The translations under genes and the position numbers were made by a program. A stretch of 64,000 nt of DNA, from positions 606 through 64,605 of the forward strand of contig JAKFCV010000003.1 of NCBI GenBank assembly GCA_036676435.1, read 5' to 3'. Shown here one piece after another: positions 1 through 64,000 of this stretch. How positions within the stretch are numbered: the stretch's first letter is position 1; each line of letters begins with the position of its first letter. The stretch comes from Pedobacter sp. GTDB taxonomy: Bacteria; Bacteroidota; Bacteroidia; Sphingobacteriales; Sphingobacteriaceae. The notes below the pieces were generated by a model. The model searched no databases. It worked only from the letters and a program-made list of their open reading frames with translations, and was not told the DNA's origin.

Positions 1-349
1 CACTCAGGGTTTCAAATGCTATGGAGTTTTTAACATAAATGCACAGCCTCCAATGGATGTTTTCAACCACAGCCATTTGATCTCCATTTTTAGTCGGAAG
101 GGAATTTATGAATAGATAGTCGGGGGAATGTTCAGCCAGATATTTTGCTACCAGATCTACATTCCGGGCGATAATATCCGGATGAGGAAAAACTTTTTCA
201 TTTATGCTCTGCAATATAAACTGCTCACTTGATCCGCTTACAGAAACCAGCCAGGTTGCATTGATATGACCCGTTCCAAATGTTCTATATGATACCTCAT
301 CTGGTGAAAAACCATATTCTTCAAGTACACTCTCTATTATTTTATTCAT
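1..349 (-). CDS. Aminoglycoside-phosphotransferase-fold kinase family protein; only the N-terminal 116 codons lie in the window
   Basis: Manual reverse translation from the ATG at 349-347 gives MNKIIESVLEEYGFSPDEVSYRTFGTGHINATWLV..., open to the window edge. The FGTGHINATW segment matches the N-lobe nucleotide-binding loop of APH/choline-kinase-fold kinases. This ORF is absent from the ORF track because it has no stop inside the window. Confidence 0.65.
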   Translation of the reverse strand, partial: MNKIIESVLEEYGFSPDEVSYRTFGTGHINATWLVSVSGSSEQFILQSINEKVFPHPDIIARNVDLVAKYLAEHSPDYLFINSLPTKNGDQMAVVENIHWRLCIYVKNSIAFETLS

Positions 350-405
350 CAGAGGTAAAAATATTGATTATATCTAAAATATTCATCGACCAGGAAATTC
401 AATAA

Positions 406-1698
406 TTAAACCGGACTGCTGATGGAATCTTTAAGCACAAGGGCCCGAAACTTAGCTGAAAAATATATGGCTGAAAAAACGGTTAATCCAAGTCCGGCTA
501 TGGAAAGTCCGATCACACTATTCGAGAAAAACGTAACCCAGTTCAACTGGACCTTAAAGATTTCTTTGCTCAGCAAAACCCCTACGCTACCCAGATAGCC
601 AAAGGAATCGGCCAGATAGATAAGAAAACCCACATTTCCGCTGTGCCGGAAGGTGGCGATCATGCGTTCAAAAAAAACAGAATTGAAAGGTATATAGACC
701 ATATACAATCCCAGGCCAACAATGGTCATCCACCAGATTGGCGCCAGGCTATCGTTTATAAATAGCCAGGAAGATACCCCGGCTAAAATAAACCCCATAC
801 CTATAAATAAATGGGAAAGCATCAGGGCTTTAAAGCTGTCGCGGATGAGGACCATACTTCCGATCAATACCAGAATTATAAGAGTTATCGGAGTTTCGGT
901 CTGTGCAAAAAGCTCAGGTTTGTCGAAAAAGCCCATTTCCTTCCACATCTCGGCACTAAAATTATCCCGGATGTCGCGGAAAATTGTGGCAAAACAATAA
1001 ATAAGAATGCATGCGGCAAGTCCCGGAAGAAACAACTTTATAAAGGCTTTGCGGTCAGCAGCAGACATTGGAACACGATTCATCCGGTCGGCCACATCTT
1101 CCTCATCAGGAGGGGGAATCTTCTCCATCATATACACGAAGATCAGCAATGGACCGGCGAAGACCAGGCCGGTATAAAAAGGAACCCAAAATTCGGATAC
1201 ATTAAAATGAAGCATTAACCAGCCTCCGACAGATTTTACAAAACCAGATGCAAAGATAAAACTCACAGCAAGCGTAGCACCAATGAAATCGGTGCTCCTT
1301 CTCCCTTCAACATAAGAAAACACCACCCCCCACAGCATCCCCAGGGGAAAGCCGTTAATAAACAAAAATGCAATATTGTATGGTGGAGGCACCAGCGCAA
1401 AAAAGAGCCAGCATAGCCAGGCTATTGCAGTAAGCAGAAGAATGATCTTACCCCTCCCCTGCCTTTTGAGTTCAGATATATATTTAATTCCATAAAATTT
1501 GGCAAGCATATAACCCAGAACCTGGCTGATCACCAATAGGGTCTTATAACTGTAACCTGCAATTTCATAACCGTCAAATGTTGCTACGGTGAATGACTTT
1601 CGGAACCCAAATACCATAATGTAGGTCAGAAATACGGTTATGGCGGTATACAGGCCTACCTGTATACTGTTGCCCTTTATAAAATTCGGCTTAATCAT
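406..1698 (-). CDS. Polytopic membrane protein, MFS-like (DUF5690-type) putative transporter
   Basis: 430-aa ORF with about 12 hydrophobic segments spread evenly along its length. It shares the strand with the upstream kinase-like gene. Confidence 0.75.
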   Translation of the reverse strand: MIKPNFIKGNSIQVGLYTAITVFLTYIMVFGFRKSFTVATFDGYEIAGYSYKTLLVISQVLGYMLAKFYGIKYISELKRQGRGKIILLLTAIAWLCWLFFALVPPPYNIAFLFINGFPLGMLWGVVFSYVEGRRSTDFIGATLAVSFIFASGFVKSVGGWLMLHFNVSEFWVPFYTGLVFAGPLLIFVYMMEKIPPPDEEDVADRMNRVPMSAADRKAFIKLFLPGLAACILIYCFATIFRDIRDNFSAEMWKEMGFFDKPELFAQTETPITLIILVLIGSMVLIRDSFKALMLSHLFIGMGFILAGVSSWLFINDSLAPIWWMTIVGLGLYMVYIPFNSVFFERMIATFRHSGNVGFLIYLADSFGYLGSVGVLLSKEIFKVQLNWVTFFSNSVIGLSIAGLGLTVFSAIYFSAKFRALVLKDSISSPV

Positions 1699-1866
1699 TA
1701 AGGAAGGTCAGATTCAAATTTCGGTAATCAGGAAGGAAGGTAATAAAACATTTAATAATGAAGAAGCCTTAAGAAATATATGCGGCCAGGCTTGAGGTTT
1801 AAATCCCGGAATTTATTTCCAAATTAGCGGGCTGATAGGTTTAGCCTGTTAAAATTAAAGTGAAAC

Positions 1867-2754
1867 ATGAAAATCGCATACGTTTGTTATAAGGATGGGC
1901 AGTTTGGAAATACTGTTAAAAGTGAAGATGAAATACTATTTAATTACCTGATTGAGAAAGGACTTAACATTGCCACGGTAACCTGGACGGATCCTGACAT
2001 AGACTGGAAGGATTTTGAACTGGTAATTCTCAAGTCTCCATGGGATTATTTTGAACAGATCGATAATTTTTATGCCTGGCTTAATAAACTGGTCGGATTA
2101 GGTGTAAGGCTATTAAATCCGCCAGCTACCATCAAATGGAATTCAGATAAGCATTATTTAAATGAGATTGATGAAGCAGGCCTGCCGGTTATCCCAAGTA
2201 TCTTTCTAGAAAAAAATGAATTTCCCGACATAGCGGTTTATTTTGAAAGATTAAAAACCAATAAGATCATCATAAAACCCTGTGTGAGTGCAGGATCAGT
2301 AAACACCTTCAAGGTTGCGCAGGAAGAGACTTCCGAATGGAATTCGAAACTTAAGGAGCTTCTGAAAAATGAAGCCTTTATCGTTCAGCCATTTGTGGAT
2401 GAGATCCAAACAGATGGTGAATATTCTTTTCTTTTCTTTAATGGGAAATTCAGTCATCATGTATTAAAAAAGGCAAAAGAGGGTGATTTTCGGGTACAAT
2501 CAAGTTACGGCGGAAGTATTCATACTCCTGAAATGTCTTCTGATCTTATCGATCAGGCGCAGCAATATTCGGATAAATTTGCCAAAGACTGCTTGTACGC
2601 ACGCGTAGATGGAATTATTAGAAACGGGAAATTCAGCTTAATGGAGCTCGAACTTATTGAGCCTTTTTTATTTCTGGCTCAAAATGAAAATAGCTATCAG
2701 AATTATTATTCCGCAATTAAAGATCTTCTTATTTTGCATACCGAGGAGAAATAA
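1867..2754 (+). CDS. ATP-grasp fold protein (RimK/glutathione-synthetase-like ligase)
   Basis: 295-aa ORF. The central IIIKPCVSAGSVNTFKV and FIVQPFVDEI..GEYSFLFFNG segments and the C-terminal LMELELIEP resemble ATP-grasp nucleotide-binding elements. Confidence 0.65.
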   Translation: MKIAYVCYKDGQFGNTVKSEDEILFNYLIEKGLNIATVTWTDPDIDWKDFELVILKSPWDYFEQIDNFYAWLNKLVGLGVRLLNPPATIKWNSDKHYLNEIDEAGLPVIPSIFLEKNEFPDIAVYFERLKTNKIIIKPCVSAGSVNTFKVAQEETSEWNSKLKELLKNEAFIVQPFVDEIQTDGEYSFLFFNGKFSHHVLKKAKEGDFRVQSSYGGSIHTPEMSSDLIDQAQQYSDKFAKDCLYARVDGIIRNGKFSLMELELIEPFLFLAQNENSYQNYYSAIKDLLILHTEEK

Positions 2755-2782
2755 AATGGCATATTAACCAAAATGATAAAAG

Positions 2783-3658
2783 ATGAAAATACAATATGTA
2801 CTATATGTTCTACTGCTTATTAACTTAAGCTCATCACAGGCAAAACAAAAGCCTCTTCAGATCATTATGATAGGCGCTCATCCAGATGATTGTGATATAA
2901 AGGGAGGTGGAACAGCCGCGCTTTTTATTGCGATGGGACATAATGTCAAATTTTTATCTGTCACCAACGGTGATGCCGGACACATGAAGGAAGGCGGAGG
3001 CATGCTTGCAAAAAGAAGACTGGAGGAAACTAAAGAAGTTGCAAGAAGACTTGGTGTAACCTATGAGGTACTTGATAATCATGACGGGGAGCTATTGGCT
3101 ACTTTACCGATCAGGCTGGAAATCATCAGAAGGATCAGGGATTGGAAAGCGGATATAGTAATTGCACCAAGACCAAATGACTATCATCCGGATCATCGCT
3201 ATACAGCCATTTTAGTTCAGGATGCTGCTTTCATGGTTGGGGTTCCCAATGTAGCCTCTGACAGCCCTCCCCTGGCTAAAAATCCGGTCTTTCTTTACTT
3301 TCAGGATAATTTCAAAAAGCCTAATCCCTTCCAGCCTGATATTGCAGTTGACATCTCTTCGGTGATCAATATCAAAATACATAGTATGGATGCGCACCAG
3401 TCACAATTTTATGAATGGCTTCCCTGGATAAGCAGGTATTCCGGACAGATACCCAAGGGACAGGATGAGCGGGAAGCATGGTTGAAAAGTAGCCGGGGGA
3501 CCGGGCTTTCTCCGGAAGTTAAGGTCAGTCTAAGCAAATGGTATGGTAATCAAAGGGCGGAACAGGCCAGCTTTGCAGAGTCATTTGAAATATGTGAATA
3601 TGGAAGCCGGCCTGATGAACAGGAAATCAAAAGGTTATTTCCTATGTTGGGAAAATAA
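2783..3658 (+). CDS. Secreted PIG-L/LmbE family N-acetylglucosaminyl deacetylase
   Basis: Has an N-terminal signal peptide (MKIQYVLYVLLLINLSSSQA), the AHPDDCD metal-binding motif and the downstream HPDH motif typical of the PIG-L family. Confidence 0.85.
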   Translation: MKIQYVLYVLLLINLSSSQAKQKPLQIIMIGAHPDDCDIKGGGTAALFIAMGHNVKFLSVTNGDAGHMKEGGGMLAKRRLEETKEVARRLGVTYEVLDNHDGELLATLPIRLEIIRRIRDWKADIVIAPRPNDYHPDHRYTAILVQDAAFMVGVPNVASDSPPLAKNPVFLYFQDNFKKPNPFQPDIAVDISSVINIKIHSMDAHQSQFYEWLPWISRYSGQIPKGQDEREAWLKSSRGTGLSPEVKVSLSKWYGNQRAEQASFAESFEICEYGSRPDEQEIKRLFPMLGK

Positions 3659-3723
3659 ACCCACTTAGAAAATAACCCTTTGATCAAAATTATATAATAC
3701 CTGAGATTCTGTATTGTAATATT

Positions 3724-4104
3724 TTAAAGATTGTTATTCTTATTCAGTTCCTCAGCTGAAGTACCGCCCGTGTTATCAACATGATTAAATCCTTTTTTAG
3801 GATAGGTGATCTTTTCGCCCGCACTGTTTGTATTTCCTCGTTTATTAGGATCAATCTCGTTCCTTGCGTAGCTGCCCTCAGGTGCCTTTTTCGATTTATC
3901 GCGAAGGGAGTGATCCTCTTCATTCTCGCGAATTCCTCTCTCATTAACCGGATCCGTAGAAAGTCTTTCAGTCATTTTGTGAAAACTTCCTTTAGGTTTC
4001 TGATCGATTCCCCCATCACCCCCGATGGTACCGGCATTATTACGGCTCAGTGAAGACTGCTGTGTCCTTTCGATTTTTTTTCTTCCTTTTTTATCAGTTG
4101 CCAT
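3724..4104 (-). CDS. Small, highly hydrophilic, probably disordered protein of unknown function
   Basis: 126-aa ORF rich in K/R/E/D/G/N/S with no hydrophobic core. Overlapping alternative-frame ORFs are shorter. Coding status is moderate. Confidence 0.5.
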   Translation of the reverse strand: MATDKKGRKKIERTQQSSLSRNNAGTIGGDGGIDQKPKGSFHKMTERLSTDPVNERGIRENEEDHSLRDKSKKAPEGSYARNEIDPNKRGNTNSAGEKITYPKKGFNHVDNTGGTSAEELNKNNNL

Positions 4105-4176
4105 GATCTTGAATTTAGGTGTTATTTTTTAACAGAAATAAATTCAAAATGTTCACTTTCAGATGAAATAAGGATT

Positions 4177-4401
4177 TTACTGGGGCTTTGGTCCCCGTTT
4201 GTAGATGATCAGACCATTTAAAAAATTGCGCAGAATCTGGTCTCCGCAGGGCTTGAAGTTCTCATGTTCCTTATTCCGGAAGATGGCTGCCAGTTCAGAT
4301 TTAGTAATTGAAAAATCAACAAGTTTCAGGATATCCACAATCTCCTGATCGTTTAGCTTAAGCGCTACACGAAGCTTTTTCATGATATCGTTATTGCTCA
4401 T
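4177..4401 (-). CDS. DUF1456 (YehS-like) family protein
   Basis: 74-aa ORF. The pattern MKKLRVALKLNDQEIVDIL...SKSELAAIFR is typical of DUF1456 repeats. Its start lies 5 nt downstream of the helicase stop. Confidence 0.7.
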   Translation of the reverse strand: MSNNDIMKKLRVALKLNDQEIVDILKLVDFSITKSELAAIFRNKEHENFKPCGDQILRNFLNGLIIYKRGPKPQ

Positions 4402-4406
4402 GGTAT

Positions 4407-5708
4407 TTATCTGGAAATTTCAATTTTAACCCGTTTATTCTTTATTTTCTCATTTTTAATGAGCTCAACAACCTTCTGTATTTTAGAGCGATGCACTGCT
4501 GCATAGGATGAATAATCCTGAACTTCAATCAGCCCAAGTTCATCCTTAGCCAGTTTTGCCTTTTGAAGAAGAAGTCCGACTATATCTATTTTATTGATCT
4601 TATCCTTTTTACCTGCCCCAATATACAGCGTTGACCATGGTGAATTTTCAGGAGCAACAGGATTTTCCGGTAATTCTTCCCTTTCCGTTATACCGGATAA
4701 AAATGAAGGGTTCTCTTCTGCAGTCAGAATGACATAGGCAGTCCCTTTGGAGTGCATCCGGGCGGTTCTGCCATTCCGGTGAAGAAATGCTTCTTCATTA
4801 TGAGGTAACTGATAATGGATCACATATTCTATGTCAGGAATGTCCAATCCGCGCGAAGCCAGATCTGTAGTTATAAGCAAACGGTAGCTGCCGTTTCTGA
4901 ATTTAAGCAAAGCCTTTTCCCGTTCGTCCTGTTCCATTCCGCCATGAAAAATACCATGGTCCAATCCCATATCCCATAGAAGTCCGCTTATCCTGTCAAC
5001 CGCCTCGCGGTGATTGCAAAACACGAGAGTGGGCTTGCCCTTCGTCTGGCAAATCAGTGAAAAAAGAGTTTCAAGCTTTTCAGCAGCATCAGAGATAACA
5101 GCTTTTATCTGAAGATCCGGCAGGCTATTATTATCCTTTAAAAAGTTAATCTCGACAGGTTTAGAGACTCCCGTAAAAAGTGGAATTTCAGTCATTTTAG
5201 TCGCCGAGGTGAGTATTCTCCGGTTTACATTTTTAAGCCGGCTTATGATAAAAGCCATGTCCTCTTCATATCCAAATTCAAGAGCCTTATCAAACTCATC
5301 TAAAATCAGGGTAAGGATATTATCAGTTTCAAAGTTCTGGTTGCGTATGTGATAGGATATCCGGCCGGGGGTACCAATTAATACAGAAGGAGCCTGAATC
5401 AGATTATTCTTTTCGGTTTTAACCGGATGTCCGCCATAGCAACAGTTTACCTTAAATCCGGTTCCCATGGTTTTAAATACTTGTTCGATTTGCAGAGCAA
5501 GCTCCCGGGAAGGAACCAGGATAAGCGATTGAACACCCGGCAACTTTGGATCAAGACGTTTTAATACAGGCAATAAAAATGCTAGGGTTTTACCTGAGCC
5601 CGTTGGAGACAAGATAATGGTATCGTTTTTCAGGGCAGATTTGATCGCAACCAGCTGCATCTCGTTTAATGCTGCGATCTTTAAATTACTTAATACCTTT
5701 TCTGTCAT
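4407..5708 (-). CDS. DEAD-box RNA helicase with a C-terminal DbpA-type RNA-binding domain (motif II variant DEFD)
   Basis: Helicase motifs present: SPTGSGKT (I), PSRELA (Ia), GTPGR, LDEFD (II), SAT (III), RGLDI (V) and HRNGRTAR (VI). The C-terminal roughly 70 aa resemble the DbpA RNA-binding domain. Confidence 0.9.
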   Translation of the reverse strand: MTEKVLSNLKIAALNEMQLVAIKSALKNDTIILSPTGSGKTLAFLLPVLKRLDPKLPGVQSLILVPSRELALQIEQVFKTMGTGFKVNCCYGGHPVKTEKNNLIQAPSVLIGTPGRISYHIRNQNFETDNILTLILDEFDKALEFGYEEDMAFIISRLKNVNRRILTSATKMTEIPLFTGVSKPVEINFLKDNNSLPDLQIKAVISDAAEKLETLFSLICQTKGKPTLVFCNHREAVDRISGLLWDMGLDHGIFHGGMEQDEREKALLKFRNGSYRLLITTDLASRGLDIPDIEYVIHYQLPHNEEAFLHRNGRTARMHSKGTAYVILTAEENPSFLSGITEREELPENPVAPENSPWSTLYIGAGKKDKINKIDIVGLLLQKAKLAKDELGLIEVQDYSSYAAVHRSKIQKVVELIKNEKIKNKRVKIEISR

Positions 5709-5868
5709 TAGATTCTAAATTACAAAGGTACTAGAATTATAATTGATGGGTTTAAACAATTTTTCCATTAATAAGGCAATTTAATTTCAAATAAGGCGTA
5801 TTTATTGATGCAACATTTTCCATATTTTCGTAGCCAAATTCAATATTTACCTTTATAGTTTACATTTA

Positions 5869-6753
5869 ATGATCCAAAAATCAACAATCTGCCTTTTTTT
5901 AACGGGGATGCTTTACCTGAGCGCCTGCCAGTCCAATTCTAAACCAGTGCTTAAGTCTGCAGAAGGTACAGAAGCTCAGAACATTAATCCAAATACGGAA
6001 GAACAGGATGAAAGCAGTAAGGATGAGGCTATTCATTCCGGAAAAAAAGTTGCCTCTGCCGCCGAAATTTTAGCGAGACCGCAGGTACCCATTTTATGTT
6101 ATCATCAAATAAGAAGCTGGACTTCTTCAGACGGAAAAGTAGGAAAAGATTATATCGTACAGCCTGCGGAATTCAAATCACAAATGAAAATGCTGGCTGA
6201 CAGCGGCTATAATACAATTCTCCCTGACCAGCTGTATAATTATCTTGCCTACGGAACAAAGTTACCAAGTAAGCCGATTATGCTCACGTTTGATGATACC
6301 AAGCTCGACCAGTATACTGTTGCCTTACCGGAGATGAAAAAATATGGATTTAAAGGGGTGTTCTTTATTATGACCGTTTCACTCGGCAAGCCAAATTACA
6401 TGAGTAAAGCACAGGTAAAAGCATTATCTGATGCAGGACACGTAATAGGTTCACATACCTATGATCATCAGAACGTTAAAAACTATCAGGGTGAAGATTG
6501 GGTAAAGCAAATTGAAAAGCCAACCAAAACCCTGATGGAGATCACAGGTAAAGAAGTGAAGTATTTTGCTTATCCTTTTGGATTATGGAATAAAGAAGCC
6601 ATTCCGGAATTGAAAAAGAGAGGATTTAGCTCGGCTTTTATTCTGGCGGAAAAAAGGGATGAAAATGACCCTCTGTATACAATCCGAAGGATCATTGCGA
6701 GCGGTTACTGGAATACACGTACACTCCATAACAGCATTGTTAAAAGTTTTTAA
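5869..6753 (+). CDS. Polysaccharide deacetylase (NodB/CE4) lipoprotein
   Basis: Lipobox LYLSAC, then LTFDDT (motif 1) and GSHTYDH (motif 2) of NodB-homology deacetylases. Confidence 0.85.
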   Translation: MIQKSTICLFLTGMLYLSACQSNSKPVLKSAEGTEAQNINPNTEEQDESSKDEAIHSGKKVASAAEILARPQVPILCYHQIRSWTSSDGKVGKDYIVQPAEFKSQMKMLADSGYNTILPDQLYNYLAYGTKLPSKPIMLTFDDTKLDQYTVALPEMKKYGFKGVFFIMTVSLGKPNYMSKAQVKALSDAGHVIGSHTYDHQNVKNYQGEDWVKQIEKPTKTLMEITGKEVKYFAYPFGLWNKEAIPELKKRGFSSAFILAEKRDENDPLYTIRRIIASGYWNTRTLHNSIVKSF

Positions 6754-6829
6754 CTATGGGTTTACATTTTAAGGTTGGGTTCATCAATTAATTGATAGAT
6801 ATCTTATATTCGTAAATAAAAAACCAATT

Positions 6830-7342
6830 ATGAAAAAATTAATAGTATTTACAATGATAGCCGGTTTGTTTACAAGTTTAAACTCTTCGGCTCAGCAGGA
6901 TAAAAGCAAAAGACCAAGTCCTCCTGATAAAGTTACTCAGACCCTGGCTTCAGGCGCAGTAATATCTATCGACTATAGCCGGCCTTCAATTAAAGGGAGA
7001 TCAATGGATGTGCTAGCCCCTGCTGGAAAAGTATGGCGTACAGGAGCAAACGAGGCTACAGTATTTGAAACCAGTAAAGATGTTACTATACAGGGTAAAA
7101 AACTTCCAGCAGGCAAATATAGTTTATACACAATTCCGGGTTCTAAACAATGGACCATTATTTTTAATAAGACCTGGAATCAGTGGGGAACCGTATATAA
7201 AGTTGCTGATGATGCCCTTAGAGTTAATGTTAAGCCAGGGAAATCAGACAAGTTCACTGAGATGATGACATTTAGCATAGCAAAAAACGGAAAAGTTTCA
7301 TTGTTATGGGCCAATACCCGCGTCGATTTTAAGGTTCAATAA
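6830..7342 (+). CDS. Secreted DUF2911 family protein
   Basis: Has a signal peptide plus the WRTGANEAT and GKYSLYTIP motifs characteristic of DUF2911. Confidence 0.75.
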   Translation: MKKLIVFTMIAGLFTSLNSSAQQDKSKRPSPPDKVTQTLASGAVISIDYSRPSIKGRSMDVLAPAGKVWRTGANEATVFETSKDVTIQGKKLPAGKYSLYTIPGSKQWTIIFNKTWNQWGTVYKVADDALRVNVKPGKSDKFTEMMTFSIAKNGKVSLLWANTRVDFKVQ

Positions 7343-7361
7343 TTATTTTTCTATATATTAG

Positions 7362-7393
7362 AAGGGCTTAAGTTTATACTTAAGCCCTTTTTT
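7362..7393 (+). terminator. Rho-independent terminator after the DUF2911 gene
   Basis: Perfect 12-bp stem AAGGGCTTAAGT / ACTTAAGCCCTT with loop TTAT, followed by a T-run. Confidence 0.8.
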
Positions 7394-7418
7394 ATGTTAT
7401 GGATAATTCACTAACTCT

Positions 7419-8327
7419 ATGAAGATTATTAATACCTACTTATTAATCCCATTATTAAGCTTATTGACCCTTTTCTCTTGTAAATCCGGATCCTCATTAA
7501 ATTCCACCAAAGACAATATCGATTACATTTACAATGACTTTAAGCCTGATGAATTCTATCCTGCCGGGCAGGTTGAGCTGCAGATTAAATCAAAGGGCTC
7601 GACTATGTACGGCATGGCCTATACAGCAAATGGCAAAGGTCCACATCCAACACTAATTTTATTGCATGGTTTGCCTGGCAACGAACGGGGTTTAGATATA
7701 GCTCAAAGCCTTAGGCGTGCAGGTTACAACGTTTTGTATTTTAATTATCGCGGAAGCTGGGGCAGCAAAGGCACTTTTGGGTTCCAGAATGCCATAGATG
7801 ACGTGAAAGAGACCATTAATTATTTAAGCGATTCTTTAAACAGGGAAAGCTTAAAGGTGGATCATGAACGTATTTTTATTGCCGGCCATAGCATGGGTGC
7901 GGGAATAGGCTTAATTGCGGGGCTACAGGACCCTAGGATAAAGGGAGTTGTTGGTGTCTCTGTATTCAATCCATATACGCTCTTACAGGGAGATTCTGCT
8001 CCCGGAGCATTAATAAGTCTTAAAGAGTATCTCTTAACGCTGGGAATGCTGAATTGTAATCCTAACAAGTTCCTGGACGATATTCTTGGGAATTTGGATA
8101 ATTACAATATTGAAAAAATAGTAGCCGGTTCAGATAAACCTCTTCTCGTAATTGATGAACATATGAATAACAACTATTTCACAAAGTACAATAACAAAAA
8201 AAAGGACTTCGAATATAAGCTTTGGAATACAGACCACGCTTTTTCAAACAGACGGATAGCTTTAACCAAAGAGATAAAAAACTGGCTTGATAAATATAAC
8301 AAGCCAGAGGAACGCGCTATTAAATAA
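7419..8327 (+). CDS. Alpha/beta hydrolase (serine hydrolase) lipoprotein
   Basis: Lipobox LFSC, oxyanion-region HGLPG and nucleophile elbow GHSMG. Confidence 0.8.
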   Translation: MKIINTYLLIPLLSLLTLFSCKSGSSLNSTKDNIDYIYNDFKPDEFYPAGQVELQIKSKGSTMYGMAYTANGKGPHPTLILLHGLPGNERGLDIAQSLRRAGYNVLYFNYRGSWGSKGTFGFQNAIDDVKETINYLSDSLNRESLKVDHERIFIAGHSMGAGIGLIAGLQDPRIKGVVGVSVFNPYTLLQGDSAPGALISLKEYLLTLGMLNCNPNKFLDDILGNLDNYNIEKIVAGSDKPLLVIDEHMNNNYFTKYNNKKKDFEYKLWNTDHAFSNRRIALTKEIKNWLDKYNKPEERAIK

Positions 8328-8341
8328 AAAAGTGCATCCTG

Positions 8342-8794
8342 CTAAGAAACATACTCTATTTTAAAACTTTTTCCATTAAAGTCGAATTCTGCCCCCTGTT
8401 TTTGGTTCATCAATTTAATCCCTATGGGAGAAACAGCCGAAATAGCAAAATAATTGCTGCCTTCAAATAATATCTGTCCCCTGCTTATGCTGATGTAAAA
8501 CTTACCAAAGTTCGTGTCGACGAGGCTTCCATTTTGAACCGTATCCGTAGTTTTCAAAGGATCGATCTGTTGCAAAAGCAATTTGAGTTTCTGAGTTTCC
8601 TCTAATTGCCTACGGTTTCTGTCAATTTCCTGCTGCATCATCTCCCGGGTAGTTTCATATTTATCACCGGCACTGCTTTTGGTATCATCATTTGCTGATT
8701 CACGGGCGGCATTTATCGCTTGCTGGGCGCTGTTAATACGCTCGTCAAGATATTCCATGCATACTTTATGAAGATGTTCTTTAATCCGGATCAT
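8342..8794 (-). CDS. GreA/GreB-C-terminal-domain-like protein with an N-terminal coiled coil
   Basis: Coiled-coil N-terminus (SSAGDKYETTREMMQQE...) and a C-terminal SPIGIKLMNQKQG segment resembling the Gre-factor C-terminal domain. I prefer the second in-frame ATG (MIRIKEHL...); the track start at 8809 is also possible. Confidence 0.6.
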   Translation of the reverse strand: MIRIKEHLHKVCMEYLDERINSAQQAINAARESANDDTKSSAGDKYETTREMMQQEIDRNRRQLEETQKLKLLLQQIDPLKTTDTVQNGSLVDTNFGKFYISISRGQILFEGSNYFAISAVSPIGIKLMNQKQGAEFDFNGKSFKIEYVS

Positions 8795-8962
8795 AAAACA
8801 AAGAAGCATAAATTTTAAAACAATCGGAGATGTTTTTTAATGCCATATACATTTATTTACATTCTTCACAGAAGCTTTGTTTCAAACTTCTTCAGCGGAA
8901 TTTTGATCACTTCCGTCTGCGGCTGGTAAAATTTGCCGTAAAACCGGTTAAATCCGAGCTAA

Positions 8963-10663
<1,701 letters not shown>

Positions 10664-10672
10664 AAAAATAAA

Positions 10673-10716
10673 AAGCAAAAAAAAGCCATTGGACTATTGT
10701 TCAATGGCTTTTTTTA
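10673..10716. terminator. Bidirectional rho-independent terminator between convergent genes
   Basis: Stem AAAAGCCATTG / CAATGGCTTTT is flanked by an A-run on the left and a T-run on the right. Confidence 0.75.
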
Positions 10717-10728
10717 TTCTCAAAATAA

Positions 10729-12639
10729 TTATAATTTAGCCCGTCTTTTTAGCTCTTCTATCGGCATGGTAAGCATCCGGCCAACGGGATCCTTTCCTTT
10801 ATAAGTGATCACCTTTAATTGTTTTGCATCAATCGGAGCAATAAGCGGTGTTGTATACTTCGGATAAAATCTGTCGGGAAAGCTGTTATCAAAACTGTAA
10901 TAAATATCCAGGCCATCAGCTTCTGTACTTAACTCAATCTTAAGCCTGTTATCCACTGTTTTTGTTGCCTTAAATATGGGGTCGTATACCGCCGGAGAGT
11001 ATTTGGTCTCAGCAAAATCCATCCGCTCAAAATGTTTTTCTACACGGCTGAAAAAATTCGGCCAGTTCTTTTTCTCCTTGGGCGACCATACCGATTCAGA
11101 TATAGCAAAACCCCTTGGCCAGGTCATATACTCGGCCTGACGGATATTATAAACCTGCTCAGTCCATAAATTTGCCTGACCCCCTTTTATATATTTTGGA
11201 TCAACTCCTGCAGGAACAGGTTCGAATTCGTAAGATTTACTTAAACGTAGGGATGCATATACCTTAGGTTCCGAAATCACATCCGACTGCATATAATCCA
11301 GATAGGCGTATGTTGTTGGACTCATCACAACCTCATGCTTGTTATGAGCGGCTTCAATACCATATTTCATTCCGCGCCAGCTCATTACAGCGGTTGTCGG
11401 ACTTACGCCACCTTCCAGGATTTCATCCCATCCCATGAATTTTTTTCCTTTGGATTCTACGATTTTTTCAACCCTGCGGGTAAAGTAACCCTGGACTTCC
11501 TTAATATCCTTCATTCCCTCACGCTGCATCAGGGCTTTTACCTGTTCATTATTTTGCCAATAATTAATAGGCGCCTCATCGCCTCCCAGATGTATGTATT
11601 CAAATGGGAAAAGCCTGGCGATCTGACTGACTACAGTATCCATAAAGGAATAAACACGTTCATTGGCCGGACAAAGAGTATTATCCAAAAGAGCCTTTGG
11701 AGGAGCTCCACCAGACCAGTCCATAATCTTTTCACCGGATCTGACCTTGTAATTTACAGCCTCCGGTGTACAGGATAATTCAGGATAGGAAGCGATCGCG
11801 GCAAGACTATGCCCGGGAACATCAATCTCCGGCAAAATATTAACGAAACGATCCTGTGCATACTTTACCAATTCCTTAATATCATCCTGAGTATAAAAGC
11901 CGCCGTAATCCCGTGGTTCATTTGCACTCGGGGGAATAAAGTCGCCGAATTCACCTATTCTTTTAACATTCCATGCACCAACTTCAGTTAGCTTTGGCAG
12001 GCCTTTTATCTCTATGCGCCAACCTTCATCATCGGTAAGATGCAGATGAAGCAAGTTAAATTTATAGCGCACCATCGCGTCAATATATTGTTTGACTTCA
12101 TCCTTGGTAAAAAAATGACGGGCGACATCAAACATAAGGCCTCTCCATCCTAATTTGGGATAATCGGTAATTTCAACAACCGGGGCACTCCAAATTACAT
12201 TTGCCGTCTGAACTTTATTTTCTATCTCCGCCGGAAATAATTGTATCAGCGTCTGGACTCCATAAAATAATCCTGCAGGCTTATTCGCTCTGATCAGAAT
12301 ACGTGAAGGTGTTACAGATAAATTATACCCCTCGGATCCGAGCTTATCATCAGCTTCAGTATTCAATTGCAACTTGATGACAGGTGTATGGGAACTGCTT
12401 ACCGAAACAACATGGTATCCGGTTGGTACGGACATTCTTTCTCTTAGAAAAGCCACCGTCTCCCTGAGCTCTGGAACATTAGGTGCCTGTATCACTATAT
12501 TTTTGGGCAAGGTGAAATGGCCACTGCCTTTTTGCATATGAACGGGTTGGGGAATAATGGATATATCCTGAGGTTTAGACTGACTGATTGCACTAAATGA
12601 AATCAGGAACAAAAAGATAAACTGAATTGTAACTTTCAT
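10729..12639 (-). CDS. Secreted GH20 beta-N-acetylhexosaminidase
   Basis: Has a signal peptide. RGLMFDVARHF and the HLHLTDDEGWR and GGDE catalytic-region motifs are typical of GH20. Confidence 0.9.
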   Translation of the reverse strand: MKVTIQFIFLFLISFSAISQSKPQDISIIPQPVHMQKGSGHFTLPKNIVIQAPNVPELRETVAFLRERMSVPTGYHVVSVSSSHTPVIKLQLNTEADDKLGSEGYNLSVTPSRILIRANKPAGLFYGVQTLIQLFPAEIENKVQTANVIWSAPVVEITDYPKLGWRGLMFDVARHFFTKDEVKQYIDAMVRYKFNLLHLHLTDDEGWRIEIKGLPKLTEVGAWNVKRIGEFGDFIPPSANEPRDYGGFYTQDDIKELVKYAQDRFVNILPEIDVPGHSLAAIASYPELSCTPEAVNYKVRSGEKIMDWSGGAPPKALLDNTLCPANERVYSFMDTVVSQIARLFPFEYIHLGGDEAPINYWQNNEQVKALMQREGMKDIKEVQGYFTRRVEKIVESKGKKFMGWDEILEGGVSPTTAVMSWRGMKYGIEAAHNKHEVVMSPTTYAYLDYMQSDVISEPKVYASLRLSKSYEFEPVPAGVDPKYIKGGQANLWTEQVYNIRQAEYMTWPRGFAISESVWSPKEKKNWPNFFSRVEKHFERMDFAETKYSPAVYDPIFKATKTVDNRLKIELSTEADGLDIYYSFDNSFPDRFYPKYTTPLIAPIDAKQLKVITYKGKDPVGRMLTMPIEELKRRAKL

Positions 12640-12750
12640 CGATATGGGATAATTTTATGTTGCAATTTATATAAATAAACCTAATATTAAGAAAGCCCAA
12701 ACAGGACTGGAATCATAAATGATTATACACGGAGAAAGGCGGTTGGATAA

Positions 12751-12790
12751 AAAAATAAGCAGCTCCACATTAAAGAAGCTGCTTATTTTT
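12751..12790 (-). terminator. Rho-independent terminator after the PepSY-like lipoprotein gene
   Basis: 14-bp stem AAAAATAAGCAGCT / AGCTGCTTATTTTT, with a T-run on the minus strand. Confidence 0.7.
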
Positions 12791-12806
12791 AAAGGCATTA
12801 AGATTT

Positions 12807-13724
12807 TTATCTGATGGCAAGGGCATGTTGAAATTGACCCATGGCATCAAAGTGTATTGCATACTTCGTCAAATTGGCATCAATGAGAACCAAATAACCT
12901 TTTATCGATCCATTAGCTTTAATCTCGAAAGCCTTTTTAAATATATAATTAGGATAAGTTTTAGTGAGGTAAGAAAGTGCAGCTGAAGGAACTGCGCTGG
13001 CTTCTATTGATATGCTCTTTGCAGGAAAAGCGGGCAATTGGATACGTTTAATAAAGACGCTTGCAGATGTAAATGCAGTAGCATAAAAGTTTACGTTCTT
13101 GCTGATCACAATTATACTCTGATCTTTATTTACAAATGCATGTACTAGGGTGTCGGAAGGATAGGTAGCAGTAAAGTAGGCTTTAACCAATACAGGAAGA
13201 GCACTGATCGCCAGGGTGTCCCGCTGTTTTCCATCTCTGTGATCGAAGTGGCCACCGGCATGCCAGCCGGCACGACCTTTCATATTACGGCCTTCCCTGA
13301 TTTCGAAAACTTTTATAAAATTTCCTGAAGCATCAAACTTCAACGCAACGGGGTTAGCATTAAACTGAATAATAACAGCAAAACTTTCTACAGAAGATGA
13401 TGCCTTATTTGTAATTTGAAATGCCTTTTGAAAAATAAAACCCGGATAATTAGAATTGAGATAGGTTGTAATACCTGAAGGAAGGGCTGTAATTTCAACC
13501 CCGGCTTTTGTATTCCCTTTCTTGCAGGCCTCCATAGCATACAAGCTATCAGAAGATGTAGAGGAACCTGAAATTGCTGAAGTACTGCTGATGGTTATAG
13601 CCTCTAGTTTAGCGAATTCGAATTCTTCGTCCAGGGTAATTGCATCCTTCTGACAGGAGCTAAGCCCAATAAAAGCTATACTCAGTCCAAGTATAGCCCG
13701 TTTAATGTGTCTGTTTGTTTTCAT
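12807..13724 (-). CDS. Lipoprotein with three PepSY-like (beta-lactamase-inhibitor-like) repeats
   Basis: Lipobox GLSSC. Three internal repeats follow the pattern LP..(I/L)..YL...YP......AF.I, each about 70-80 aa. Confidence 0.7.
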   Translation of the reverse strand: MKTNRHIKRAILGLSIAFIGLSSCQKDAITLDEEFEFAKLEAITISSTSAISGSSTSSDSLYAMEACKKGNTKAGVEITALPSGITTYLNSNYPGFIFQKAFQITNKASSSVESFAVIIQFNANPVALKFDASGNFIKVFEIREGRNMKGRAGWHAGGHFDHRDGKQRDTLAISALPVLVKAYFTATYPSDTLVHAFVNKDQSIIVISKNVNFYATAFTSASVFIKRIQLPAFPAKSISIEASAVPSAALSYLTKTYPNYIFKKAFEIKANGSIKGYLVLIDANLTKYAIHFDAMGQFQHALAIR

Positions 13725-13874
13725 CTTTGTAATTTTTAAATGAAATTATTTCAGGAAGATGAAGAATAGATGAATTTTAAGGGTTATTTTAAATTTGAAG
13801 TGCAGCCCTAGTTTAAAAGGTAAAAGTTTGCATTTTCAGAAAGACAAATGTAAAACTGGAGGCTTTTTTTTGTC

Positions 13875-13905
13875 ATAAAAAAAGGGTATTGCACTGGCAA
13901 TACCC
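13875..13905 (-). terminator. Rho-independent terminator after the slyD-like gene
   Basis: Stem GGGTATTGC / GCAATACCC with loop ACTG, followed by a T-run on the minus strand. Confidence 0.75.
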
Positions 13906-13924
13906 TCCTGTTTAAAAAAATATT

Positions 13925-14422
13925 TTAATGAGCTTCATGACCGTCGGCACCATGAGCATGTCCATGTGCTAATTCATCACTAGTAGCTTCTCTCACAGAG
14001 ATGATCCTGCCAATAAAGTGAAGATCCTGTCCAGCCATTGGATGATTTAGATCAACGGTTACTGCTGTTTCTGAAATATCCTTAACTCTTGCTCTGAACT
14101 GATTTCCTTCATTATCCTGCAATGGTAAAATAGAATCAATTTCGGGCTTTTCAAGTTCACCGAACATCTCTAAAGGCAATTCTGCAATCGCGCTTTCATC
14201 CTTGATGCCATAAGCATCTTCGGCTACAAGATGGAAATCATATGAATCACCAGCGGATAGTCCGGCAAGATTCTCTTCAAATTTTGGAAGCATCATTCCA
14301 ACAGCAAACAAAAATACCAGGGGATTTTGATCATCTGCTTTTTCAACAAATACTTCTTCGTCATTTTCTTTGGTGTACAGATCGTACGTTAGCGCAACAA
14401 CGCTGTTTGGTTGAATAGTCAT
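13925..14422 (-). CDS. slyD: FKBP-type peptidyl-prolyl isomerase, SlyD-like, with a His-rich tail
   Basis: FKBP core with an inserted flap region (HPMAGQDLHF) and a C-terminal HGHAHGADGHEAH metal-binding tail, as in SlyD. Confidence 0.8.
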   Translation of the reverse strand: MTIQPNSVVALTYDLYTKENDEEVFVEKADDQNPLVFLFAVGMMLPKFEENLAGLSAGDSYDFHLVAEDAYGIKDESAIAELPLEMFGELEKPEIDSILPLQDNEGNQFRARVKDISETAVTVDLNHPMAGQDLHFIGRIISVREATSDELAHGHAHGADGHEAH

Positions 14423-14462
14423 TTTCTAAATAATAATTAAGTAAAAAGCTGAAAAAGGGGAG

Positions 14463-16496
14463 TTAATCCTGGTTTCCCGGCGCTGTACTTGGGTTATAGA
14501 TTTGTTTAATTGCTTCATTTACCTGCATAACAGGTAAAGTACAGGTTCTGTTCTGGCATACATAAATTTTAGTTTCTGTATCCCATTTATCTTGCAACAA
14601 AGGTAATGTTCCTGTTGTTCCGCCCAAAAGTATTTTATTAGGAATATAAAACTTTTCTAATTCCCCACGTCGTAGGTCTGCGTCAACACCAGTAATTGCG
14701 ATTTCGTAGATACCAAATATATGGTTTAACAATAAAGATGCCCAGTTAGAATAACCGGAACCATACGTTTTAATGTGAGGATGAACATTCCTTAACATCT
14801 GAGCCGACTTTTCCTGGTAAGAAGAATCATCGAACAAATGTCCCAATTTAAATAAGTTGTGAGCCATGGCAGAATTTGAAGATGGGATCACATTATCCAT
14901 TAATTCCTGCTTTCGTGCAATGAGCTTTTCGCCGGCTATAGATGTATAAAAAAACATTCCACTTTCATCATCAAAAAAGTTAAGGATCGTATAATCGCAC
15001 ATTTTTTTTGCAGCCTGAAGCCAGGTTTCTTCCAGGGTAGATTCGTATAAACCGATTAAACCTTCAATTACAAAGGCATAATCATCCAGAAAACCTTCAG
15101 TGGGGTCTGTAACATTGGGTTCATAAACGCGGATTAACCTTCCCTCACGGACTAGTTTGTTCAGAATAAAGTCTGCACTTACCAAAGCCTTATTCAGAAA
15201 GCTTTGATCTCCAAATACCCGATAGGCATCCGTATAAGCTTTTAACATCAGGCCATTCCAAGAAGACAGGATCTTATTATCTAATCCTGGCCGGACGCGT
15301 TTGGCCCGGGCTATAAAAACTTTTTCTTTGCTTACCGATATTCTGCTTTTTAGATCTTCTATTGACAGGCCTAATTTTAAGGCCAGTTCAGCATCTTCAA
15401 ATTTTCTGAAAAATATATTAGTATGCTCCTCCTCCCAGTTACCCTCTTCAGTTACCTGATAATAGATACTAAACATATCTTCCTCATCCCCCAGAATAAT
15501 TCTTAATTCATTTTTAGTAAAGGTGTAGAACTTACCCTCCACTCCTTCGCTATCGGCGTCTAATGCAGAATAAAAACCGCCATCAGGCGATGTCATCTCC
15601 CTCTCAATAAATTGCAGAGTTTCAGTTACAATATTCTTATAGATAGGATCAGGGGTATACTGATATGCTTCTGCATAAAGCGAAACCAGCTGGGCATTGT
15701 CGTAAAGCATTTTTTCAAAATGAGGAACATGCCATCTATCATCCACCGAATATCGGGCAAAGCCCCCTCCTATATGATCATAAATACCCCCAAAGGCCAT
15801 TTTTTGAAGAGTTAACCGGGTAGCGGTGTGAGCGGCATTATCTTTCATTAAATGGGCATAGCGAAGCATAAATTGCCAGTTATTCGGCAAGGGAAATTTA
15901 GGAGCCCGGTTATAACCGCCTTCGGACATATCGAATAACCTTTTCCAGGGATCGAAAACAGCTTTTATTTCATTTAATGTATATTCAATTTCTTCTTTAA
16001 CAAATATCAACTGTTCGCTTTTTTCTATTCCTTCAGTAAGACGAATTGCATATTCCTCAGCCTCGGATGGTTTTTTCTCCCAGAATTCGGCAAGGTTTAA
16101 TAATAGCTTGATCCAATCGTTCTTTCTGAAATAAGTTCCCCCGTAAATAGGGCGCTGGTCTGGCAAGCAAAAACAATTCAAGGGCCATCCACCGCTTCCC
16201 GTCATTAACTGGACCGCATTCATATAAATCTGATCAATATCCGGACGAACCTCCCTGTCGATCTTTATACAAACAAAATATTTATTCATAATTTCTGCAA
16301 CCTCCTTATCTTCAAAGCTCTCATGTTCCATAACATGACACCAATGACAGGCTGAGTACCCTATACTGACCAGAATTAATTTATTCTCCATTCGGGCCCT
16401 ATTTAAAGCCTCCTCCCCCCATGGGTACCAATCCACCGGATTATTTGCATGCTGAAGTAAATATGGAGAGCTTTGATCCTTTAATCTATTTGACAT
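14463..16496 (-). CDS. Thioredoxin-domain protein (DUF255/YyaL family) fused to a six-hairpin glycosidase-like domain
   Basis: N-terminal [13 protein letters not shown]...[11 protein letters not shown] motif typical of DUF255; 677 aa. Confidence 0.9.
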
Positions 16497-16701
16497 ATGA
16501 GAATTTTAATGCGTAAAATTAACAAAGGCGGCATCAAAAGATGCAGCCTTAAAATATAAAAGTCAGTCGTATATTTCCAGAATATACCCGGTTAATTTTT
16601 TTCTTCCTTTTATTAGCTTTAAAAGTACAAACTCTAAAATTTTGGTATTTGTTTAAAGATAAATTTTTTAAGGACTGAATTTAAAGCCTTAATTTTCACC
16701 G

Positions 16702-17799
16702 ATGAAAATAACACATACTGATATCTACCGTTTCAGCATTCCTATGGAACCTTTTGTTATTGCAACCGGAACCATGGACTATGCTCAGAATGTTTTCATC
16801 CGCGTTCATACGGATTCTGGTCTTTTTGGAGTAGGGGAATGCTCGGCCTTTCCAATGATCGTTGGGGAAACACAGGAAACCTGCCTTGCCATGGCAAAAG
16901 ATTTTGCAAAAATATGGAAAGGCAGGGATCCACTCGATATTATTGCTCGTTTGCAGGATCTTCATAATTATGCAGCTCATAACCCAACTGTAAAAAGCGC
17001 ATTTGATATGGCTTTGTATGATCTTTCGGCCAAAAACGCAGAGCTGCCACTTTATAGATTTTTGGGAGGTGCGAAACGGATCGTAGAAACAGATATGACC
17101 ATAGGAATTGGGACGCCTGAGGAGATGAGTGATCTGGCTCTGAAATATAAATTGCAAGGTGCAACAATCTTGAAAATTAAACTGGGAAAAGCCCCATCAG
17201 AAGATCTAAAGCGAATTCGCCAAATTAGAAAGGCAGTGGGAGAAAGTATGATCATCCGGATAGATGCAAATCAGGGATGGAGTTTCGAAGAAGCAGTAAA
17301 ATGCTTAAATGAGATGCAGAATCTGAATATAGAATTTTGTGAGCAGCCCATGAGGACCTGGTATGACGATCAGCTTACTGAATTGAGGGCCCAAACTTCG
17401 ATCAAAATCATGGCTGATGAGAGTTGTTACAACCATCATGACGCAAGAAAACTTATTAAATCAGACTCGTGTGATTACATCAATATTAAATTCGCCAAAT
17501 CGGGAGGAATTTATGAAGGACTAGAGATACACCAAACAGCAGAACAAGCCGGGATACCTTGTATGATTGGTAGCATGCTTGAGAGTCGTATAGCCTTAAG
17601 CGCTAATTTACATTTCGCATTGGCATGCCAAAATATAAAGTATTTCGATTTAGATACTTGCCTGCTTGGACATTTGGCGGATCCGGTTATTGGTGGGTTA
17701 AGCTACCAGGGTTATTTTTTAGATATTCCCGAAACTCACGGAATTGGCGCAGACGCAGATGCTGTCTTTTTGAAAAACTGCGAAAAATGGCAAATTTAA
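16702..17799 (+). CDS. Dipeptide epimerase (L-Ala-D/L-Glu epimerase-like), enolase superfamily
   Basis: Enolase-superfamily metal-ligand and general-base regions are present (IRIDANQGW, EQP, MADES, KFAKSGG). Confidence 0.85.
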   Translation: MKITHTDIYRFSIPMEPFVIATGTMDYAQNVFIRVHTDSGLFGVGECSAFPMIVGETQETCLAMAKDFAKIWKGRDPLDIIARLQDLHNYAAHNPTVKSAFDMALYDLSAKNAELPLYRFLGGAKRIVETDMTIGIGTPEEMSDLALKYKLQGATILKIKLGKAPSEDLKRIRQIRKAVGESMIIRIDANQGWSFEEAVKCLNEMQNLNIEFCEQPMRTWYDDQLTELRAQTSIKIMADESCYNHHDARKLIKSDSCDYINIKFAKSGGIYEGLEIHQTAEQAGIPCMIGSMLESRIALSANLHFALACQNIKYFDLDTCLLGHLADPVIGGLSYQGYFLDIPETHGIGADADAVFLKNCEKWQI

Positions 17800-17841
17800 T
17801 GACATAGTTATAGGTTGATTGCCTATAACTATGTTATTAAT

Positions 17842-19212
17842 CTATTTACTGAGTTCTGCAAAGTATTTATGAAAGAGGGGAATGGTTTCAATCCCCTTAT
17901 AAAAATTAGCAATATCGAATTTTTCATTTGGAGAATGAAGATTGTCGCTGTCAAGTCCAAAACCCATTAAAACCGTTTTTATTCCGAGTTCTTTCTCAAA
18001 CAAGGCAACGATTGGAATACTACCTCCCCCTCTTGTTGGGATTGGCTCTTTACCAAAAGATTGAAATATTGCTTTTTGGGCGGCTTTATATGCAATACTG
18101 TCTGTTGGAGTGACTACAGGTTCGCCTCCATGATGTGGGCTTACCTTAACTTTAACACTCTTTGGGGCGATCTTTTCAAAATGTTCCTTAAAAAGCCTGG
18201 TAATCTTATCTGATTGCTGATTAGGAACTAAGCGCATGGAGATTTTTGCATAGGCTTTAGAAGGAAGTACTGTTTTAGCTCCTTCACCGATATAGCCGCC
18301 CCAAATTCCATTGACTTCCAGTGTCGGACGGGTACCTGTCCGTTCAACGGTAGTGTAACCCTTTTCACCCCACAACTCATCCACATTTAGGTCCTTTTTA
18401 TACTCAATCTCACTATAAGGAGCCTTATTAAGTTCATTCCTCTCTTCCTGGCTTAATTGGATTACATCATCATAAAATCCTGGTATGGTTATATGGTTGT
18501 TTTCATCATGAAGAGTAGCTATCAACTGAGCGAGTATAGTAGCGGGATTAGCCACAGCACCACCATAAACCCCTGAATGGAGATCCCTGTTAGGACCGAT
18601 TACCTCGACTTCAACATATGAAAGTCCTCGAAGACCGGTCTCCAATGAAGGGGTTTCAAGGCTAATCATTGAGGTATCCGAAATTAGTACAACATCGGCT
18701 TTAAGCCGCTCTTTATTTTGGCCAACAAATATTCCAAGATTATTTGAACCTACTTCCTCCTCACCTTCAATCATGAACTTGATGTTACATGGTAAAGTAT
18801 TAGTCTCCATCATGAGTTCAAAAGCTTTTACATGCATATAAAATTGGCCTTTATCATCGCATGCGCCCCTAGCATAAATCTTACCATCACGAATAGTGGG
18901 TTCAAAAGGGGGAGTCTTCCATAATTCCAAAGGATCTGGAGGTTGAACATCATAATGACCGTAAACTAATACTGTTGGGAGGGATCGATCAATTATCTTT
19001 TCACCATATACAATTGGATAGCCAGCGGTTTTGCAGATTTCAACGTTTTCAGCTCCTGCCAATTTCAACTTTTCAGCTACATATTCAGCTGTTTTCAGAA
19101 CCTCTCCACTATATTTCGGATCCGCGCTAACGGAAGGGAACCGCAAAAGTTCAAACAGTTCGTCCAAGAAGCGCTGCTTATTGTCGTTAATATATTTTCT
19201 GATCTCTTGCAT
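17842..19212 (-). CDS. M20 family dipeptidase
   Basis: HYDVQP, ARGACDDKG and EGEEEVGS motifs of M20 metallopeptidases. The track start at 19230 is a TTG; I trimmed it to the ATG at 19212 (MQEIRKY). Confidence 0.85.
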   Translation of the reverse strand: MQEIRKYINDNKQRFLDELFELLRFPSVSADPKYSGEVLKTAEYVAEKLKLAGAENVEICKTAGYPIVYGEKIIDRSLPTVLVYGHYDVQPPDPLELWKTPPFEPTIRDGKIYARGACDDKGQFYMHVKAFELMMETNTLPCNIKFMIEGEEEVGSNNLGIFVGQNKERLKADVVLISDTSMISLETPSLETGLRGLSYVEVEVIGPNRDLHSGVYGGAVANPATILAQLIATLHDENNHITIPGFYDDVIQLSQEERNELNKAPYSEIEYKKDLNVDELWGEKGYTTVERTGTRPTLEVNGIWGGYIGEGAKTVLPSKAYAKISMRLVPNQQSDKITRLFKEHFEKIAPKSVKVKVSPHHGGEPVVTPTDSIAYKAAQKAIFQSFGKEPIPTRGGGSIPIVALFEKELGIKTVLMGFGLDSDNLHSPNEKFDIANFYKGIETIPLFHKYFAELSK

Positions 19213-19356
19213 ATAATTCTTTTTAAGCAAAGATATAAATCTCTATGCAGGCTACCCTATTAAGTTAAAAAAATCAATAAAAACCTCTGACAGAAAGTAA
19301 ATAACCTCTTTCTGTCTAACCTGTTTGAAATTAACCTTAAACTGGAGAAATCTATA

Positions 19357-19539
19357 TTAATCCCAGCTGGCTAATCGTTTATCACTTTTTACCTCCGAAG
19401 TAGCTTCCCTTTTAAAATCACTAGTTTTAATGGCATCTCCCGATGTGATTTCACCTTCATTAAATGGAATATTTTCTATCAAGGTAAAACCTAAAGAAAT
19501 GGAGCTTGCTACTATTATAGTTATGATTAAATTTTTCAT
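19357..19539 (-). CDS. Small secreted protein of unknown function
   Basis: 60-aa ORF with a hydrophobic N-terminus (MKNLIITIIVASSISLG). No recognisable family, so coding status is uncertain. Confidence 0.35.
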   Translation of the reverse strand: MKNLIITIIVASSISLGFTLIENIPFNEGEITSGDAIKTSDFKREATSEVKSDKRLASWD

Positions 19540-19638
19540 TATAATTCTAATTTTAAGTAAATTTTAAATTTCCTTTACAATCCTATTATTATATTAAATG
19601 CTTATGAATTGATAATTAACCAAGGGTAAATATCAAAT

Positions 19639-19890
19639 TCACGGGCGTTTAGGTTTTGGAAATTCTCGGTCGGCAGGATATCCTGTAGTAGAGGGTGAAT
19701 TTGATTCGGCTCGTAAGGTTGTTGAGTCTGACGATGATAGATCCCATCCCGCGCCACAGCCTCTACATAGAATACCTTTTTGAGGAACTTTTAGTATAAT
19801 AGCTCCGGTTTCTGGCGAAACCATTTCATCCTTTTTACAGCCTGAGAATAGTATTCCCATAACGGCTAGCATTAATAATCCTTGTTTCAT
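19639..19890 (-). CDS. Small lipoprotein of unknown function
   Basis: 83-aa ORF with lipobox LFSGC, a CRGC pair and a Ser/Thr/Pro-rich tail. Confidence 0.4.
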   Translation of the reverse strand: MKQGLLMLAVMGILFSGCKKDEMVSPETGAIILKVPQKGILCRGCGAGWDLSSSDSTTLRAESNSPSTTGYPADREFPKPKRP

Positions 19891-20046
19891 TTTCTTAGGG
19901 TTAATTTAAATTAATTAGGGGTATGAACTATTAAATTTAATATAAAACCTTTAAAGTTAAGTATTTAAAGGTGTTTATTTAATTTAAATTCAAAGTGATA
20001 TATCATTTTAACAAAAATTATTTTAAACTTACAGTAGAATAAAATA

Positions 20047-21510
20047 ATGAAGATAAGGAAACTGATATTTTTGTTGCTGCTAATTAGCTGTGAGGCTCAT
20101 ACTCAATCTAATTCTAAAATTCAGAATAAAAGCATTTCTATCAATGATACCCTCCGAGTAAATGAACTTAATAAGTCTGCATTTCAAAATCGTCTCAAAA
20201 ATCCAGAACTTACCTTAAGGCAGGCAAATAGTGCCTTGAAACTTGCAATTGAGCTGAAGTTTTTAAATGGTATTGGGGAAGCCTACAGGGTAATCGGAGT
20301 GGGGAAATCGTATCAGAATCAAATTGATGGATCAATAAAAAATTATCTGATAGCATTATCCTACTTTAAAGAAAGTAATAATTCTGAAGGTGTAGCAAAG
20401 GTATATAACAATATTGGCAATCTATATCGCGACATAGATTATGATAAATCTCTGGAAAATTTTGACAAATCTCTAAAAATAGCTAGAAAGCTGGAAATAA
20501 AGGACCTGATAGCGGGTTTATACCTCAACATAGGAACTGTCAATCAAAGAAAAAAAAAATATGATATAGCACTTAATTATTATAAACAAAGCTTATTAAT
20601 GTTTCAACAATTGAATAATTCAATTGGTGTATTACAAAGCCAGCAAAATTTAGGTCTTATATATTTAAATTTAAACGAACTGGAAAAAGCGGAGAAATAC
20701 TTAATAGATGCGCGAGAAAAGGCCTATAAAAACTCACTAAATAATTCCATCGCGAATCTAAATTTAACACTTAGCTCAGTTTACATCACTCAGAAAAAAT
20801 TCAAGTTAGCGGAAGCTAGTATAAAAGAGGGGTTAAAATTTGCTCGAATAACAAAAGATTCCAAATTAGAATACAATTACATTTTAACTTCCTATGACTT
20901 AGAAAATGTTCGTAAAAATCACCAGCGGGCACTATATTATTTACAACAAGTTTATAGGCTGGATAGTATTTCTTATAAAAATAATGTTTCAGAAAAAATT
21001 CATTTATTAGAAGCCCAGCACCAACAATTAGAAAAACAACGTGAAAATGAGCTCACAATTGCTAAACAAAAATATACTCAAATTTTATTTTGGGCGATAA
21101 GTATTGTTGCACTCCTTGCCTTCATAGTTATTTTCCTGCTCATTAAAAATGTCCGTAAATCTGTTCGTAGCAACAAAGAATTAACCAGGTTGAATTTGGA
21201 GGTCTCCAATCAAAAGGATGATCTGGACCGCGTAAATCATAATCTGGAAGAAATCATTGAGGTACGAACTAAGGATCTCAAAATAAAAAATACAAAGCTC
21301 TCCGAATATTCTTCTCACCTTTCTCATCAGATCCGCAGTCCGGTGGCTACCTTAAAAGGACTTATCCTATTAGAAAAAGATAACCTGATTGAGCAGGAGG
21401 AATTTGTGGAACAAATGGGGAAATGCATTTATGACCTGGATGATAAGATTATAAATATTAATGAGAACCTGAATGACCCCCTCAAATCAGGACTAATCAA
21501 TGAGGACTGA
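20047..21510 (+). CDS. TPR-repeat membrane sensor with a C-terminal HisKA-like H-box and no ATPase domain
   Basis: Order of elements: signal/anchor, several TPR-like repeats (YNNIGNLY..., LNIGTVNQ..., NLGLIYLNL...), one TM helix (ILFWAISIVALLAFIVIFLLI), a coiled coil, then H-box SHLSHQIRSPVATLKG. The ORF ends about 60 aa later without N/G1/F/G2 boxes. Confidence 0.8.
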   Translation: MKIRKLIFLLLLISCEAHTQSNSKIQNKSISINDTLRVNELNKSAFQNRLKNPELTLRQANSALKLAIELKFLNGIGEAYRVIGVGKSYQNQIDGSIKNYLIALSYFKESNNSEGVAKVYNNIGNLYRDIDYDKSLENFDKSLKIARKLEIKDLIAGLYLNIGTVNQRKKKYDIALNYYKQSLLMFQQLNNSIGVLQSQQNLGLIYLNLNELEKAEKYLIDAREKAYKNSLNNSIANLNLTLSSVYITQKKFKLAEASIKEGLKFARITKDSKLEYNYILTSYDLENVRKNHQRALYYLQQVYRLDSISYKNNVSEKIHLLEAQHQQLEKQRENELTIAKQKYTQILFWAISIVALLAFIVIFLLIKNVRKSVRSNKELTRLNLEVSNQKDDLDRVNHNLEEIIEVRTKDLKIKNTKLSEYSSHLSHQIRSPVATLKGLILLEKDNLIEQEEFVEQMGKCIYDLDDKIININENLNDPLKSGLINED

Positions 21511-21638
21511 AATATAAATCAGGATCCCTGCTAAACTAAATAGCCATAGATAAACTGTTTCACTACATAAAACGCCTGCGAAAACCAAAATCTCAAATCT
21601 CTTTAGTAATTTAGCGGTCAAAAAAACAGGAGTACATT

Positions 21639-23909
21639 TTGGATTACTTAGATGGATTAAATCCTTCGCAAAGGGCGGCAGTAGAACAAACCGAAGGACC
21701 AGTGATGATAGTGGCCGGTGCGGGTTCAGGGAAAACAAGAGTAATCACATATCGTGTTGCACATTTGATAAGAAAAAATGTTGACCCTTTTAACATTCTA
21801 GTTTTAACCTTCACGAATAAAGCCGCTAAAGAGATGCGTGAGCGCATTACAAAGGTGGTAGGCCCGGAAGCAAAAAACATCTGGATGGGGACCTTTCACT
21901 CTGTTTTTGCCAAACTTTTAAGGGTTGAAGCAGCAAAGATTGGCTATCAGAGTAACTTCACAATCTATGATACCGATGATAGTAAAAGCCTGATCCGGAC
22001 GATCTTAAAAGAACAGCAATTAGACGATAAGCTATATAATGCAAATTTTGTTTATAACCGGATCTCAAGTTCTAAAAATAACCTGATTTCTCCGGCAGAA
22101 TATTTAAAAAATGAGCATATCCAGGCTGAGGATTTCTCAACAGGTCGGGGTAAACTCGGCGAAATTTACCAGATATATTCTCAGCGTTGTTTTAAAGCAG
22201 GGGCGATGGATTTTGACGACCTGCTATACAAAACCAATGTGCTTTTACGTGAATATCCTGAAGTTTTATATAAATATCAGAATAAGTTTAAGTATTTAAT
22301 GGTCGATGAGTATCAGGATACTAACTTTTCACAATACCTGATCGTTAAAAAACTGGCAGCAAATAATGAGAATATATGCGTGGTAGGCGATGATGCTCAA
22401 AGCATCTATGCATTCCGGGGTGCCAATATTCAAAATATTTTAAATTTCGAAAAAGATTATCCCGACCTTAAGGTCTATAAGCTGGAACAGAATTACCGAT
22501 CTACTCAAAATATTGTTAATGTTGCCAACAGCATAATTGCAAATAATAAAAATCAGCTGAAAAAATCAGTTTACTCTGAAAATGAAACCGGAGACAAGAT
22601 TAAAGTTGAAAGAGCATTCAGTGATAATGAAGAAGGAAAGATTGTTGCTGAAGCTATAGCACAGGAACAGGCTGTAAAAGGTTCCAAGTATGCAGATTTC
22701 GCCATTCTTTACCGTACAAATGCTCAATCCAGAGCTATGGAAGAGGCATTGCGTAAATTAAATGTCCCTTATAAAATTTATGGAGGTCTCTCCTTTTATC
22801 AACGAAAGGAAATTAAGGACCTAATCGCTTATTTCAGATTGACTTTTAATCCTAATGATGAAGAAGCTATAAAACGGGTAATAAATTATCCCCGTCGTGG
22901 AATTGGAGATACAACTATAGAACGTATAATGATCGCGGCAGATAAACACAATCTGACAATATGGGATATTATTTGCCAGCCTGACAGATATCTGGATTCA
23001 AGAAGTTCAAGTGCCGTTGGAAATTTCGCATCGCTCATTCAAAGCTTCCAGGTGATGACAAAAACGCATTCTGCATACGATACAGCACTGCATATCGCCC
23101 AGCATTCGACCTTACTTAAGGAGCTTTATTCTGATAAATCGATTGAAGGTTTGAGCAGGTATGAAAACATTCAGGAGCTTTTAAATGGTATAAAAGAGTT
23201 TAGTGAACGCGAGGACATTGAAGAAAAGGGACTCGATACCTTCATGCAGGATATTGCTCTATTAACTAATGATGACAATGATAAAAATCCTGATGCTGAT
23301 ACTGTTTCCTTAATGACCATTCACTCGGCTAAAGGCCTGGAATTTGACAATGTTTTTGTAGTGGGTCTTGAAGAGAACCTTTTCCCTTCTCAGATGTCTT
23401 TAAGCTCAAGAACGGATCTGGAGGAAGAGAGGCGACTATTTTATGTAGCTATAACACGTGCCGGTAAAAAACTTACACTTTCTTATGCAACATCCCGTTA
23501 CAGATGGGGAACATTAACGAGTTGCGAACCAAGCCGATTTCTCGATGAGATTGATGCCAGGTATCTGGAACTGGATTTCAAGGCTCAACAAAAAAATTCG
23601 GGTAATCCCTTTTTTGATGAAGAACGATCAGCCTGGCAGCAGAAGGAAACATTCAGTAAGCCTAAACCCTCATCCATACCTCGAACAACTTCGATATTAC
23701 CAAAAGCCCATGTTCCAAGTGAAGGCTTTGCTCCGTCTGACACCTCCGGATTACAAGTTGGAATGGAAGTTGAACATGAAAGATTCGGATTTGGCAAAGT
23801 TATCCATCTGGAAGGCAACAAACCTGACATAAAAGCAACTATATTTTTTAAAGATTTAGGACAGAAGCAATTATTATTAAAATTTGCTAAATTGAAAATT
23901 GTAAAATAA
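21639..23909 (+). CDS. UvrD/PcrA/Rep-family ATP-dependent DNA helicase
   Basis: LNPSQRAAV, AGAGSGKT, MVDEYQDTN, VGDDAQSIYAFRGA, YRSTQ and TIHSAKGLEF motifs. The only in-frame start near the conserved N-terminus is the TTG at 21639. Confidence 0.9.
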   Translation: MDYLDGLNPSQRAAVEQTEGPVMIVAGAGSGKTRVITYRVAHLIRKNVDPFNILVLTFTNKAAKEMRERITKVVGPEAKNIWMGTFHSVFAKLLRVEAAKIGYQSNFTIYDTDDSKSLIRTILKEQQLDDKLYNANFVYNRISSSKNNLISPAEYLKNEHIQAEDFSTGRGKLGEIYQIYSQRCFKAGAMDFDDLLYKTNVLLREYPEVLYKYQNKFKYLMVDEYQDTNFSQYLIVKKLAANNENICVVGDDAQSIYAFRGANIQNILNFEKDYPDLKVYKLEQNYRSTQNIVNVANSIIANNKNQLKKSVYSENETGDKIKVERAFSDNEEGKIVAEAIAQEQAVKGSKYADFAILYRTNAQSRAMEEALRKLNVPYKIYGGLSFYQRKEIKDLIAYFRLTFNPNDEEAIKRVINYPRRGIGDTTIERIMIAADKHNLTIWDIICQPDRYLDSRSSSAVGNFASLIQSFQVMTKTHSAYDTALHIAQHSTLLKELYSDKSIEGLSRYENIQELLNGIKEFSEREDIEEKGLDTFMQDIALLTNDDNDKNPDADTVSLMTIHSAKGLEFDNVFVVGLEENLFPSQMSLSSRTDLEEERRLFYVAITRAGKKLTLSYATSRYRWGTLTSCEPSRFLDEIDARYLELDFKAQQKNSGNPFFDEERSAWQQKETFSKPKPSSIPRTTSILPKAHVPSEGFAPSDTSGLQVGMEVEHERFGFGKVIHLEGNKPDIKATIFFKDLGQKQLLLKFAKLKIVK

Positions 23910-23973
23910 AATCAAAATCGCCCTACAGAGCTTAGAAACCACATAATTAAGCCAGCGATATTAACAAACTATC

Positions 23974-24654
23974 ATGACATTCGATTATAATACCACCAGG
24001 AAAAAACTAATTCTTGCCGAATACGGAAGGAATGTGCAGAATATGGTTAAATATATTGTGGATTTGCCTACAAAAGATGAACGCAACAGATACGCCCAGG
24101 TTGTTATAGATCTGATGGGTTTTTTAAACCCGCATCTACGTGATGTCGCCGATTTTAAGCACAAACTTTGGGATCATCTCCATATTATATCTGATTTCAA
24201 GATTGATGTGGACTCCCCATATCCTAAACCATCTGAGGATGCTATCAGGTTTAAACCTGCTCCTCTATCCTACCCTCAGCAGCGGATAAAATATAAGCAT
24301 TACGGCAAAACAGTTGAGCTTATGATCAGCCGGGCAAAAGCAATTGAGGATCCTGAACGCAAACAACAAATGGTTCAGTCCATAGCAAATTTTATGAAAA
24401 TGGCCTATGTAACCTGGAATAAAGACAGTGTTGCAGATGAAACTATCATTAAAGACTTGCGCGAAATGTCCAATGGCGCTTTACAGCTTGAGGAAAATGT
24501 AAATCTTCAGCGTGTAGAAGTACGTCAGGCAAATCCGGTAAACCGGCAAAGAAGCAGTAGTCAGGGAAAAGGAAGGCAGAGTAACAGCAGTAACCGCAAT
24601 AACCCCGGCTCCAATCGGCAAAGAACGAATAATCCCGGAGGAAAACGATACTGA
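23974..24654 (+). CDS. DUF4290 family protein with a basic low-complexity tail
   Basis: N-terminal LAEYGRNVQNMV motif typical of DUF4290. The C-terminal roughly 45 aa are rich in R/N/S/G/Q. Confidence 0.8.
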   Translation: MTFDYNTTRKKLILAEYGRNVQNMVKYIVDLPTKDERNRYAQVVIDLMGFLNPHLRDVADFKHKLWDHLHIISDFKIDVDSPYPKPSEDAIRFKPAPLSYPQQRIKYKHYGKTVELMISRAKAIEDPERKQQMVQSIANFMKMAYVTWNKDSVADETIIKDLREMSNGALQLEENVNLQRVEVRQANPVNRQRSSSQGKGRQSNSSNRNNPGSNRQRTNNPGGKRY

Positions 24655-24765
24655 TTAGTGAATAATTTCTATTAATATCAGAAATTTAACTCCCAAAAAT
24701 TACGATTACAGCTTCGTAGCTGATACCTCAAATAAAATAAATATCCAAAATCCTTATCCTAAAAG

Positions 24766-26091
24766 ATGAACGCATTTGAAATTGTTGGGGGTAAACCCTT
24801 AAAGGGTGAAATCATACCACAAGGCGCAAAAAATGAAGCATTACAAGTTATTTCAGCTGTATTATTAAGTCAGGAGAAAATTACCATCAGTAATATCCCT
24901 GATATTAAAGATGTAAATAAACTTATCGAATTAATAGGTGACCTGGGAGTAAAAGTTGAGCGCCTAAATAAAGATACCTACACTTTTGAAGCCTCAAATA
25001 TTAATCTTGATTTTTTCAACTCAGACGAATTCCGAGCTAAGGGAGGAAGTTTAAGGGGTTCTATTATGATCGTAGGTCCCTTACTTGCCCGCTTTGGTAA
25101 AGCGGCTATCCCAAAACCCGGAGGTGACAAAATTGGACGAAGGCGTTTAGATACACACTTTTTAGGTTTTGAAAAATTAGGGGCTGAATTCGTTTATGAT
25201 AAGAAGACAAATTTTTTTAATGTTGATGCCAGTAATTTAAAAGGAGCTTATATCCTTCTTGATGAAGCATCAGTCACAGGGACTGCAAATGTGGTAATGG
25301 CTGCAGTTTTGGCTAAAGGTATTACTACAATATATAATGCCGCTTGCGAGCCTTATTTACAACAGTTATGTAAAATGCTTAACCGCATGGGGGCAAAGAT
25401 ATCAGGTCTTGGTTCTAATTTACTTACGATTGAAGGAGTAACGAAACTTGGAGGAACAGAGCATCGGCTATTGCCTGATATGATTGAAATAGGATCTTTT
25501 ATTGGGCTAGCCGCAATGACCGAATCCGAGATCACTATTAAGGATGTGAAATTTCAGGAACTTGGAATGATCCCTGAAGTTTTCAGAAAGCTGGGAATTC
25601 AATTTGAACTTCGAGGTGATGACATTTATATCCCTTCACAAAAGCATTATGAAGTTGATACTTTTATAGACGGTTCGATAATGACCATTGCAGATTCACC
25701 ATGGCCCGGATTTACTCCGGATCTGCTTAGCATTATGCTGGTTGTAGCTACTCAGGCAAAAGGGAATGTGTTAATTCATCAGAAAATGTTCGAGAGCCGT
25801 TTGTTTTTCGTTGATAAGCTGATCGATATGGGCGCCCAGATTATTCTTTGTGACCCTCATCGTGCCACAGTTATTGGCCTGGATAAGAAAGTTAAACTTA
25901 AAGGTATCCAAATGACTTCACCTGATATACGAGCAGGGGTATCCCTCCTTATTGCAGCACTCTCAGCACAGGGAACATCTACAATCTACAATATAGACCA
26001 GATTGAACGAGGATATCAGGATATTGATATCCGTTTAAGAGCTTTGGGCGCCGATATTAAACGTATAACGGCCACATCAAGCGGACACTAG
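24766..26091 (+). CDS. murA: UDP-N-acetylglucosamine 1-carboxyvinyltransferase
   Basis: Full-length MurA pattern: GAKNEAL, KPGGDKIGRRRLDTH, LDEASVTGT, RAG...LIAAL. Confidence 0.95.
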   Translation: MNAFEIVGGKPLKGEIIPQGAKNEALQVISAVLLSQEKITISNIPDIKDVNKLIELIGDLGVKVERLNKDTYTFEASNINLDFFNSDEFRAKGGSLRGSIMIVGPLLARFGKAAIPKPGGDKIGRRRLDTHFLGFEKLGAEFVYDKKTNFFNVDASNLKGAYILLDEASVTGTANVVMAAVLAKGITTIYNAACEPYLQQLCKMLNRMGAKISGLGSNLLTIEGVTKLGGTEHRLLPDMIEIGSFIGLAAMTESEITIKDVKFQELGMIPEVFRKLGIQFELRGDDIYIPSQKHYEVDTFIDGSIMTIADSPWPGFTPDLLSIMLVVATQAKGNVLIHQKMFESRLFFVDKLIDMGAQIILCDPHRATVIGLDKKVKLKGIQMTSPDIRAGVSLLIAALSAQGTSTIYNIDQIERGYQDIDIRLRALGADIKRITATSSGH

Positions 26092-26163
26092 GAACTTCGG
26101 TTCTTTTGAAGGGCATTGCCCTGTCAATCTGTTTTTGTAGATTAGTTTATCAATTAATCCGCC

Positions 26164-27702
26164 ATGTCGTTTTATAAACGAAATTCTAAGGAGATTCAGG
26201 TGATTCTGTTTCTAACAATCCTGAAACTTTCTATTCATCTGGCGTCTAACAGCCGTTTTGGTTTTCACCGTGATGAGCTGCTGTATATGGCAATGGCAGA
26301 TCATTTAAGCTGGGGATATAAGGAAGTGCCTCCCTTTATTGCAGGAGTTTCCTGGTTTTCAAACACATTTTTAGGGGACAGCGTATTTGCAATGCGATTG
26401 ATCCCTACTTTAGCAAGTACATTAATTATAAGTATAACCGGTTTAACTGTCCTTTTAATGAAGGGAGGCAAATTCGCAATCTTCGTGGCCTGTTCTGCTA
26501 TGATAGTCTCACCTGCATTTCTTGCGTCGGGCTATTTGCTCCAGCCTGTAGTTTTTGACCAATTGTTTTGGGTGATATCGGCCTATCTTACCTTTAAGTA
26601 TATTCAAACTCAAAAAACCAATTATGTTTATTTTTTAGGTGCTACTGTTGGAATAGGAATGCTTAATAAATATACCATGGCATTTTTTATCCTGGCACTA
26701 ATTACCGCCCTTTTGGTAAGTCCGCATCGAAAATTATTATTTAACAGGAGTTGGGGAATTGCATTCTTAATAGCCTTTCTAATCTTTCTTCCAAACCTCA
26801 TCTGGCAGATTACCCATAATCTCCCGGTAATTTCACATATGAAGGAATTGAGGAATAAGCAACTCGCTTTTATCAATTCGCCCGACTTTATCCTTCAACT
26901 GCTAATCGTTCATGCTTCAGCCACCATAGTGTGGCTAAGTGGATTTTTTTACTTATTCATAAGTAAAAGCAATAATAAATATGCTTTCGCAGGGATTTCT
27001 TTTATCCTGATGATCTTGATTCTATTAGTTCTTAACGGAAAAGTTTATTACAGTTTTGGAGCCTTTCCAATATTATTTGCAGCGGGGGGAGTTTGCTTTC
27101 AAAAAGTGATGGGAAGTATAAAATCACCTTATAAATATTCGGCCGCATCCCTTATATTAATTCCTTCCCTTTTTCTTATTCCAATCGTGGTACCTATTTT
27201 ATCATTTGGATCCACCCTGAGATTTTTTGAAATTACTTCCAGATCCGGCCTTAAATTTCCGCTTAAATGGGAAGATCAGATAGAACATGCGACAACTCAG
27301 GATTATGGAGATATGTTAGGTTGGGAAGAGATTGCCAGGTATACCCAAATCGCTTACCAATCGATACCTGTGGATCAGCGCGCCCAAACGACCATTGTTG
27401 CCGGTAATTACGGGCAAGCCGGAGCTATTCAATATTTTCGTGCAAAATATAATCTTCCTGAACCTGTTTGTTTAAACAGCAGTTTTGCACTATGGGCCCC
27501 TGAAAGTATAGCTACCCACCATCTCATTGTAATAGATGATTATGATAATAAAATAACAGAGGCCTATGAAATGGTCAAAGAAGTCGGAATAGTTGAAAAC
27601 TCACACGCACGCGAAAAAGGTACCAAAATCTACCTACTCTCAAATCCATTAGTTGATATTAATTCCATTTATAGAAGGGAGCGTATTAAGGCATTGAAAT
27701 GA
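26164..27702 (+). CDS. GT39/ArnT-like GT-C glycosyltransferase (polyprenyl-phosphate-sugar dependent)
   Basis: 512 aa. About 11 N-terminal TM helices with an early-loop FHRDELLYM motif (acidic DE in the first periplasmic loop), plus a C-terminal soluble domain, as in the ArnT/PMT family. Confidence 0.75.
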   Translation: MSFYKRNSKEIQVILFLTILKLSIHLASNSRFGFHRDELLYMAMADHLSWGYKEVPPFIAGVSWFSNTFLGDSVFAMRLIPTLASTLIISITGLTVLLMKGGKFAIFVACSAMIVSPAFLASGYLLQPVVFDQLFWVISAYLTFKYIQTQKTNYVYFLGATVGIGMLNKYTMAFFILALITALLVSPHRKLLFNRSWGIAFLIAFLIFLPNLIWQITHNLPVISHMKELRNKQLAFINSPDFILQLLIVHASATIVWLSGFFYLFISKSNNKYAFAGISFILMILILLVLNGKVYYSFGAFPILFAAGGVCFQKVMGSIKSPYKYSAASLILIPSLFLIPIVVPILSFGSTLRFFEITSRSGLKFPLKWEDQIEHATTQDYGDMLGWEEIARYTQIAYQSIPVDQRAQTTIVAGNYGQAGAIQYFRAKYNLPEPVCLNSSFALWAPESIATHHLIVIDDYDNKITEAYEMVKEVGIVENSHAREKGTKIYLLSNPLVDINSIYRRERIKALK

Positions 27703-27822
27703 GAAAAATTACCCGAAATTTTAATTAATAAAAAAACCGGCAATAATAGATTTGCGTATCCTTTTATAACCCAAAAGTAGAGTTCCTTTAATGTCAAGCG
27801 GCACTGCCTAACTATTTATTAT

Positions 27823-29097
27823 ATGAACATTGTCATTATTGGCAACGGAATTACAGGAATTACCTGTGCACGAAATATACGAAAACTCAACTCTAGAGCA
27901 GATATAACTATTATCTCTGGTGAGAGTGACCACTTCTATGCCCGTACAGCACTTATGTATATTTACATGGGTCATATGAAATATGAACACACCAAGCCTT
28001 TTGAGGATTGGTTTTGGAAGAAAAACAGAATACAACTCCTCAATGCATGGGTAACGGGAATTGACACAACTTCCAAAACCATTTTATTTCAACAAAACCC
28101 CGTCATTTCATATGATATATTAATTATTGCCAGCGGATCATTACCAAACAAATTAGGTTGGCCAGGTGAAAATCTGAAGGGAGTTCAAGGTCTATATAGT
28201 CTGCAGGATCTTCAGAGTATGGAAAGGGATACTTCCGGTATATCAAATGCGGTAATTATAGGAGGTGGACTAATAGGAATTGAGATGGCAGAGATGATTA
28301 GAAGCAGGAATATACCTGTGACTTTTCTTGTCAGAGAGGATAGATACTGGGGTAATATTTTACCTCCGGAAGAGTCCCAATTATTAGAAAGACATATTAA
28401 GGAGCATGGAATCCAAATTATGCTGAATACTGAGCTGGAAGAACTTATTGGTGATGAAAATGGCCGGGTAAAATCCATTAGAACAAAAACAGGGGAGAAT
28501 ATATCTTGCCAGTTTGCAGGACTTACTGCCGGAGTTTCTCCGAATATTAAATTTTTACAAGAAAGTTCCATAGAAACAGATAAAGGCATTCTTGTAAATG
28601 AATATTTTGAAACAAGCATTGCAGATATTTATGCCGCAGGAGATTGTGCGCAATTTCGGCAGCCAAAAGCAGGCCATCCGGCAATAGAACAATTATGGTA
28701 TACCGGAAAAATGCATGGCGAAGCCCTTGCAAAAACCCTTTGCGGTAATAAAACGATTTATAATCGTGGGATATGGTTTAATTCGGCTAAATTTCTGGAT
28801 ATTGAATACCAAACATATGGACATATAAGCCCAAATCTTCCGGAAGATCAGGAAAGTTTTTACTGGGAACATCCCCAGGGTAAAATAGCCTTCAGAGCAA
28901 ATTACACTAAAGCAGATAAGGTTCTTGTCGGATTTAATTTTTTGGGTATCAGGTTCAGGCAGACCATAGCAGAGGACTGGATCGGCAAAAAAAGAACGAT
29001 TGATCATGCTATTACCCATTTAAAAGAAGGCTGGTTTGACCCCGAATTTTCAAAACAATATTATAAAGAAATAGCTATTTCGTTTTCCCGTCGATAA
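27823..29097 (+). CDS. NAD(P)H/FAD-dependent pyridine-nucleotide-disulfide-family oxidoreductase (ferredoxin/rubredoxin-reductase-like)
   Basis: Two Rossmann dinucleotide motifs (IIGNGITG and IIGGGLIG) and the AAGDCA FAD motif. Confidence 0.85.
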   Translation: MNIVIIGNGITGITCARNIRKLNSRADITIISGESDHFYARTALMYIYMGHMKYEHTKPFEDWFWKKNRIQLLNAWVTGIDTTSKTILFQQNPVISYDILIIASGSLPNKLGWPGENLKGVQGLYSLQDLQSMERDTSGISNAVIIGGGLIGIEMAEMIRSRNIPVTFLVREDRYWGNILPPEESQLLERHIKEHGIQIMLNTELEELIGDENGRVKSIRTKTGENISCQFAGLTAGVSPNIKFLQESSIETDKGILVNEYFETSIADIYAAGDCAQFRQPKAGHPAIEQLWYTGKMHGEALAKTLCGNKTIYNRGIWFNSAKFLDIEYQTYGHISPNLPEDQESFYWEHPQGKIAFRANYTKADKVLVGFNFLGIRFRQTIAEDWIGKKRTIDHAITHLKEGWFDPEFSKQYYKEIAISFSRR

Positions 29098-29128
29098 TTA
29101 ACTTTGTTCAACCTTTGAAAAAATTTAA

Positions 29129-30451
29129 ATGCAAAATATCTCTATTTCCATAGCAAAACCGGTTGGAGCTCAGGCTTTACAAAAACTTGGGGCAAGCCTG
29201 ATTGCATTTTCAATTCTTTGCTCCGTGATAGCAGCTTTCGGACCGGGGAAATCTGAATCGCTGCTTTTCTTTTGGCTGATAATCTTATCAGCAACTCTGG
29301 CAGGACTAATTTACACCATTCCATTCTTTTTAACCAGCCCCGGAATTAAGAATAATTATATAATGAAAGACCCTGCAACAAATCGCGGGACTATCGCATG
29401 GGGTATTGCTATGTTAATGACCGGTTTTTATATCATCCTGTATTGGTTCCCTTTTTATCTGGATGGTCTAATCAGGACTATGGATCCGCTTAGCCTTATG
29501 TTAAGAAACCGAACAGCCGATCATTGGTTTTTATACGGCACCTTTTATACCCTGGCAGTCCTGGTAATGGGAATTCGGTTTATTGGGAAATATCGGCATA
29601 GCCGGTATCATATATTCAGGACAATTTCCGTAATGTTCTTTCAGCTTGGTTTCGCTTTTTTAATTCCGGCATTTTTATTAAAACTGAACCAGCCTGAATT
29701 CTATTTTTCGTATTTCTGGCCCTTAAAGTATTCCTATCTGTTTCCAAATGATATCCAATCTCTGGTCGACTCCGGCAACCTGGGAATATTTATGGTTTTT
29801 TGGGGCATGATAATGACTTTTATTGCCACCCCAATTCTTTCGTACAACTATGGCAAACGTTGGTATTGTTCCTGGGTCTGCGGCTGTGGGGCTTTAGCAG
29901 AAACGCTCGGTGACCCATACCGCCAGAATTCCGACAAATCACTCAAAGCCTGGAAAATAGAACGGTGGATGGTTCATCTGGTGCTGGTTTTTATCACTGT
30001 TACTACGGGCTTACTATGGTTAAATTCATGGAAGAGTGGAACCATCTTAGGAGATGCATCCGGATTATTCGCTCAATGGTACGGTTTTCTTATTGGCTCT
30101 GTTTTTTCCGGGGTTATAGGAACCGGTTTTTACCCAATTCTGGGATCAAGGGTCTGGTGTCGTTTCGGTTGTCCGATGGCGGCTATTCTGGGGCTGTTCC
30201 AGCGATTTAAATCCAAATTTCGAATAAGCACCAACGGAGCTCAATGCATTTCCTGTGGGAATTGCTCTACTTACTGCGAAATGGGAATTGATGTACGGGC
30301 GTATGCTCAAAAAGGAGAAAATATTATCCGTGCCTCCTGCGTCGGATGTGGGGTGTGCTCATCTGTATGTCCACGTGGAGTTTTAAAGTTGGAAAACCTG
30401 GATGAAGGCGGACGGTTTATCCCATATATCCGTCCTGAAGATAAATTATGA
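29129..30451 (+). CDS. Polytopic membrane polyferredoxin (NapH/NosR/CcoG-like 4Fe-4S protein)
   Basis: Multiple TM helices, the membrane-proximal Cys motifs YCSWVCGCG and WCRFGCPMA, and two C-terminal ferredoxin motifs CISCGNCSTYC and CVGCGVCSSVCP. Confidence 0.85.
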   Translation: MQNISISIAKPVGAQALQKLGASLIAFSILCSVIAAFGPGKSESLLFFWLIILSATLAGLIYTIPFFLTSPGIKNNYIMKDPATNRGTIAWGIAMLMTGFYIILYWFPFYLDGLIRTMDPLSLMLRNRTADHWFLYGTFYTLAVLVMGIRFIGKYRHSRYHIFRTISVMFFQLGFAFLIPAFLLKLNQPEFYFSYFWPLKYSYLFPNDIQSLVDSGNLGIFMVFWGMIMTFIATPILSYNYGKRWYCSWVCGCGALAETLGDPYRQNSDKSLKAWKIERWMVHLVLVFITVTTGLLWLNSWKSGTILGDASGLFAQWYGFLIGSVFSGVIGTGFYPILGSRVWCRFGCPMAAILGLFQRFKSKFRISTNGAQCISCGNCSTYCEMGIDVRAYAQKGENIIRASCVGCGVCSSVCPRGVLKLENLDEGGRFIPYIRPEDKL

Positions 30452-31155
30452 TATCAGATAGTATTCCAAATAATTCTGTTTACCTGATCATCCCGGCCTT
30501 TAATGAATGCGCTTCTATAGGGAAAGTTATCTCAGATGTTCCCAGTACTTTAGTGGAAGAGATAATTGTAATTGACAATGCCTCCACTGATAAAACTTCC
30601 GAAGTTGCCGCTAAAAGTGGGGCCACCGTTCTATTTGAGACCAGAAAAGGCTATGGATTTGCCTGTTTAAAAGGAATTGATTATGTCCGCCCCAAGGCAA
30701 CCGATAATGATATTATTGTATTTATAGATGGCGATTATTCGGATTTCCCGCAGGAATTAAGCATACTGCTTAAACCAATCCAAAGCGGGCTAGCCGACCT
30801 GGTAATTGGTTCCCGAGTTCTGGGTAACAGACAGGCCAATTCCATGTTAATCCAACAGATAGTAGGAAACTGGATCGCTACCCGCTTAATAAAAATACTC
30901 TTCCGTACTCAGTTTACAGATCTTGGCCCATTCAGAGCTATTAAATGGGGCGCATTGGAGAAACTCAAAATGACAGATAAAACTTTCGGTTGGACCGTAG
31001 AAATGCAGGTTAAGGCAGCAAAATTTAAACTAAATTGCCAGGAAGTCCCCGTAAGTTACCGGAAGCGGATTGGTGTGAGTAAGGTGTCTGGCACTATTAA
31101 TGGAGCTTTTATGGCAGGTTATAAAATCTTGCTGACAATCTTTAAAAACATTTAG
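30448..31155 (+). CDS. Soluble GT2 glycosyltransferase, polyprenyl-phosphate sugar synthase-like (DPM1/GtrB-like)
   Basis: IIPAFNE, VIDNASTD and FIDGDYSD motifs. The start ATG overlaps the upstream stop (ATGA at 30448-30451). Confidence 0.85.
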   Translation: MISDSIPNNSVYLIIPAFNECASIGKVISDVPSTLVEEIIVIDNASTDKTSEVAAKSGATVLFETRKGYGFACLKGIDYVRPKATDNDIIVFIDGDYSDFPQELSILLKPIQSGLADLVIGSRVLGNRQANSMLIQQIVGNWIATRLIKILFRTQFTDLGPFRAIKWGALEKLKMTDKTFGWTVEMQVKAAKFKLNCQEVPVSYRKRIGVSKVSGTINGAFMAGYKILLTIFKNI

Positions 31156-31176
31156 GATTAGCTTCCTCAAACGATT

Positions 31177-32649
31177 ATGTTGGAATTTATTGTTATCATC
31201 TTATACTGTGTATTCTTATTTTTTATTATACTCTTTAGTCTAGGGCAACTCGCTCTACTTCTTTCATTTTTAAAGAACAAAAAAAAAGTATTTATCTCGG
31301 TCCCTTTAAAGGTATGGCCGAAAGTTACCGTTCAGCTACCTGTTTTCAATGAACGCTATGTTATAAAAAGGCTTCTCGACAGCGTAACTTCTTTGAACTA
31401 CCCTAAAGATAAACTTGAAATCCAGGTTTTAGATGATTCCACAGATGATACGACCATCATAGCCGCTTCACGTATAGATTTTTTTCGATCTGCGGGGTTT
31501 AATATTGAACACATTTGCCGCCCAAACCGGACAGGATTTAAAGCCGGGGCCTTGCAAAATGGGATTGAAAGATCTTCGGGCGAATTTATAGCCATATTTG
31601 ATGCCGATTTCATTCCAAATCCTGATTTCTTAAGGGAAACTTTACCTCATTTCAGGAAGGAAACAGGAATGGTTCAAACTCGCTGGGGATATATTAATGC
31701 CAAACAATCCTTGTTAACACGTGCTCAGGAAATAGGCTTAAACAGTCATTTTAATATCGATCAGGGAGGGCGGAATAAGGGCGGATATTTTATCAGTTTT
31801 AACGGCACCGCAGGTATCTGGAGAAAAAGCTGCATTACTGACGCAGGCGGGTGGCAAACAGATACACTAACCGAAGATCTTGACTTGAGCTATAGGGCTC
31901 AAATGAAGGGTTGGAAGTTCATCTATTGTCCTGATATCAATTCACCATCTGAACTCCCCTATTTACTAAGTGCGGTACGATCACAACAATTCCGATGGAT
32001 AAAGGGAGGGGTTGAAACATCTAAAAAGCTATTGAGTAATTTATGGAAGTGCCGTTTATCCTTATCAGTAAAACTATTTGCCACTTTCCATCTTCTCAGT
32101 AATTATGTTTATGTCTCCATATTATTTACAGGAATATTAAGCGTACCTGTCATGCTGATTAAGAATATGGTTCCCGGATATGGTATATTTTTTGAATGGA
32201 CCGGTGCATTTTTCATTATATTTCTTATCAATTTCATGTACTGCTTTACGGCAGTCTGGGTTGATAAAAAAGAACTCCGCTCCTCACTCAAAGAAATCTT
32301 TATAGCATTCCCGATAGCCATGCTTGTTTCAATGGGCTTATCCTACCACAATACCAGGGCGGTTTTGTGTGGTTTGATGGGAACAAAATCAAACTTTGTC
32401 AGAACCCCCAAATTTAATAGTGCTAAGCTAACCGATCCGGGTTTTGAATATGCAGGCGAAAATAAAGACAAAAAAATAATCCCTGAGATCCTGCTGTTTC
32501 TCTACTTTCTGGTGGCTGTATTTACGGGATTATATTTTAAAGATTTTGCCTTCCTTTTCTACCACTTCCTCCTTATGGCAGGCTTCGGTTTAATACTCTA
32601 TCTGACATTCAATGAATCCGGAAATATTGTAAATAAAGCAAGTAAATAA
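31177..32649 (+). CDS. Membrane GT2 with the QxxRW motif (processive beta-glycan synthase-like or glycolipid synthase-like)
   Basis: One N-terminal TM helix, VQLPVFNE, LDDSTD, FDADF, TED, QQFRWIKG, then 4-5 C-terminal TM helices. Confidence 0.85.
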   Translation: MLEFIVIILYCVFLFFIILFSLGQLALLLSFLKNKKKVFISVPLKVWPKVTVQLPVFNERYVIKRLLDSVTSLNYPKDKLEIQVLDDSTDDTTIIAASRIDFFRSAGFNIEHICRPNRTGFKAGALQNGIERSSGEFIAIFDADFIPNPDFLRETLPHFRKETGMVQTRWGYINAKQSLLTRAQEIGLNSHFNIDQGGRNKGGYFISFNGTAGIWRKSCITDAGGWQTDTLTEDLDLSYRAQMKGWKFIYCPDINSPSELPYLLSAVRSQQFRWIKGGVETSKKLLSNLWKCRLSLSVKLFATFHLLSNYVYVSILFTGILSVPVMLIKNMVPGYGIFFEWTGAFFIIFLINFMYCFTAVWVDKKELRSSLKEIFIAFPIAMLVSMGLSYHNTRAVLCGLMGTKSNFVRTPKFNSAKLTDPGFEYAGENKDKKIIPEILLFLYFLVAVFTGLYFKDFAFLFYHFLLMAGFGLILYLTFNESGNIVNKASK

Positions 32650-32650
32650 T

Positions 32651-34012
32651 TTAGCCTGAGATTGCATTGATAATATCATACTGAGTGATAATTTCAATAT
32701 TTCCCGTTTCATCCTCAACCAGAACAGCCATATTATCCTTGTTAATTATGGAAGATATTTTATCAATAGAGGTATTTAAATCTATAAATGGGAAGGAAGC
32801 TGTCATAATTTCTTTGATGCTTCCTGATTTTAAGACCGGATTATCCAGCACGGAGTTTAAAATATCACTTTCTGTAAGCTTTCCGATGATCATACCCTGC
32901 TGGGTAACCGGAATTTGAGATATATTCAAGGATTTAATAGTATTGATAGCTTCCAGGACAGTTTTCTCACAATCAATAGTTATAATCTCCTGACGACCCC
33001 GTTTGGATAGAATAGATTTAGCTGTAAGCTTTTCATCCGCTAAGAAACCTCTCTCACGCAACCAATCTTCATTATACATTTTACCCATATATCTTGACCC
33101 ATGATCATGAAATATAATAACAACTACATCATCTTCCCCCAGTTCATGTTTTAACTGTAAAAGACCCGCAACAGCAGACCCTGCTGAATTCCCTGCGAAA
33201 ATACCTTCCTTCCTTGCAATTTCACGGGTCATTAAAGCCGCATCCTTATCAGTAACCTTCTCGAACCGGTCGATCACATTAAAATCCACATTTCTGGGTA
33301 AGAAATCCTCACCTATCCCCTCAGTAATATATGGATAGATCTCATTTTTGTCAAACTCACCCGTTTCCTTGAACTTCTTAAATACGGATCCGTATGTATC
33401 TATCCCCCATATTTTGATACCTGGATTTTGTTCTTTCAGATATTTGCCAGCTCCGGAGATTGTTCCACCTGTTCCTACACCAACAACCAGGTGGGTAATT
33501 TTTCCTTCGGTCTGCTTCCAAATTTCAGGACCCGTTTGCTCATAATGTGCCTGAGAATTTGAAAGATTATCATATTGGTTAGGCTTCCATGAATTAGGCA
33601 CTTCCCTCTCCAGGCGGGTTGAAACAGAATAATAAGACCTCGGATCTTCAGGCTCAACATTGGTAGGACAAACGATCACTTCCGCTCCGAAAGCACGCAA
33701 TGCATCAACTTTTTCTTTCGACTGTTTATCGGTAGTTGTAAAAATGCATTTGTAACCTTTAACAACAGCTGCAATAGCCAGTCCCATACCCGTATTACCA
33801 GAGGTTCCTTCAATGATAGTACCACCCGGCTTTAACTTCCCTTCCCGTTCCGCATCTTCGATCATCTTAACAGCCATCCGGTCCTTTATTGAATTTCCGG
33901 GATTAGTTGTTTCGATTTTTGCTAAAACAGTAGCCTTAATATCTTTAGTTATAGAATTTAATCTGACCAAGGGAGTATTGCCGATGGTTTCAAGAATGTT
34001 GTTATACCACAT
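32651..34012 (-). CDS. PLP-dependent cystathionine beta-synthase / cysteine synthase-like enzyme with a C-terminal CBS pair
   Basis: IGNTPLV, NPGNSIKDR (PLP lysine) and GTSGNTG motifs, plus two CBS-like modules in the C-terminal roughly 120 aa. Confidence 0.9.
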   Translation of the reverse strand: MWYNNILETIGNTPLVRLNSITKDIKATVLAKIETTNPGNSIKDRMAVKMIEDAEREGKLKPGGTIIEGTSGNTGMGLAIAAVVKGYKCIFTTTDKQSKEKVDALRAFGAEVIVCPTNVEPEDPRSYYSVSTRLEREVPNSWKPNQYDNLSNSQAHYEQTGPEIWKQTEGKITHLVVGVGTGGTISGAGKYLKEQNPGIKIWGIDTYGSVFKKFKETGEFDKNEIYPYITEGIGEDFLPRNVDFNVIDRFEKVTDKDAALMTREIARKEGIFAGNSAGSAVAGLLQLKHELGEDDVVVIIFHDHGSRYMGKMYNEDWLRERGFLADEKLTAKSILSKRGRQEIITIDCEKTVLEAINTIKSLNISQIPVTQQGMIIGKLTESDILNSVLDNPVLKSGSIKEIMTASFPFIDLNTSIDKISSIINKDNMAVLVEDETGNIEIITQYDIINAISG

Positions 34013-34190
34013 AGCACAAATTTAAGCAATTAAGAACTCAAACCGAAGGATAAATGCCAATAGCGCTTCCTATTCAAACATAATTTGGTTTCAGCAGTAA
34101 AACTAGAATTAAGTTTGGCAATGCAATCTCCCCACCCATTTAAACCAATGGAAATTCGGGCACTTTACTGGTGTTTGAAACCAAATTCTT

Positions 34191-35054
34191 CTAAAACTTC
34201 AGGTGTTTAACTGTAAGTCCGTTATTAATAAGCTGCTTTAAGGAATCAATACCCACGAGCAGGTGAGTTTCTACATATTCTTCCGTGACTTTAGAATCAC
34301 TATCGGCAGTTTTGACACCTTCAGGTATCATAGGCTGATCAGAAACCAGAAGTAAGGCTCCGGTAGGAATTTTATTAGCAAAGCCTGTAGTAAATATGGT
34401 AGCAGTTTCCATATCCACGGCCATGGCCCTTAAGCTTTTTAGATATTTTTTAAAAACTTTATCGTGTTCCCATACGCGGCGGTTGGTAGTGTATACCGTT
34501 CCTGTCCAGTAATCACGCGAATGGTCACGAATAGTGGTGGATATTGCCTTCTGCAAAGCAAAGGCGGGTAAGGCAGGAACTTCAGGAGGAAAATAATCAT
34601 TTGAGGTTCCCTCTCCTCTGATAGCAGCAATGGGCAGGATAAGATCGCCGATTTTATTTTTACTCTTTAATCCGCCGCATTTGCCCAGAAAAAGAACAGC
34701 TTTGGGTTTTATTGCAGTTAAAAGATCCATCATGGTTGCCGCCATCGGACTTCCCATCCCAAAATTAATGATTGTAATCCCATTTGCTGAAACACTCTGC
34801 ATAGGCTTATCTAAGCCCATTATGGGGGCATTACCATTCCATTCGGAGAAAAGAGTTAAATATCTGGAAAAATTGGTAAGCAGTATGAAAGAAGTGAAAT
34901 CACTTAGGGGTCTTCCTGTATATCTGGGCAGCCAGTTATGCACGATATCCTCTTTATTCTTAAGTCCCTTTTTGACTGGGGATTCGACCTCTTTAACTTT
35001 TTTGGGCTGCTTAGCCTCTGAGAGTTCCTTTTTAACCTCTTTTTCTTCGTTCAT
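34191..35054 (-). CDS. Nucleoside phosphorylase-fold enzyme (short AMP nucleosidase-like) with a Lys/Glu-rich N-terminal extension
   Basis: PNP_UDP-fold motifs (GMGSPMAA, GKCGG, AVDMETA). The first roughly 40 aa are KE-rich low complexity. Confidence 0.7.
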   Translation of the reverse strand: MNEEKEVKKELSEAKQPKKVKEVESPVKKGLKNKEDIVHNWLPRYTGRPLSDFTSFILLTNFSRYLTLFSEWNGNAPIMGLDKPMQSVSANGITIINFGMGSPMAATMMDLLTAIKPKAVLFLGKCGGLKSKNKIGDLILPIAAIRGEGTSNDYFPPEVPALPAFALQKAISTTIRDHSRDYWTGTVYTTNRRVWEHDKVFKKYLKSLRAMAVDMETATIFTTGFANKIPTGALLLVSDQPMIPEGVKTADSDSKVTEEYVETHLLVGIDSLKQLINNGLTVKHLKF

Positions 35055-35073
35055 AGATCCCTTTTATATTATA

Positions 35074-35100
35074 CAAAAAAACCCCGATTTTTTCGGGGTT
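35074..35100 (-). terminator. Rho-independent terminator after clpX
   Basis: Stem AACCCCGA / TCGGGGTT, with a T-run on the minus strand. Confidence 0.8.
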
Positions 35101-35106
35101 CTCTAA

Positions 35107-36345
35107 TTAGGCTACTTTTAATTTTTTAAGATCGGATTTTTCAAACTTATCCATGGCGTAATCAAGTGTAATAAAAAGTTCCTTTCCGGTTTTACCAGAT
35201 GGAGTTTCATACATTGCATCGATCATGATCGCCTCACAGATAGATCGAAGACCACGGGCCCCGAGTTTAAACTCCATTGCTTTATCAACAATAAACTCCA
35301 TCACCTCCTTATCGAACTCAAGCTTAACATTCTCATATTCGAACAATTTCTTGTACTGCTTTATCAGGGAATTTTTCGGATCAACCAAAATGCTTAGCAG
35401 AGTATCACGATCCAGCGGATTTAAATGTGTGATAACCGGCAAGCGTCCTATTAATTCGGGAATGAGTCCGAAAGATTTTAAATCCTGGGGAGTTATATAT
35501 TTATATAAGTTCTTCAGATCAATGGTAAATTCATCCTTGTCAACCTTATAACCCACCGTCTGAGTGCGAAGTCTGTTGGCAATTTTCTTTTCAATTCCAT
35601 CAAATGCTCCACCACAGATGAACAATATATTATTGGTATTTACAGCGATCATCTTCTGGTCAGGATGCTTTCTTCCACCCTGAGGGGGAACGTTTACTAT
35701 GGTTCCTTCAAGGATCTTTAAAAGAGCTTGCTGAACGCCTTCACCTGATACATCACGAGTTATTGAAGGATTATCACTTTTTCTCGCAATCTTATCAACC
35801 TCATCAATATAGACAATACCGCGTTCTGCCGAAGTAATATCATAATCAGCGGCCTGAAGTAAACGGGTAAGAATGCTTTCCACATCCTCGCCTACATAAC
35901 CCGCTTCGGTTAACACAGTAGCATCACAGATACAAAAAGGCACATTTAATACCCTTGCTATTGTTTTAGCCAAAAGTGTTTTTCCTGTCCCTGTTTCGCC
36001 AACCATGATAATGTTCGACTTTTCAATCTCCACTTCATCCTTGCCTATCTTTTGATTGAGACGTTTGTAGTGATTATAAACAGCAACAGAAAGAATTTTT
36101 TTTGCCTGATCCTGACCGATTACATATTGATCGAGGTGAGTTTTTATTTCAACAGGCTTTAAAAGAGTTTCAAATGCCTGAGTAGATTTAGTTTTACGGA
36201 CATTAAGTTCTTCAGCAAGTATCTGATTCGCCTGCGCAACACATTTATCACATATATGCGCATCAAGTCCTGCTATAAGCATTAGCGTATCCTGCTTGCC
36301 TGAACCGCAGAATGAACATTTAACGTCTTTATTTGCTTTGCTCAT
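35107..36345 (-). CDS. clpX: ATP-dependent Clp protease ATP-binding subunit ClpX
   Basis: N-terminal zinc-binding CSFCG...CDKC, Walker A GETGTGKT, IVYIDEVDK and sensor regions. Confidence 0.97.
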   Translation of the reverse strand: MSKANKDVKCSFCGSGKQDTLMLIAGLDAHICDKCVAQANQILAEELNVRKTKSTQAFETLLKPVEIKTHLDQYVIGQDQAKKILSVAVYNHYKRLNQKIGKDEVEIEKSNIIMVGETGTGKTLLAKTIARVLNVPFCICDATVLTEAGYVGEDVESILTRLLQAADYDITSAERGIVYIDEVDKIARKSDNPSITRDVSGEGVQQALLKILEGTIVNVPPQGGRKHPDQKMIAVNTNNILFICGGAFDGIEKKIANRLRTQTVGYKVDKDEFTIDLKNLYKYITPQDLKSFGLIPELIGRLPVITHLNPLDRDTLLSILVDPKNSLIKQYKKLFEYENVKLEFDKEVMEFIVDKAMEFKLGARGLRSICEAIMIDAMYETPSGKTGKELFITLDYAMDKFEKSDLKKLKVA

Positions 36346-37046
36346 TATTTTTTATCTCCGGTTCCAACTAATACTTCGTCAATCATACCAAATTCCTTGG
36401 CTTCACTTGCGATCATCCAGTAATCACGGTCAGATGCTTTTTCAACCCAGTCATAGCTCTGACCGGAGTGTTTAGCTATAATATCGTAAAGCTCTTTCTT
36501 CAATTTAAGCATTTCCCTCAAATTAATTTCCATATCGGAAGCTACACCCTGAGCACCGCCCGATGGCTGATGGATCATTACCCTTGAGTGAGGTAATGCA
36601 GCTCTTTTTCCTTTTGTACCCGCACAAAGCAAAACGGCAGCCATTGAAGCAGCCATTCCGGTACATATTGTAGCTACATCAGGACTTATGTACTGCATCG
36701 TATCATAAATACCCAAACCGGCATAAACAGATCCTCCGGGTGAATTGATATATATCTGGATATCCCTTTTAGCGTCCGTTGATTGAAGAAATAATAACTG
36801 AGCCTGAATAATATTGGCTATCCCTTCATGAACGGCATCTCCCAGAAAAATTATACGGTCCATCATCAAACGCGAAAACACGTCCATCTGAGCTACGTTC
36901 AATTGACGCTCTTCAATAATATAAGGTGTCATTGCTGAGGGTAAAGCTGCATTCTGAACCCTCCCAATAAAACTATCTACATGCTGACTGCCAATACGAT
37001 GATGTTTAACAGCATATTTTCTGAATTCGTTTTTATCAATGTTCAT
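36345..37046 (-). CDS. clpP: ATP-dependent Clp protease proteolytic subunit ClpP
   Basis: Catalytic Ser context GMAASMAA, His context IHQP and overall ClpP length. Its stop overlaps the clpX start by 1 nt (TAATG). Confidence 0.95.
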   Translation of the reverse strand: MNIDKNEFRKYAVKHHRIGSQHVDSFIGRVQNAALPSAMTPYIIEERQLNVAQMDVFSRLMMDRIIFLGDAVHEGIANIIQAQLLFLQSTDAKRDIQIYINSPGGSVYAGLGIYDTMQYISPDVATICTGMAASMAAVLLCAGTKGKRAALPHSRVMIHQPSGGAQGVASDMEINLREMLKLKKELYDIIAKHSGQSYDWVEKASDRDYWMIASEAKEFGMIDEVLVGTGDKK

Positions 37047-37121
37047 TTTGACTATTATTCTATTAAGTTAATGAGTTAATTTCTAAGCCTTGTAAAAGAA
37101 TAGTCAAAATTTTGAAGTTTA

Positions 37122-38468
37122 TTATTTCAGCTCCAAAAATTTATTGTATTCGATTTTTTTGACATCTAAAGTTACTATACCTTTTAGATAATCAAAAACA
37201 TGCTGTGCTTTCACTTCCTCAAAAATGCGATTTGCATTTTCTTTATCCTGCAGGAATTGTGCAGTATATTGACCCAACTGCTCTTCGGAAAGAGGCTGTG
37301 GACTATACATACGAAACTGTGCGTCAAGTCGTTTTTTAGCCGTTGCAAACACTTCTTCGTATTTAATTTCAAGTTTATTATCCTTTATTATTTTATTCTC
37401 AATTAATGTCCATCTGAGGTTACGGGCAAAATCATCATAGCCCTTTTGAAGTTCCTCATCGCTGAGTTTTTCATTTGTGGCTTTTAACCAACGCTTTAAA
37501 AACTCATCCGGAAGCTTTAAACTAACCTTATCAAGTCCAAACTGTAACAGATCGGCCTGAAGCTTCTGATCAGCATTCTGAACCATCATGGATTCAAGTT
37601 CCTCCCTGATCTTTTCTCTGAATTCCTCTTCAGATTTCACAACATCCGCACCAAATAATTTATCAAAGAACTCCTGATTAAGATCACCTTCTTCCAAACG
37701 ATTAATGTTTTTAACCGTTAACTCGAATTTGGACTTCAAATCCTGAGCATCCTCCTCAGATATATTGAGCACTTTCGCTATAATATCTGCATTTCCACCA
37801 AACGCTTTCTGGATATTAAATTCAATGACATCCTCTTTTTTCAATCCGATTAAGGATTTTTTTATCTTTTCGTCAGAAACCTGATCTAAACGAATAGATG
37901 CTGTATTGCTAATTCCTTCTTCAAAAACAGAACCATCAGCCGAAAGCTGCTTTAATTCGGCATACAAAACATCATCCTCTGCCGATACGTCCGGATTTGA
38001 CATTTTGCCATAACTTTTCCGAAGATTGGTTATTCTTGATGCCAGTGTCTCTTCATCAACCTTAACTTCATAATAAGTTAATTTATCCTTTGATGAAAAA
38101 TCAAGATTAAATTCCGGCGCCAGTCCCAGTTCGTAAATAAACTCGAACTGATCTGTAAAATCCCAGTTAAACTCTTTATTATCATCAATTCTGGGTAATG
38201 GCTGACCAAGAACTTCCAGCTTATTTTCACTGATATAATTATTTAACGTATCGTTAAGGATATTGTTGATCTCATCAACCAAAATATTCTTTCCATACAT
38301 TTTTTTTATGTGTGCCGCTGGCACCATACCCGGACGAAATCCCGGGAGCTTTGCCTTCTTCGCCTGCGCTTTGATCGCTTTTTCTACACGATCTTTGTAA
38401 TCTTCAGGATTAATCTTAACTGTTAGTACAGAATTCAGATCATCTATTTTGTCCTGTGAAATGTTCAT
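37122..38468 (-). CDS. tig: Trigger factor
   Basis: N-terminal ribosome-binding signature GFRPGMVP and the conserved position upstream of clpP-clpX. The track start at 38495 is a TTG; I trimmed it to the ATG at 38468 (MNISQDK). Confidence 0.9.
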   Translation of the reverse strand: MNISQDKIDDLNSVLTVKINPEDYKDRVEKAIKAQAKKAKLPGFRPGMVPAAHIKKMYGKNILVDEINNILNDTLNNYISENKLEVLGQPLPRIDDNKEFNWDFTDQFEFIYELGLAPEFNLDFSSKDKLTYYEVKVDEETLASRITNLRKSYGKMSNPDVSAEDDVLYAELKQLSADGSVFEEGISNTASIRLDQVSDEKIKKSLIGLKKEDVIEFNIQKAFGGNADIIAKVLNISEEDAQDLKSKFELTVKNINRLEEGDLNQEFFDKLFGADVVKSEEEFREKIREELESMMVQNADQKLQADLLQFGLDKVSLKLPDEFLKRWLKATNEKLSDEELQKGYDDFARNLRWTLIENKIIKDNKLEIKYEEVFATAKKRLDAQFRMYSPQPLSEEQLGQYTAQFLQDKENANRIFEEVKAQHVFDYLKGIVTLDVKKIEYNKFLELK

Positions 38469-38491
38469 TTTATGGGTTTTATTTCGTTTAT

Positions 38492-38524
38492 ACAAAAATT
38501 CCCCGGTTTTATAGCCGGGGAATT
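38492..38524 (-). terminator. Rho-independent terminator after tRNA-Leu
   Basis: Stem AATTCCCCGG / CCGGGGAATT, with a T-run on the minus strand. Confidence 0.75.
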
Positions 38525-38529
38525 ATCTG

Positions 38530-38611
38530 TGCGGATGAAGGGACTCGAACCCCCACGCCGTGAAGCGCCAGATCCTAAGTCTGGTGCGGCTACCAATTAC
38601 GCCACATCCGC
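38530..38611 (-). tRNA. tRNA-Leu, anticodon UAG
   Basis: The reverse complement folds as a cloverleaf. Acceptor stem is GCGGATG/CATCCGC. Anticodon arm is CCAGA-CTTAGGA-TCTGG, giving anticodon TAG. It has a long variable arm and a GTTCGAGTC T-loop region. CCA is not encoded. Confidence 0.9.
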
Positions 38612-38640
38612 ATTTTAGGATTATTTTCGAAATACTATCT

Positions 38641-38648
38641 CAAATGTA
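38641..38648 (-). promoter_or_regulatory. Candidate -7 promoter box (TAnnTTTG) for tRNA-Leu
   Basis: TACATTTG on the minus strand lies about 29 nt upstream of the mature tRNA 5' end. Confidence 0.35.
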
Positions 38649-38746
38649 GTGCCACCGCAGCGAACTTTGAAGGCATTTAATATATATTTCGGTCGGCAAA
38701 ACTAACGTTTTTCCTTATATATACAAAATGTAATCTGCTTATTATT

Positions 38747-39547
38747 TTATGAAAGGGATCGGAGCTTATCAGACAGCATTTGTAAATAGCCTGGTGTTTG
38801 AAGAAGGCGGCTTCCGTACCAGGAGAATAATTCCCCATCCACTATGATAACTTTTGCATGGGGAAAGAGCTTCTTCATTTCTATAACATGCACCTGCTTA
38901 AACGGATACGGCTCTGAGGAAAGAAAAATCACATCAGGATTGCTTTCCCTTAATTCATCGATATTCATCACAGGATACCGGTCAGATTTAGTCGCATTGA
39001 TATACCCGCCGCGAATAAGCATCTCATTAATAAATGTTTTATTACCCGCCAGCATGTAAGGATCTTTCCATATAAAGTATAATGCCTTCAGTTTTAATTG
39101 GTCATTTAATTTTAAGTCATCAAATCTTTGCCGGATCCGGCACACCATTTCCTCAGCTTTGTCCTCCCTGTCAATTAAACTACCGATCAGGCTGATCATC
39201 TGCATTGCATCATCCAGGCCGGATATATCACTCATCCATACCGGAAATTCCATCATAAGTGTTTCTATCTGGCTTTTGTCATTCTCTTCTTTGTTTCCAA
39301 TGATAAGATCCGGCTTTATATCCCGGATCTTATCCAGATCCAGTTTCTTCGTTCCGCCTATTTTTAATGTGGAATTAAATCTCTCACGGGGATGAACACA
39401 AAATTTTGTAATACCTGCCACTTCCCTGTCCAGGCCAAGGTCAAAAAGTAATTCTGTTTGTGAAGGAACCAGAGAAATTATCCTTAATGGCGGATATGGG
39501 ACAGAAATAACCCGCCCCAGCTGATCGGTAAATGTGCGGTTTTGCAT
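38747..39547 (-). CDS. BtuF/FhuD-like class III (helical-backbone) substrate-binding protein with no signal peptide
   Basis: The pattern RIISLVPSQTELLFDLGL...VAGIT...KPDLIIGN is typical of cobalamin/siderophore-binding proteins. The N-terminus MQNRTFTDQLGR has no hydrophobic signal or lipobox. Confidence 0.8.
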   Translation of the reverse strand: MQNRTFTDQLGRVISVPYPPLRIISLVPSQTELLFDLGLDREVAGITKFCVHPRERFNSTLKIGGTKKLDLDKIRDIKPDLIIGNKEENDKSQIETLMMEFPVWMSDISGLDDAMQMISLIGSLIDREDKAEEMVCRIRQRFDDLKLNDQLKLKALYFIWKDPYMLAGNKTFINEMLIRGGYINATKSDRYPVMNIDELRESNPDVIFLSSEPYPFKQVHVIEMKKLFPHAKVIIVDGELFSWYGSRLLQTPGYLQMLSDKLRSLS

Positions 39548-39564
39548 ACTTTTACAAATTAAGT

Positions 39565-39572
39565 CAAATTTA
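39565..39572 (-). promoter_or_regulatory. Candidate -7 promoter box (TAnnTTTG) for the BtuF-like gene
   Basis: TAAATTTG on the minus strand lies 17 nt upstream of the ATG at 39547, inside the 29-nt divergent intergenic gap. Confidence 0.4.
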
Positions 39573-39576
39573 ACGA

Positions 39577-40899
39577 ATGCTTAAATGGATCTTTAGTCTT
39601 TTGCTTTTGTTTTCTCTGGCAGGCTATTTCATGTTAGGCTATATATTAGACCGGTCTGCTTTTTACCCCCTGATTAGTGTCTATGGCTGTCTTTTCCTGA
39701 TATATTTCCTGTTTCTTACGTATCTAAGGGACGAAAGCTTTACTATACTGTTAGGTGCCGGATTGCTATTCCGTTTTATACTGATCTTTTCCCTGCCTTC
39801 ATTGTCGGATGATTTTTACCGTTTTGTATGGGACGGGCATATTCAGCAATCTGGAATTAATCCTTTTGACTTTACACCGAGGGAATATCTAAAACAATAT
39901 CCCGATTTATTTCTTCAGCAGATCTTCCCCTATCTTAACTCCCCGGATTATTACAGCGTATATCCCCAGGTTTGTCAGACCATTTTTAAAATAGCCTCAG
40001 CATTCAGCAGGAATAATCTCATGGGAAATGTAATAATTCTAAAATCTATTATTTTCCTGGCGGAGTGCGGAAGTATCCTAGTCCTGTATAAGTTATTAAA
40101 ACTAAAGGGACAAAATTACAAAGCTGTCCTATATTATGCATTAAATCCGCTGGTCATACTGGAACTTACGGGAAATATTCACTTTGAAGCCCTGATGATA
40201 TTTTTTGTACTCCTCGCAGCCTGGTTCCTGGAAAAGCAAAAATACATAAGTTCAGCCGCAGCCATGGCAATGGCCATTCAGAGCAAACTTCTTCCTCTGA
40301 TCGCCTTACCCCTGTTAATCAACAAACTTGGCTTCAGGAAAGCGATAACATATGGAATTGCCTGTCTGATGATCACTGCGTTTTTAAGTCTAGGACTTTT
40401 GAATTCAGGAGAAAGGTTAACCCATTTTTTCAACAGCCTTCAGTTATATTATGGAAAATTTGAATTCAACGGGGGGCTGTACCTTCTTCTGCGTTCCATA
40501 GGCTGGCGGATATTTCACTATAATCCCATTATGATTTTAAGTAAAACCATGTTTCTGCTAACCATTACAGGCATACTGTATATATATTTGCAGAAAATGG
40601 AAATGCTGGAGGGTTTTTTCTGGCTGCTGATAATATATCTGCTGGGATCGGTTATTGTCCACCCATGGTATCTCAGCCCGCTTATTGCTCTTTCTGCTTT
40701 TGTTAAATACCGGTTTGTCCTGATCTGGTCAGCACTTATCCCCTTAACTTACATTACCTATAGAAGTTTCCCCTACTCAGAAAATTATTGGTTAATAAGC
40801 TTTGAATACCTGTTTACATTCGGCTGGTTCTTATGGGAGTACCGAAGAATGCATGAGGTTATTCTTCATAAAAGTCCTGAAGCGATCCAAAATAATTAA
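39577..40899 (+). CDS. GT-C fold polytopic membrane glycosyltransferase-like protein (GT87/DUF2029-like)
   Basis: 440 aa with about 12 TM helices. The first extracytoplasmic loop carries SLSDDFYRFVWDG, an acidic DD motif as in polyprenyl-P-sugar-dependent GT-C enzymes. Confidence 0.6.
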   Translation: MLKWIFSLLLLFSLAGYFMLGYILDRSAFYPLISVYGCLFLIYFLFLTYLRDESFTILLGAGLLFRFILIFSLPSLSDDFYRFVWDGHIQQSGINPFDFTPREYLKQYPDLFLQQIFPYLNSPDYYSVYPQVCQTIFKIASAFSRNNLMGNVIILKSIIFLAECGSILVLYKLLKLKGQNYKAVLYYALNPLVILELTGNIHFEALMIFFVLLAAWFLEKQKYISSAAAMAMAIQSKLLPLIALPLLINKLGFRKAITYGIACLMITAFLSLGLLNSGERLTHFFNSLQLYYGKFEFNGGLYLLLRSIGWRIFHYNPIMILSKTMFLLTITGILYIYLQKMEMLEGFFWLLIIYLLGSVIVHPWYLSPLIALSAFVKYRFVLIWSALIPLTYITYRSFPYSENYWLISFEYLFTFGWFLWEYRRMHEVILHKSPEAIQNN

Positions 40900-41239
40900 T
40901 ATTCCAGCCTTCGATCATATCCTCAAGATCAGAATCCGGAATATTTGTATGACGCAATTCCACAGAAGTTCCGTTTTTATCGGGATGGAGAATGAAGGTA
41001 ACTATGGACTCTTCCGGCTGATCGCCAAAATACCATTGCTGAACAATCTTTTTATTCTCCACAAACTCAATATTCTTGCCGGCGATACTATCATCCCACA
41101 AAGAGAATTCTGAGCCCGGCTCTGTACTCATTATTGCTTCTGAACCGGTCCACAATAAGAGTGTCAATGGATTTGTTAAGGCCAGGTATACATCTTCAGG
41201 CGGCGCCTGAACCAGATAATAATTCTTAAAATCTTTCAT
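40859..41239 (-). CDS. SRPBCC (Aha1/START-like) domain protein
   Basis: 126-aa ORF with the pattern APPEDVYLALTNP...WTG....G..F..........G...E typical of the AHSA1/SRPBCC family. The track TTG start at 41248 was trimmed to the ATG at 41239. Confidence 0.7.
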   Translation of the reverse strand: MKDFKNYYLVQAPPEDVYLALTNPLTLLLWTGSEAIMSTEPGSEFSLWDDSIAGKNIEFVENKKIVQQWYFGDQPEESIVTFILHPDKNGTSVELRHTNIPDSDLEDMIEGWNINYFGSLQDFYEE

Positions 41240-41696
41240 ATTATTCAAAATGCAAAATTAAGAAAAAGACCGGTAAACCTGAGCCAAGCCCAAATATAGT
41301 ATATGTAATCTGCCGGCAAATTATACAAAGTTTGAGTCCCCCTCATGGATCACACTATTTACAGGGCTTGAATTAAAGAATTCGCTTTTCATCACATTTT
41401 TCCGGCAAACGGTCACATTTATTATAATAATAAATCTGCACAAACTATAATTGCAGCGCAATGGAGGTAGAATTAACCCCATTGAAATGTACTTTAAACC
41501 CCTATTTAACGCCGATGTGCTAAAAACACTTTTTTTAAATTTTTTAGCAACATATCGTAACAGTTGACGTCATATAGTCAATTAAGATGGGTGATTATGA
41601 CCGGAAGAAGGAAGTCTGAAGACTATCAGAAATTGAATACAATCCAAAGGAAATAATTCCTTGCTGAGATCAAATATCAAAAAAAATACATTATCT

Positions 41697-42128
41697 ATGA
41701 ACGAGGACCAGAATGAAAAAAGCCGGCAAACTATCTCCAATAGGGGTCCCATAAACCTCAGAGTAAGTTTTCCAGCAAGGCTTGTTTCCCGGCTCTCTAA
41801 TGCCCTGGATTTTGTTTTATGCAAACTTGATTTCACCCCTCTTCACAGGTTCAATTTTGGTGAAATTCTTGAAGGAGAGCCGGCCAGAGTAGAAGATATC
41901 AATGGAAACATCCTGACATTAACCTTGAATATCATAAAGGAAGACACCGGCATATCGAATATTATCTTCCACACGGACGATTGCCTGAGAGACTACCATA
42001 AATACATAGTATCCGGCGTTGAATTTATAAAAAGGCCGGAATACACTTCTGCAGGTTTACAGGTAGAATTTATAGGTAATGATAATGAGCAGTATACTCT
42101 GCTCGAGGAAAGAGTTTACACCGATTAA
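41697..42128 (+). CDS. VOC (glyoxalase/bleomycin-resistance fold)-like protein
   Basis: INLRV....ALDFVLCKLDF and the later HTDDCLRDY...GVEF resemble the paired beta-alpha-beta-beta-beta modules of the VOC family. The track TTG start at 41661 was trimmed to the ATG at 41697. Confidence 0.5.
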   Translation: MNEDQNEKSRQTISNRGPINLRVSFPARLVSRLSNALDFVLCKLDFTPLHRFNFGEILEGEPARVEDINGNILTLTLNIIKEDTGISNIIFHTDDCLRDYHKYIVSGVEFIKRPEYTSAGLQVEFIGNDNEQYTLLEERVYTD

Positions 42129-42148
42129 CCAGCAATAAAGCCAAAGCC

Positions 42149-43018
42149 ATGAAATTTTTACGAGTTCTGAAAAACGATAACCAGATCTATAGTGAAACTG
42201 TTCAACAAGCTTACTATCCTGACCACAGCAGCAATTTTTCAATTAAAATGGTGTTTAGTGGTTACAAAACCTATAAGATTGGCAACCGTGAACTGAATGT
42301 ATATCCCGGAAACTTTATTGCAATAAATGAAGGAACTAGGTATTCAAGTAAGATCGATTCCTCAATACCGGTAAGCAACCTGTCTATTTCATTTTCCCCG
42401 TCTTTTTTAAATGATTTTAAAAGAACTCAGAGAATCAGCGACAGGAGTATTCTGGATGAGCCTTTTCAAACTGATCAATATAGTTCAGAAGCTCCTCTGG
42501 AAACCATTTATCCCCTTACCGGGGATATGAAATATAATATTATGCACTTAAAACAGCATATTGAAGAAGGAATGCCGGATGATCTCCTGATTAATGAATA
42601 CTTATACCATTGCCTTCTAAATTATTACAAGGTATATAATAAGGAGGTTACAGATAAATCAGATAAACTAAGCTTTTTAAACAGCCGAACCAAGGTTGAG
42701 ATCCTCAAGCGGCTTACTCTGGCAAAAGAATATATTATAAGCAATTATAATAAAAATATAGAGTTAGATGATATTGCTAAAAATGCCTGCCTTTCGGTTA
42801 ACCACCTTCTCCGCACCTTCAAACAGGCTTATGGAAAATCGCCGCATCAATACCTAATTCAGGTAAGGTTAGACAGGTCTAAATATCTTCTTGGGAATAC
42901 CAATCATTCTATTAATGAGATTGTAGAATTGATTGGGTTCGAGTGTCCGAGTGCCTTCATCCGTTTATTTAAAAAGATCAATAAGGTAACTCCCGGAAAG
43001 TATCGTCAGGAAATCTGA
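42149..43018 (+). CDS. AraC/XylS family transcriptional regulator
   Basis: C-terminal double helix-turn-helix (LDDIAKNACLSVNHLLRTFK...SINEIVELIGFECPSAFIRLFKK) and an N-terminal cupin-like sensor domain. Confidence 0.9.
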   Translation: MKFLRVLKNDNQIYSETVQQAYYPDHSSNFSIKMVFSGYKTYKIGNRELNVYPGNFIAINEGTRYSSKIDSSIPVSNLSISFSPSFLNDFKRTQRISDRSILDEPFQTDQYSSEAPLETIYPLTGDMKYNIMHLKQHIEEGMPDDLLINEYLYHCLLNYYKVYNKEVTDKSDKLSFLNSRTKVEILKRLTLAKEYIISNYNKNIELDDIAKNACLSVNHLLRTFKQAYGKSPHQYLIQVRLDRSKYLLGNTNHSINEIVELIGFECPSAFIRLFKKINKVTPGKYRQEI

Positions 43019-43067
43019 AATAATTCAAAATCTTCACTGGCAAGGAAATCTGTCCTTCTTAATTTTA

Positions 43068-43331
43068 CTATCCGCAGCCCTTATATCTTTCGTTATGTTT
43101 TCTGAAAAAACTTTTCATAGGAACTGGTCCTCCTTTTATTTGATACCCCCTGTCGGGAGAAGTCGGATTTTCAGCAGCAAAAGTCCGGGGTTTTATATCC
43201 CCAAATATATTTAATCCACTGTTCATTATTAGCGCTTTTAAATGGGTCGGAAGAACTTTTAACATACCCTTAACAAACCATTTTAAAGCCTTATCTGAAT
43301 CCTGTTGAATATAAAATAACCAAAAACTCAC
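43068..43331 (-). CDS. Hypothetical protein (weak call)
   Basis: 87-codon ORF with a GTG start and no recognisable motif. It is the only ORF in an otherwise empty 490-nt gap. Confidence 0.25.
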   Translation of the reverse strand: MSFWLFYIQQDSDKALKWFVKGMLKVLPTHLKALIMNSGLNIFGDIKPRTFAAENPTSPDRGYQIKGGPVPMKSFFRKHNERYKGCG

Positions 43332-43511
43332 AACTAACTATAACTATTTAAAAATCAAATACTTAATTATAAATACAACTCCAATCAGGGTAAATTTTAT
43401 GTCTTTAAATCATCTTATATCATTTCAGTTACATCCTTTTAATGGTGCTTTCTGCCTACACGTGAAGGCCGTTCCATACTGACCTTTAGCAAACATTTAA
43501 AGCAAAAAAAT

Positions 43512-43967
43512 ATGGAACTTAAATCATTATTGTTTTGTGCTGTACTAAGTACAGCCCTAACTGCTTCAGCATTTGCTGATAACCCTCCGGCCCCTAAAGT
43601 TAAAAATGTTATCACTGAATTTGCTGAAAGTCACCTGGTCACTGATGCAAAAAAACTTTCAAAGATTATGAGTGAAGATGCCCAGGTTAAATTTTCCAGA
43701 GGCAATGAAGTGTTATACCATAGCCTGGCCTCTATCCTTAAACTTATGAGACAGAATGAAGGGATCAGCCAAAACTGCTCAACATCTTATGACATTATAG
43801 CCAGCAGCGAGGCCCTGGTTATGGCAAAAGTGGAATTTGCTTATCAGGATTTTGTGATCGAAAATTATCTGACCCTGGAACGCGATAAAAATGACAATTG
43901 GAAAATAACCAGGATCAATAAATTCTTTACAGATAACGCACCAGCTAACGTTTTGAGCAACAAATAG
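43512..43967 (+). CDS. Secreted NTF2-fold (SnoaL/lumazine-binding-like) protein
   Basis: Signal peptide (LSTALTASAFA). The size of about 130 aa and the C-terminal NWKITRI pattern are typical of NTF2-like domains. Confidence 0.55.
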   Translation: MELKSLLFCAVLSTALTASAFADNPPAPKVKNVITEFAESHLVTDAKKLSKIMSEDAQVKFSRGNEVLYHSLASILKLMRQNEGISQNCSTSYDIIASSEALVMAKVEFAYQDFVIENYLTLERDKNDNWKITRINKFFTDNAPANVLSNK

Positions 43968-44188
43968 ATAAAATGGCCAATTCAGAAAAATCAGAAGAGC
44001 GATCAATAAAAGATAGCTCTTCTGTTAAATATATTCCTTTGTAACAATGTCGGGGATATACTTCTAAAACTAAATTATAACATTTAGTGGCTGTAATTTT
44101 GCCATGTGCAATTTAGATAATTTCAGGTAATCACCTTGAAATCCGTCGGATGATTAGAAAATATTAGTCTAATAATAGAATACATTAT

Positions 44189-45094
44189 ATGAATAGTACC
44201 AAAGTTAATACAATATCAGAACGATACAGCAGCAGATATAATCGAGGATTTCTGAGAATGCTCAAACATGACGGGCAGTCTGAAACAAATAAGTACATTG
44301 ACCAATTTTATAGTTCGCAGGATTATCAGGGTCGGCTGGAGGCCATTACATATCTGATTAACGCTTTCGGAAAACATGAGATCCCCATCGAAATTTTCAC
44401 CGATGCGCTCAATGATTTTTGCTCTCAGGTCAAATTATATGTTCTGAAGAATTTCGACTTCAGCAGTGAAAATTCTACGGAAATTAAACTATGTCTGGTT
44501 AATATCGCTCAAAATGATGAGAAGCTTCAACTCAGAGCCCTTGCTTTAGAAAAACTGTCAGAACTATTCCCAAATGGGAACTATGATCTGTTTTTTTCAA
44601 CATCTCTGTTAAAAAGTTCCAAAGAATCTGCGGCGGGATTAAAGGGCTTATATAATCTGGATAAGGAAAAAGCTTACCAAATGGCAAAATTCAGGGCTGA
44701 AACATCTACCGGGAATTTAGATATTGCTATCGGAGAAATATTTCAGTTGCAGGGAAATATCGAAGATCTTGATTTTTTCAGAATCCGGCTTGAAGCAAGA
44801 ACCAAGTTCAATAAAATTGAACTTATCCATATTTATCTGAAAATGCTGGGTAAAATCGAGAACCCTCCCACCATTAAAAGCCATTTACATTTCATTTGCG
44901 AAAACATCTTAAAAACGACCAATACCGAATTAATTCAGCTTCTGATCATGGAACTGCACAACTTTATTTCCGAACATAATGACCTTTTGGAAAGGAATTA
45001 TGAGCTGCTGGAATTCGTTAACAATACAATAAATCAGCTCCTGGGAAAAAATTACATGAAGAATAAAAACATTGACCCCTTCGGGCCCTTATAG
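44189..45094 (+). CDS. All-helical (HEAT/ARM-like repeat) protein of unknown function
   Basis: 301-aa ORF with helical-repeat character (RLEAITYLI, LQLRALALEKLSEL). No signal peptide or catalytic motifs. Confidence 0.5.
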   Translation: MNSTKVNTISERYSSRYNRGFLRMLKHDGQSETNKYIDQFYSSQDYQGRLEAITYLINAFGKHEIPIEIFTDALNDFCSQVKLYVLKNFDFSSENSTEIKLCLVNIAQNDEKLQLRALALEKLSELFPNGNYDLFFSTSLLKSSKESAAGLKGLYNLDKEKAYQMAKFRAETSTGNLDIAIGEIFQLQGNIEDLDFFRIRLEARTKFNKIELIHIYLKMLGKIENPPTIKSHLHFICENILKTTNTELIQLLIMELHNFISEHNDLLERNYELLEFVNNTINQLLGKNYMKNKNIDPFGPL

Positions 45095-45125
45095 AATTAT
45101 ACTGATAGCCCGTTAAATTCTTTTT

Positions 45126-45150
45126 AAAAAAAAAGTCCGCAAATGCGGAC
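45126..45150 (-). terminator. Rho-independent terminator after the histone H1-like gene
   Basis: Stem GTCCGC / GCGGAC with loop AAAT, followed by a 9-nt T-run on the minus strand. Confidence 0.7.
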
Positions 45151-45176
45151 CTGTAAACTTTCAGAAAGCGATAGTA

Positions 45177-45356
45177 TTATTTAGCACTATTCTTTTTCTC
45201 AGTTACTTCAGTTCTGATTTCCTGAGCTAGGTTCTTTAGATCCTGCATACCTTTACGTACTCTTGTTCCGGCTGCACTATTACCTGAATTGTAGAATTTG
45301 TTCGCGTCAGCTTCAACAGAAGCAAACAGATCTTTCATTTTTGAAAATTTATCCAT
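45177..45356 (-). CDS. Small basic histone H1/Hc1-like DNA-binding protein
   Basis: 59 aa: MDKFSKMKDLFASVEADANKFYNSGNSAAGTRVRKGMQDLKNLAQEIR..., the pattern of the Bacteroidota histone H1-like family. The track TTG start at 45458 was trimmed to the ATG at 45356. Confidence 0.7.
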   Translation of the reverse strand: MDKFSKMKDLFASVEADANKFYNSGNSAAGTRVRKGMQDLKNLAQEIRTEVTEKKNSAK

Positions 45357-45377
45357 CTTTATTTTTTTTAGTTTAAA

Positions 45378-45385
45378 CAAATCTA
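45378..45385 (-). promoter_or_regulatory. Candidate -7 promoter box (TAnnTTTG) for the H1-like gene
   Basis: TAGATTTG on the minus strand lies 21 nt upstream of the ATG at 45356. Confidence 0.45.
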
Positions 45386-45575
45386 ATTTATTTACAGGTA
45401 TTGCCAAGTCATTTTGAAAATATTTTTTCTTTAAAGAATTCCTCATTTTGAACTTCAACTTTTTCCTTTGAGGATTTTAGTTTTTACACTCCAATTTGGC
45501 GGGCTCGTTTTCGATATAGTTAAATTTTTAGTCTTTGCCGGAACAGAGATAACATCGGATCACAATCCCGCCCAA

Positions 45576-47018
45576 TTATTTAATGATCGTTATTGAACCG
45601 GAAAATATCTTCTCAGCATTCTGTAAATCAATGATATAATAATACATCCCAGGCGGAAGGATCCTTCCTTTATAATGTCCATCCCAAGGCTTTTCATAAC
45701 CGCGGCTACTGAAAATCACCTGGCCATACCTGTTAAATATTTTTATTAAAGCTTCTGAATAAGATTTGAGGCCTGCGATATTCCAGAGGTCATTTAGGCC
45801 ATCCCCATTGGGAGTAAACCCATTTGGTATAACAATTTGGCTATAAACCTTAACGAACACCTCATCACTGACCGTCATATTACAGCCGTCAATTACCTGC
45901 AGTGTATAAATAATGTCTGTTAAAGGTGTTGCAATCGGGTTAAGTTTACGCGGATCATCCAAATAGGTCGACGGACTCCATAAAAAAGAAACATTATTTC
46001 CACCCGTCTGGCCATCCAGTATCACAGGCTTCCCTGCCATCGTGCTTTTATCCGGCCCGGCATTCACAACTGGCTTTGGCTTTACCGTTACAGTCATAGG
46101 GGAAGATAAAACCCTGCAGCCAACAGTAGTGATATTTATGGACTCGGCCACGGCCAGCCGGTACTTATATTCTCCAAGGGATGAACCGCCCAGGAATACT
46201 TGTGATGTGCTTGAATTTGCCCCCTGTATATCCACCCACTGATTACTGTTATCACTCATTTGCCACTGGTAGGCTGGATTGGTATATCCACCGGAAACCT
46301 TCGCAGAGAGCATAAGCGTGCTGGATTGACCTTCACAAACTAATAAGGGAGCATCACTCCCATTAATTCCGGTTTGAATGGTAGGTCCGCATGGTCGGAA
46401 AGTGATATCGTCAAGGGCCAGATCATTTCCATTTCCTCCGGGTGCATTATTGATTATTTTCAATACCACCTGAGAGGTACTTGCCGTGGTAGTGAATATC
46501 AACCCGTATTTGTTCCATTCAGGTGTACTTGTTTCGATAATATTTCCTGTTTGGTAAGAACCAAGCGGAGCGCCGTCTATAGTTTCTATGATAAATGAAA
46601 GATTTGGCTTATTACCCGCTGCAGAGGGCTTCAATACGTTTACTACATAGGCAGAAAATTCATAGGTAGTGCCCGGACAAAGCCCATTTATAGTTTGTCT
46701 GAAGAACTCGCCCGGAGAATTTGAAGCGTTAACCAGCATCATATACCCGTTTATATCCCCCGATGTATGATCTTCCGCAAGTGTATGCCAGTTATTTCCA
46801 AAGCAACCTGAAGTACTACTGACAATCGTATAGCTGCCATCTGAAGGACAGGATATAGTGGTGTAATTATAATTGGTAGACTGGAGAGGGCCGGGATGAG
46901 GTCCACTACTAAATGTAAGATTGACAACGGGTTCACCAAAACTCCCTGTGCAGGTTTGTGCATCAGAGTTTAATGGCAAAACCAATATCAAAAAAAAGCA
47001 ATAGTTTATAAACCTCAC
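45576..47018 (-). CDS. T9SS type-B C-terminal sorting domain (gliding-motility-associated CTD) cell-surface protein
   Basis: Signal peptide, a jelly-roll/CBM-like N-terminal region, an Ig-like middle region, and the C-terminal PNGFTPNGDGLNDLW...Y.G motif of the CHU_C/type-B CTD. Confidence 0.85.
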   Translation of the reverse strand: MRFINYCFFLILVLPLNSDAQTCTGSFGEPVVNLTFSSGPHPGPLQSTNYNYTTISCPSDGSYTIVSSTSGCFGNNWHTLAEDHTSGDINGYMMLVNASNSPGEFFRQTINGLCPGTTYEFSAYVVNVLKPSAAGNKPNLSFIIETIDGAPLGSYQTGNIIETSTPEWNKYGLIFTTTASTSQVVLKIINNAPGGNGNDLALDDITFRPCGPTIQTGINGSDAPLLVCEGQSSTLMLSAKVSGGYTNPAYQWQMSDNSNQWVDIQGANSSTSQVFLGGSSLGEYKYRLAVAESINITTVGCRVLSSPMTVTVKPKPVVNAGPDKSTMAGKPVILDGQTGGNNVSFLWSPSTYLDDPRKLNPIATPLTDIIYTLQVIDGCNMTVSDEVFVKVYSQIVIPNGFTPNGDGLNDLWNIAGLKSYSEALIKIFNRYGQVIFSSRGYEKPWDGHYKGRILPPGMYYYIIDLQNAEKIFSGSITIIK

Positions 47019-47592
47019 TGTCTATTGAAAGATAATAGAGCTAAACTAAGGATTTTATCAATTTGATGTATCATTAAATAGGATCAGTATTTAAACTCCC
47101 TCGCCATTTACCCCTGAAAAAATCCTAAAATTCAGTCAGAAATAAAGCAGGTTAATCCTGTGGATGTTATTAAATGGATAACCGGATGGAGGAAGGATAA
47201 ATCAGACACCTTTGAACTGACCTGGAAGGATATAAGCACCAATACTGTATTAAAAATGACCAGATAGACTGACTCCGAGCGGGGACAGTATTCTCTTTTA
47301 GATACAAAAAGTACCATAAACTGTACAAGTTTTACTTGCACATCTCCTCTCAGGAAAAATAATAAAAAAAAGTCGGACAATCCGATTTTAAGGTAAATAA
47401 ATCGCAAAATTTAATCTTCGATTTGGCCATTCAATCCAATTATATTCCCTTAAAGCCTTTAAAGAAGCCTTTTGGTTTTTTTTGAAAATACGATAAAATT
47501 TAAACGGATGGTATGGAGTAGTACTTAATCGGGGAATTTAGGGGGTTATTTCACAATAGAGGCACTGCTGCTCTGGCATATATCTTGTATAA

Positions 47593-48018
47593 ATGATCAT
47601 GCATCTTAATTCTCTCCCTATGAAAAACTATTCCTTCACCCAGCCGCCTATTAAAAAAAAGAAAATTTTAATAGTGGATGATGAAGTTAGCGTACTAAAG
47701 CTACTTGAATTCATCTTAAAAGACGAGTATTCCCCGATAATAAAACAAAGCGGTATCGAGGCACTTTCTTCCCTTAATAACGGAGAAATACCTGATCTTA
47801 TTATTTCCGATATGGACATGCCATATTTCGATGGTGCTGATTTTATCAGATCACTAAAGACTAGTGGTTATTTCAGGAATATACCCGTTATTATATTATC
47901 AGGGTCAGATTCCTCTGAAAACATTAAAGCAAGAGTCCCGTATTTGATAAACGGGATTATGTCGAAGCCTTTCAATCCTGTATTCTTAAAAGAGGCTATC
48001 AGAACATTGCTGAATTAA
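47593..48018 (+). CDS. Stand-alone response-regulator receiver protein (CheY-like)
   Basis: Canonical receiver residues are present: ILIVDDE, DLIISDMDMP (phospho-acceptor Asp), VIILSGS and SKPF (Lys). There is no output domain. The start could also be the ATG at 47620. Confidence 0.85.
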   Translation: MIMHLNSLPMKNYSFTQPPIKKKKILIVDDEVSVLKLLEFILKDEYSPIIKQSGIEALSSLNNGEIPDLIISDMDMPYFDGADFIRSLKTSGYFRNIPVIILSGSDSSENIKARVPYLINGIMSKPFNPVFLKEAIRTLLN

Positions 48019-48056
48019 TAATTTACTTCTTTTTTTAACCTCTCGCCGCTATTGTT

Positions 48057-49100
48057 ATGAACGATAACATAAATATACTGTATTTTATAAATGACAACGA
48101 AGATTCATTTTTAGAAGCATTCAAAAGTCCTGAATTTAAGCTCAGGCGCTCAAATCGCCTTTCGGATCTATCAACAATTGCTGAAAATTTTTCCATTTCG
48201 GAACTAAATTCAACTATTCTTATTGAAGTTACCCCTGCCAATTTCCATAGCACAATTCATGCTGCTAAAACGATTAAAAACAATTGGTATACCCGCAATT
48301 TGTTCATTATTTTCATTTTAACAGAAAATGATCCTAAATTTTCTAGTACGGCTCTGGCCCTGGGAATAAATGATTGTTATATAACCCCTGTTCCATACGA
48401 AGATCTTAAGGAACGTATAAGGTTTTTACATACCTTTTCGATACTCAAATCTCAGATCAGCCAGCTTCCGGAGCTTCCCAAAAAGGATTATGCAATCCCT
48501 ATGGTTAAAAGGGCGATAGATATAATTATATCAGGAACCGCCCTGCTGCTGCTAAGTCCCATCTTTCTAATCATCGCCATATTAATCAAGCTGGATTCAA
48601 AAGGGAGTGTGTTTTACACAAGCAAACGGGTGGGTACCGGGTACCGGATATTCGATTTCTATAAATTCCGTACGATGAGGGCTGATGCAGATAAAGAGGT
48701 TGCCAGTCTGCTGGAAAATAACCAGTATGGCAAAGCTTCATTTTTCAAACTTCAAAACGATCCCAGGGTTACAAAGCTTGGAAGCTTTCTCAGAAATACG
48801 AGTATTGATGAACTTCCGCAGTTACTTAATGTTTTGAAGGGCGAAATGTGTCTGGTAGGCAACAGGCCTCTCCCATTATATGAAGCTGAGTTATTAACCA
48901 CAAATGAATGGTCTACCCGGTTCTTAGGACCAGCGGGACTCACAGGCCTGTGGCAAATCAGCAAACGCGGAAAAAAGGATATGTCTGAAATAGAAAGAAA
49001 ACAGCTGGACAACTACTATGCAAGCAATTTTTCCCTTTATATGGATTTCAAAATTATCCTCAAAACATTCCCGGCTCTAATTCAAAAAGAAAAAGTCTAA
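48057..49100 (+). CDS. Priming sugar-phosphate transferase (bacterial sugar transferase, WbaP/PglC-like) with an N-terminal degenerate receiver-like domain
   Basis: The C-terminal roughly 200 aa carry [16 protein letters not shown] (re-entrant helix), [25 protein letters not shown] and LVGNRP. The N-terminal roughly 130 aa have a (beta-alpha)5 receiver-like pattern but lack the Asp and Lys hallmarks. Confidence 0.9.
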
Positions 49101-49165
49101 GTCTTGTCTTAAATATTTATGAAAAAAAAAATGGAACTGAAATCTTAACCTAATTATTATCTATC

Positions 49166-49843
49166 ATGAAAACAAACGCACTCTTAATCCTAATGATGCT
49201 TTCCGGCCTTGGGTCCACCTTCGCACAGGAATCCATTGTATCTCAAATCAATTATACTCAGCTGGAAAAGTACATCCAGTCCGCCCAGCAAAATTACCCC
49301 AGAAAACAGATCATGGCACTGAATACTGAGCGGGCAAAGAACGACGTGCCTTCGGCGACTTTATCCTACCTGGATATCTTTAATGCATCATATTTCTACA
49401 GACCAGATGGAGCCACATCTATAAATATGGCAAATCCCTATTTAGTTAACGGTTTCCAGTTCGGAGTCAATGTCAATATTGGCAATTTCCTTCAAAAGCC
49501 TTATGAGGTTAAGAAAGCCAGAACCGAATTAAAAATCGCACAGCTTGAAGAAAAAGAGTATGAAACTGTATTGACCAATGAGGTCAAAAGCCGGTATTAC
49601 GCCTATATTCTGCAATTAAACGAGTTAAAACTTAGGACTCAGTCTGCACAGGATAACAAAACCGTATCCGACGATATGCGCTATAAGTTTGAAAAAGGAG
49701 AAATAACCCTTCAGGTTTATAATGCCTCCAGGATCAGCGCATCAGGTGCGGATTCCAGCAGAATACAGTCTGAAATAGATTTCCTGAAGGCAAAGGATGC
49801 TCTCGAAGAAATTATTGGAAAAAAATTGGAGCAGATAAATTAA
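49166..49843 (+). CDS. Half-length TolC/outer-membrane-efflux-protein-like protein (single OEP repeat)
   Basis: Signal peptide (LSGLGSTFA), then one OEP-type repeat: an N-terminal LEKYIQSAQQNYP...A motif, a short beta segment and long heptad helices, ending ...AKDALEEIIG. At 225 aa it is about half of a normal TolC protomer. Confidence 0.6.
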   Translation: MKTNALLILMMLSGLGSTFAQESIVSQINYTQLEKYIQSAQQNYPRKQIMALNTERAKNDVPSATLSYLDIFNASYFYRPDGATSINMANPYLVNGFQFGVNVNIGNFLQKPYEVKKARTELKIAQLEEKEYETVLTNEVKSRYYAYILQLNELKLRTQSAQDNKTVSDDMRYKFEKGEITLQVYNASRISASGADSSRIQSEIDFLKAKDALEEIIGKKLEQIN

Positions 49844-49849
49844 ATCAAA

Positions 49850-52015
49850 ATGGAAACTAAAAGATTTTTCAAACTTTTAAAAAAATATCTGTGGGTATTA
49901 ATATTTCTGCCTGTTTTAACTGTGGTTATTACTTACCTCCTGGTTAAAGACCTTCCTGAAGAATATAAATCAGAAGCGCAGATTTCCACGGGCCTTGCAG
50001 ATCAGTCGCAACAGATGACCTCTGCCCAGAACATGGATTATTTCAGAATAAACCAGCAATTTTCAAGCATCATAGAGATGATGAAAATGAAGAAAATGAT
50101 AGATTTACTTTCCTATCAATTGCTTCTGCATGATCTTCGCTCTCCGGAGAGCACCTTTACCAGTTACAGTGACGAGATTAATAATCTAAGCCCGGCAGAA
50201 AAAAACGAAACTATAGCGTTTTTCACAAATAAACTATATGACAAATCTCCTATTACGATAGCCGATAATGGAAAAATCAAATTTTTCGATATTCTAAGGT
50301 CGATGAAATATGATGAGAAAAGCATCCGCAAAAACCTTGAAATAACCCGCAACGATAATAGTGATTTCATTACTATCAAATACATTTCAACCAATCCTCT
50401 ACAATCGGCCTTTGCTGTTAATACCTTATCCAATGAGTTTATTAACAGTTATGAGCTTGCAGTTAATCAAAATCAAACCAAGTCCATTGTCTTACTGGAT
50501 TCCTTATTAAAAAATAAGGAGCAGCACATGAATTCTAAAAACTCTGAGCTGAAGGATTATAAAATGGAAAATGGCGTATTAAATCTTGGCACCCAATCGG
50601 ATATCCTATATGCTCAGATCTCGGCTTATGAAGAAAGAAAAGCACAGGCCATCCGGGATATACAGGCAAACCAGGGGGCGATAGCCAGCATTAACAGCAA
50701 ACTGAGCAGCAGCAGCGATAATTATGTCGGCGGAACAGTAGTGAAGGATAATAATGACATAATTAATCTTCGTAATCAGCTGCAGATTGCAAATGAAAGA
50801 TTTGTTGACAATAACTTTAACCCAGCAGATAAGAGAAAAATCGATTCTCTTCAGAATTTGCTTTCAGCACAGGTATCCCGGACTTCCGACCGCTATCTAA
50901 ATGATCCGCTGGCAGCCAAGGAAAAACTTCTTGAACAAAAAAGATCTATGGAAATGTCCCTGGACCTGGCACGGAACAGTATCCGTTCTATTGACAGGGA
51001 ATTGGCACAGTTAAAAGGGAAGTATAATTCACTGGTACCCTTTGATGCCGGAATTCAAGGCTATGAGCGTGATGCTGAAGTTGCTACAAAAGAATACCTG
51101 GAAGTTTTAGAGCGCTATAATCAGGGAAATATTGAAAAAAGTGTGGGGCTAAGATTGCAGGTTGCTCAATTAGGTTTACCTGGCTTACCTATAACTTCGA
51201 AAAGAGTTTTATATACGTCTCTGTCCGGTATTTCCAGCCTGATGTTATTTCTTGTGGCCCTGATCCTGACCTACCTTTTTGATCGTTCTATAAATAATTC
51301 AAAACAATTAGCGGCAGCTACACAAAGTCCGGTAATTGGAAGCCTTACAAGTATTAAGGAACCCGGAATGGATCTTCAAAAGATCTGGAACAGCAATGAC
51401 GATCCGGATTATACCGTTTATAAGGATCTGTTGAGATCTCTGCGTTTTGAAATAGACCACCAGCTATCTCTAAATCAAAATGTAGTGGGCATTACCAGTC
51501 TGAGATCCGGAGAAGGCAAAACCTTTCTTTCCCTTGGACTTGCCTATGCATTTGCAATGACTGATAAAAAGGTATTATTAATAAGCAGCGATTTTGAAAA
51601 GCCTTCAATAGACCAGAAGCAGCTTCCGGCTCAATTTTTTGAAAACTTCCTGGTTAAACGTGAAATTCAAAAGGAAGACTATATCACGGTTTTAAACACC
51701 AAATCTACCAATGGTTCCTTATTGGAGATTCAAAATGAAAAGAATTTAAAAGCTGGCTTCGAAGTCTTGAAAAACGAATTCGATGTCATTATCATTGATA
51801 TAAGCAGTATGGGTAACAGTAATAAAGCCAAAGAATGGCTTCTGTTTGCTGATAAAAATCTTTCTGTCTTTGAGGCGGGAAAAACCCTTACCGACGATGA
51901 TAAAGAATTTGTATCATTCATTAAAGGTCAAAAAGGCTTTATGGGTTGGGTTATTAATAAAGTTAGAATGGGTGAGATGAATCAATCGTCGTACCTGGCC
52001 AAAAAATATGCCTGA
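49850..52015 (+). CDS. Polysaccharide co-polymerase (Wzz/GumC-type) fused to a BY-kinase-like P-loop domain
   Basis: TM1 near the N-terminus, a Wzz-like and coiled-coil periplasmic region, TM2 (LSGISSLMLFLVALILTYL), then Walker A SGEGKT, A' LLISSDFEKP and B DVIIIDIS. There is no C-terminal Tyr cluster. Confidence 0.85.
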   Translation: METKRFFKLLKKYLWVLIFLPVLTVVITYLLVKDLPEEYKSEAQISTGLADQSQQMTSAQNMDYFRINQQFSSIIEMMKMKKMIDLLSYQLLLHDLRSPESTFTSYSDEINNLSPAEKNETIAFFTNKLYDKSPITIADNGKIKFFDILRSMKYDEKSIRKNLEITRNDNSDFITIKYISTNPLQSAFAVNTLSNEFINSYELAVNQNQTKSIVLLDSLLKNKEQHMNSKNSELKDYKMENGVLNLGTQSDILYAQISAYEERKAQAIRDIQANQGAIASINSKLSSSSDNYVGGTVVKDNNDIINLRNQLQIANERFVDNNFNPADKRKIDSLQNLLSAQVSRTSDRYLNDPLAAKEKLLEQKRSMEMSLDLARNSIRSIDRELAQLKGKYNSLVPFDAGIQGYERDAEVATKEYLEVLERYNQGNIEKSVGLRLQVAQLGLPGLPITSKRVLYTSLSGISSLMLFLVALILTYLFDRSINNSKQLAAATQSPVIGSLTSIKEPGMDLQKIWNSNDDPDYTVYKDLLRSLRFEIDHQLSLNQNVVGITSLRSGEGKTFLSLGLAYAFAMTDKKVLLISSDFEKPSIDQKQLPAQFFENFLVKREIQKEDYITVLNTKSTNGSLLEIQNEKNLKAGFEVLKNEFDVIIIDISSMGNSNKAKEWLLFADKNLSVFEAGKTLTDDDKEFVSFIKGQKGFMGWVINKVRMGEMNQSSYLAKKYA

Positions 52016-53549
52016 GAAGCATGAAACCATTAGAAACTTATTTTCTTATTTGCTCAAAGGATTTTTTGAGCTACTATCAACCCTCTTTAAAACTCCACCT
52101 ATGAGGCAATACCTGCTTTCATTGCTTGAATTGTTCCAGAAAGGGCTTATGCTCCTTTTGGGACTTATTACGGCTCTTGTTATCGGGTTCTTTACTGCTC
52201 AGTTCGGTTCAGTAATCCCGGTAACAATAATCGTAGCATCAATAATTACAGCCTTACTGGTAGGAATATTTAAAAATCCGGAATATGGATTTATAGCTAC
52301 AATATCCTACTGTTTTCTCTTTTTCATTTTGGTAAGGGAAGCAGGTGGTTTCCCTTTTGGAATTGGAATAGAAATACTTCTGGCATTAACCTGGATAGCT
52401 ACCTGCATTCAGTACAAACGATATGACTGGCATCTGGTTAAAAATGACCTTGTTTATTTAATTTTTGCCTGGTTTATAATAAGTGTTCTGGAAATCCTAA
52501 ATCCTGCAGGAGCAAGCGTCATGGGATGGCTTCAGGAAATCAGAACCTCGGCGGTTTATCCGTTATTGATTATTCCGCTTGCATTTCTCTTCTTCACAAA
52601 AAACAGGAACCTTAATTTTTTTCTTATCCTTATTATGGCGCTTTCTGTAATAGCTACCTTAAACGGAATAAGGCAGGTTTATATAGGACTGTCGCCGGGA
52701 GAGCAAAAATTTCTCGATGAAGGCGGGGCAAGTACCCATTTATTATGGGGCAAGCTCAGGGTCTTTTCCTTTTTCAGTAACGCAAGTCAATATGGAGTAT
52801 CGCAAGCACATATAGGATTAATAGCATTTGTTCTTGCTCTCGGCCCTTTTAAGTGGTGGAAAAAAATAACGCTTCTGGCTGTATCAGGAATTCTGCTTTA
52901 CGGCATGCTGATATCAGGTACCAGAGGTGCTCTTTTTGCCTTGATAATCGGTGGAATTGTAGCTATTGTGCTGAGTAAAAATTACAAGATCCTGATCATA
53001 GGCAGTCTGTTGGTTTTATCCGGAGTAAGTGTGCTTAAATTCACTACTTATGGAAATGGACATTATGAGATCTACAGGCTTAGAACGGCTCTGGATCCCC
53101 AGGATGCATCATTAAATACCCGCTTCCTTAATCAGGAGATCCTAAAGGATTATTTAAAAACCCGTCCCTTCGGAGGTGGTTTAGGAGTAACCGGATTTTG
53201 GGGAGCCAAATACAATTCAGATAAATTTCTTTCTACCATTCCCCCTGATAGTTATTGGGTGAAGGTATGGGTGATGTATGGAATAGCAGGCCTGACCATC
53301 TGGTTCAGTATAATGATGTATATCCTGGGAAAATGCTGCGGAATAATATGGAAAATTCAGGATAAGAAACTGAAGTTTAAATTGATTGCACTTTGTTCAG
53401 GTGCGGCCGGAATTTTCTTTGCCAGTTATGGCAATGAAATCATTAACGATATGCCATCAGCATTGATAGTGAGCGTTTCCTGGGTATTTATCTATTTAGG
53501 GCCAAAATTAGACCGTCAAATTTTAAAACCCGAGCCAAATGCAGAATAG
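52008..53549 (+). CDS. O-antigen ligase/polymerase (Wzy-like) family membrane protein
   Basis: About 12 TM helices with a large loop carrying SGTRGALFAL (Wzy_C-like). Its start overlaps the upstream stop by 8 nt. Confidence 0.8.
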   Translation: MPEKHETIRNLFSYLLKGFFELLSTLFKTPPMRQYLLSLLELFQKGLMLLLGLITALVIGFFTAQFGSVIPVTIIVASIITALLVGIFKNPEYGFIATISYCFLFFILVREAGGFPFGIGIEILLALTWIATCIQYKRYDWHLVKNDLVYLIFAWFIISVLEILNPAGASVMGWLQEIRTSAVYPLLIIPLAFLFFTKNRNLNFFLILIMALSVIATLNGIRQVYIGLSPGEQKFLDEGGASTHLLWGKLRVFSFFSNASQYGVSQAHIGLIAFVLALGPFKWWKKITLLAVSGILLYGMLISGTRGALFALIIGGIVAIVLSKNYKILIIGSLLVLSGVSVLKFTTYGNGHYEIYRLRTALDPQDASLNTRFLNQEILKDYLKTRPFGGGLGVTGFWGAKYNSDKFLSTIPPDSYWVKVWVMYGIAGLTIWFSIMMYILGKCCGIIWKIQDKKLKFKLIALCSGAAGIFFASYGNEIINDMPSALIVSVSWVFIYLGPKLDRQILKPEPNAE

Positions 53550-54450
53550 TCCGCTTGTTTCCATTATCTCAATTAATTACGATCAGCCTCAGGTTACTTT
53601 CGGAATGCTGGAATCGCTAAGAAATTTATCTTACAAGAATATTGAGATCATAATAGTGGACAATGCATCGCCAAATCATGATCCTGAACAAATTAAACAA
53701 CGGTATCCAGAGATCAAACTTATAAAATCCGGTATAAATCTGGGTTTTGCCGGGGGTAATAACCTGGGAATTAAAGAGGCAAAGGGTAAATATCTTTTCT
53801 TTCTAAATAATGACACCGAAGTAACCAGCGATTGTTTAGAGCCTTTAGTGAACCTGTTTGAATCAAACAGCACAGCGGGAATTGCATCGCCCAAGATTAA
53901 ATTTTTCGATTCAGATAATATAATTCAATATGCCGGTTCAACGGAGATTAACCCCTGGACAGGGCGAAATCGTGGTATTGGAAGCATGGAGAAAGATACC
54001 GGACAATTCAACTTATCGACTAAAACAGATTTAGCCCATGGAGCGGCAATGATGGTTCCAAGGGCTGTTATTGATAAAGCGGGTTTAATGCCAGAGATAT
54101 ATTTTTTATACTATGAAGAACTGGATTGGTGTGAGATGATAAAAAGAGAAGGCTATTCCTGTCATTATGTTGGGGAGGCCTCTGTCTATCACAAAGAATC
54201 CATGTCGGTAGGAAAGGCTTCGCTCCTAAAAACCTATTACATAAACAGAAACCGGCTCCTGTTTATCCGCAGAAATTTTTCCGGATTTCAAAAGTGGTCC
54301 AGTTACCTCTTATTCCTCGCACTTGCTATTCCTAAAAGGTCTGCTGGGCATGCGATAAAAGGTGAATGGAAACATTGTATGGCATTATGGAGAGGGGTAT
54401 TCTGGAATTTGAAGTCAGCCATCCAACCACATATCCACAGCAATGTTTAA
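53539..54450 (+). CDS. GT2 glycosyltransferase (rhamnosyltransferase-like)
   Basis: VSIISINYD, IIVDNAS, GFAGGNN, FLNNDT and YYEELDWC motifs. Overlaps the upstream gene by 11 nt. Confidence 0.9.
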   Translation: MQNSPLVSIISINYDQPQVTFGMLESLRNLSYKNIEIIIVDNASPNHDPEQIKQRYPEIKLIKSGINLGFAGGNNLGIKEAKGKYLFFLNNDTEVTSDCLEPLVNLFESNSTAGIASPKIKFFDSDNIIQYAGSTEINPWTGRNRGIGSMEKDTGQFNLSTKTDLAHGAAMMVPRAVIDKAGLMPEIYFLYYEELDWCEMIKREGYSCHYVGEASVYHKESMSVGKASLLKTYYINRNRLLFIRRNFSGFQKWSSYLLFLALAIPKRSAGHAIKGEWKHCMALWRGVFWNLKSAIQPHIHSNV

Positions 54451-54606
54451 AGATTTAATGAATCCAAACTATATCTATCATGCCATTTGAATTCTTTTTA
54501 CTACCGGGTATACTCTTTCTCATTCTAGGTTTTCTGAATGGAAAGAAATATTACAGGAAACAAAATCCCTGATTATTGTTAAGATAATTTAAAGCGATTT
54601 GAAATT

Positions 54607-55248
54607 ATGACAGTTCAATTGAAGCAGATGTCCATAACAGCTAAGATAAAATCTAATCCGGTCCTCAAAAAGATGGCGCTTAGATTACTCATTCCCAGGA
54701 ATGAGTACCGGCCAAGAACCTGGGTGAAATGGTTTCTGAATCCATTTAAGCATAAGCATGGGCAGGGTTCTGTAATTAGAAGCCGCACAAGGACCGACCT
54801 GTTTCCCTACAATAATTTCACCCTCGGTAAGGACTCTGTCATTGAAGATTTTACTACCATAAACAATGCAGTGGGAGATGTGATCATCGGCGATAAAACG
54901 ATTATTGGTATTGGTTCGGTTATTATCGGACCTGTTGCCATCGGAAATAATGTTCTGATTGCCCAGAACATTGTCATGTCCGGATTAAACCACGGATATG
55001 AAGATGTTAATATCCCACCTTCGGAACATGAGGTTACATGTAAGCCTATCGTAATTTCAGATAATGTATGGATTGGAGCGAACAGCGTAATTACTGCAGG
55101 TGTCACCCTGGGTAAACACTGCGTAATCGGAGCAGGAAGCATTGTGACCAAAAGCATTCCCGATTATTGTGTGGCAGTGGGAAACCCGGCTAAAATTATT
55201 AAAAAGTATAATTCCGTCAGTAAAAGCTGGGAAAGCATTAAGCAATAA
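54607..55248 (+). CDS. Left-handed beta-helix (hexapeptide-repeat) O-acyltransferase
   Basis: Repeated [LIV]-G-x-x-x-x hexads (IGDKTIIGIGSVIIGPVAIGNNVLIAQN...VWIGANSVITAGVTLGKHCVIGAGSIV). Confidence 0.85.
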   Translation: MTVQLKQMSITAKIKSNPVLKKMALRLLIPRNEYRPRTWVKWFLNPFKHKHGQGSVIRSRTRTDLFPYNNFTLGKDSVIEDFTTINNAVGDVIIGDKTIIGIGSVIIGPVAIGNNVLIAQNIVMSGLNHGYEDVNIPPSEHEVTCKPIVISDNVWIGANSVITAGVTLGKHCVIGAGSIVTKSIPDYCVAVGNPAKIIKKYNSVSKSWESIKQ

Positions 55249-55260
55249 ATAACAATCAGA

Positions 55261-56490
55261 ATGATCCGAAATATTGAAGGCAGAGATATCGTAATAATAG
55301 GGCAACAGCCCTGGGATACCGATATAGGTAGCAATTGTAAGGACATCGCATTGGAAATGAGCAAGAGCAACCGAATATTGTACGTTAATTCTCCTCTGGA
55401 CAGGGCCACCAGGATCAGAAATAAAAATGATCAAAAAATAAAGAAACGAATTTCCATTGTAAATGGAAAGGAAACCGGATTGATCAGAATTAATGATAAC
55501 CTCTGGAACCTCTATCCTGATTGCATGGTGGAATCGATCAACTGGATCAATATCAGATATGTTTTTGATGCCATTAATAAGCAAAACAACAGAAAATTCG
55601 CTAATTCAATAAAGAAAGCACTGGATAAATTAAGCTTTAAGGACTATATATTATTCAACGATAATGAAATGTTCAAAGGCTTTTATTTAAAAGACTTTCT
55701 AAAACCCGAGCTCAGTGTTTACTATTCCAGAGATTATATGCTGGCAGTAGATTACTGGAAAAAGCACGGCGAAAGGCTGGAGCCCTTACTCATATCAAAG
55801 AACGATATATGTATGGCCAATTCTACATATTTGGCTGATTATTGCAAGCAATATAATTCCAACAGCTTTTACATCGGACAGGGATGCGATCTCGAAATGT
55901 TCAATAACATCACCGATATACCAGGGGTATTTAAAGATATTAAGGGTCCGATAATCGGATATGTAGGCGCACTCCAATCAATCCGCCTGGATATTGACCT
56001 GATAGCGGGGATAGCTCTGGCACGTCCTGACTGGAATATTGCACTCGTTGGCCCTGAAGATGAGAATTTCACATCCAGCATCTTGCACCAGCTCCCTAAT
56101 GTGATTTTTACAGGCTTAAAACCAATGAGCGAACTTCCCGCCTGTATCAAATCGTTTGATGTATGCATCAATCCGCAGTTAATCAATGAGGTGACCATAG
56201 GAAATTACCCCAGAAAAATAGATGAATATCTGGCGGTTGGTAAGCCGGTGGTTGCAACCCGGACCCGTGCAATGGATATTTTTCAGGACCACGTCTACCT
56301 GGCTGGCGACCTCGGGGAATATTTGAACTGTATTGAAGCGGCCCTGGGGGAGGAAAACCCATTACTTCAAACCAAAAGAAAAGATTTTGCACAATTGCAC
56401 ACCTGGAAAAATTGCGTTCAGGAGATCTATTCCATTCTAAACGCTGCAGAAAGCGGTAACTCTCAAAAACCAATCAATGAATTTAATTAA
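55261..56490 (+). CDS. GT-B fold glycosyltransferase (GT4/TuaH-like)
   Basis: C-terminal nucleotide-sugar-binding region GYVGAL...PRKIDEYLAVGKPVVAT (EX7E-like). Confidence 0.8.
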   Translation: MIRNIEGRDIVIIGQQPWDTDIGSNCKDIALEMSKSNRILYVNSPLDRATRIRNKNDQKIKKRISIVNGKETGLIRINDNLWNLYPDCMVESINWINIRYVFDAINKQNNRKFANSIKKALDKLSFKDYILFNDNEMFKGFYLKDFLKPELSVYYSRDYMLAVDYWKKHGERLEPLLISKNDICMANSTYLADYCKQYNSNSFYIGQGCDLEMFNNITDIPGVFKDIKGPIIGYVGALQSIRLDIDLIAGIALARPDWNIALVGPEDENFTSSILHQLPNVIFTGLKPMSELPACIKSFDVCINPQLINEVTIGNYPRKIDEYLAVGKPVVATRTRAMDIFQDHVYLAGDLGEYLNCIEAALGEENPLLQTKRKDFAQLHTWKNCVQEIYSILNAAESGNSQKPINEFN

Positions 56491-57661
56491 TACAATTTGG
56501 ATAATCGTACAGATATTGATCGGATATCATCTGATATTGCCTCTAATCCTGTATATTTTTTATTTGACTAAAAAAAGAAAAGAAAAATTTCTTGCAGGAA
56601 CCTATGCAGCCGATTACGCCATAATAGTGACTGCCTATGAACAAACTGATTTATTGCCATCTGTTATAAGTTCTATTTTAAAACTCAATTACAGCAATTA
56701 CCTGGTTTATGTGGTCGCGGATAAATGCGATATTTCACAGTTAAAATTCAATGATCCCAGGGTCATTTTACTGAGACCGGAGGAAACACTTTCAAACAAT
56801 GTGAAATCCCACTTTTATGCAATTGACCGATTTAAACGATCGCACGAAAGGCTTACAATAATCGATAGTGATAATTTGGTGGACCCTGAATATTTAAACC
56901 ACTTGAATGATTTGTTTGATCAGGGTTTCAGTGCGGTTCAGGGAGTGAGAGAGGCTAAAAACCTGAACACCCACTATGCCTGCCTGGATGCCGCACGGGA
57001 TATTTACTATCGGCTTATAGATAATAAATTACTCTTCGATACAGGTTCCTCAGCTACTCTGTCTGGTTCAGGCATGGCCTTCACAACAAGGCTTTACAAA
57101 GAATGTCTTGAGCACTCGAAAATTGAAGGTGCAGGTTTTGACAAGGTACTGCAATTTGAAATACTTAAACGGAATCACAGGATAGCCTTTTCTGAACATG
57201 CTGTTGTCTATGATGAAAAAACGTCACAATCCAGCCAACTTGTAAAGCAGAGGGCAAGATGGATTAATACCTGGTTTAAATATTTCAACCTTGGAATAAA
57301 AATGACAGGCTACGGAGTTAAGGAATTGAATTGGAACAAATTTATGTTCGGGGTATTGCTGATGAGACCACCCCTATTCATTCTGGTTATACTGTCATTT
57401 GTCTGCCTGCTGATTGATATGTTCCTTTTCCCTTATATGGCAATCATCTGGCTTATTTCACTATTTATATTTATAGCCATGTTCTTTGTTGCCTTTTCAC
57501 ATTTTAAAGCTCATAAGCAGATTTACAAATCGCTTATAAATGCTCCAAAATTTGTATACCACCAAATTTCCGCATTAATAAAGGCAAAGAATGCTAATCA
57601 ATTATCTGTTGCCACAAAACATTATGTAGATAGTGATCCTGTATTACAGCAAAACGATTAA
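56477..57661 (+). CDS. Membrane-anchored GT2 glycosyltransferase
   Basis: N-terminal TM helix, VTAYEQ, VVADKCD, IIDSDN, QRARW (QxxRW-like), then C-terminal TM helices. Overlaps the upstream gene by 14 nt. Confidence 0.8.
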   Translation: MNLINTIWIIVQILIGYHLILPLILYIFYLTKKRKEKFLAGTYAADYAIIVTAYEQTDLLPSVISSILKLNYSNYLVYVVADKCDISQLKFNDPRVILLRPEETLSNNVKSHFYAIDRFKRSHERLTIIDSDNLVDPEYLNHLNDLFDQGFSAVQGVREAKNLNTHYACLDAARDIYYRLIDNKLLFDTGSSATLSGSGMAFTTRLYKECLEHSKIEGAGFDKVLQFEILKRNHRIAFSEHAVVYDEKTSQSSQLVKQRARWINTWFKYFNLGIKMTGYGVKELNWNKFMFGVLLMRPPLFILVILSFVCLLIDMFLFPYMAIIWLISLFIFIAMFFVAFSHFKAHKQIYKSLINAPKFVYHQISALIKAKNANQLSVATKHYVDSDPVLQQND

Positions 57662-57733
57662 GACGCCTGAGAATAACCCATACTTATCAAAGAGCGACCC
57701 ATATAAATTTACAATTCCATTAAAACAACAAGC

Positions 57734-58474
57734 ATGATATTAAAAAATTCGATTAAACTCCTTCTTCAGAAAGTACTGGGTTTTAAAACCTATTTATTTG
57801 TTTTTTCCCTGCTCACTATACAACGTTTGAAACATGAAGAAGAATTCCTCCTGTTCAATAAAATGATCGAGGATGGCGGCATAATACTGGATATTGGAGC
57901 TAATATCGGAACCATGACAACCCTCATTGCAAGCAAACTTAGAAATTCAAAAATATACGCATTCGAACCAATTCCTGAAAATATAAAAACCATCCGCAGG
58001 GTTATTCAGCACTACAAACTTGATAACGTCGTGATCTACGAAGCTGCACTAGGTGAAGAAAAGGGTGAATTAAGAATGGTAATGCCGGTAATCAATAATG
58101 TGAAAATGCAGGGCTTAAGTCATGTGCTGTTAGAAAGTGAAATCCCGGGGGATAACGATTCTGGAAACATCTATTCTGTCCCTGTGCATAAACTGGATGA
58201 TATTGCTGAATTTACTTCGGGCAAAAGAATAACTGCCATAAAAATTGATGTTGAAAACTTCGAGTACCAGGTTCTCAAGGGTGGTGAAGAGGTGTTAAAA
58301 AAGCACAGACCCATCATTTATTGTGAATTGTGGGATAATGAAAAGAAATATATCACAATCGACTATTTAAACACCCTTGGTTATAAAGCTAAAATATATG
58401 AGGACAGGCAGCTGGTAGATTATAAAAAGCAAAAAGCCATAAACTTTTTCTTTTTGCCTGAAAATGCGGCCTGA
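57734..58474 (+). CDS. FkbM family SAM-dependent methyltransferase
   Basis: ILDIGANIGTMT SAM-binding motif, AFEP and IKIDVENFEYQVLKG, all typical of FkbM. Confidence 0.85.
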   Translation: MILKNSIKLLLQKVLGFKTYLFVFSLLTIQRLKHEEEFLLFNKMIEDGGIILDIGANIGTMTTLIASKLRNSKIYAFEPIPENIKTIRRVIQHYKLDNVVIYEAALGEEKGELRMVMPVINNVKMQGLSHVLLESEIPGDNDSGNIYSVPVHKLDDIAEFTSGKRITAIKIDVENFEYQVLKGGEEVLKKHRPIIYCELWDNEKKYITIDYLNTLGYKAKIYEDRQLVDYKKQKAINFFFLPENAA

Positions 58475-58650
58475 ACAATGCCTAAATCTCAGTAATTGTA
58501 TTTATGAAAAACTTAAGCAGCATTAGCCTGTTTAAGTATCTAAACCATTAAAAATGTTTCATACCAGCATATCCCATCCCGCCTTAACTACTCCTGAAAG
58601 AGCATTGTTCAATTATCGTATAGTTTCTGTCCGGGGCTGATCCTGATTTT

Positions 58651-59547
58651 ATGAGAATTGCAAATCTTATAATGGCTCATAAGAACCCCGCTCAAATAGA
58701 GAGACTGATTGTAAAAATGAGATATAATCCCTTTGATTTTTATATTCATCTGGATAAGAAAACAGATATCGAAGATTATAAACATCTGTCTGAATTTGAA
58801 AATGTATTCTTTATCGTTAACCGTACCGAATGTAACTGGGGGGGATACAGCTTTGTAACTGCAATCGTTAATTCCTTAACAGAGGTTTTAAATTCAGGGA
58901 GGAGTTATGGGTTTATTAATCTTATGAGTGGTCAGGACTATCCTATAAAGCCGGTAAACGAGATCTATGAATATTTATCTGAACATAAGGGCAAGTCATT
59001 TTTAGCATACGAGCATGTCGATCATACCTGGTGGGAAGAGGCTGTAACCCGATTTAAATTTTATCACCTGACAGATTTCAAATTAATAGGCAGGTATCTG
59101 CTACAAAAAATCATAAATAAATTAATGCCCAGCCGAAAGTTTCCTCTGGATCTGACACTTTACGGAAGTGCGAATTCATCCTGGTGGACAATAAGTACTG
59201 AAGCGGCTGATTACCTTGTAAGATATATACGGGATAATACAAAACTCAGGAAATTCATGCGTTTTACCTGGGGTGCTGATGAATTCCTTATTACCACCAT
59301 TATAATGAATTCCCCTTTCAGAGATAAAGTTATTAATGATAATCTGAGATATATAGACTGGTCGCAGGGAGGCGCTCATCCCAAAACTTTTTCAAAGGAA
59401 GATTTTCAAACCCTCGTTAAATCCGATAAGTGCTTTGCCAGAAAATTCGATATAGGCGCGGATAAAGAAATTCTTGACCTCATTGATCAGAGTGAGATAA
59501 ATTTCAGAAACAATCAAAAAACATTTAACAATCAGCCCCTACCATGA
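58651..59547 (+). CDS. GT14 (core-2/I-branching enzyme-type) beta-1,6-N-acetylglucosaminyltransferase-like protein
   Basis: IANLIMAHKNPAQIERLI, FYIHLDKK, CNWGGYSFV, LMSGQDYP, WWTIS and ADEFLITTI are characteristic of the Branch family. Confidence 0.8.
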   Translation: MRIANLIMAHKNPAQIERLIVKMRYNPFDFYIHLDKKTDIEDYKHLSEFENVFFIVNRTECNWGGYSFVTAIVNSLTEVLNSGRSYGFINLMSGQDYPIKPVNEIYEYLSEHKGKSFLAYEHVDHTWWEEAVTRFKFYHLTDFKLIGRYLLQKIINKLMPSRKFPLDLTLYGSANSSWWTISTEAADYLVRYIRDNTKLRKFMRFTWGADEFLITTIIMNSPFRDKVINDNLRYIDWSQGGAHPKTFSKEDFQTLVKSDKCFARKFDIGADKEILDLIDQSEINFRNNQKTFNNQPLP

Positions 59548-59615
59548 ACGTATCGGGAGTGTTTGCAGAATGACTGCAGATAGTTCTCTCTTTACCATTG
59601 CTTATATTACTGTCT

Positions 59616-60974
59616 ATGAAGATCCTGTTGAATTCGATTTTGACAAAACTTAATAATAAATACATATTATCGCTTGCCGGCAATGGAATTATGTCGGGGG
59701 TGGGTATGATCACAGCAATTATCCTTTTAAGAGCTTTGAGCATTAATGATATGGGTTTATGGATCTTGTTTCTCACCAGTTATCTATTACTTGATACAAT
59801 CAGATCCGGTTTTTTAACCGTAGCTTTTATAAAATTCTATTCTGGTGCGGAAAAAACCCGGGCTAATGAAATTGTGGGATCAACATGGCTTATCGCGATT
59901 TTGATTACCCTGACTTTCATCGTCCTGAATATCCCCGCCTATTTTATTTCACTGTATTTTCAAAATGAAGCTATTTCGCTGTTTCTGAAATGGTTTGGAA
60001 TAACCTATATCGTTTCACTTCCTTTTTTTGTTGCCACATGTATTTTGCAAGCCAGGCAAAGATTTGATCAGCTCCTGGTGCTGAGAATTTTCAATCAGGG
60101 TTCATTTGTTATTTTACTCTTACTCTTTATCTCTGCAGGAAATATTAATATACAAACGGTCATATATTCCTACATCCTTTCCAATATCCTGTCGAGCCTG
60201 ATCGGTATCATCAAAGGCTGGACACTATTCGAACAAATAAAATATCAATCAAAAAAAACGCTAAAAGAATTATACAATTTCGGAAAATTCAGTGTCGGGA
60301 CCAGCTTAAGTGCAAGTCTGTTCGGAACAGCCGATAGATTTATAATCAATTTTATGCTCGGACCGGCTGCTCTTGCTATTTTTGATACAGGTGCCAAATT
60401 AATCCAGGTCGTTGAAATCCCCCTGCGAAGCTTTATAGCCACGGCCATGCCCAGCCTGTCTTCATATTATAACAGAGACCTAAAACTGGAGGTAGTAGAA
60501 GTAATGAAAAAATATATTGGCATGATAACGATCGTGCTGGTGCCTTTAACCCTTATCACCTTCCTGTTTGCAGACTATATTATATTAGTGCTTGGGGGAG
60601 AAAAGTATATGAATAGCCTGGCTCCGGATGTTCTTAGGATCTTTATGCTTATAGCACTTCTTTATCCTGTTGACAGATTTATGGCCCTGACCCTTGATGT
60701 CATCCACCAGCCTAAAATCAATTTTTTCAAAGTTATCCTTATGCTTATAGTTACCGTTATTACAGACATTGCCGGAATTTACCTGACCGGAAATGTTTTT
60801 GGGGTCGCTGTGGCATCCGTCTTTCCAGTCCTGGCAGGGATCGGCATAAGTTTTTATGCCTTGAATTTTTATTATGCAAAATTCAATTTCCTGGATATAT
60901 ACATACGGGGCTTTAAAGAGCTCAAAGTACTGTTCGCCAATTCATTTAATCTGAATCCAAAACCTCAGGGATAA
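59616..60974 (+). CDS. Wzx-type oligosaccharide flippase (MOP superfamily)
   Basis: About 12-14 TM helices with MOP/polysaccharide-biosynthesis-protein topology. The track TTG start at 59598 was trimmed to the ATG at 59616 (MKILLNSIL). Confidence 0.8.
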   Translation: MKILLNSILTKLNNKYILSLAGNGIMSGVGMITAIILLRALSINDMGLWILFLTSYLLLDTIRSGFLTVAFIKFYSGAEKTRANEIVGSTWLIAILITLTFIVLNIPAYFISLYFQNEAISLFLKWFGITYIVSLPFFVATCILQARQRFDQLLVLRIFNQGSFVILLLLFISAGNINIQTVIYSYILSNILSSLIGIIKGWTLFEQIKYQSKKTLKELYNFGKFSVGTSLSASLFGTADRFIINFMLGPAALAIFDTGAKLIQVVEIPLRSFIATAMPSLSSYYNRDLKLEVVEVMKKYIGMITIVLVPLTLITFLFADYIILVLGGEKYMNSLAPDVLRIFMLIALLYPVDRFMALTLDVIHQPKINFFKVILMLIVTVITDIAGIYLTGNVFGVAVASVFPVLAGIGISFYALNFYYAKFNFLDIYIRGFKELKVLFANSFNLNPKPQG

Positions 60975-61046
60975 ATTTAGCAGCTGCGCCTGTAAAACAT
61001 TTAATTTTTAGACTTGTTCATCCAGTAAATCTGACAGTATTATAAG

Positions 61047-61856
61047 ATGCCTTTAAGACCCTTAGCCCTTCCGAATTTTGTAAAGAATGAACAGCATGAT
61101 GCAGGCTGGTTCCTGGAAAATGCCGAACTCATTCATAGTAATATGAAGAAAATCCAATCAGACTCTCCTGACATTACCGTGATCATACCTGCCTATAATG
61201 AAGAAGATACCATTCTGAGGACTCTCTCCTCTTTGTCCAAAAGCAGGACTACCCAAAAAATCGAAATTTTGGTTGTTGATAATAATTCCACAGATAGAAC
61301 TGCCGAGTTGATTAAAATGAGTGGTGCAAGGTATTTATTTGAGCCGGAGCAGGGAGTAAAACATGCCAGGACAGCAGGCTTAATGGCAGCCAGAGGTAAA
61401 TTCATTTTAAATGCGGATGCGGATTCTATCTATTCTCCTTACTGGATAGATCTAATGACCCTCCCTTTAAGAAATGATAAGGTTGCGTGTACCTATGGAA
61501 GGTTTGCATTTTTTCCGGAAAATGATACCTCACGTTCTTATTACTTTTTTTATGAAAGCTTCGGTGATCTTTATAAAAGAACTATCCAGAAATTAAAAGA
61601 TGAGGCTATGTATGTCTATGGATGCAGTTCCGGATACAGAAAAGCACAGGGAGTTCTTGTAGATGGATATGAGCATCCTCCGGGTTCAAATGAAGACGGC
61701 TATCTGGGTCTTAAACTAAGGGAAAAGTTTGGACGACTTAAACGGATCACCGATAATAAGGCGCTGGTCTGGACCTCAGACAGACGATTAAACGAGGAAG
61801 GCGGAGTTTCTTCAGCCTTTGCCAACCGGATCAGAAAGATATTCTTTAAACATTAA
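61047..61856 (+). CDS. GT2 glycosyltransferase (soluble)
   Basis: ITVIIPAYNEE, LVVDNNSTDRT and NADADS motifs. Confidence 0.85.
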   Translation: MPLRPLALPNFVKNEQHDAGWFLENAELIHSNMKKIQSDSPDITVIIPAYNEEDTILRTLSSLSKSRTTQKIEILVVDNNSTDRTAELIKMSGARYLFEPEQGVKHARTAGLMAARGKFILNADADSIYSPYWIDLMTLPLRNDKVACTYGRFAFFPENDTSRSYYFFYESFGDLYKRTIQKLKDEAMYVYGCSSGYRKAQGVLVDGYEHPPGSNEDGYLGLKLREKFGRLKRITDNKALVWTSDRRLNEEGGVSSAFANRIRKIFFKH

Positions 61857-61875
61857 AAAATCTCATCCTTAAAGG

Positions 61876-63060
61876 CTAAAAACTGATATTTACCAGGCCG
61901 TTAAGATTAAAACTGCTCTCCTTTGCATTCGTTACCTTAATATCCTTAATCGCACTTCCGGCATTTATCATCAGGGTAAAATCTTTGAAAAACGTGTCTT
62001 TATCAACCCCGGAGATATCCAGATTAATCAGGAGCTTTCCATTTACCATAGTTTCGGTTTTGCTGATCTGATTCCTTAATTGTAAATATTCCACCATTTC
62101 CTGCATAGTAGTAACCCACATCTGATCCTTTGCATTATTTTTAATATGCTCTGATAATTCCTTAAAAGCTTCCAAATTCGGGGAATGAGTTCCAAGCCTG
62201 TACAGGATCCTTTCTTTGGTACTGCTTTTATTAAGCAATGCGCTGATCTTATCTTTGATCATATTGATTCCGCTGATGTCCCACTTATCATTAAAATCTC
62301 TGCGTAAATGGATCTTATTTAAAGGAAGGCCCGCGATGTCAACAAAATCTCCGTACATAGGAAAAGACTGAAAACCTTCAAAATGATTGGTAGATGTTGT
62401 GGCAATAATCCCCTGTTCAAAAGCAGGCGAAAGATAGCCCGGGTCATTGGATGGAACCACCAGAGTTCTCATTCTGAACCCGGTTTTATCAAAAACATAC
62501 TTCGTATTTTCACTGATATTAAGGGAGATCTGCTTTCCATATCCAAAATTATCACTTGCATTTAATACAGAATGATAAAATCCGTGATTCTCTAATGTCC
62601 ACCCGCCAGATATCATGGCTGCAGCCTGCTCCTTTGTGAGACTACCCTGGTAGTTTTCCCACAGATCACCATTATTATAGTTTCCCCGGCTATTGACTGC
62701 CACTCCCGCCCTGAATTTTATTGCTTTGCCGGTCCCGTTCGAAAAGGTTTGGCTGTTCAAATATTGATAAACAGCAAACGATGCCGCTGGATTATCATCA
62801 AATTCAAAATTGATTACTGATGTCTTATTATATTTTAATGGAGTGATCGCTGTACTTGCACCAGATACTGGTGAACTGAAACTAACCTCCACGGTTATCA
62901 GTTCAGAATTTCCAGAGACGCCTCCCTGTATTTCAACTCCGGTCGAAACCGGTTCAATCACGGGTAAAGGAGATTTACTGCAGGAATAACTAGATACAAC
63001 AAGAATGGCACAGATTATACGTCCAAAAATAATCCCTTCTTTAAACATCAAACACTTCAT
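61876..63060 (-). CDS. Lipoprotein with a CE4/NodB-like (polysaccharide deacetylase-like) core
   Basis: Lipobox SSYSC. NFEFDDN resembles NodB motif 1 (TFDD) and ENHGFYH resembles motif 2 (H-x-x-x-H). The match is divergent, so function is tentative. Confidence 0.5.
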   Translation of the reverse strand: MKCLMFKEGIIFGRIICAILVVSSYSCSKSPLPVIEPVSTGVEIQGGVSGNSELITVEVSFSSPVSGASTAITPLKYNKTSVINFEFDDNPAASFAVYQYLNSQTFSNGTGKAIKFRAGVAVNSRGNYNNGDLWENYQGSLTKEQAAAMISGGWTLENHGFYHSVLNASDNFGYGKQISLNISENTKYVFDKTGFRMRTLVVPSNDPGYLSPAFEQGIIATTSTNHFEGFQSFPMYGDFVDIAGLPLNKIHLRRDFNDKWDISGINMIKDKISALLNKSSTKERILYRLGTHSPNLEAFKELSEHIKNNAKDQMWVTTMQEMVEYLQLRNQISKTETMVNGKLLINLDISGVDKDTFFKDFTLMINAGSAIKDIKVTNAKESSFNLNGLVNISF

Positions 63061-63400
63061 AAGGATGCTTTACGAAAACTTTATTTAGAAAGTTTTATTT
63101 TTTTTCAAACAAATCAGGAGTTAAAATGTAAAGGAGGTAAAGCTGAAAATTCATTACTTCTATAGAAAAATTTAATACTTCAGATGAAAATAAAAGTATA
63201 GCGATGGGAGGATATTTTTTTGGTTTACTTTCGTCAAACCTGCATGCCTGCTCTGGCTTCAACCGCAATTCTTAAAACCGAAAATGATAATATTCCAACC
63301 GGGATTAAACATTTCAAGTTTTCCAATGTTCATAAATCGTTATGTCTAAGGATAACACCATCAACCTATCAATTAACTAACATCTATCAAGGAAATACCA

Positions 63401-64000
63401 ATGAATAATGATCTGATTATCGATGCGGGCATGCATAAGTGTGAAGATACCACCTACTACTTAAAAAAAGGATTTAATGTGATCAGCATAGATGCAGATT
63501 TAAACCTGGTGAATAAGGCTAAAGTAATGCATGAGGATTACATCAGTGACGGGAAACTAACCCTTTTAAATTATGCACTGTCTTCAGAAGATAATGCCCA
63601 AATCACATTTAACATCAGCAAGGAAACCTTATGGAACTCCATTAATCCCAGCATTTCTGATAGAAACGGGAACTTCCGGGAAGAGGTATCAGTTCAAACG
63701 CAGAAATTAAGCTCGGTCATAAAAAAATACGGAGTGCCATATTATTGTAAGATCGATCTGGAAGGGTATGATAATATTGCGCTGAAAACCCTGTTGGAAC
63801 TTGACGAATTACCCAAATTCATTTCTGCAGAAACAGAATGTTTGGGAGAAGATCAGGTGATTACAGAGACAGAGATTATACAGACCTTAAATACACTGTA
63901 TGAACTAGGATATAGAAAATTTAAACTTGTTGATCAGTTAACTCTTTCTGTTCTGACAGACATTGATCATAAATTCTATAAGGACCAACCTACTACCTTT
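63401..64000 (+). CDS. FkbM family methyltransferase; N-terminal 200 codons, continuing past the window edge
   Basis: Manual translation from the ATG at 63401 gives MNNDLIIDAGMHKCEDTTYYL...YYCKIDLEGYDNIALK, with no stop before 64000. IIDAGMH and KIDLEGYD match the FkbM SAM and C-terminal motifs. It is absent from the ORF track because it is open-ended. Confidence 0.75.
   Translation, partial: MNNDLIIDAGMHKCEDTTYYLKKGFNVISIDADLNLVNKAKVMHEDYISDGKLTLLNYALSSEDNAQITFNISKETLWNSINPSISDRNGNFREEVSVQTQKLSSVIKKYGVPYYCKIDLEGYDNIALKTLLELDELPKFISAETECLGEDQVITETEIIQTLNTLYELGYRKFKLVDQLTLSVLTDIDHKFYKDQPTTF

Follow-up and report, generated by a model that had tools for sequence, protein, structure and literature searches.

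A redox and glycosyltransferase gene module of Pedobacter sp. that recurs in arsenosugar operons

Gene content of the locus

The window, a 64,000-nucleotide stretch of DNA from Pedobacter sp., was examined around four co-directional open reading frames that encode a flavoprotein (RED), a membrane polyferredoxin (PFD) and two family 2 glycosyltransferases (GT2s and GT2L). The features referred to below are:

26164-27702, + strand: PMT_2-family GT-C transferase (GT39/ArnT-like), 512 aa; adjoins RED
27747-27754, + strand: candidate operon promoter TAGATTTG, which fits TAnnTTTG, 68 nt 5' of the RED start
27823-29097, + strand: RED, predicted flavoprotein reductase, 424 aa
29129-30451, + strand: PFD, predicted membrane polyferredoxin, 440 aa
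30448-30451, + strand: ATGA stop/start overlap of PFD and GT2s, a direct reading of aaattATGAtatc
30448-31155, + strand: GT2s, putative soluble glycosyltransferase, 235 aa
31177-32649, + strand: GT2L, putative membrane glycosyltransferase, 490 aa
39577-40899, + strand: GT87-like GT-C, third transferase of the conserved module

Intergenic distances along the series PMT_2, RED, PFD, GT2s and GT2L are 120, 31, -4 and 21 nt. ORF, Pfam, NCBIfam and motif checks found the four frames, their spacing, the ATGA overlap and the domains and motifs where a first-pass annotation had placed them, and the co-directional RED, PFD, GT2s and GT2L genes are confirmed as a real, conserved four-gene arrangement. 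The overlap between PFD and GT2s is kept only in L001 and L003-L007, the closest relatives; in Chitinophagaceae an overlap of 4-8 nt falls between GT2L and GT2s instead. The candidate promoter was called by its fit to TAnnTTTG, the Bacteroidota -7 promoter consensus; a scan of the intergenic gaps for sigma-70 promoters and terminators returned nothing exceeding chance. None of the five proteins (RED, PFD, GT2s, GT2L and GT87-like) reaches a curated NCBIfam cut-off, and none is described in the literature that was searched.

The encoded proteins

A Pyr_redox_2 match (E=8e-51), two GxGxxG motifs (residues 7 and 147) and the absence of a transmembrane segment in hydropathy analysis make RED a soluble FAD/NAD(P)H flavoprotein with two Rossmann domains, in the group of ferredoxin/rubredoxin reductases, NOX and CoADR. 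Its sequence lacks a redox-active cysteine pair and contains just four dispersed cysteines. The top PDB sequence matches are NADH oxidase, 8c0z_E, ferredoxin reductases and rubredoxin reductases; 8c0z_E, one of the closest solved relatives, is the FAD subunit of an aldehyde oxidoreductase that contains a polyferredoxin.

PFD is a polytopic NapH-like membrane polyferredoxin with eight predicted transmembrane helices, of which four are additional ones at the N-terminus. Pfam matches are Fer4_5 and a 4Fe-4S dicluster, and the top NCBIfam matches are NapH (55 bits, cut-off 213) and MauN (53 bits, cut-off 234), both far too low to pass. The motifs YCSWVCGCG (residue 246) and WCRFGCPMA (343) hold the NapH-type sites C247/C251/C253 and C344/C348-P, and are followed by CxxCxxCxxxC at 373 and 404; hydropathy and positive-inside analysis place all of them on the K/R-rich, cytoplasmic side. 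Conservation reaches 95% or more at 128 positions in a set of 87 sequences that covers many phyla, and identity between phyla is about 60%. The AF2 model has a pLDDT of 66, and no PDB fold match was found for it. Several homologues are named 'ferredoxin-type protein NapH' in JGI annotation.

GT2s is a soluble GT2 catalytic domain that resembles polyprenyl-phosphate-hexose synthases (DPM1/AglJ/GtrB-like). It matches Glycos_transf_2 (E=3.5e-18), AglJ as top NCBIfam family (139 bits, cut-off 325), Dol-P-hexose transferase and PpgS below cut-off, and the Dol-P-Man synthase 5mlz (E=7e-8). GT2L has the motifs expected of a synthase-like membrane GT2 (DAD at 142, TED at 232, QQFRW at 270) and six predicted transmembrane helices, one N-terminal and five C-terminal. 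Its Pfam matches are Glyco_tranf_2_3, Glyco_trans_2_3 and Glyco_transf_21; PgaC (119 bits) and CelA (113 bits) are both below cut-off, and PDB matches include BcsA (E=3e-22), the archaeal membrane GT2 6yv7 (1e-13) and ceramide glucosyltransferase (2e-6). Since every glycosyltransferase family match is below its curated cut-off, any donor or acceptor named below is a guess.

The first-pass annotation had also pointed to a GT39/ArnT-like gene next to the four, on their upstream side. Its product matches PMT_2 (PF13231, E=7e-19), but a homologue occurs in only 1 of 80 PFD loci (L011), and in close Daejeonella relatives murA is directly followed by RED with no PMT_2 gene between them. This gene is a lineage-specific insertion outside the conserved unit, and the conserved third transferase is the GT87-like GT-C at 39577-40899. 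The latter has a GT87 Pfam match and weak MptA/MptB-type NCBIfam matches below cut-off, and is 37-38% identical over about 415-435 aa to a Chitinophagaceae protein encoded directly after GT2L-GT2s(-f19). In the window it lies about 7 kb 3' of the operon, past six opposite-strand genes including clpX, clpP and tig. The same relative position is found in Daejeonella relatives (about 7-10 kb 3' in Daejeonella and the window), while in Chitinophagaceae the gene follows directly 3'. A mannose theme runs through these matches, with GT2s similar to Dol-P-hexose and Dol-P-Man synthases, a GT-C that weakly matches GT87 and MptA/MptB, and GH113 genes as neighbours.

The redox pair and its glycosyltransferase neighbours

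RED lies directly 5' of PFD in 76 of the 80 PFD loci, at 44-68% identity. These loci span about eight phyla or groups (Bacteroidota, Ignavibacteria, Calditrichia, Rhodothermales, Chlorobiota, Thermodesulfobacteriota, Dadabacteria and Latescibacterota), and in distant PFD relatives a Pyr_redox flavoprotein domain is fused to the N-terminus. The partnership of RED and PFD, as first proposed, is thus real, and the predicted location of the PFD cysteine motifs on the same cytoplasmic side as soluble RED agrees with it. The two genes make up an ancient unit that mostly occurs without glycosyltransferases: about 46 of the 80 loci lack both these and ars genes within 10 kb, and the pair may therefore serve some general function connected with neither.

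GT2s and/or GT2L follow PFD in 34 of 80 loci, limited to Sphingobacteriales, Chitinophagales and some other Bacteroidota. The order is PFD-GT2s-GT2L or PFD-GT2L-GT2s, with stop/start overlaps, and the linkage of the pair to two GT2 genes, posed earlier as a check, persists in many genomes despite these changes. Given both counts, 76 and 34 of 80, the arrangement is not a chance one. The wording that the redox pair is 'hard-wired' to glycosyltransferases was nevertheless too strong: RED-PFD lacks them within 10 kb in most phyla, and L099, L145 and L150 have the GT2s-GT2L-GT87 trio but no RED-PFD, so that each can exist without the other.

Linkage to arsenosugar operons

ArsS, ArsM, TIGR04282 or TIGR04283 lies within 10 kb of PFD in 9 of the 80 PFD loci, and DUF547 directly 5' of RED in 18. 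The Ars-linked PFDs are dispersed over the PFD tree and therefore belong to one orthologous family. In an independent collection seeded with ArsS, 22 loci have three or more further core genes and a flank of 8 kb or longer; 15 of these carry RED/PFD and/or the glycosyltransferases, versus 1 of 15 ArsS loci without core genes. L139 is an abutting array of 12 genes (TIGR04169-ArsS-rhodanese-TIGR04282-PNP-ArsM-DUF547-TIGR04283-RED-PFD-GT2s-GT2L), and L051 reads ArsS-...-TIGR04283-RED-PFD-GT2L-ArsM. GT2s orthologues within ArsS clusters are 53-61% identical, the GT87-like family follows GT2s-GT2L in the three ArsS clusters that have the trio alone, and at 13 ArsS loci and three PFD loci the module has a GH113 gene (a beta-mannanase family) as neighbour. 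The RED, PFD, GT2s, GT2L and GT87-like genes are hence the distal part of arsenosugar operons across many Bacteroidota and in some further lineages.

The reductase slot itself recurs. In L164 and L165, two clusters from soil, the gene right after TIGR04283, where RED-PFD lies elsewhere, encodes a flavoprotein disulfide reductase of the MerA/GR type, and the GT trio is absent within the flank. This suggests a reductive step that goes with the ars genes and not with the glycosyltransferases. In L099, L145 and L150 the slot is filled by a membrane protein of 139 aa that has no relation to PFD.

The copy in the window stands alone. ArsS, ArsM, TIGR04282/3, TIGR04169, DUF547, PHO4 and GH113 are absent from its 64 kb and from 11 Daejeonella-type loci with flanks of up to 10 kb on each side. 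The 'arsenosugar' names of TIGR04282, TIGR04283 and TIGR04169 derive from gene neighbourhood, not experiment. The module is an uncharacterised extension of a neighbourhood that NCBIfam already names arsenosugar biosynthesis; the earlier view that it is not a described pathway must be qualified accordingly.

Interpretation

The preferred reading, with a probability of roughly 0.5, is that the four genes form one operon, part of a stand-alone copy of a conserved five-gene module also present in ArsS/ArsM operons that combines electron input by RED-PFD with envelope glycosylation by three transferases. Electrons would pass from cytoplasmic NAD(P)H to the FAD of RED, on to the pair of [4Fe-4S] clusters at the C-terminus of PFD and through the membrane-proximal NapH-type cysteine sites to an acceptor within the membrane or on its far side. 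Against this reading, the reaction of ArsS on DMAs(III) is redox-neutral (PMC13598754) and so does not require RED-PFD as stoichiometric reductant; the lack of ars genes around the window copy and the many RED-PFD loci with neither ars genes nor glycosyltransferases weigh the same way. Within the pathway, the pair would most likely hold a pathway species or partner reduced; candidate targets are As(V)-oxo organoarsenicals or arsenate, as As(III) is required for both ArsM and ArsS, or alternatively the co-encoded exported DUF547, Msr, Trx-like and rhodanese proteins. The transferases would follow a classical three-enzyme logic, in which polyprenyl phosphate is charged by GT2s with a hexose (probably mannose) on the inner side, the GT87-like enzyme uses this sugar at the outer face and GT2L synthesises and/or translocates the membrane-anchored acceptor glycan or glycolipid. 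In this genome the module would serve either arsenic chemistry or a non-arsenical glycoconjugate of the envelope.

A possible but doubtful alternative is that RED-PFD is an autonomous, general-purpose membrane redox unit, which could serve as NAD(P)H:quinone or transmembrane electron conduit to periplasmic thiol, sulfoxide or metal reduction, and that the GT trio is an ordinary envelope mannan or glycolipid pathway; arsenosugar operons would have recruited both secondarily, and the two would be neighbours here only through shared envelope service, with no arsenic role in this genome. Proteins of the NapH, NosR and CcoG types deliver electrons to acceptors in the periplasm or the membrane; CcoG acts as a cupric reductase. 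The solitary RED-PFD pairs of most phyla, the three trios without the pair, the lack of ars genes in the window and the exported MsrA, MsrB, ResA-like thioredoxin and DUF547 that adjoin RED-PFD in several loci all fit this alternative. Direct PFD-GT adjacency, however, is kept despite altered gene order at 34 PFD loci and eight or more ArsS loci, with coding regions overlapping or abutting, which exceeds what loose co-regulation predicts, and the enrichment in full ArsS clusters over controls also weighs against it.

That the pair acts on glycosylation chemistry itself, as the first-pass annotation suggested, for example through saturation or reduction of the polyprenyl carrier or the sugar, or through redox gating of the transferases, seems unlikely. 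A GT gene always stands directly after PFD where these genes are present, and the ATGA overlap in the window and close relatives would suit such a role; yet the sub-modules are separable both ways, the RED-PFD slot can hold the 139-aa protein or, with no trio in the flank, a MerA/GR-like reductase, and the known polyprenol reductases belong to other families. PFD was also considered as a respiratory accessory, an orthologue of NapH, NosR or CcoG/RdxA whose GT adjacency is incidental, and was rejected as such. The NapH/MauN matches and the JGI names speak for this assignment, which is nonetheless highly improbable: the scores are far below cut-off, the extra helices set PFD apart, the CcoG-type Fer4_18 match is weak (E=0.007), FixG_C is not listed and PFD ends right after the dicluster. 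No nap, nos, cco or other respiratory genes recur in the 80 neighbourhoods, and what invariably accompanies PFD is a flavoprotein and neither NapG nor NosZ.

Overall, the first-pass interpretation is partly supported, and in the form preferred here the RED-PFD-GT module offers a testable lead on how arsenosugars get finished.

The gene block

The plus-strand block at 27823-32649 consists of four genes encoding a flavoprotein (RED), a NapH-like membrane polyferredoxin (PFD), a small GT2 glycosyltransferase (GT2s) and a membrane GT2 (GT2L). Together with the PMT_2-family GT-C gene directly 5' of RED they make up the five open reading frames of the first-pass annotation. All five were found where it had placed them, on the plus strand and with gaps of 120, 31, -4 and 21 nt, and each of its domain calls was borne out by family searches. 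A GT87-like GT-C gene lies further downstream.

Genes of the block and associated GT-C genes, with the basis of assignment
26164-27702, + strand: PMT_2-family GT-C (family search)
27823-29097, + strand: RED, Pyr_redox_2 flavoprotein (family search)
29129-30451, + strand: PFD, Fer4_5 element and C-terminal 2x[4Fe-4S] domain (family search)
30448-31155, + strand: GT2s, soluble GT2 (family search)
31177-32649, + strand: GT2L, six-TM GT2 (family search, hydropathy)
39577-40899, + strand: GT87-like GT-C (homology to a Chitinophagaceae neighbour)

All proteins of the five reading frames score below the curated cut-offs of the named NCBIfam equivalogs; the block fails every named family at this level, yet shares their architecture. 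Scanning it for sigma-70 promoters and terminators returned nothing beyond chance. The ATGA overlap at 30448-30451 can be read directly in the sequence, but it is kept in the closest relatives only. Daejeonella supplies both the closest PFD homologues and the closest loci, and the window is accordingly ascribed to a Daejeonella-like member of the Sphingobacteriaceae. For comparison, one genome per species was scanned with a PFD alignment, and the best 80 of more than 584 loci were analysed.

A flavoprotein and its membrane polyferredoxin

RED has a Pyr_redox_2 fold (E=8e-51) with two GxGxxG motifs, GNGITG at residue 7 and GGGLIG at residue 147. Its only cysteines, at positions 15, 229, 275 and 307, do not include a redox-active pair, and the protein reaches no NCBIfam equivalog cut-off. 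This combination is that of the ferredoxin/rubredoxin-NAD(P)+ reductase type, and among solved structures RED is closest to NADH oxidases, to ferredoxin and rubredoxin reductases and to the FAD subunit of an aldehyde oxidoreductase that contains a polyferredoxin (8c0z_E). A two-Rossmann FAD/NAD(P)H fold lacking a redox-active disulfide is shared with the latter, TodA and putidaredoxin reductase. Since the disulfide is missing, RED is predicted to be an electron transferase to an Fe-S protein. Unlike in the systems of ferredoxin or rubredoxin reductases and their Fe-S partners, the partner here is an integral membrane protein.

Hydropathy and the positive-inside rule give PFD eight transmembrane helices. 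The motifs C247-x3-C251-x-C253 and C344-x3-C348-P and the two CxxCxxCxxxC motifs at 373 and 404 are all found in K/R-rich loops, and the predicted topology places every one of them in the cytoplasm, on the same side as RED. On the opposite face is a loop of very high conservation, PEFYFSYFWPLKY (residues 187-217). Across loci of many phyla PFD identity is about 58-82% (best 80 of >584 loci), which is unusually high for a polytopic membrane protein. An AF2 model built from a 70-sequence alignment reached a pLDDT of 66 and a pTM of 0.69, with a poorly modelled Fe-S domain, and one built from 12 sequences was unusable (pLDDT 41). A Foldseek search of the PDB with the PFD model yielded no match (best E=3, TM below 0.2) and a PDB sequence search generic ferredoxin domains only, so that no solved structural homologue was found there.

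With NapH/MauN, NosR and CcoG (RdxA/FixG), PFD shares membrane-proximal CX3C(P)-type cysteines (Fer4_5) and a cytoplasmic C-terminal 2x[4Fe-4S] domain, and it carries the NapH/MauN set of two membrane-proximal CX3CP-type and two cytoplasmic 4Fe-4S motifs. Against the NapH/MauN models TIGR02163 and NF007013, however, it scores 55.5 and 53.3 bits, where the cut-offs are 213 and 234, and against CcoG/RdxA/FixG its Fer4_18 match (E=0.007) is below the cut-off. Those polyferredoxins have about four helices, in contrast to eight in PFD, and their partners are NapG, NosZ or cbb3 oxidase, whereas that of PFD is a cytoplasmic NAD(P)H flavoprotein. PFD also lacks the periplasmic FMN-binding domain of NosR and the FixG_C domain of CcoG; no FixG_C match is listed, and the protein ends directly after the dicluster. 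In the neighbourhoods of the best 80 of >584 loci neither napG/napA nor mau genes recur, nor do respiratory genes, including cco. Orthology with CcoG/RdxA, which the first-pass annotation had listed among the findings that would refute its reading, is thus contradicted by scores, architecture and neighbourhood alike, and the same holds for NapH and NosR.

Distribution of the redox pair

RED lies immediately 5' of PFD in 76 of the best 80 loci (of >584), and contig edges account for three of the other four. The loci of this set come from Bacteroidota, Ignavibacteria, Calditrichia, Rhodothermales, Chlorobiota, Thermodesulfobacteriota, Dadabacteria, Latescibacterota and others. An exhaustive representative search additionally found distant PFD relatives of 680-900 aa (33-42% identity) in which a Pyr_redox_3/Pyr_redox_2 domain is fused to the N-terminus of a single chain (P0206, P0220, P0230, P0246, P0272 and P0276). 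Such Rosetta-stone fusions support a direct electron path from flavoprotein to PFD. RED is the partner of PFD, and as judged by sequence comparison the pair is an ancient unit.

Directly 5' of RED, a DUF547 gene is present in 18 of the best 80 loci (of >584). In Dadabacteria and Thermodesulfobacteriota this place is taken by a conserved protein of about 445 aa that matches no Pfam or NCBIfam family (L052, 7277-8617; also L063, L066, L070, L072, L074-L076, L078 and L080). Its 'RRSRRF' motif hints at a nitroreductase-like fold, and in L052 and L063 a GT87-like gene is located two genes further 5'. In Chitinophagaceae-type loci (L020, L023, L024, L025 and L029), MsrB and MsrA genes and a gene for a small lipoprotein (family f58) precede DUF547-RED-PFD, and the MsrB/MsrA products read in the L020 examples have signal-peptide-like hydrophobic starts. 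The Msr genes beside DUF547-RED, together with MsrBA and a ResA-like thioredoxin after ArsM in L051, hint that the redox pair may serve periplasmic reductases.

The glycosyltransferases

The synteny of the redox pair with GT2 genes, on which the first-pass reading depended, is found in other genomes: GT2s and/or GT2L orthologues lie 3' of PFD in 34 of the best 80 loci (of >584), in Sphingobacteriales, Chitinophagales and other Bacteroidota only. Daejeonella has the order PFD-GT2s-GT2L and Chitinophagaceae PFD-GT2L-GT2s, and the 4-8-nt overlaps shift to whichever gene pair adjoins. In Chitinophagaceae a GT87-like GT-C gene comes directly 3' of GT2L-GT2s, or of a third gene, f19, where this is present. 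The window gene at 39577-40899, whose product is 38% identical over 420 aa to the Chitinophagaceae protein, lies 7 kb 3' of the block behind six opposite-strand genes (including clpX, clpP and tig) and a tRNA-Leu gene, a layout shared by the Daejeonella relatives. Its product matches GT87 with E=0.0098 (16 bits vs 25), MptB with 36.7 bits vs 40 and MptA with 40 vs 439; the orthologue in L018 is above the Pfam GT87 cut-off (28 vs 25). GT2s, GT2L and the GT87-like GT-C (the GT trio) are co-inherited, and the GT genes are a second unit, separable from RED-PFD. Redox pair and GT trio are modular, each being found without the other, which does not agree with the 'hard-wired' redox-glycosyltransferase link proposed in the first-pass annotation.

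The GT39/ArnT-like (PMT_2) neighbour had been suggested as the partner enzyme. Only one of the best 80 PFD loci (of >584), L011, has a homologue (54% identity), and in other Daejeonella-type loci murA is followed directly by RED without a PMT_2 gene. These observations mark it as a local insertion outside the system; synteny rules it out as a component, and the conserved GT-C is the GT87-like one.

GT2s contains a Glycos_transf_2 GT-A domain with DGD at residue 94, aligned to 5mlz over residues 10-216, and is most similar to AglJ and to Dol-P-hexose and Dol-P-Man synthases. Its scores remain under the equivalog cut-offs of AglJ (139 bits/325), Dol-P-hexose transferase (64/375) and PpgS (61/370). 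A GT-A domain with DxD and a co-occurring GT-C is the combination of the DPM1/AglJ/GtrB/PpgS type, and GT2s is best read as a predicted polyprenyl-phosphate-hexose synthase. GT2L, with one N-terminal and five C-terminal transmembrane helices, has the D, DxD, TED and Q(Q/R)xRW motifs with flanking helices of BcsA/PgaC/NodC-type enzymes (DDS at 86, DAD at 142, TED at 232, QQFRW at 270), an arrangement also known from ceramide and MGlcDG glucosyltransferases. Its greatest similarity is to BcsA, PgaC and the archaeal membrane GT2 6yv7, yet it stays far under every equivalog cut-off (PgaC 119.5 bits/422, CelA 113/699, NodC 41/550), and the module, that is RED, PFD and the GT trio, lacks PilZ, BcsB or PgaB-type partners.

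A co-inherited GT2s and GT87-type GT-C resemble Ppm1/DPM1 with PimE or MptA/MptB, and GtrA/GtrB/Gtr*. Unlike in these polyprenyl-phosphate-mannose-dependent glycosylation systems, GT2s has no C-terminal membrane anchor, all matches are sub-threshold, no GtrA-like flippase was identified with the module, and a synthase-like GT2 and a redox pair are added. A GH113 (beta-mannanase family) gene is found by the module in 13 loci retrieved with ArsS and in three PFD loci (L018, L019 and L056; best 80 of >584), much as BcsZ adjoins BcsA, and suggests a mannan-type product of the GT trio. Mannose is further favoured by the likeness of GT2s to Dol-P-Man synthases and by the weak GT87 and MptA/MptB matches.

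The GH113 gene, often accompanied by a metallophosphoesterase gene, adjoins RED or comes after the GT87-like gene; its product, as in L103 (16336-17352, - strand), begins with a hydrophobic stretch resembling that of lipoproteins. Between GT2s and the GT87-like gene of Chitinophagaceae, f19 encodes a conserved protein of about 307 aa with a lipoprotein-like start and no family match (L018, 4382-5305, and seven other loci; absent from the window).

Linkage to arsenosugar operons

Nine of the best 80 PFD loci (of >584), from at least four lineages, carry genes above the NCBIfam cut-offs for arsenosugar-type ArsM, ArsS, TIGR04282 and TIGR04283, with scores of 566 bits against 400 for ArsM and 453 against 300 for ArsS; the NCBIfam names of TIGR04169, TIGR04282, TIGR04283 and NF045521 derive from gene context. 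In L051 a co-directional run comprises ArsS, a FA-hydroxylase-like gene, TIGR04282, purine nucleoside phosphorylase (PNP), PHO4, DUF547 and TIGR04283, followed by RED, PFD, GT2L, ArsM, MsrBA and a Trx-like gene.

Conversely, 80 loci were retrieved from a separate collection of metagenome contigs by means of an ArsS alignment. In 22 of them ArsS was accompanied by three or more further core ars genes and by a flank of at least 8 kb on the cluster side; 15 of these 22 had RED/PFD and/or GT2s, GT2L or the GT87-like gene, as did one of 15 ArsS loci without core ars genes. With flanks limited to 10 kb, 15 is a lower bound. The full operon, L139, is an array of 12 abutting or overlapping genes in the order TIGR04169 peroxidase-like, ArsS, rhodanese (NF045521), TIGR04282, PNP, ArsM, DUF547, TIGR04283, RED, PFD, GT2s and GT2L. 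Genes of the arsenosugar pathway adjoin module orthologues in L020, L023, L031, L051 and L071, and also in the ArsS-seeded loci L098-L152.

The place of RED-PFD in these clusters can be occupied differently. In L099, L145 and L150, GT2s-GT2L-GT87 follow TIGR04283 or DUF547 without RED-PFD, and the slot holds a 139-aa membrane protein (L099, 10692-11111) whose first hydrophobic segment ('GIICCVAPAV') contains a CC motif; neither similarity to PFD nor a family assignment was found for it. In soil Ferruginibacter-like clusters, a flavoprotein disulfide reductase of the MerA/glutathione-reductase type comes directly after TIGR04283, at the position of RED-PFD in marine clusters. This class-I enzyme (MerA/GR/LipDH-like, below all equivalog cut-offs) is accompanied by a protein of about 105 aa (L164, 13397-14833; L165, 6675-8120). 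A position for an NAD(P)H-dependent reductase thus recurs and is filled by different proteins. A related family, f38, lies near RED-PFD in the Rhodothermales loci L055, L058 and L069.

The window RED, PFD, GT2s, GT2L and GT87-like genes are orthologous to genes embedded in arsenosugar clusters, with identities to the ArsS-seeded loci, at a query coverage of at least 50%, of 49-54% for RED, 44-58% for PFD, 53-61% for GT2s and 42-48% for GT2L. In a neighbour-joining tree of 87 PFDs, ars-linked members occupy many positions, including deep branches, and are mixed with unlinked ones, which points to a single orthologous family whose linkage is patchy; the window clade falls within the GT-linked Sphingobacteriales/Chitinophagales clade. 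The loci form a graded series from the full operon (L139) through DUF547-RED-PFD-GTs (Ginsengibacter and other Chitinophagaceae) and RED-PFD-GTs (Daejeonella and the window) to RED-PFD alone (other phyla). Both sub-modules are recurrently linked to each other and to ArsS/ArsM operons.

The window copy

In many loci, orthologues of the five module genes are embedded in the arsenosugar operon or form its end, whereas the window is devoid of the defining ars genes. Within its 64 kb there is no homologue of ArsS (TIGR04167), ArsM (NF038099), TIGR04282/3, TIGR04169 or rhodanese, nor of DUF547, PHO4, GH113 or f19, and the combination of ArsS, arsenosugar-type ArsM, TIGR04282 and TIGR04283 that defines an arsenosugar cluster does not occur in it. 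Among at least 120 closest matches of an ArsS homologue search, the few that bore a name were Ferruginibacter, Sphingobacteriaceae or metagenome records, and none of these was Daejeonella. Any claim for this particular genome is tempered by the lack of ars genes around the window copy.

Other features of the window
34191-35054, - strand: PNP_UDP_1 phosphorylase-superfamily gene, between the block and the GT87-like gene
38529-38611, - strand: tRNA-Leu, between tig and a periplasmic-binding-protein gene, just 5' of the GT87-like region
48057-61856, + strand: separate surface-polysaccharide locus
49850-52015, + strand: Wzz and P-loop protein
52008-53549, + strand: Wzy_C/O-antigen-ligase-like protein
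53539-54450 and 61047-61856, + strand: GT2 genes of the polysaccharide locus

The purine nucleoside phosphorylase of ars operons belongs to the same Pfam superfamily as the PNP_UDP_1 gene. The latter shows conserved synteny with clpX, clpP and tig throughout the Daejeonella loci and is probably a housekeeping gene; comparison with the ars-cluster PNP by tblastn at 1e-5 gave no match.

Possible functions

In the proposed path, NAD(P)H would reduce the FAD of RED, which would hand its electrons to PFD, first to the pair of [4Fe-4S] clusters and next to the NapH-type cysteine sites; the final acceptor would lie within the membrane or on its far side. Among related membrane polyferredoxins, CcoG acts as a cupric reductase and by analogy sets a precedent for proteins of this build reducing metals or metalloids. 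ArsS is reported to adenosylate DMAs(III) in a redox-neutral reaction without a stoichiometric reductant (PMC13598754), which makes RED-PFD unlikely as its electron donor, and the occurrence of ArsS clusters without RED-PFD further weakens an obligatory role of this kind. A reduction that keeps arsenicals trivalent would be more plausible, since ArsM and ArsS need As(III). Alternatively, the pair might reduce As(V)=O or S=O groups or exported thiol proteins. DUF547, MsrA, MsrB and rhodanese have signal-peptide-like N-terminal hydrophobic segments, as read by eye without a predictor, and a ResA-like thioredoxin gene is part of the L051 cluster; both fit a reductive role of RED-PFD.

For the glycosyltransferases, GT2s may make a polyprenyl-P-hexose that the GT87-like GT-C would spend on the outer face, and GT2L may build or translocate the acceptor. 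Purely by conjecture, PNP, TIGR04282 (nucleotidyltransferase-like) and TIGR04283 (a GT2) could turn the ArsS product into an activated arsenoribose. In the most far-reaching reading, RED-PFD could represent an unrecognised class of NAD(P)H-driven membrane reductases for organoarsenicals or arsenate, either keeping dimethyl-arsenic trivalent for ArsS or reducing arsenosugar As(V)=O, and the GT trio could be the missing late enzymes that transfer arsenoribose via a polyprenyl-phosphate carrier to an outer-face membrane glycolipid or glycan, the Daejeonella copy being a relic or repurposed. We give this reading a probability of roughly one in five.

Implications for arsenosugar biosynthesis

ArsM and radical-SAM ArsS were reportedly characterised experimentally by Xue in 2019. 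To our knowledge, these two alone have been shown by experiment to act in the formation of arsenosugars or arsenosugar lipids. Experimental characterisation is also credited to Cheng 2021, as cited in PMC12159101. A literature search found no genes assigned to adenine removal, arsenoribose activation or attachment to glycerol, lipids or glycans, and no description of the RED-PFD-GT module or its five proteins. The first-pass suggestion of an undescribed pathway stands in so far as the module is real, conserved and uncharacterised; it sits, however, in the partly known pathway context of arsenosugar operons. The component types are familiar; undescribed are their combination, their attachment to these operons and the function of RED-PFD.

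RED-PFD is an orphan pair whose conservation is very high (about 60% identity between phyla) and for which no solved structural relative was found; it may be a new way to bring electrons from cytoplasmic NAD(P)H to the membrane or envelope. The five uncharacterised genes that travel with ArsS/ArsM operons provide a short candidate list for the late arsenosugar steps, and as a class the module opens a concrete way into late arsenosugar and arsenolipid biosynthesis. According to marine surveys, arsenosugar lipids may have bacterial sources (bioRxiv 10.1101/2021.03.22.436501). If RED-PFD is an arsenical reductase and the GT trio acts late in the pathway, bacteria, and not algae alone, would be a defined genetic source of these lipids.

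Follow-up and report, generated by a model that had tools for sequence, protein, structure and literature searches.

The window, the whole 64,000-nt stretch of DNA that was analysed, carries two adjacent plus-strand ORFs, 47593-48018 and 48057-49100. The first encodes a free receiver and the second a phosphoglycosyl transferase (PGT) with a soluble N-terminal extension. The features of the pair and of the polysaccharide genes that follow are:

47593-48018, plus strand: stand-alone response-regulator receiver, 141 aa (longest ORF), Pfam Response_reg
48019-48056, plus strand: intergenic spacer, 38 nt, plus-strand terminator absent
48057-48461, plus strand: pseudo-receiver domain, PGT aa 1-135, assigned by AF2, profile and Foldseek
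48462-48500, plus strand: linker of low confidence, aa 136-148, from receiver α5 to the membrane-associated helix, pLDDT 55-69
48501-49100, plus strand: monotopic PGT catalytic domain (predicted), aa 149-347 plus stop, Pfam Bac_transf
49166-61856, plus strand: remaining Wzx/Wzy-type polysaccharide cluster, 11 genes, content variable in related loci, as follows
49166-49843, plus strand: OEP-like protein, 225 aa
49850-52015, plus strand: Wzz/P-loop PCP, 721 aa
52008-53549, plus strand: Wzy-like protein, 513 aa
53539-54450, plus strand: GT2
54607-55248, plus strand: hexapeptide acyltransferase
55261-56490, plus strand: GT1
56477-57661, plus strand: GT2
57734-58474, plus strand: FkbM methyltransferase
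58651-59547, plus strand: Branch-type GT
59598-60974, plus strand: Wzx flippase
61047-61856, plus strand: GT2

The 38-nt gap between the two genes, given in a preliminary description of the locus, was confirmed at these coordinates. Given that the spacer lacks a plus-strand terminator, co-transcription of the receiver and PGT genes is likely. No Rfam element was detected in the 574-nt intergenic region 5´ of the receiver gene, and a scan of the locus for sigma-70 promoters, a model ill-suited to Bacteroidota, scored below chance. The preliminary description had also remarked that no kinase is encoded nearby; consistent with this, a Pfam scan of all ORFs of at least 213 aa, together with three shorter ones, revealed no histidine kinase in the 64-kb window. 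We also noted that T9SS-related genes adjoin the module in the window and at one related locus (L008).

The 47593-48018 product is a canonical orphan single-domain receiver. It matched Pfam Response_reg (PF00072) across residues 25-137 with 65.9 bits (cutoff 30.2), and the Pfam scan found no other domain in the protein. The motifs of a receiver are all present, namely VDDE (D29/D30), IISDMD with the acceptor D73 (47809-47811), ILSGS (S103) and SKPF with K125 (47965-47967), in agreement with the original reading of a protein that has the receiver hallmarks and no output domain. Were translation to begin instead at M10 (47620), the protein would be ~132 aa long, comparable to the 131-aa Pedobacter orthologues. 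Searches against NCBIfam returned solely sub-threshold matches, to single-domain and other response regulators. In the orthologue alignment D30, D73, K125, P126, N128 and P129 are invariant and the S/T is mostly kept; pairwise identity is ~46%, and the invariant KPFNP serves as a signature of the family. Overall, 24/25 aligned free receivers retain the acceptor Asp and the Lys-Pro, leaving the catalytic set essentially intact, which implies selection for phosphorylation. At locus L024 the receiver still has its position and the K-P-F, but neither the DD pocket nor the acceptor Asp is left, so phosphorylation cannot be universally required.

The second gene encodes a 347-aa protein that matched Pfam Bac_transf (PF02397) with 201 bits over residues 151-342, bearing out the initial view that a sugar-transferase catalytic domain is fused to the N-terminal domain. 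Its landmarks include K151-R152, a Ser167-Pro168 helix break (48555-48560), an invariant Asp251-Glu252 dyad within SIDELPQ (48807-48812) and PLPLYEAE, a motif specific to this PGT family. Across the homologues D251-E252, P168 and K151 are invariant, and S167 and R152 are at least 90% conserved. We take the Asp-Glu dyad and the Ser-Pro break to be hallmarks of monotopic PGTs, after PglC, and by its profile match, dyad and Ser-Pro re-entrant helix the protein is predicted to be a monotopic phosphoglycosyl transferase. NCBIfam gave TIGR03025/WbaP-type matches at the C-terminus under the equivalog cutoffs, and the WbaP, WcaJ and EpsZ models aligned only over their C-terminal ~200 positions, again below cutoff. 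The 147-aa N-extension lacks a hydrophobic segment, and Pfam detected no CoA_binding_3 (PF13727) match in the PGT. As judged from its sequence, the protein is not of the large monoPGT type, having neither a four-TM bundle nor a Rossmann-like DUF. An AF2 model of the full-length protein had a pLDDT of 69.7 and a pTM of 0.44, with the catalytic half modelled poorly.

The N-terminal domain of the PGT has a receiver fold without phospho-acceptor chemistry. The strings on which a receiver-like N-terminus was first recognised (INILYF, LIEV, FILTEN and NDCYITPVP) are all present in the PGT. The suggestion of a Response_reg-like fold was supported by AF2, Foldseek, a PDB profile search and hhalign; it was not supported by Pfam, where residues 1-150 as a single sequence reached no family threshold. 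The AF2 model of the domain (pLDDT 89.7, pTM 0.82) has the exact (βα)5 topology (β1 5-10, α1 15-21, β2 27-31, α2 37-43, β3 53-58, α3 63-74, β4 83-88, α4 93-101, β5 106-109 and α5 114-134). When this model was compared with the PDB using Foldseek, the best 50 matches were receivers throughout (probability 1.0, TMq 0.60-0.75), and a profile of the domain matched receivers only, PleD being the best (E=7e-5) with E57 opposite PleD D53. PleD and TadZ/CpaE rank among the best of these sequence and structure matches. In full-length Sphingobacteriaceae homologues the invariant residues of the domain are F22, E57, A99, D106, C107, Y108, R120, L124 and L130. The acceptor position is thus held by an invariant Glu57 (48225-48227), the Lys site is Thr110 (48384-48386), T89 is retained and no DD follows β1. 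With the DD pocket gone, E57 at the Asp site and T110 at the Lys site, the domain is a pseudo-receiver, and the degeneracy noted earlier at the acceptor and Lys positions was substantiated.

Several observations relate the pseudo-receiver to its neighbour. By hhalign the domain aligned with the family of partner free receivers (probability 89.7%, E=2e-6), with T110 opposite K125 and P111 opposite P126, and both proteins carry a common α3-β4 motif, KTSGYFRN in the receiver and KNNWYTRN in the pseudo-receiver. Together, the alignment and the motif suggest that the two are paralogues. Additionally, a locally built receiver HMM matched the N-domain of one family member (L010) at 4e-27, and the L008 locus contains a tandem receiver duplication. 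Since the fused domain has the look of a paralogue that has drifted away from the adjacent receiver, a heterodimer contact could have evolved from one that originally held a homodimer together. Within the pseudo-receiver, whose effective identity in the family as a whole is ~17%, conservation lies mainly in the β-core, β5 and α5. An interface under tight constraint would not be expected to diverge so fast, though α5 and β5 are retained. A search for related loci with a single N-domain query returned four Daejeonella loci only. The divergent N-domains of the Bacteroides type have an invariant Glu (E52) at the acceptor position or at most one residue away, and their profile matched receivers (3luf, E=3e-4). 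The Sphingobacteriaceae N-domain profile recovered 68 clusters only from a representative library, with no bridge to the Bacteroides type; the link between the two consists of a weak hhalign match (E=0.0015, probability 17%) and a common architecture.

The preliminary description had proposed that the adjacency be surveyed in genomes, and the pairing proved to be conserved. Among 67 related PGT loci, comprising 22 with a soluble N-extension (120-200 aa) and 45 that are WbaP-like or small, a receiver gene (113-147 aa) lies immediately upstream on the same strand in 21/22 of the N-extended loci, compared with 0/45 of the others (Fisher p = 1.7e-16 for loci that are not phylogenetically independent, with no correction for phylogeny). 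The single exception (L011) is an N-extended PGT without a free receiver. The gap between the two genes ranges from -11 to +95 nt, and their stop and start codons often overlap, suggesting translational coupling. The receiver-then-PGT order is found in Pedobacter, other Bacteroidota and gut Bacteroides, where a receiver-PGT-GT2-acetyltransferase operon is present on >1000 contigs (PGT WP_143866882.1, WP_032844829.1). In this minimal four-gene operon the PCP and OEP are absent and the receiver is still adjacent. The genes 3´ of the pair vary, being OEP-like/PCP/Wzy, GT2 plus acetyltransferase only, or a 6-kb insertion, whereas the pair itself is invariant, which indicates that the receiver tracks the PGT rather than the export machinery.

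Two further lines were considered and set aside. P0273 (510 aa; receiver, pseudo-receiver and PGT), the one natural receiver-PGT fusion that turned up, was rejected as 'Rosetta-stone' evidence: it is a singleton, and compared with a common B. ovatus-type allele in which the genes are unfused it has lost 8 nt (ATTGACTA) in a single deletion, and with them the stop codon. Correlations between the pairwise identities of the domains (Spearman 0.56-0.68) were likewise discounted as a sign of co-evolution, since shared phylogeny explains all of them.

The preliminary description knew of no characterised example of such an arrangement, a statement that two recent reports, and a 2021 catalogue of receiver-PGT fusions, have made outdated. 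In M. xanthus, the free single-domain receiver EpsW, when phosphorylated, binds and activates the PGT EpsZ post-translationally (Schwabe et al., mBio 2025, PMC12802240). As in the window, a phosphorylatable single-domain receiver is encoded with a polysaccharide cluster and the kinase of EpsW is encoded elsewhere; the target is the monotopic PGT with which a Wzx/Wzy pathway begins, as is proposed for the window pair. However, EpsZ is a large monoPGT, with a four-TM bundle, a Rossmann-like DUF and no receiver-like domain, whereas the window PGT is a small core joined to a pseudo-receiver. The window proteins are not orthologues of EpsW or EpsZ (33.4 bits vs 200 for NF041866 EpsW; 163 vs 800 for NF041877 EpsZ). 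One pair is myxobacterial and the other from Bacteroidota, and the two may not share the docking site proposed here or the part played by dimerisation. In Anabaena, the STAS-Bac_transf protein All4160 is phospho-regulated, with HenR/Alr3423, and Synechocystis XssP is a further case (Harada et al., Mol Microbiol 2026, PMC13555669). All4160 similarly has a signalling domain of ~140 aa fused N-terminally to Bac_transf and a partner protein that controls activity post-translationally, and partner genes of this type can adjoin (all2284/all2285), like the receiver and PGT genes of the window. In All4160, though, the fused STAS domain is itself Ser-phosphorylated by a partner-switching kinase, whereas the fused receiver fold in the window is unable to accept a phosphoryl group, and the protein that can be phosphorylated is encoded separately.

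Comparisons can also be drawn with other pseudo-receivers and other controlled priming enzymes. The PleD D2 adaptor, the TadZ/CpaE N-domain and plant PRRs are likewise (βα)5 domains without phospho-chemistry that act as protein-protein interaction modules. PleD D1 and D2 pack through their receiver faces, and plant PRRs have Glu in place of Asp at the acceptor site. Unlike the window pair, these systems are not known to have either a fusion to a glycan-priming enzyme or a dedicated free paralogous receiver. Among priming PGTs, Sinorhizobium ExoY is controlled by the small inhibitory protein ExoX. S. aureus CapM is, as cited in PMC12802240, controlled by phosphorylation by the Tyr kinase CapB. 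In both cases a partner controls a priming PGT post-translationally, but the chemistry and partner folds are different and receiver domains are not known to be involved. According to the same paper, receiver-monoPGT fusions were catalogued in a sequence-similarity-network survey of PGTs (O'Toole, Imperiali & Allen, PNAS 2021), so small monoPGTs with receiver domains had already been noted bioinformatically; the survey as cited there makes no mention of an adjacent obligatory free receiver or of an invariant Glu. Because the fused domain has no Pfam PF00072 annotation, an annotation-based survey may have missed the window PGT family. The literature searched contained no description of a conserved Bacteroidota gene pair made up of a free receiver and a small PGT with a fused pseudo-receiver.

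In light of these systems, we lean towards reading the receiver and PGT genes as a regulatory module in which binding of the phospho-receiver gates glycan initiation. The small monotopic (PglC-type) PGT would move a sugar-1-phosphate onto undecaprenyl phosphate and thereby start the Wzx/Wzy pathway. The free receiver would be phosphorylated on D73 by a kinase encoded elsewhere or by a small phosphodonor, and the phospho-receiver would bind the PGT directly, altering its activity or oligomeric state. By analogy with the effect of EpsW~P on EpsZ, such gating would be post-translational; the scheme allows for activation as well as inhibition. The likeliest docking site would be the pseudo-receiver, probably contacted via the receiver dimerisation face α4-β5-α5. 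Gating through a phospho-receiver/pseudo-receiver contact, as had been proposed earlier, is plausible. A more specific version is possible but tentative: the fixed Glu would mimic phospho-Asp and render the fused domain 'active-like', and only the phospho-receiver would pair with it via α4-β5-α5, switching the PGT on or off without a change in transcription across Bacteroidota, abundant human-gut Bacteroides included. If true, this phosphorylation-dependent receiver-to-receiver control of an enzyme would differ from the dimer-stabilising model for EpsW/EpsZ.

We consider it unlikely that the receiver is merely co-transcribed and has another target (for example some other enzyme, the PCP/P-loop protein, part of a secretion or motility apparatus, or a partner transcription factor), with the pseudo-receiver inert or structural. 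A structural domain could serve in dimerisation, solubility or membrane positioning, or take the place of the TM-bundle and DUF found in large PGTs, in keeping with the rapid divergence of the pseudo-receiver and the report that small monoPGTs are functional monomers and receiver domains common scaffolds (PMC12802240); the receiver-less L011 and the neighbouring T9SS-related genes could be accommodated as well. Another target for the receiver is nevertheless hard to reconcile with its specificity for N-extended PGTs, an adjacency that survives the change of every other neighbour, and the frequent stop/start overlap. Less probable still is a constitutive role, in which the PGT complex would include the free receiver in fixed stoichiometry and would depend on this paralogous heterodimer partner to fold, remain stable or oligomerise; phosphorylation would then be dispensable or only modulatory, and the pair would not be a switch. 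The acceptor-less L024 receiver would fit such a subunit, as would likely translational coupling and an invariant Glu that suggests a fixed 'active-like' conformation, but the near-universal retention of the catalytic set and the requirement for phosphorylation in the EpsW precedent count against it. Finally, that the N-domain is a convergent non-receiver, either a remnant of the WbaP-type Rossmann-like DUF (CoA_binding_3) or a flavodoxin-like fold, is hardly credible: flavodoxin-like folds are common and the Pfam Response_reg match is absent, but the PDB profile matches place the receiver motifs in the correct register, hhalign aligns the domain with the partner receivers, the receiver HMM matches the L010 N-domain, and a WbaP-DUF origin is ruled out by the lack of a PF13727 match and by the absence of that DUF from the best 50 Foldseek matches.

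The pairing of a receiver with a pseudo-receiver-PGT is real and conserved across Bacteroidota, and a related kind of control has newly been recognised. Conservation of the pair suggests, at the level of sequence, that sugar-coat synthesis may be switched on and off at the protein level. Glycan pathways draw on common pools of undecaprenyl phosphate and nucleotide sugars, both of which are limiting, and the way in which bacteria choose, at the protein level, the pathway that may begin is only now becoming clear, in two papers from 2025-2026. If phospho-receiver gating is true, receiver-based control would be extended from myxobacterial large PGTs to the small PGTs of another phylum. The module provides a defined candidate docking domain, the pseudo-receiver, in a simple two-gene system and lends itself naturally to testing the ways in which pseudo-receivers are put to use. 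It occurs in genetically tractable organisms, including gut Bacteroides, whose surface polysaccharides shape interactions with host and phage.

The following two genes are read in the same direction:

47593-48018, plus strand: free receiver, 141 aa (ORF listing)
48057-49100, plus strand: phosphoglycosyl transferase (PGT), 347 aa (ORF listing)

The first was proposed to encode a canonical stand-alone receiver, and Pfam indeed assigned a single Response_reg domain to residues 25-137 (65.9 bits, cutoff 30.2), with receiver residues D29/D30, acceptor D73, S103 and K125. The start of this ORF is ambiguous (47593-47620); the longest version is 141 aa, while initiation at M10 (47620) would give about the length of the 131-aa Pedobacter orthologues. 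All NCBIfam matches were sub-threshold and generic, the top one being a DivK-like single-domain family, and the model for EpsW, a Myxococcus xanthus single-domain receiver, scored 33 bits against a cutoff of 200. Across related loci, the free receivers stay close to one another in sequence (mean pairwise identity ~46%), with D30, PDLIISD and KPFNP invariant or almost so. A Pfam scan that covered every ORF of at least 213 aa in the window and three shorter ones detected no HisKA, HATPase or Hpt protein, as expected from the preliminary description, which saw no cognate histidine kinase nearby. We therefore regard the receiver as an orphan. The gap to the PGT gene is 38 nt, with no plus-strand terminator-like site in between.

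The catalytic assignment of the second protein was equally clear, with a Bac_transf domain at residues 151-342 (Pfam, 201 bits). In an alignment of homologues, the PGT carries an invariant Asp251-Glu252 dyad and a Ser167-Pro168 helix break, features that we take to be typical of PglC-type monotopic PGTs. Full-length homologues (347-361 aa) were found throughout the Sphingobacteriaceae, with identities of 75-92% in Daejeonella and ~55-63% in Pedobacter, Pelobium and Pseudopedobacter. These identities point to a Daejeonella-like organism as the probable origin of the window.

Residues 1-150 of the PGT had no Pfam match, and NCBIfam gave no more than a faint one, to PleD positions 189-269, corresponding to the degenerate second receiver of PleD. 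The first ~130 aa had nevertheless been read as a degenerate receiver, and both profile comparison and structure prediction of the N-domain (residues 1-135) supported this reading. Searched against the PDB, the N-domain profile matched receivers only (top match PleD, E=7e-5), in a register that aligns E57 with the PleD acceptor D53 and DCY.xP with D(F/Y)L.KP. AlphaFold2 run on the N-domain alignment gave exactly five β-α units (pLDDT 89.7, pTM 0.82), and the best 50 Foldseek matches in the PDB were all receiver domains (50/50; probability 1.0, TMq 0.60-0.75), among them WspR, XynC, PleD, DesR, PhoB, PorX and the atypical TadZ/CpaE receivers. The AlphaFold2 model of the full-length PGT (pTM 0.44) was too low in confidence to define domain packing. 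The N-domain lacks the acidic pair after β1, its acceptor Asp is replaced by Glu and its Lys by Thr, and Thr89 alone is retained; it is thus a pseudo-receiver. Positions invariant in the Sphingobacteriaceae alignment are F22, E57, A99, D106-C107-Y108, R120, L124 and L130, and conservation peaks in β3, β4, β5 and α5. The fused pseudo-receivers evolve much faster than the free receivers, and their effective identity is ~17% versus 61% in the catalytic domain; the acceptor position is E, K, N, S or occasionally D, and the DD pocket is never present.

Profile-profile comparison connected the N-domain family to the neighbouring free-receiver family (89.7% probability, E=2e-6), pairing T110 with K125 and P111 with P126. 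An idiosyncratic α3-β4 motif also links both window proteins (LKTSGYFRNIPVII in the free receiver, with a counterpart in the pseudo-receiver), and the free-receiver HMM matches the N-domain of a related PGT locus, L010, at 4e-27. In another locus, L008 (5737-7997, ENA Bacteroidota contig), three tandem canonical receiver genes encoding proteins of 131-145 aa, closely similar as judged by eye, precede one pseudo-receiver PGT. The shared motif, the L010 match and this tandem triplication suggest that the fused domain originated as a duplicate of the adjacent receiver.

To survey the adjacency of the two genes, we considered close and distant homologues. In three homologue contexts (Pedobacter puniceum, a 4.9-Mb JGI contig and the ENA Bacteroidota contig), a 131-aa Response_reg gene lies 0-4 nt upstream of the PGT gene. 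A metagenome scan with the full-length PGT alignment added 80 more distant PGT loci, in which ORFs were called, catalytic domains were placed by local HMM and a receiver HMM was built iteratively from the loci. PGTs were classed by N-extension, and those with a full-length ORF and at least 450 nt of upstream DNA were counted.

Stand-alone receiver gene directly upstream of the PGT gene, by PGT class
PGTs with a soluble 120-200-aa N-extension: 21 of 22 loci
Large WbaP-like PGTs: 0 of 35 loci
Small PGTs: 0 of 10 loci

The receiver thus accompanies N-extended PGTs and none of the 45 others (Fisher p = 1.7e-16, for loci that are not phylogenetically independent). In the 21 positive loci, the receiver is 113-147 aa and encoded on the same strand as the PGT, with -11 to +95 nt between the two genes. 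The exception, L011, has an N-extended PGT without a free receiver. In L024, the upstream "receiver" (3983-4411) has lost DD (CIERNS) and the acceptor Asp (FIIISVE) and keeps K-P-F; in this lineage, both partners are pseudo-receivers. We also noted a 40-70-aa insertion between KFRSM and NDPR in the catalytic domain of distant members (L012, L013, L014-L020, L023, L027, L028, L059 and L088), acidic in most and Cys-rich in L012/L013, which is missing from the window PGT.

A search with the alignment of distant members extended the family to human-gut Bacteroides, which have a "sugar transferase" of 385-388 aa (B. ovatus, B. congonensis, B. faecium, B. zhangwenhongii and multispecies entries); one of its sequences occurs on at least 1000 contigs. 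Here the pair heads a compact receiver-PGT-GT2-acetyltransferase operon. In L089, L090 and L092, this is a four-gene operon ending in a hexapeptide acetyltransferase, and Wzx, Wzy and PCP are absent from its vicinity. Two of the contexts place it beside the trp operon and an asparaginase gene. The N-domain of the Bacteroides type has diverged strongly, and its profile matched mostly receivers in the PDB (top 3luf, E=3e-4). An invariant Glu, E52 (ILFEQ), lies at the acceptor position or within one residue of it and is paired with E57 by hhalign. One 510-aa protein, P0273 (L091:2304-3836), joins receiver, pseudo-receiver and PGT in a single polypeptide, through an 8-nt deletion (ATTGACTA) that removes the receiver stop codon. 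Every other copy of this B. ovatus-type allele keeps the two genes apart; whether it reflects strain variation or faulty assembly, the fusion is a one-off and carries little weight as support for interaction.

Downstream of the window pair, Pfam delineates the following:

49166-61856: Wzx/Wzy-type cluster with OEP-like protein, PCP with P-loop, Wzy, several GTs, acetyltransferase, FkbM methyltransferase and Wzx flippase

By domain content, this cluster is complete. No Rfam element was found in the 574-nt intergenic region upstream of the pair. Between PGT and PCP lies a gene for a 225-aa OEP/TolC-family protein (49166-49843, plus strand), about half the usual size. Since no Wza/Poly_export protein was found among the scanned cluster ORFs, it may be the outer-membrane export component; an OEP-like gene adjoining PCP is kept in Sphingobacteriaceae loci and L013. 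The 721-aa PCP (49850-52015, plus strand) has a Wzz domain and a BY-kinase-like C-terminal P-loop (GEGKT at residue 554). Its C-terminal tail (…MGEMNQSSYLAKKYA) contains two Tyr only, hence no obvious Tyr cluster, and it may be a degenerate kinase. Genes downstream of the pair differ between loci, with OEP-like, PCP and Wzy genes in many, leaving receiver and PGT as the invariant core. In L008, a 6-kb T9SS-related block (OmpA/TPR protein, PorP/SprF and CHU_C cadherin-like T9SS cargo) splits the PGT from the OEP-like/PCP genes. T9SS-linked genes thus abut the module there as well as in the window, where a divergent gene directly upstream (45576-47018, minus strand) encodes a 480-aa protein with a CBM_4_9-like region, PKD-like repeats and a CHU_C type IX secretion sorting domain. 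A second glycan-related group in the window (26164-32649, plus strand) encodes a PMT_2 (ArnT-like) glycosyltransferase, a pyridine-nucleotide disulfide oxidoreductase, a 4Fe-4S protein and two GT2 proteins, one of which has 490 aa and weakly resembles cellulose synthase.

Two systems provide experimental precedents for control of this kind. In M. xanthus, phosphorylated EpsW makes contact with EpsZ, a large monoPGT, and raises its activity post-translationally, in what is modelled as a 2:2 complex (Schwabe et al., mBio 2025, PMC12802240). In Anabaena, phosphorylation on Ser acts as the switch for All4160, whose N-terminal STAS domain is fused to Bac_transf (Harada et al., Mol Microbiol 2026, PMC13555669). 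As cited by Schwabe et al., small monoPGTs can carry receiver domains (O'Toole et al. 2021), and those authors speculated that such domains regulate PGTs elsewhere (PMC12802240). Neither window protein is orthologous to EpsW or EpsZ, and the window PGT, unlike EpsZ, is not a large monoPGT.

The best-supported reading is that the pair controls the start of glycan synthesis as a post-translational switch, in line with the conserved, PGT-specific adjacency, with stop and start codons that often overlap and with these precedents. In this reading, the orphan receiver would be phosphorylated on D73 and would then bind the PGT, altering its activity or oligomeric state. The receiver/pseudo-receiver heterodimer through α4-β5-α5 put forward in the preliminary description is a reasonable hypothesis, since the two domains are probably paralogous and β5/α5 are retained. 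D-to-E substitutions mimic phospho-Asp in some response regulators and, speculatively, the fixed Glu of the pseudo-receiver may do the same.

The earlier interpretation is partly supported: it holds for architecture, degeneracy, adjacency and orphan status, and the interaction is a prediction. Its claim that no example had been characterised is outdated by EpsW/EpsZ and All4160. The literature searched contained no description of a free-receiver/pseudo-receiver-PGT pair in Bacteroidota; the pair therefore extends a recently recognised form of control and does not represent an entirely new one. This widespread, uncharacterised module lends itself to direct testing in tractable Bacteroidota of gut and soil.
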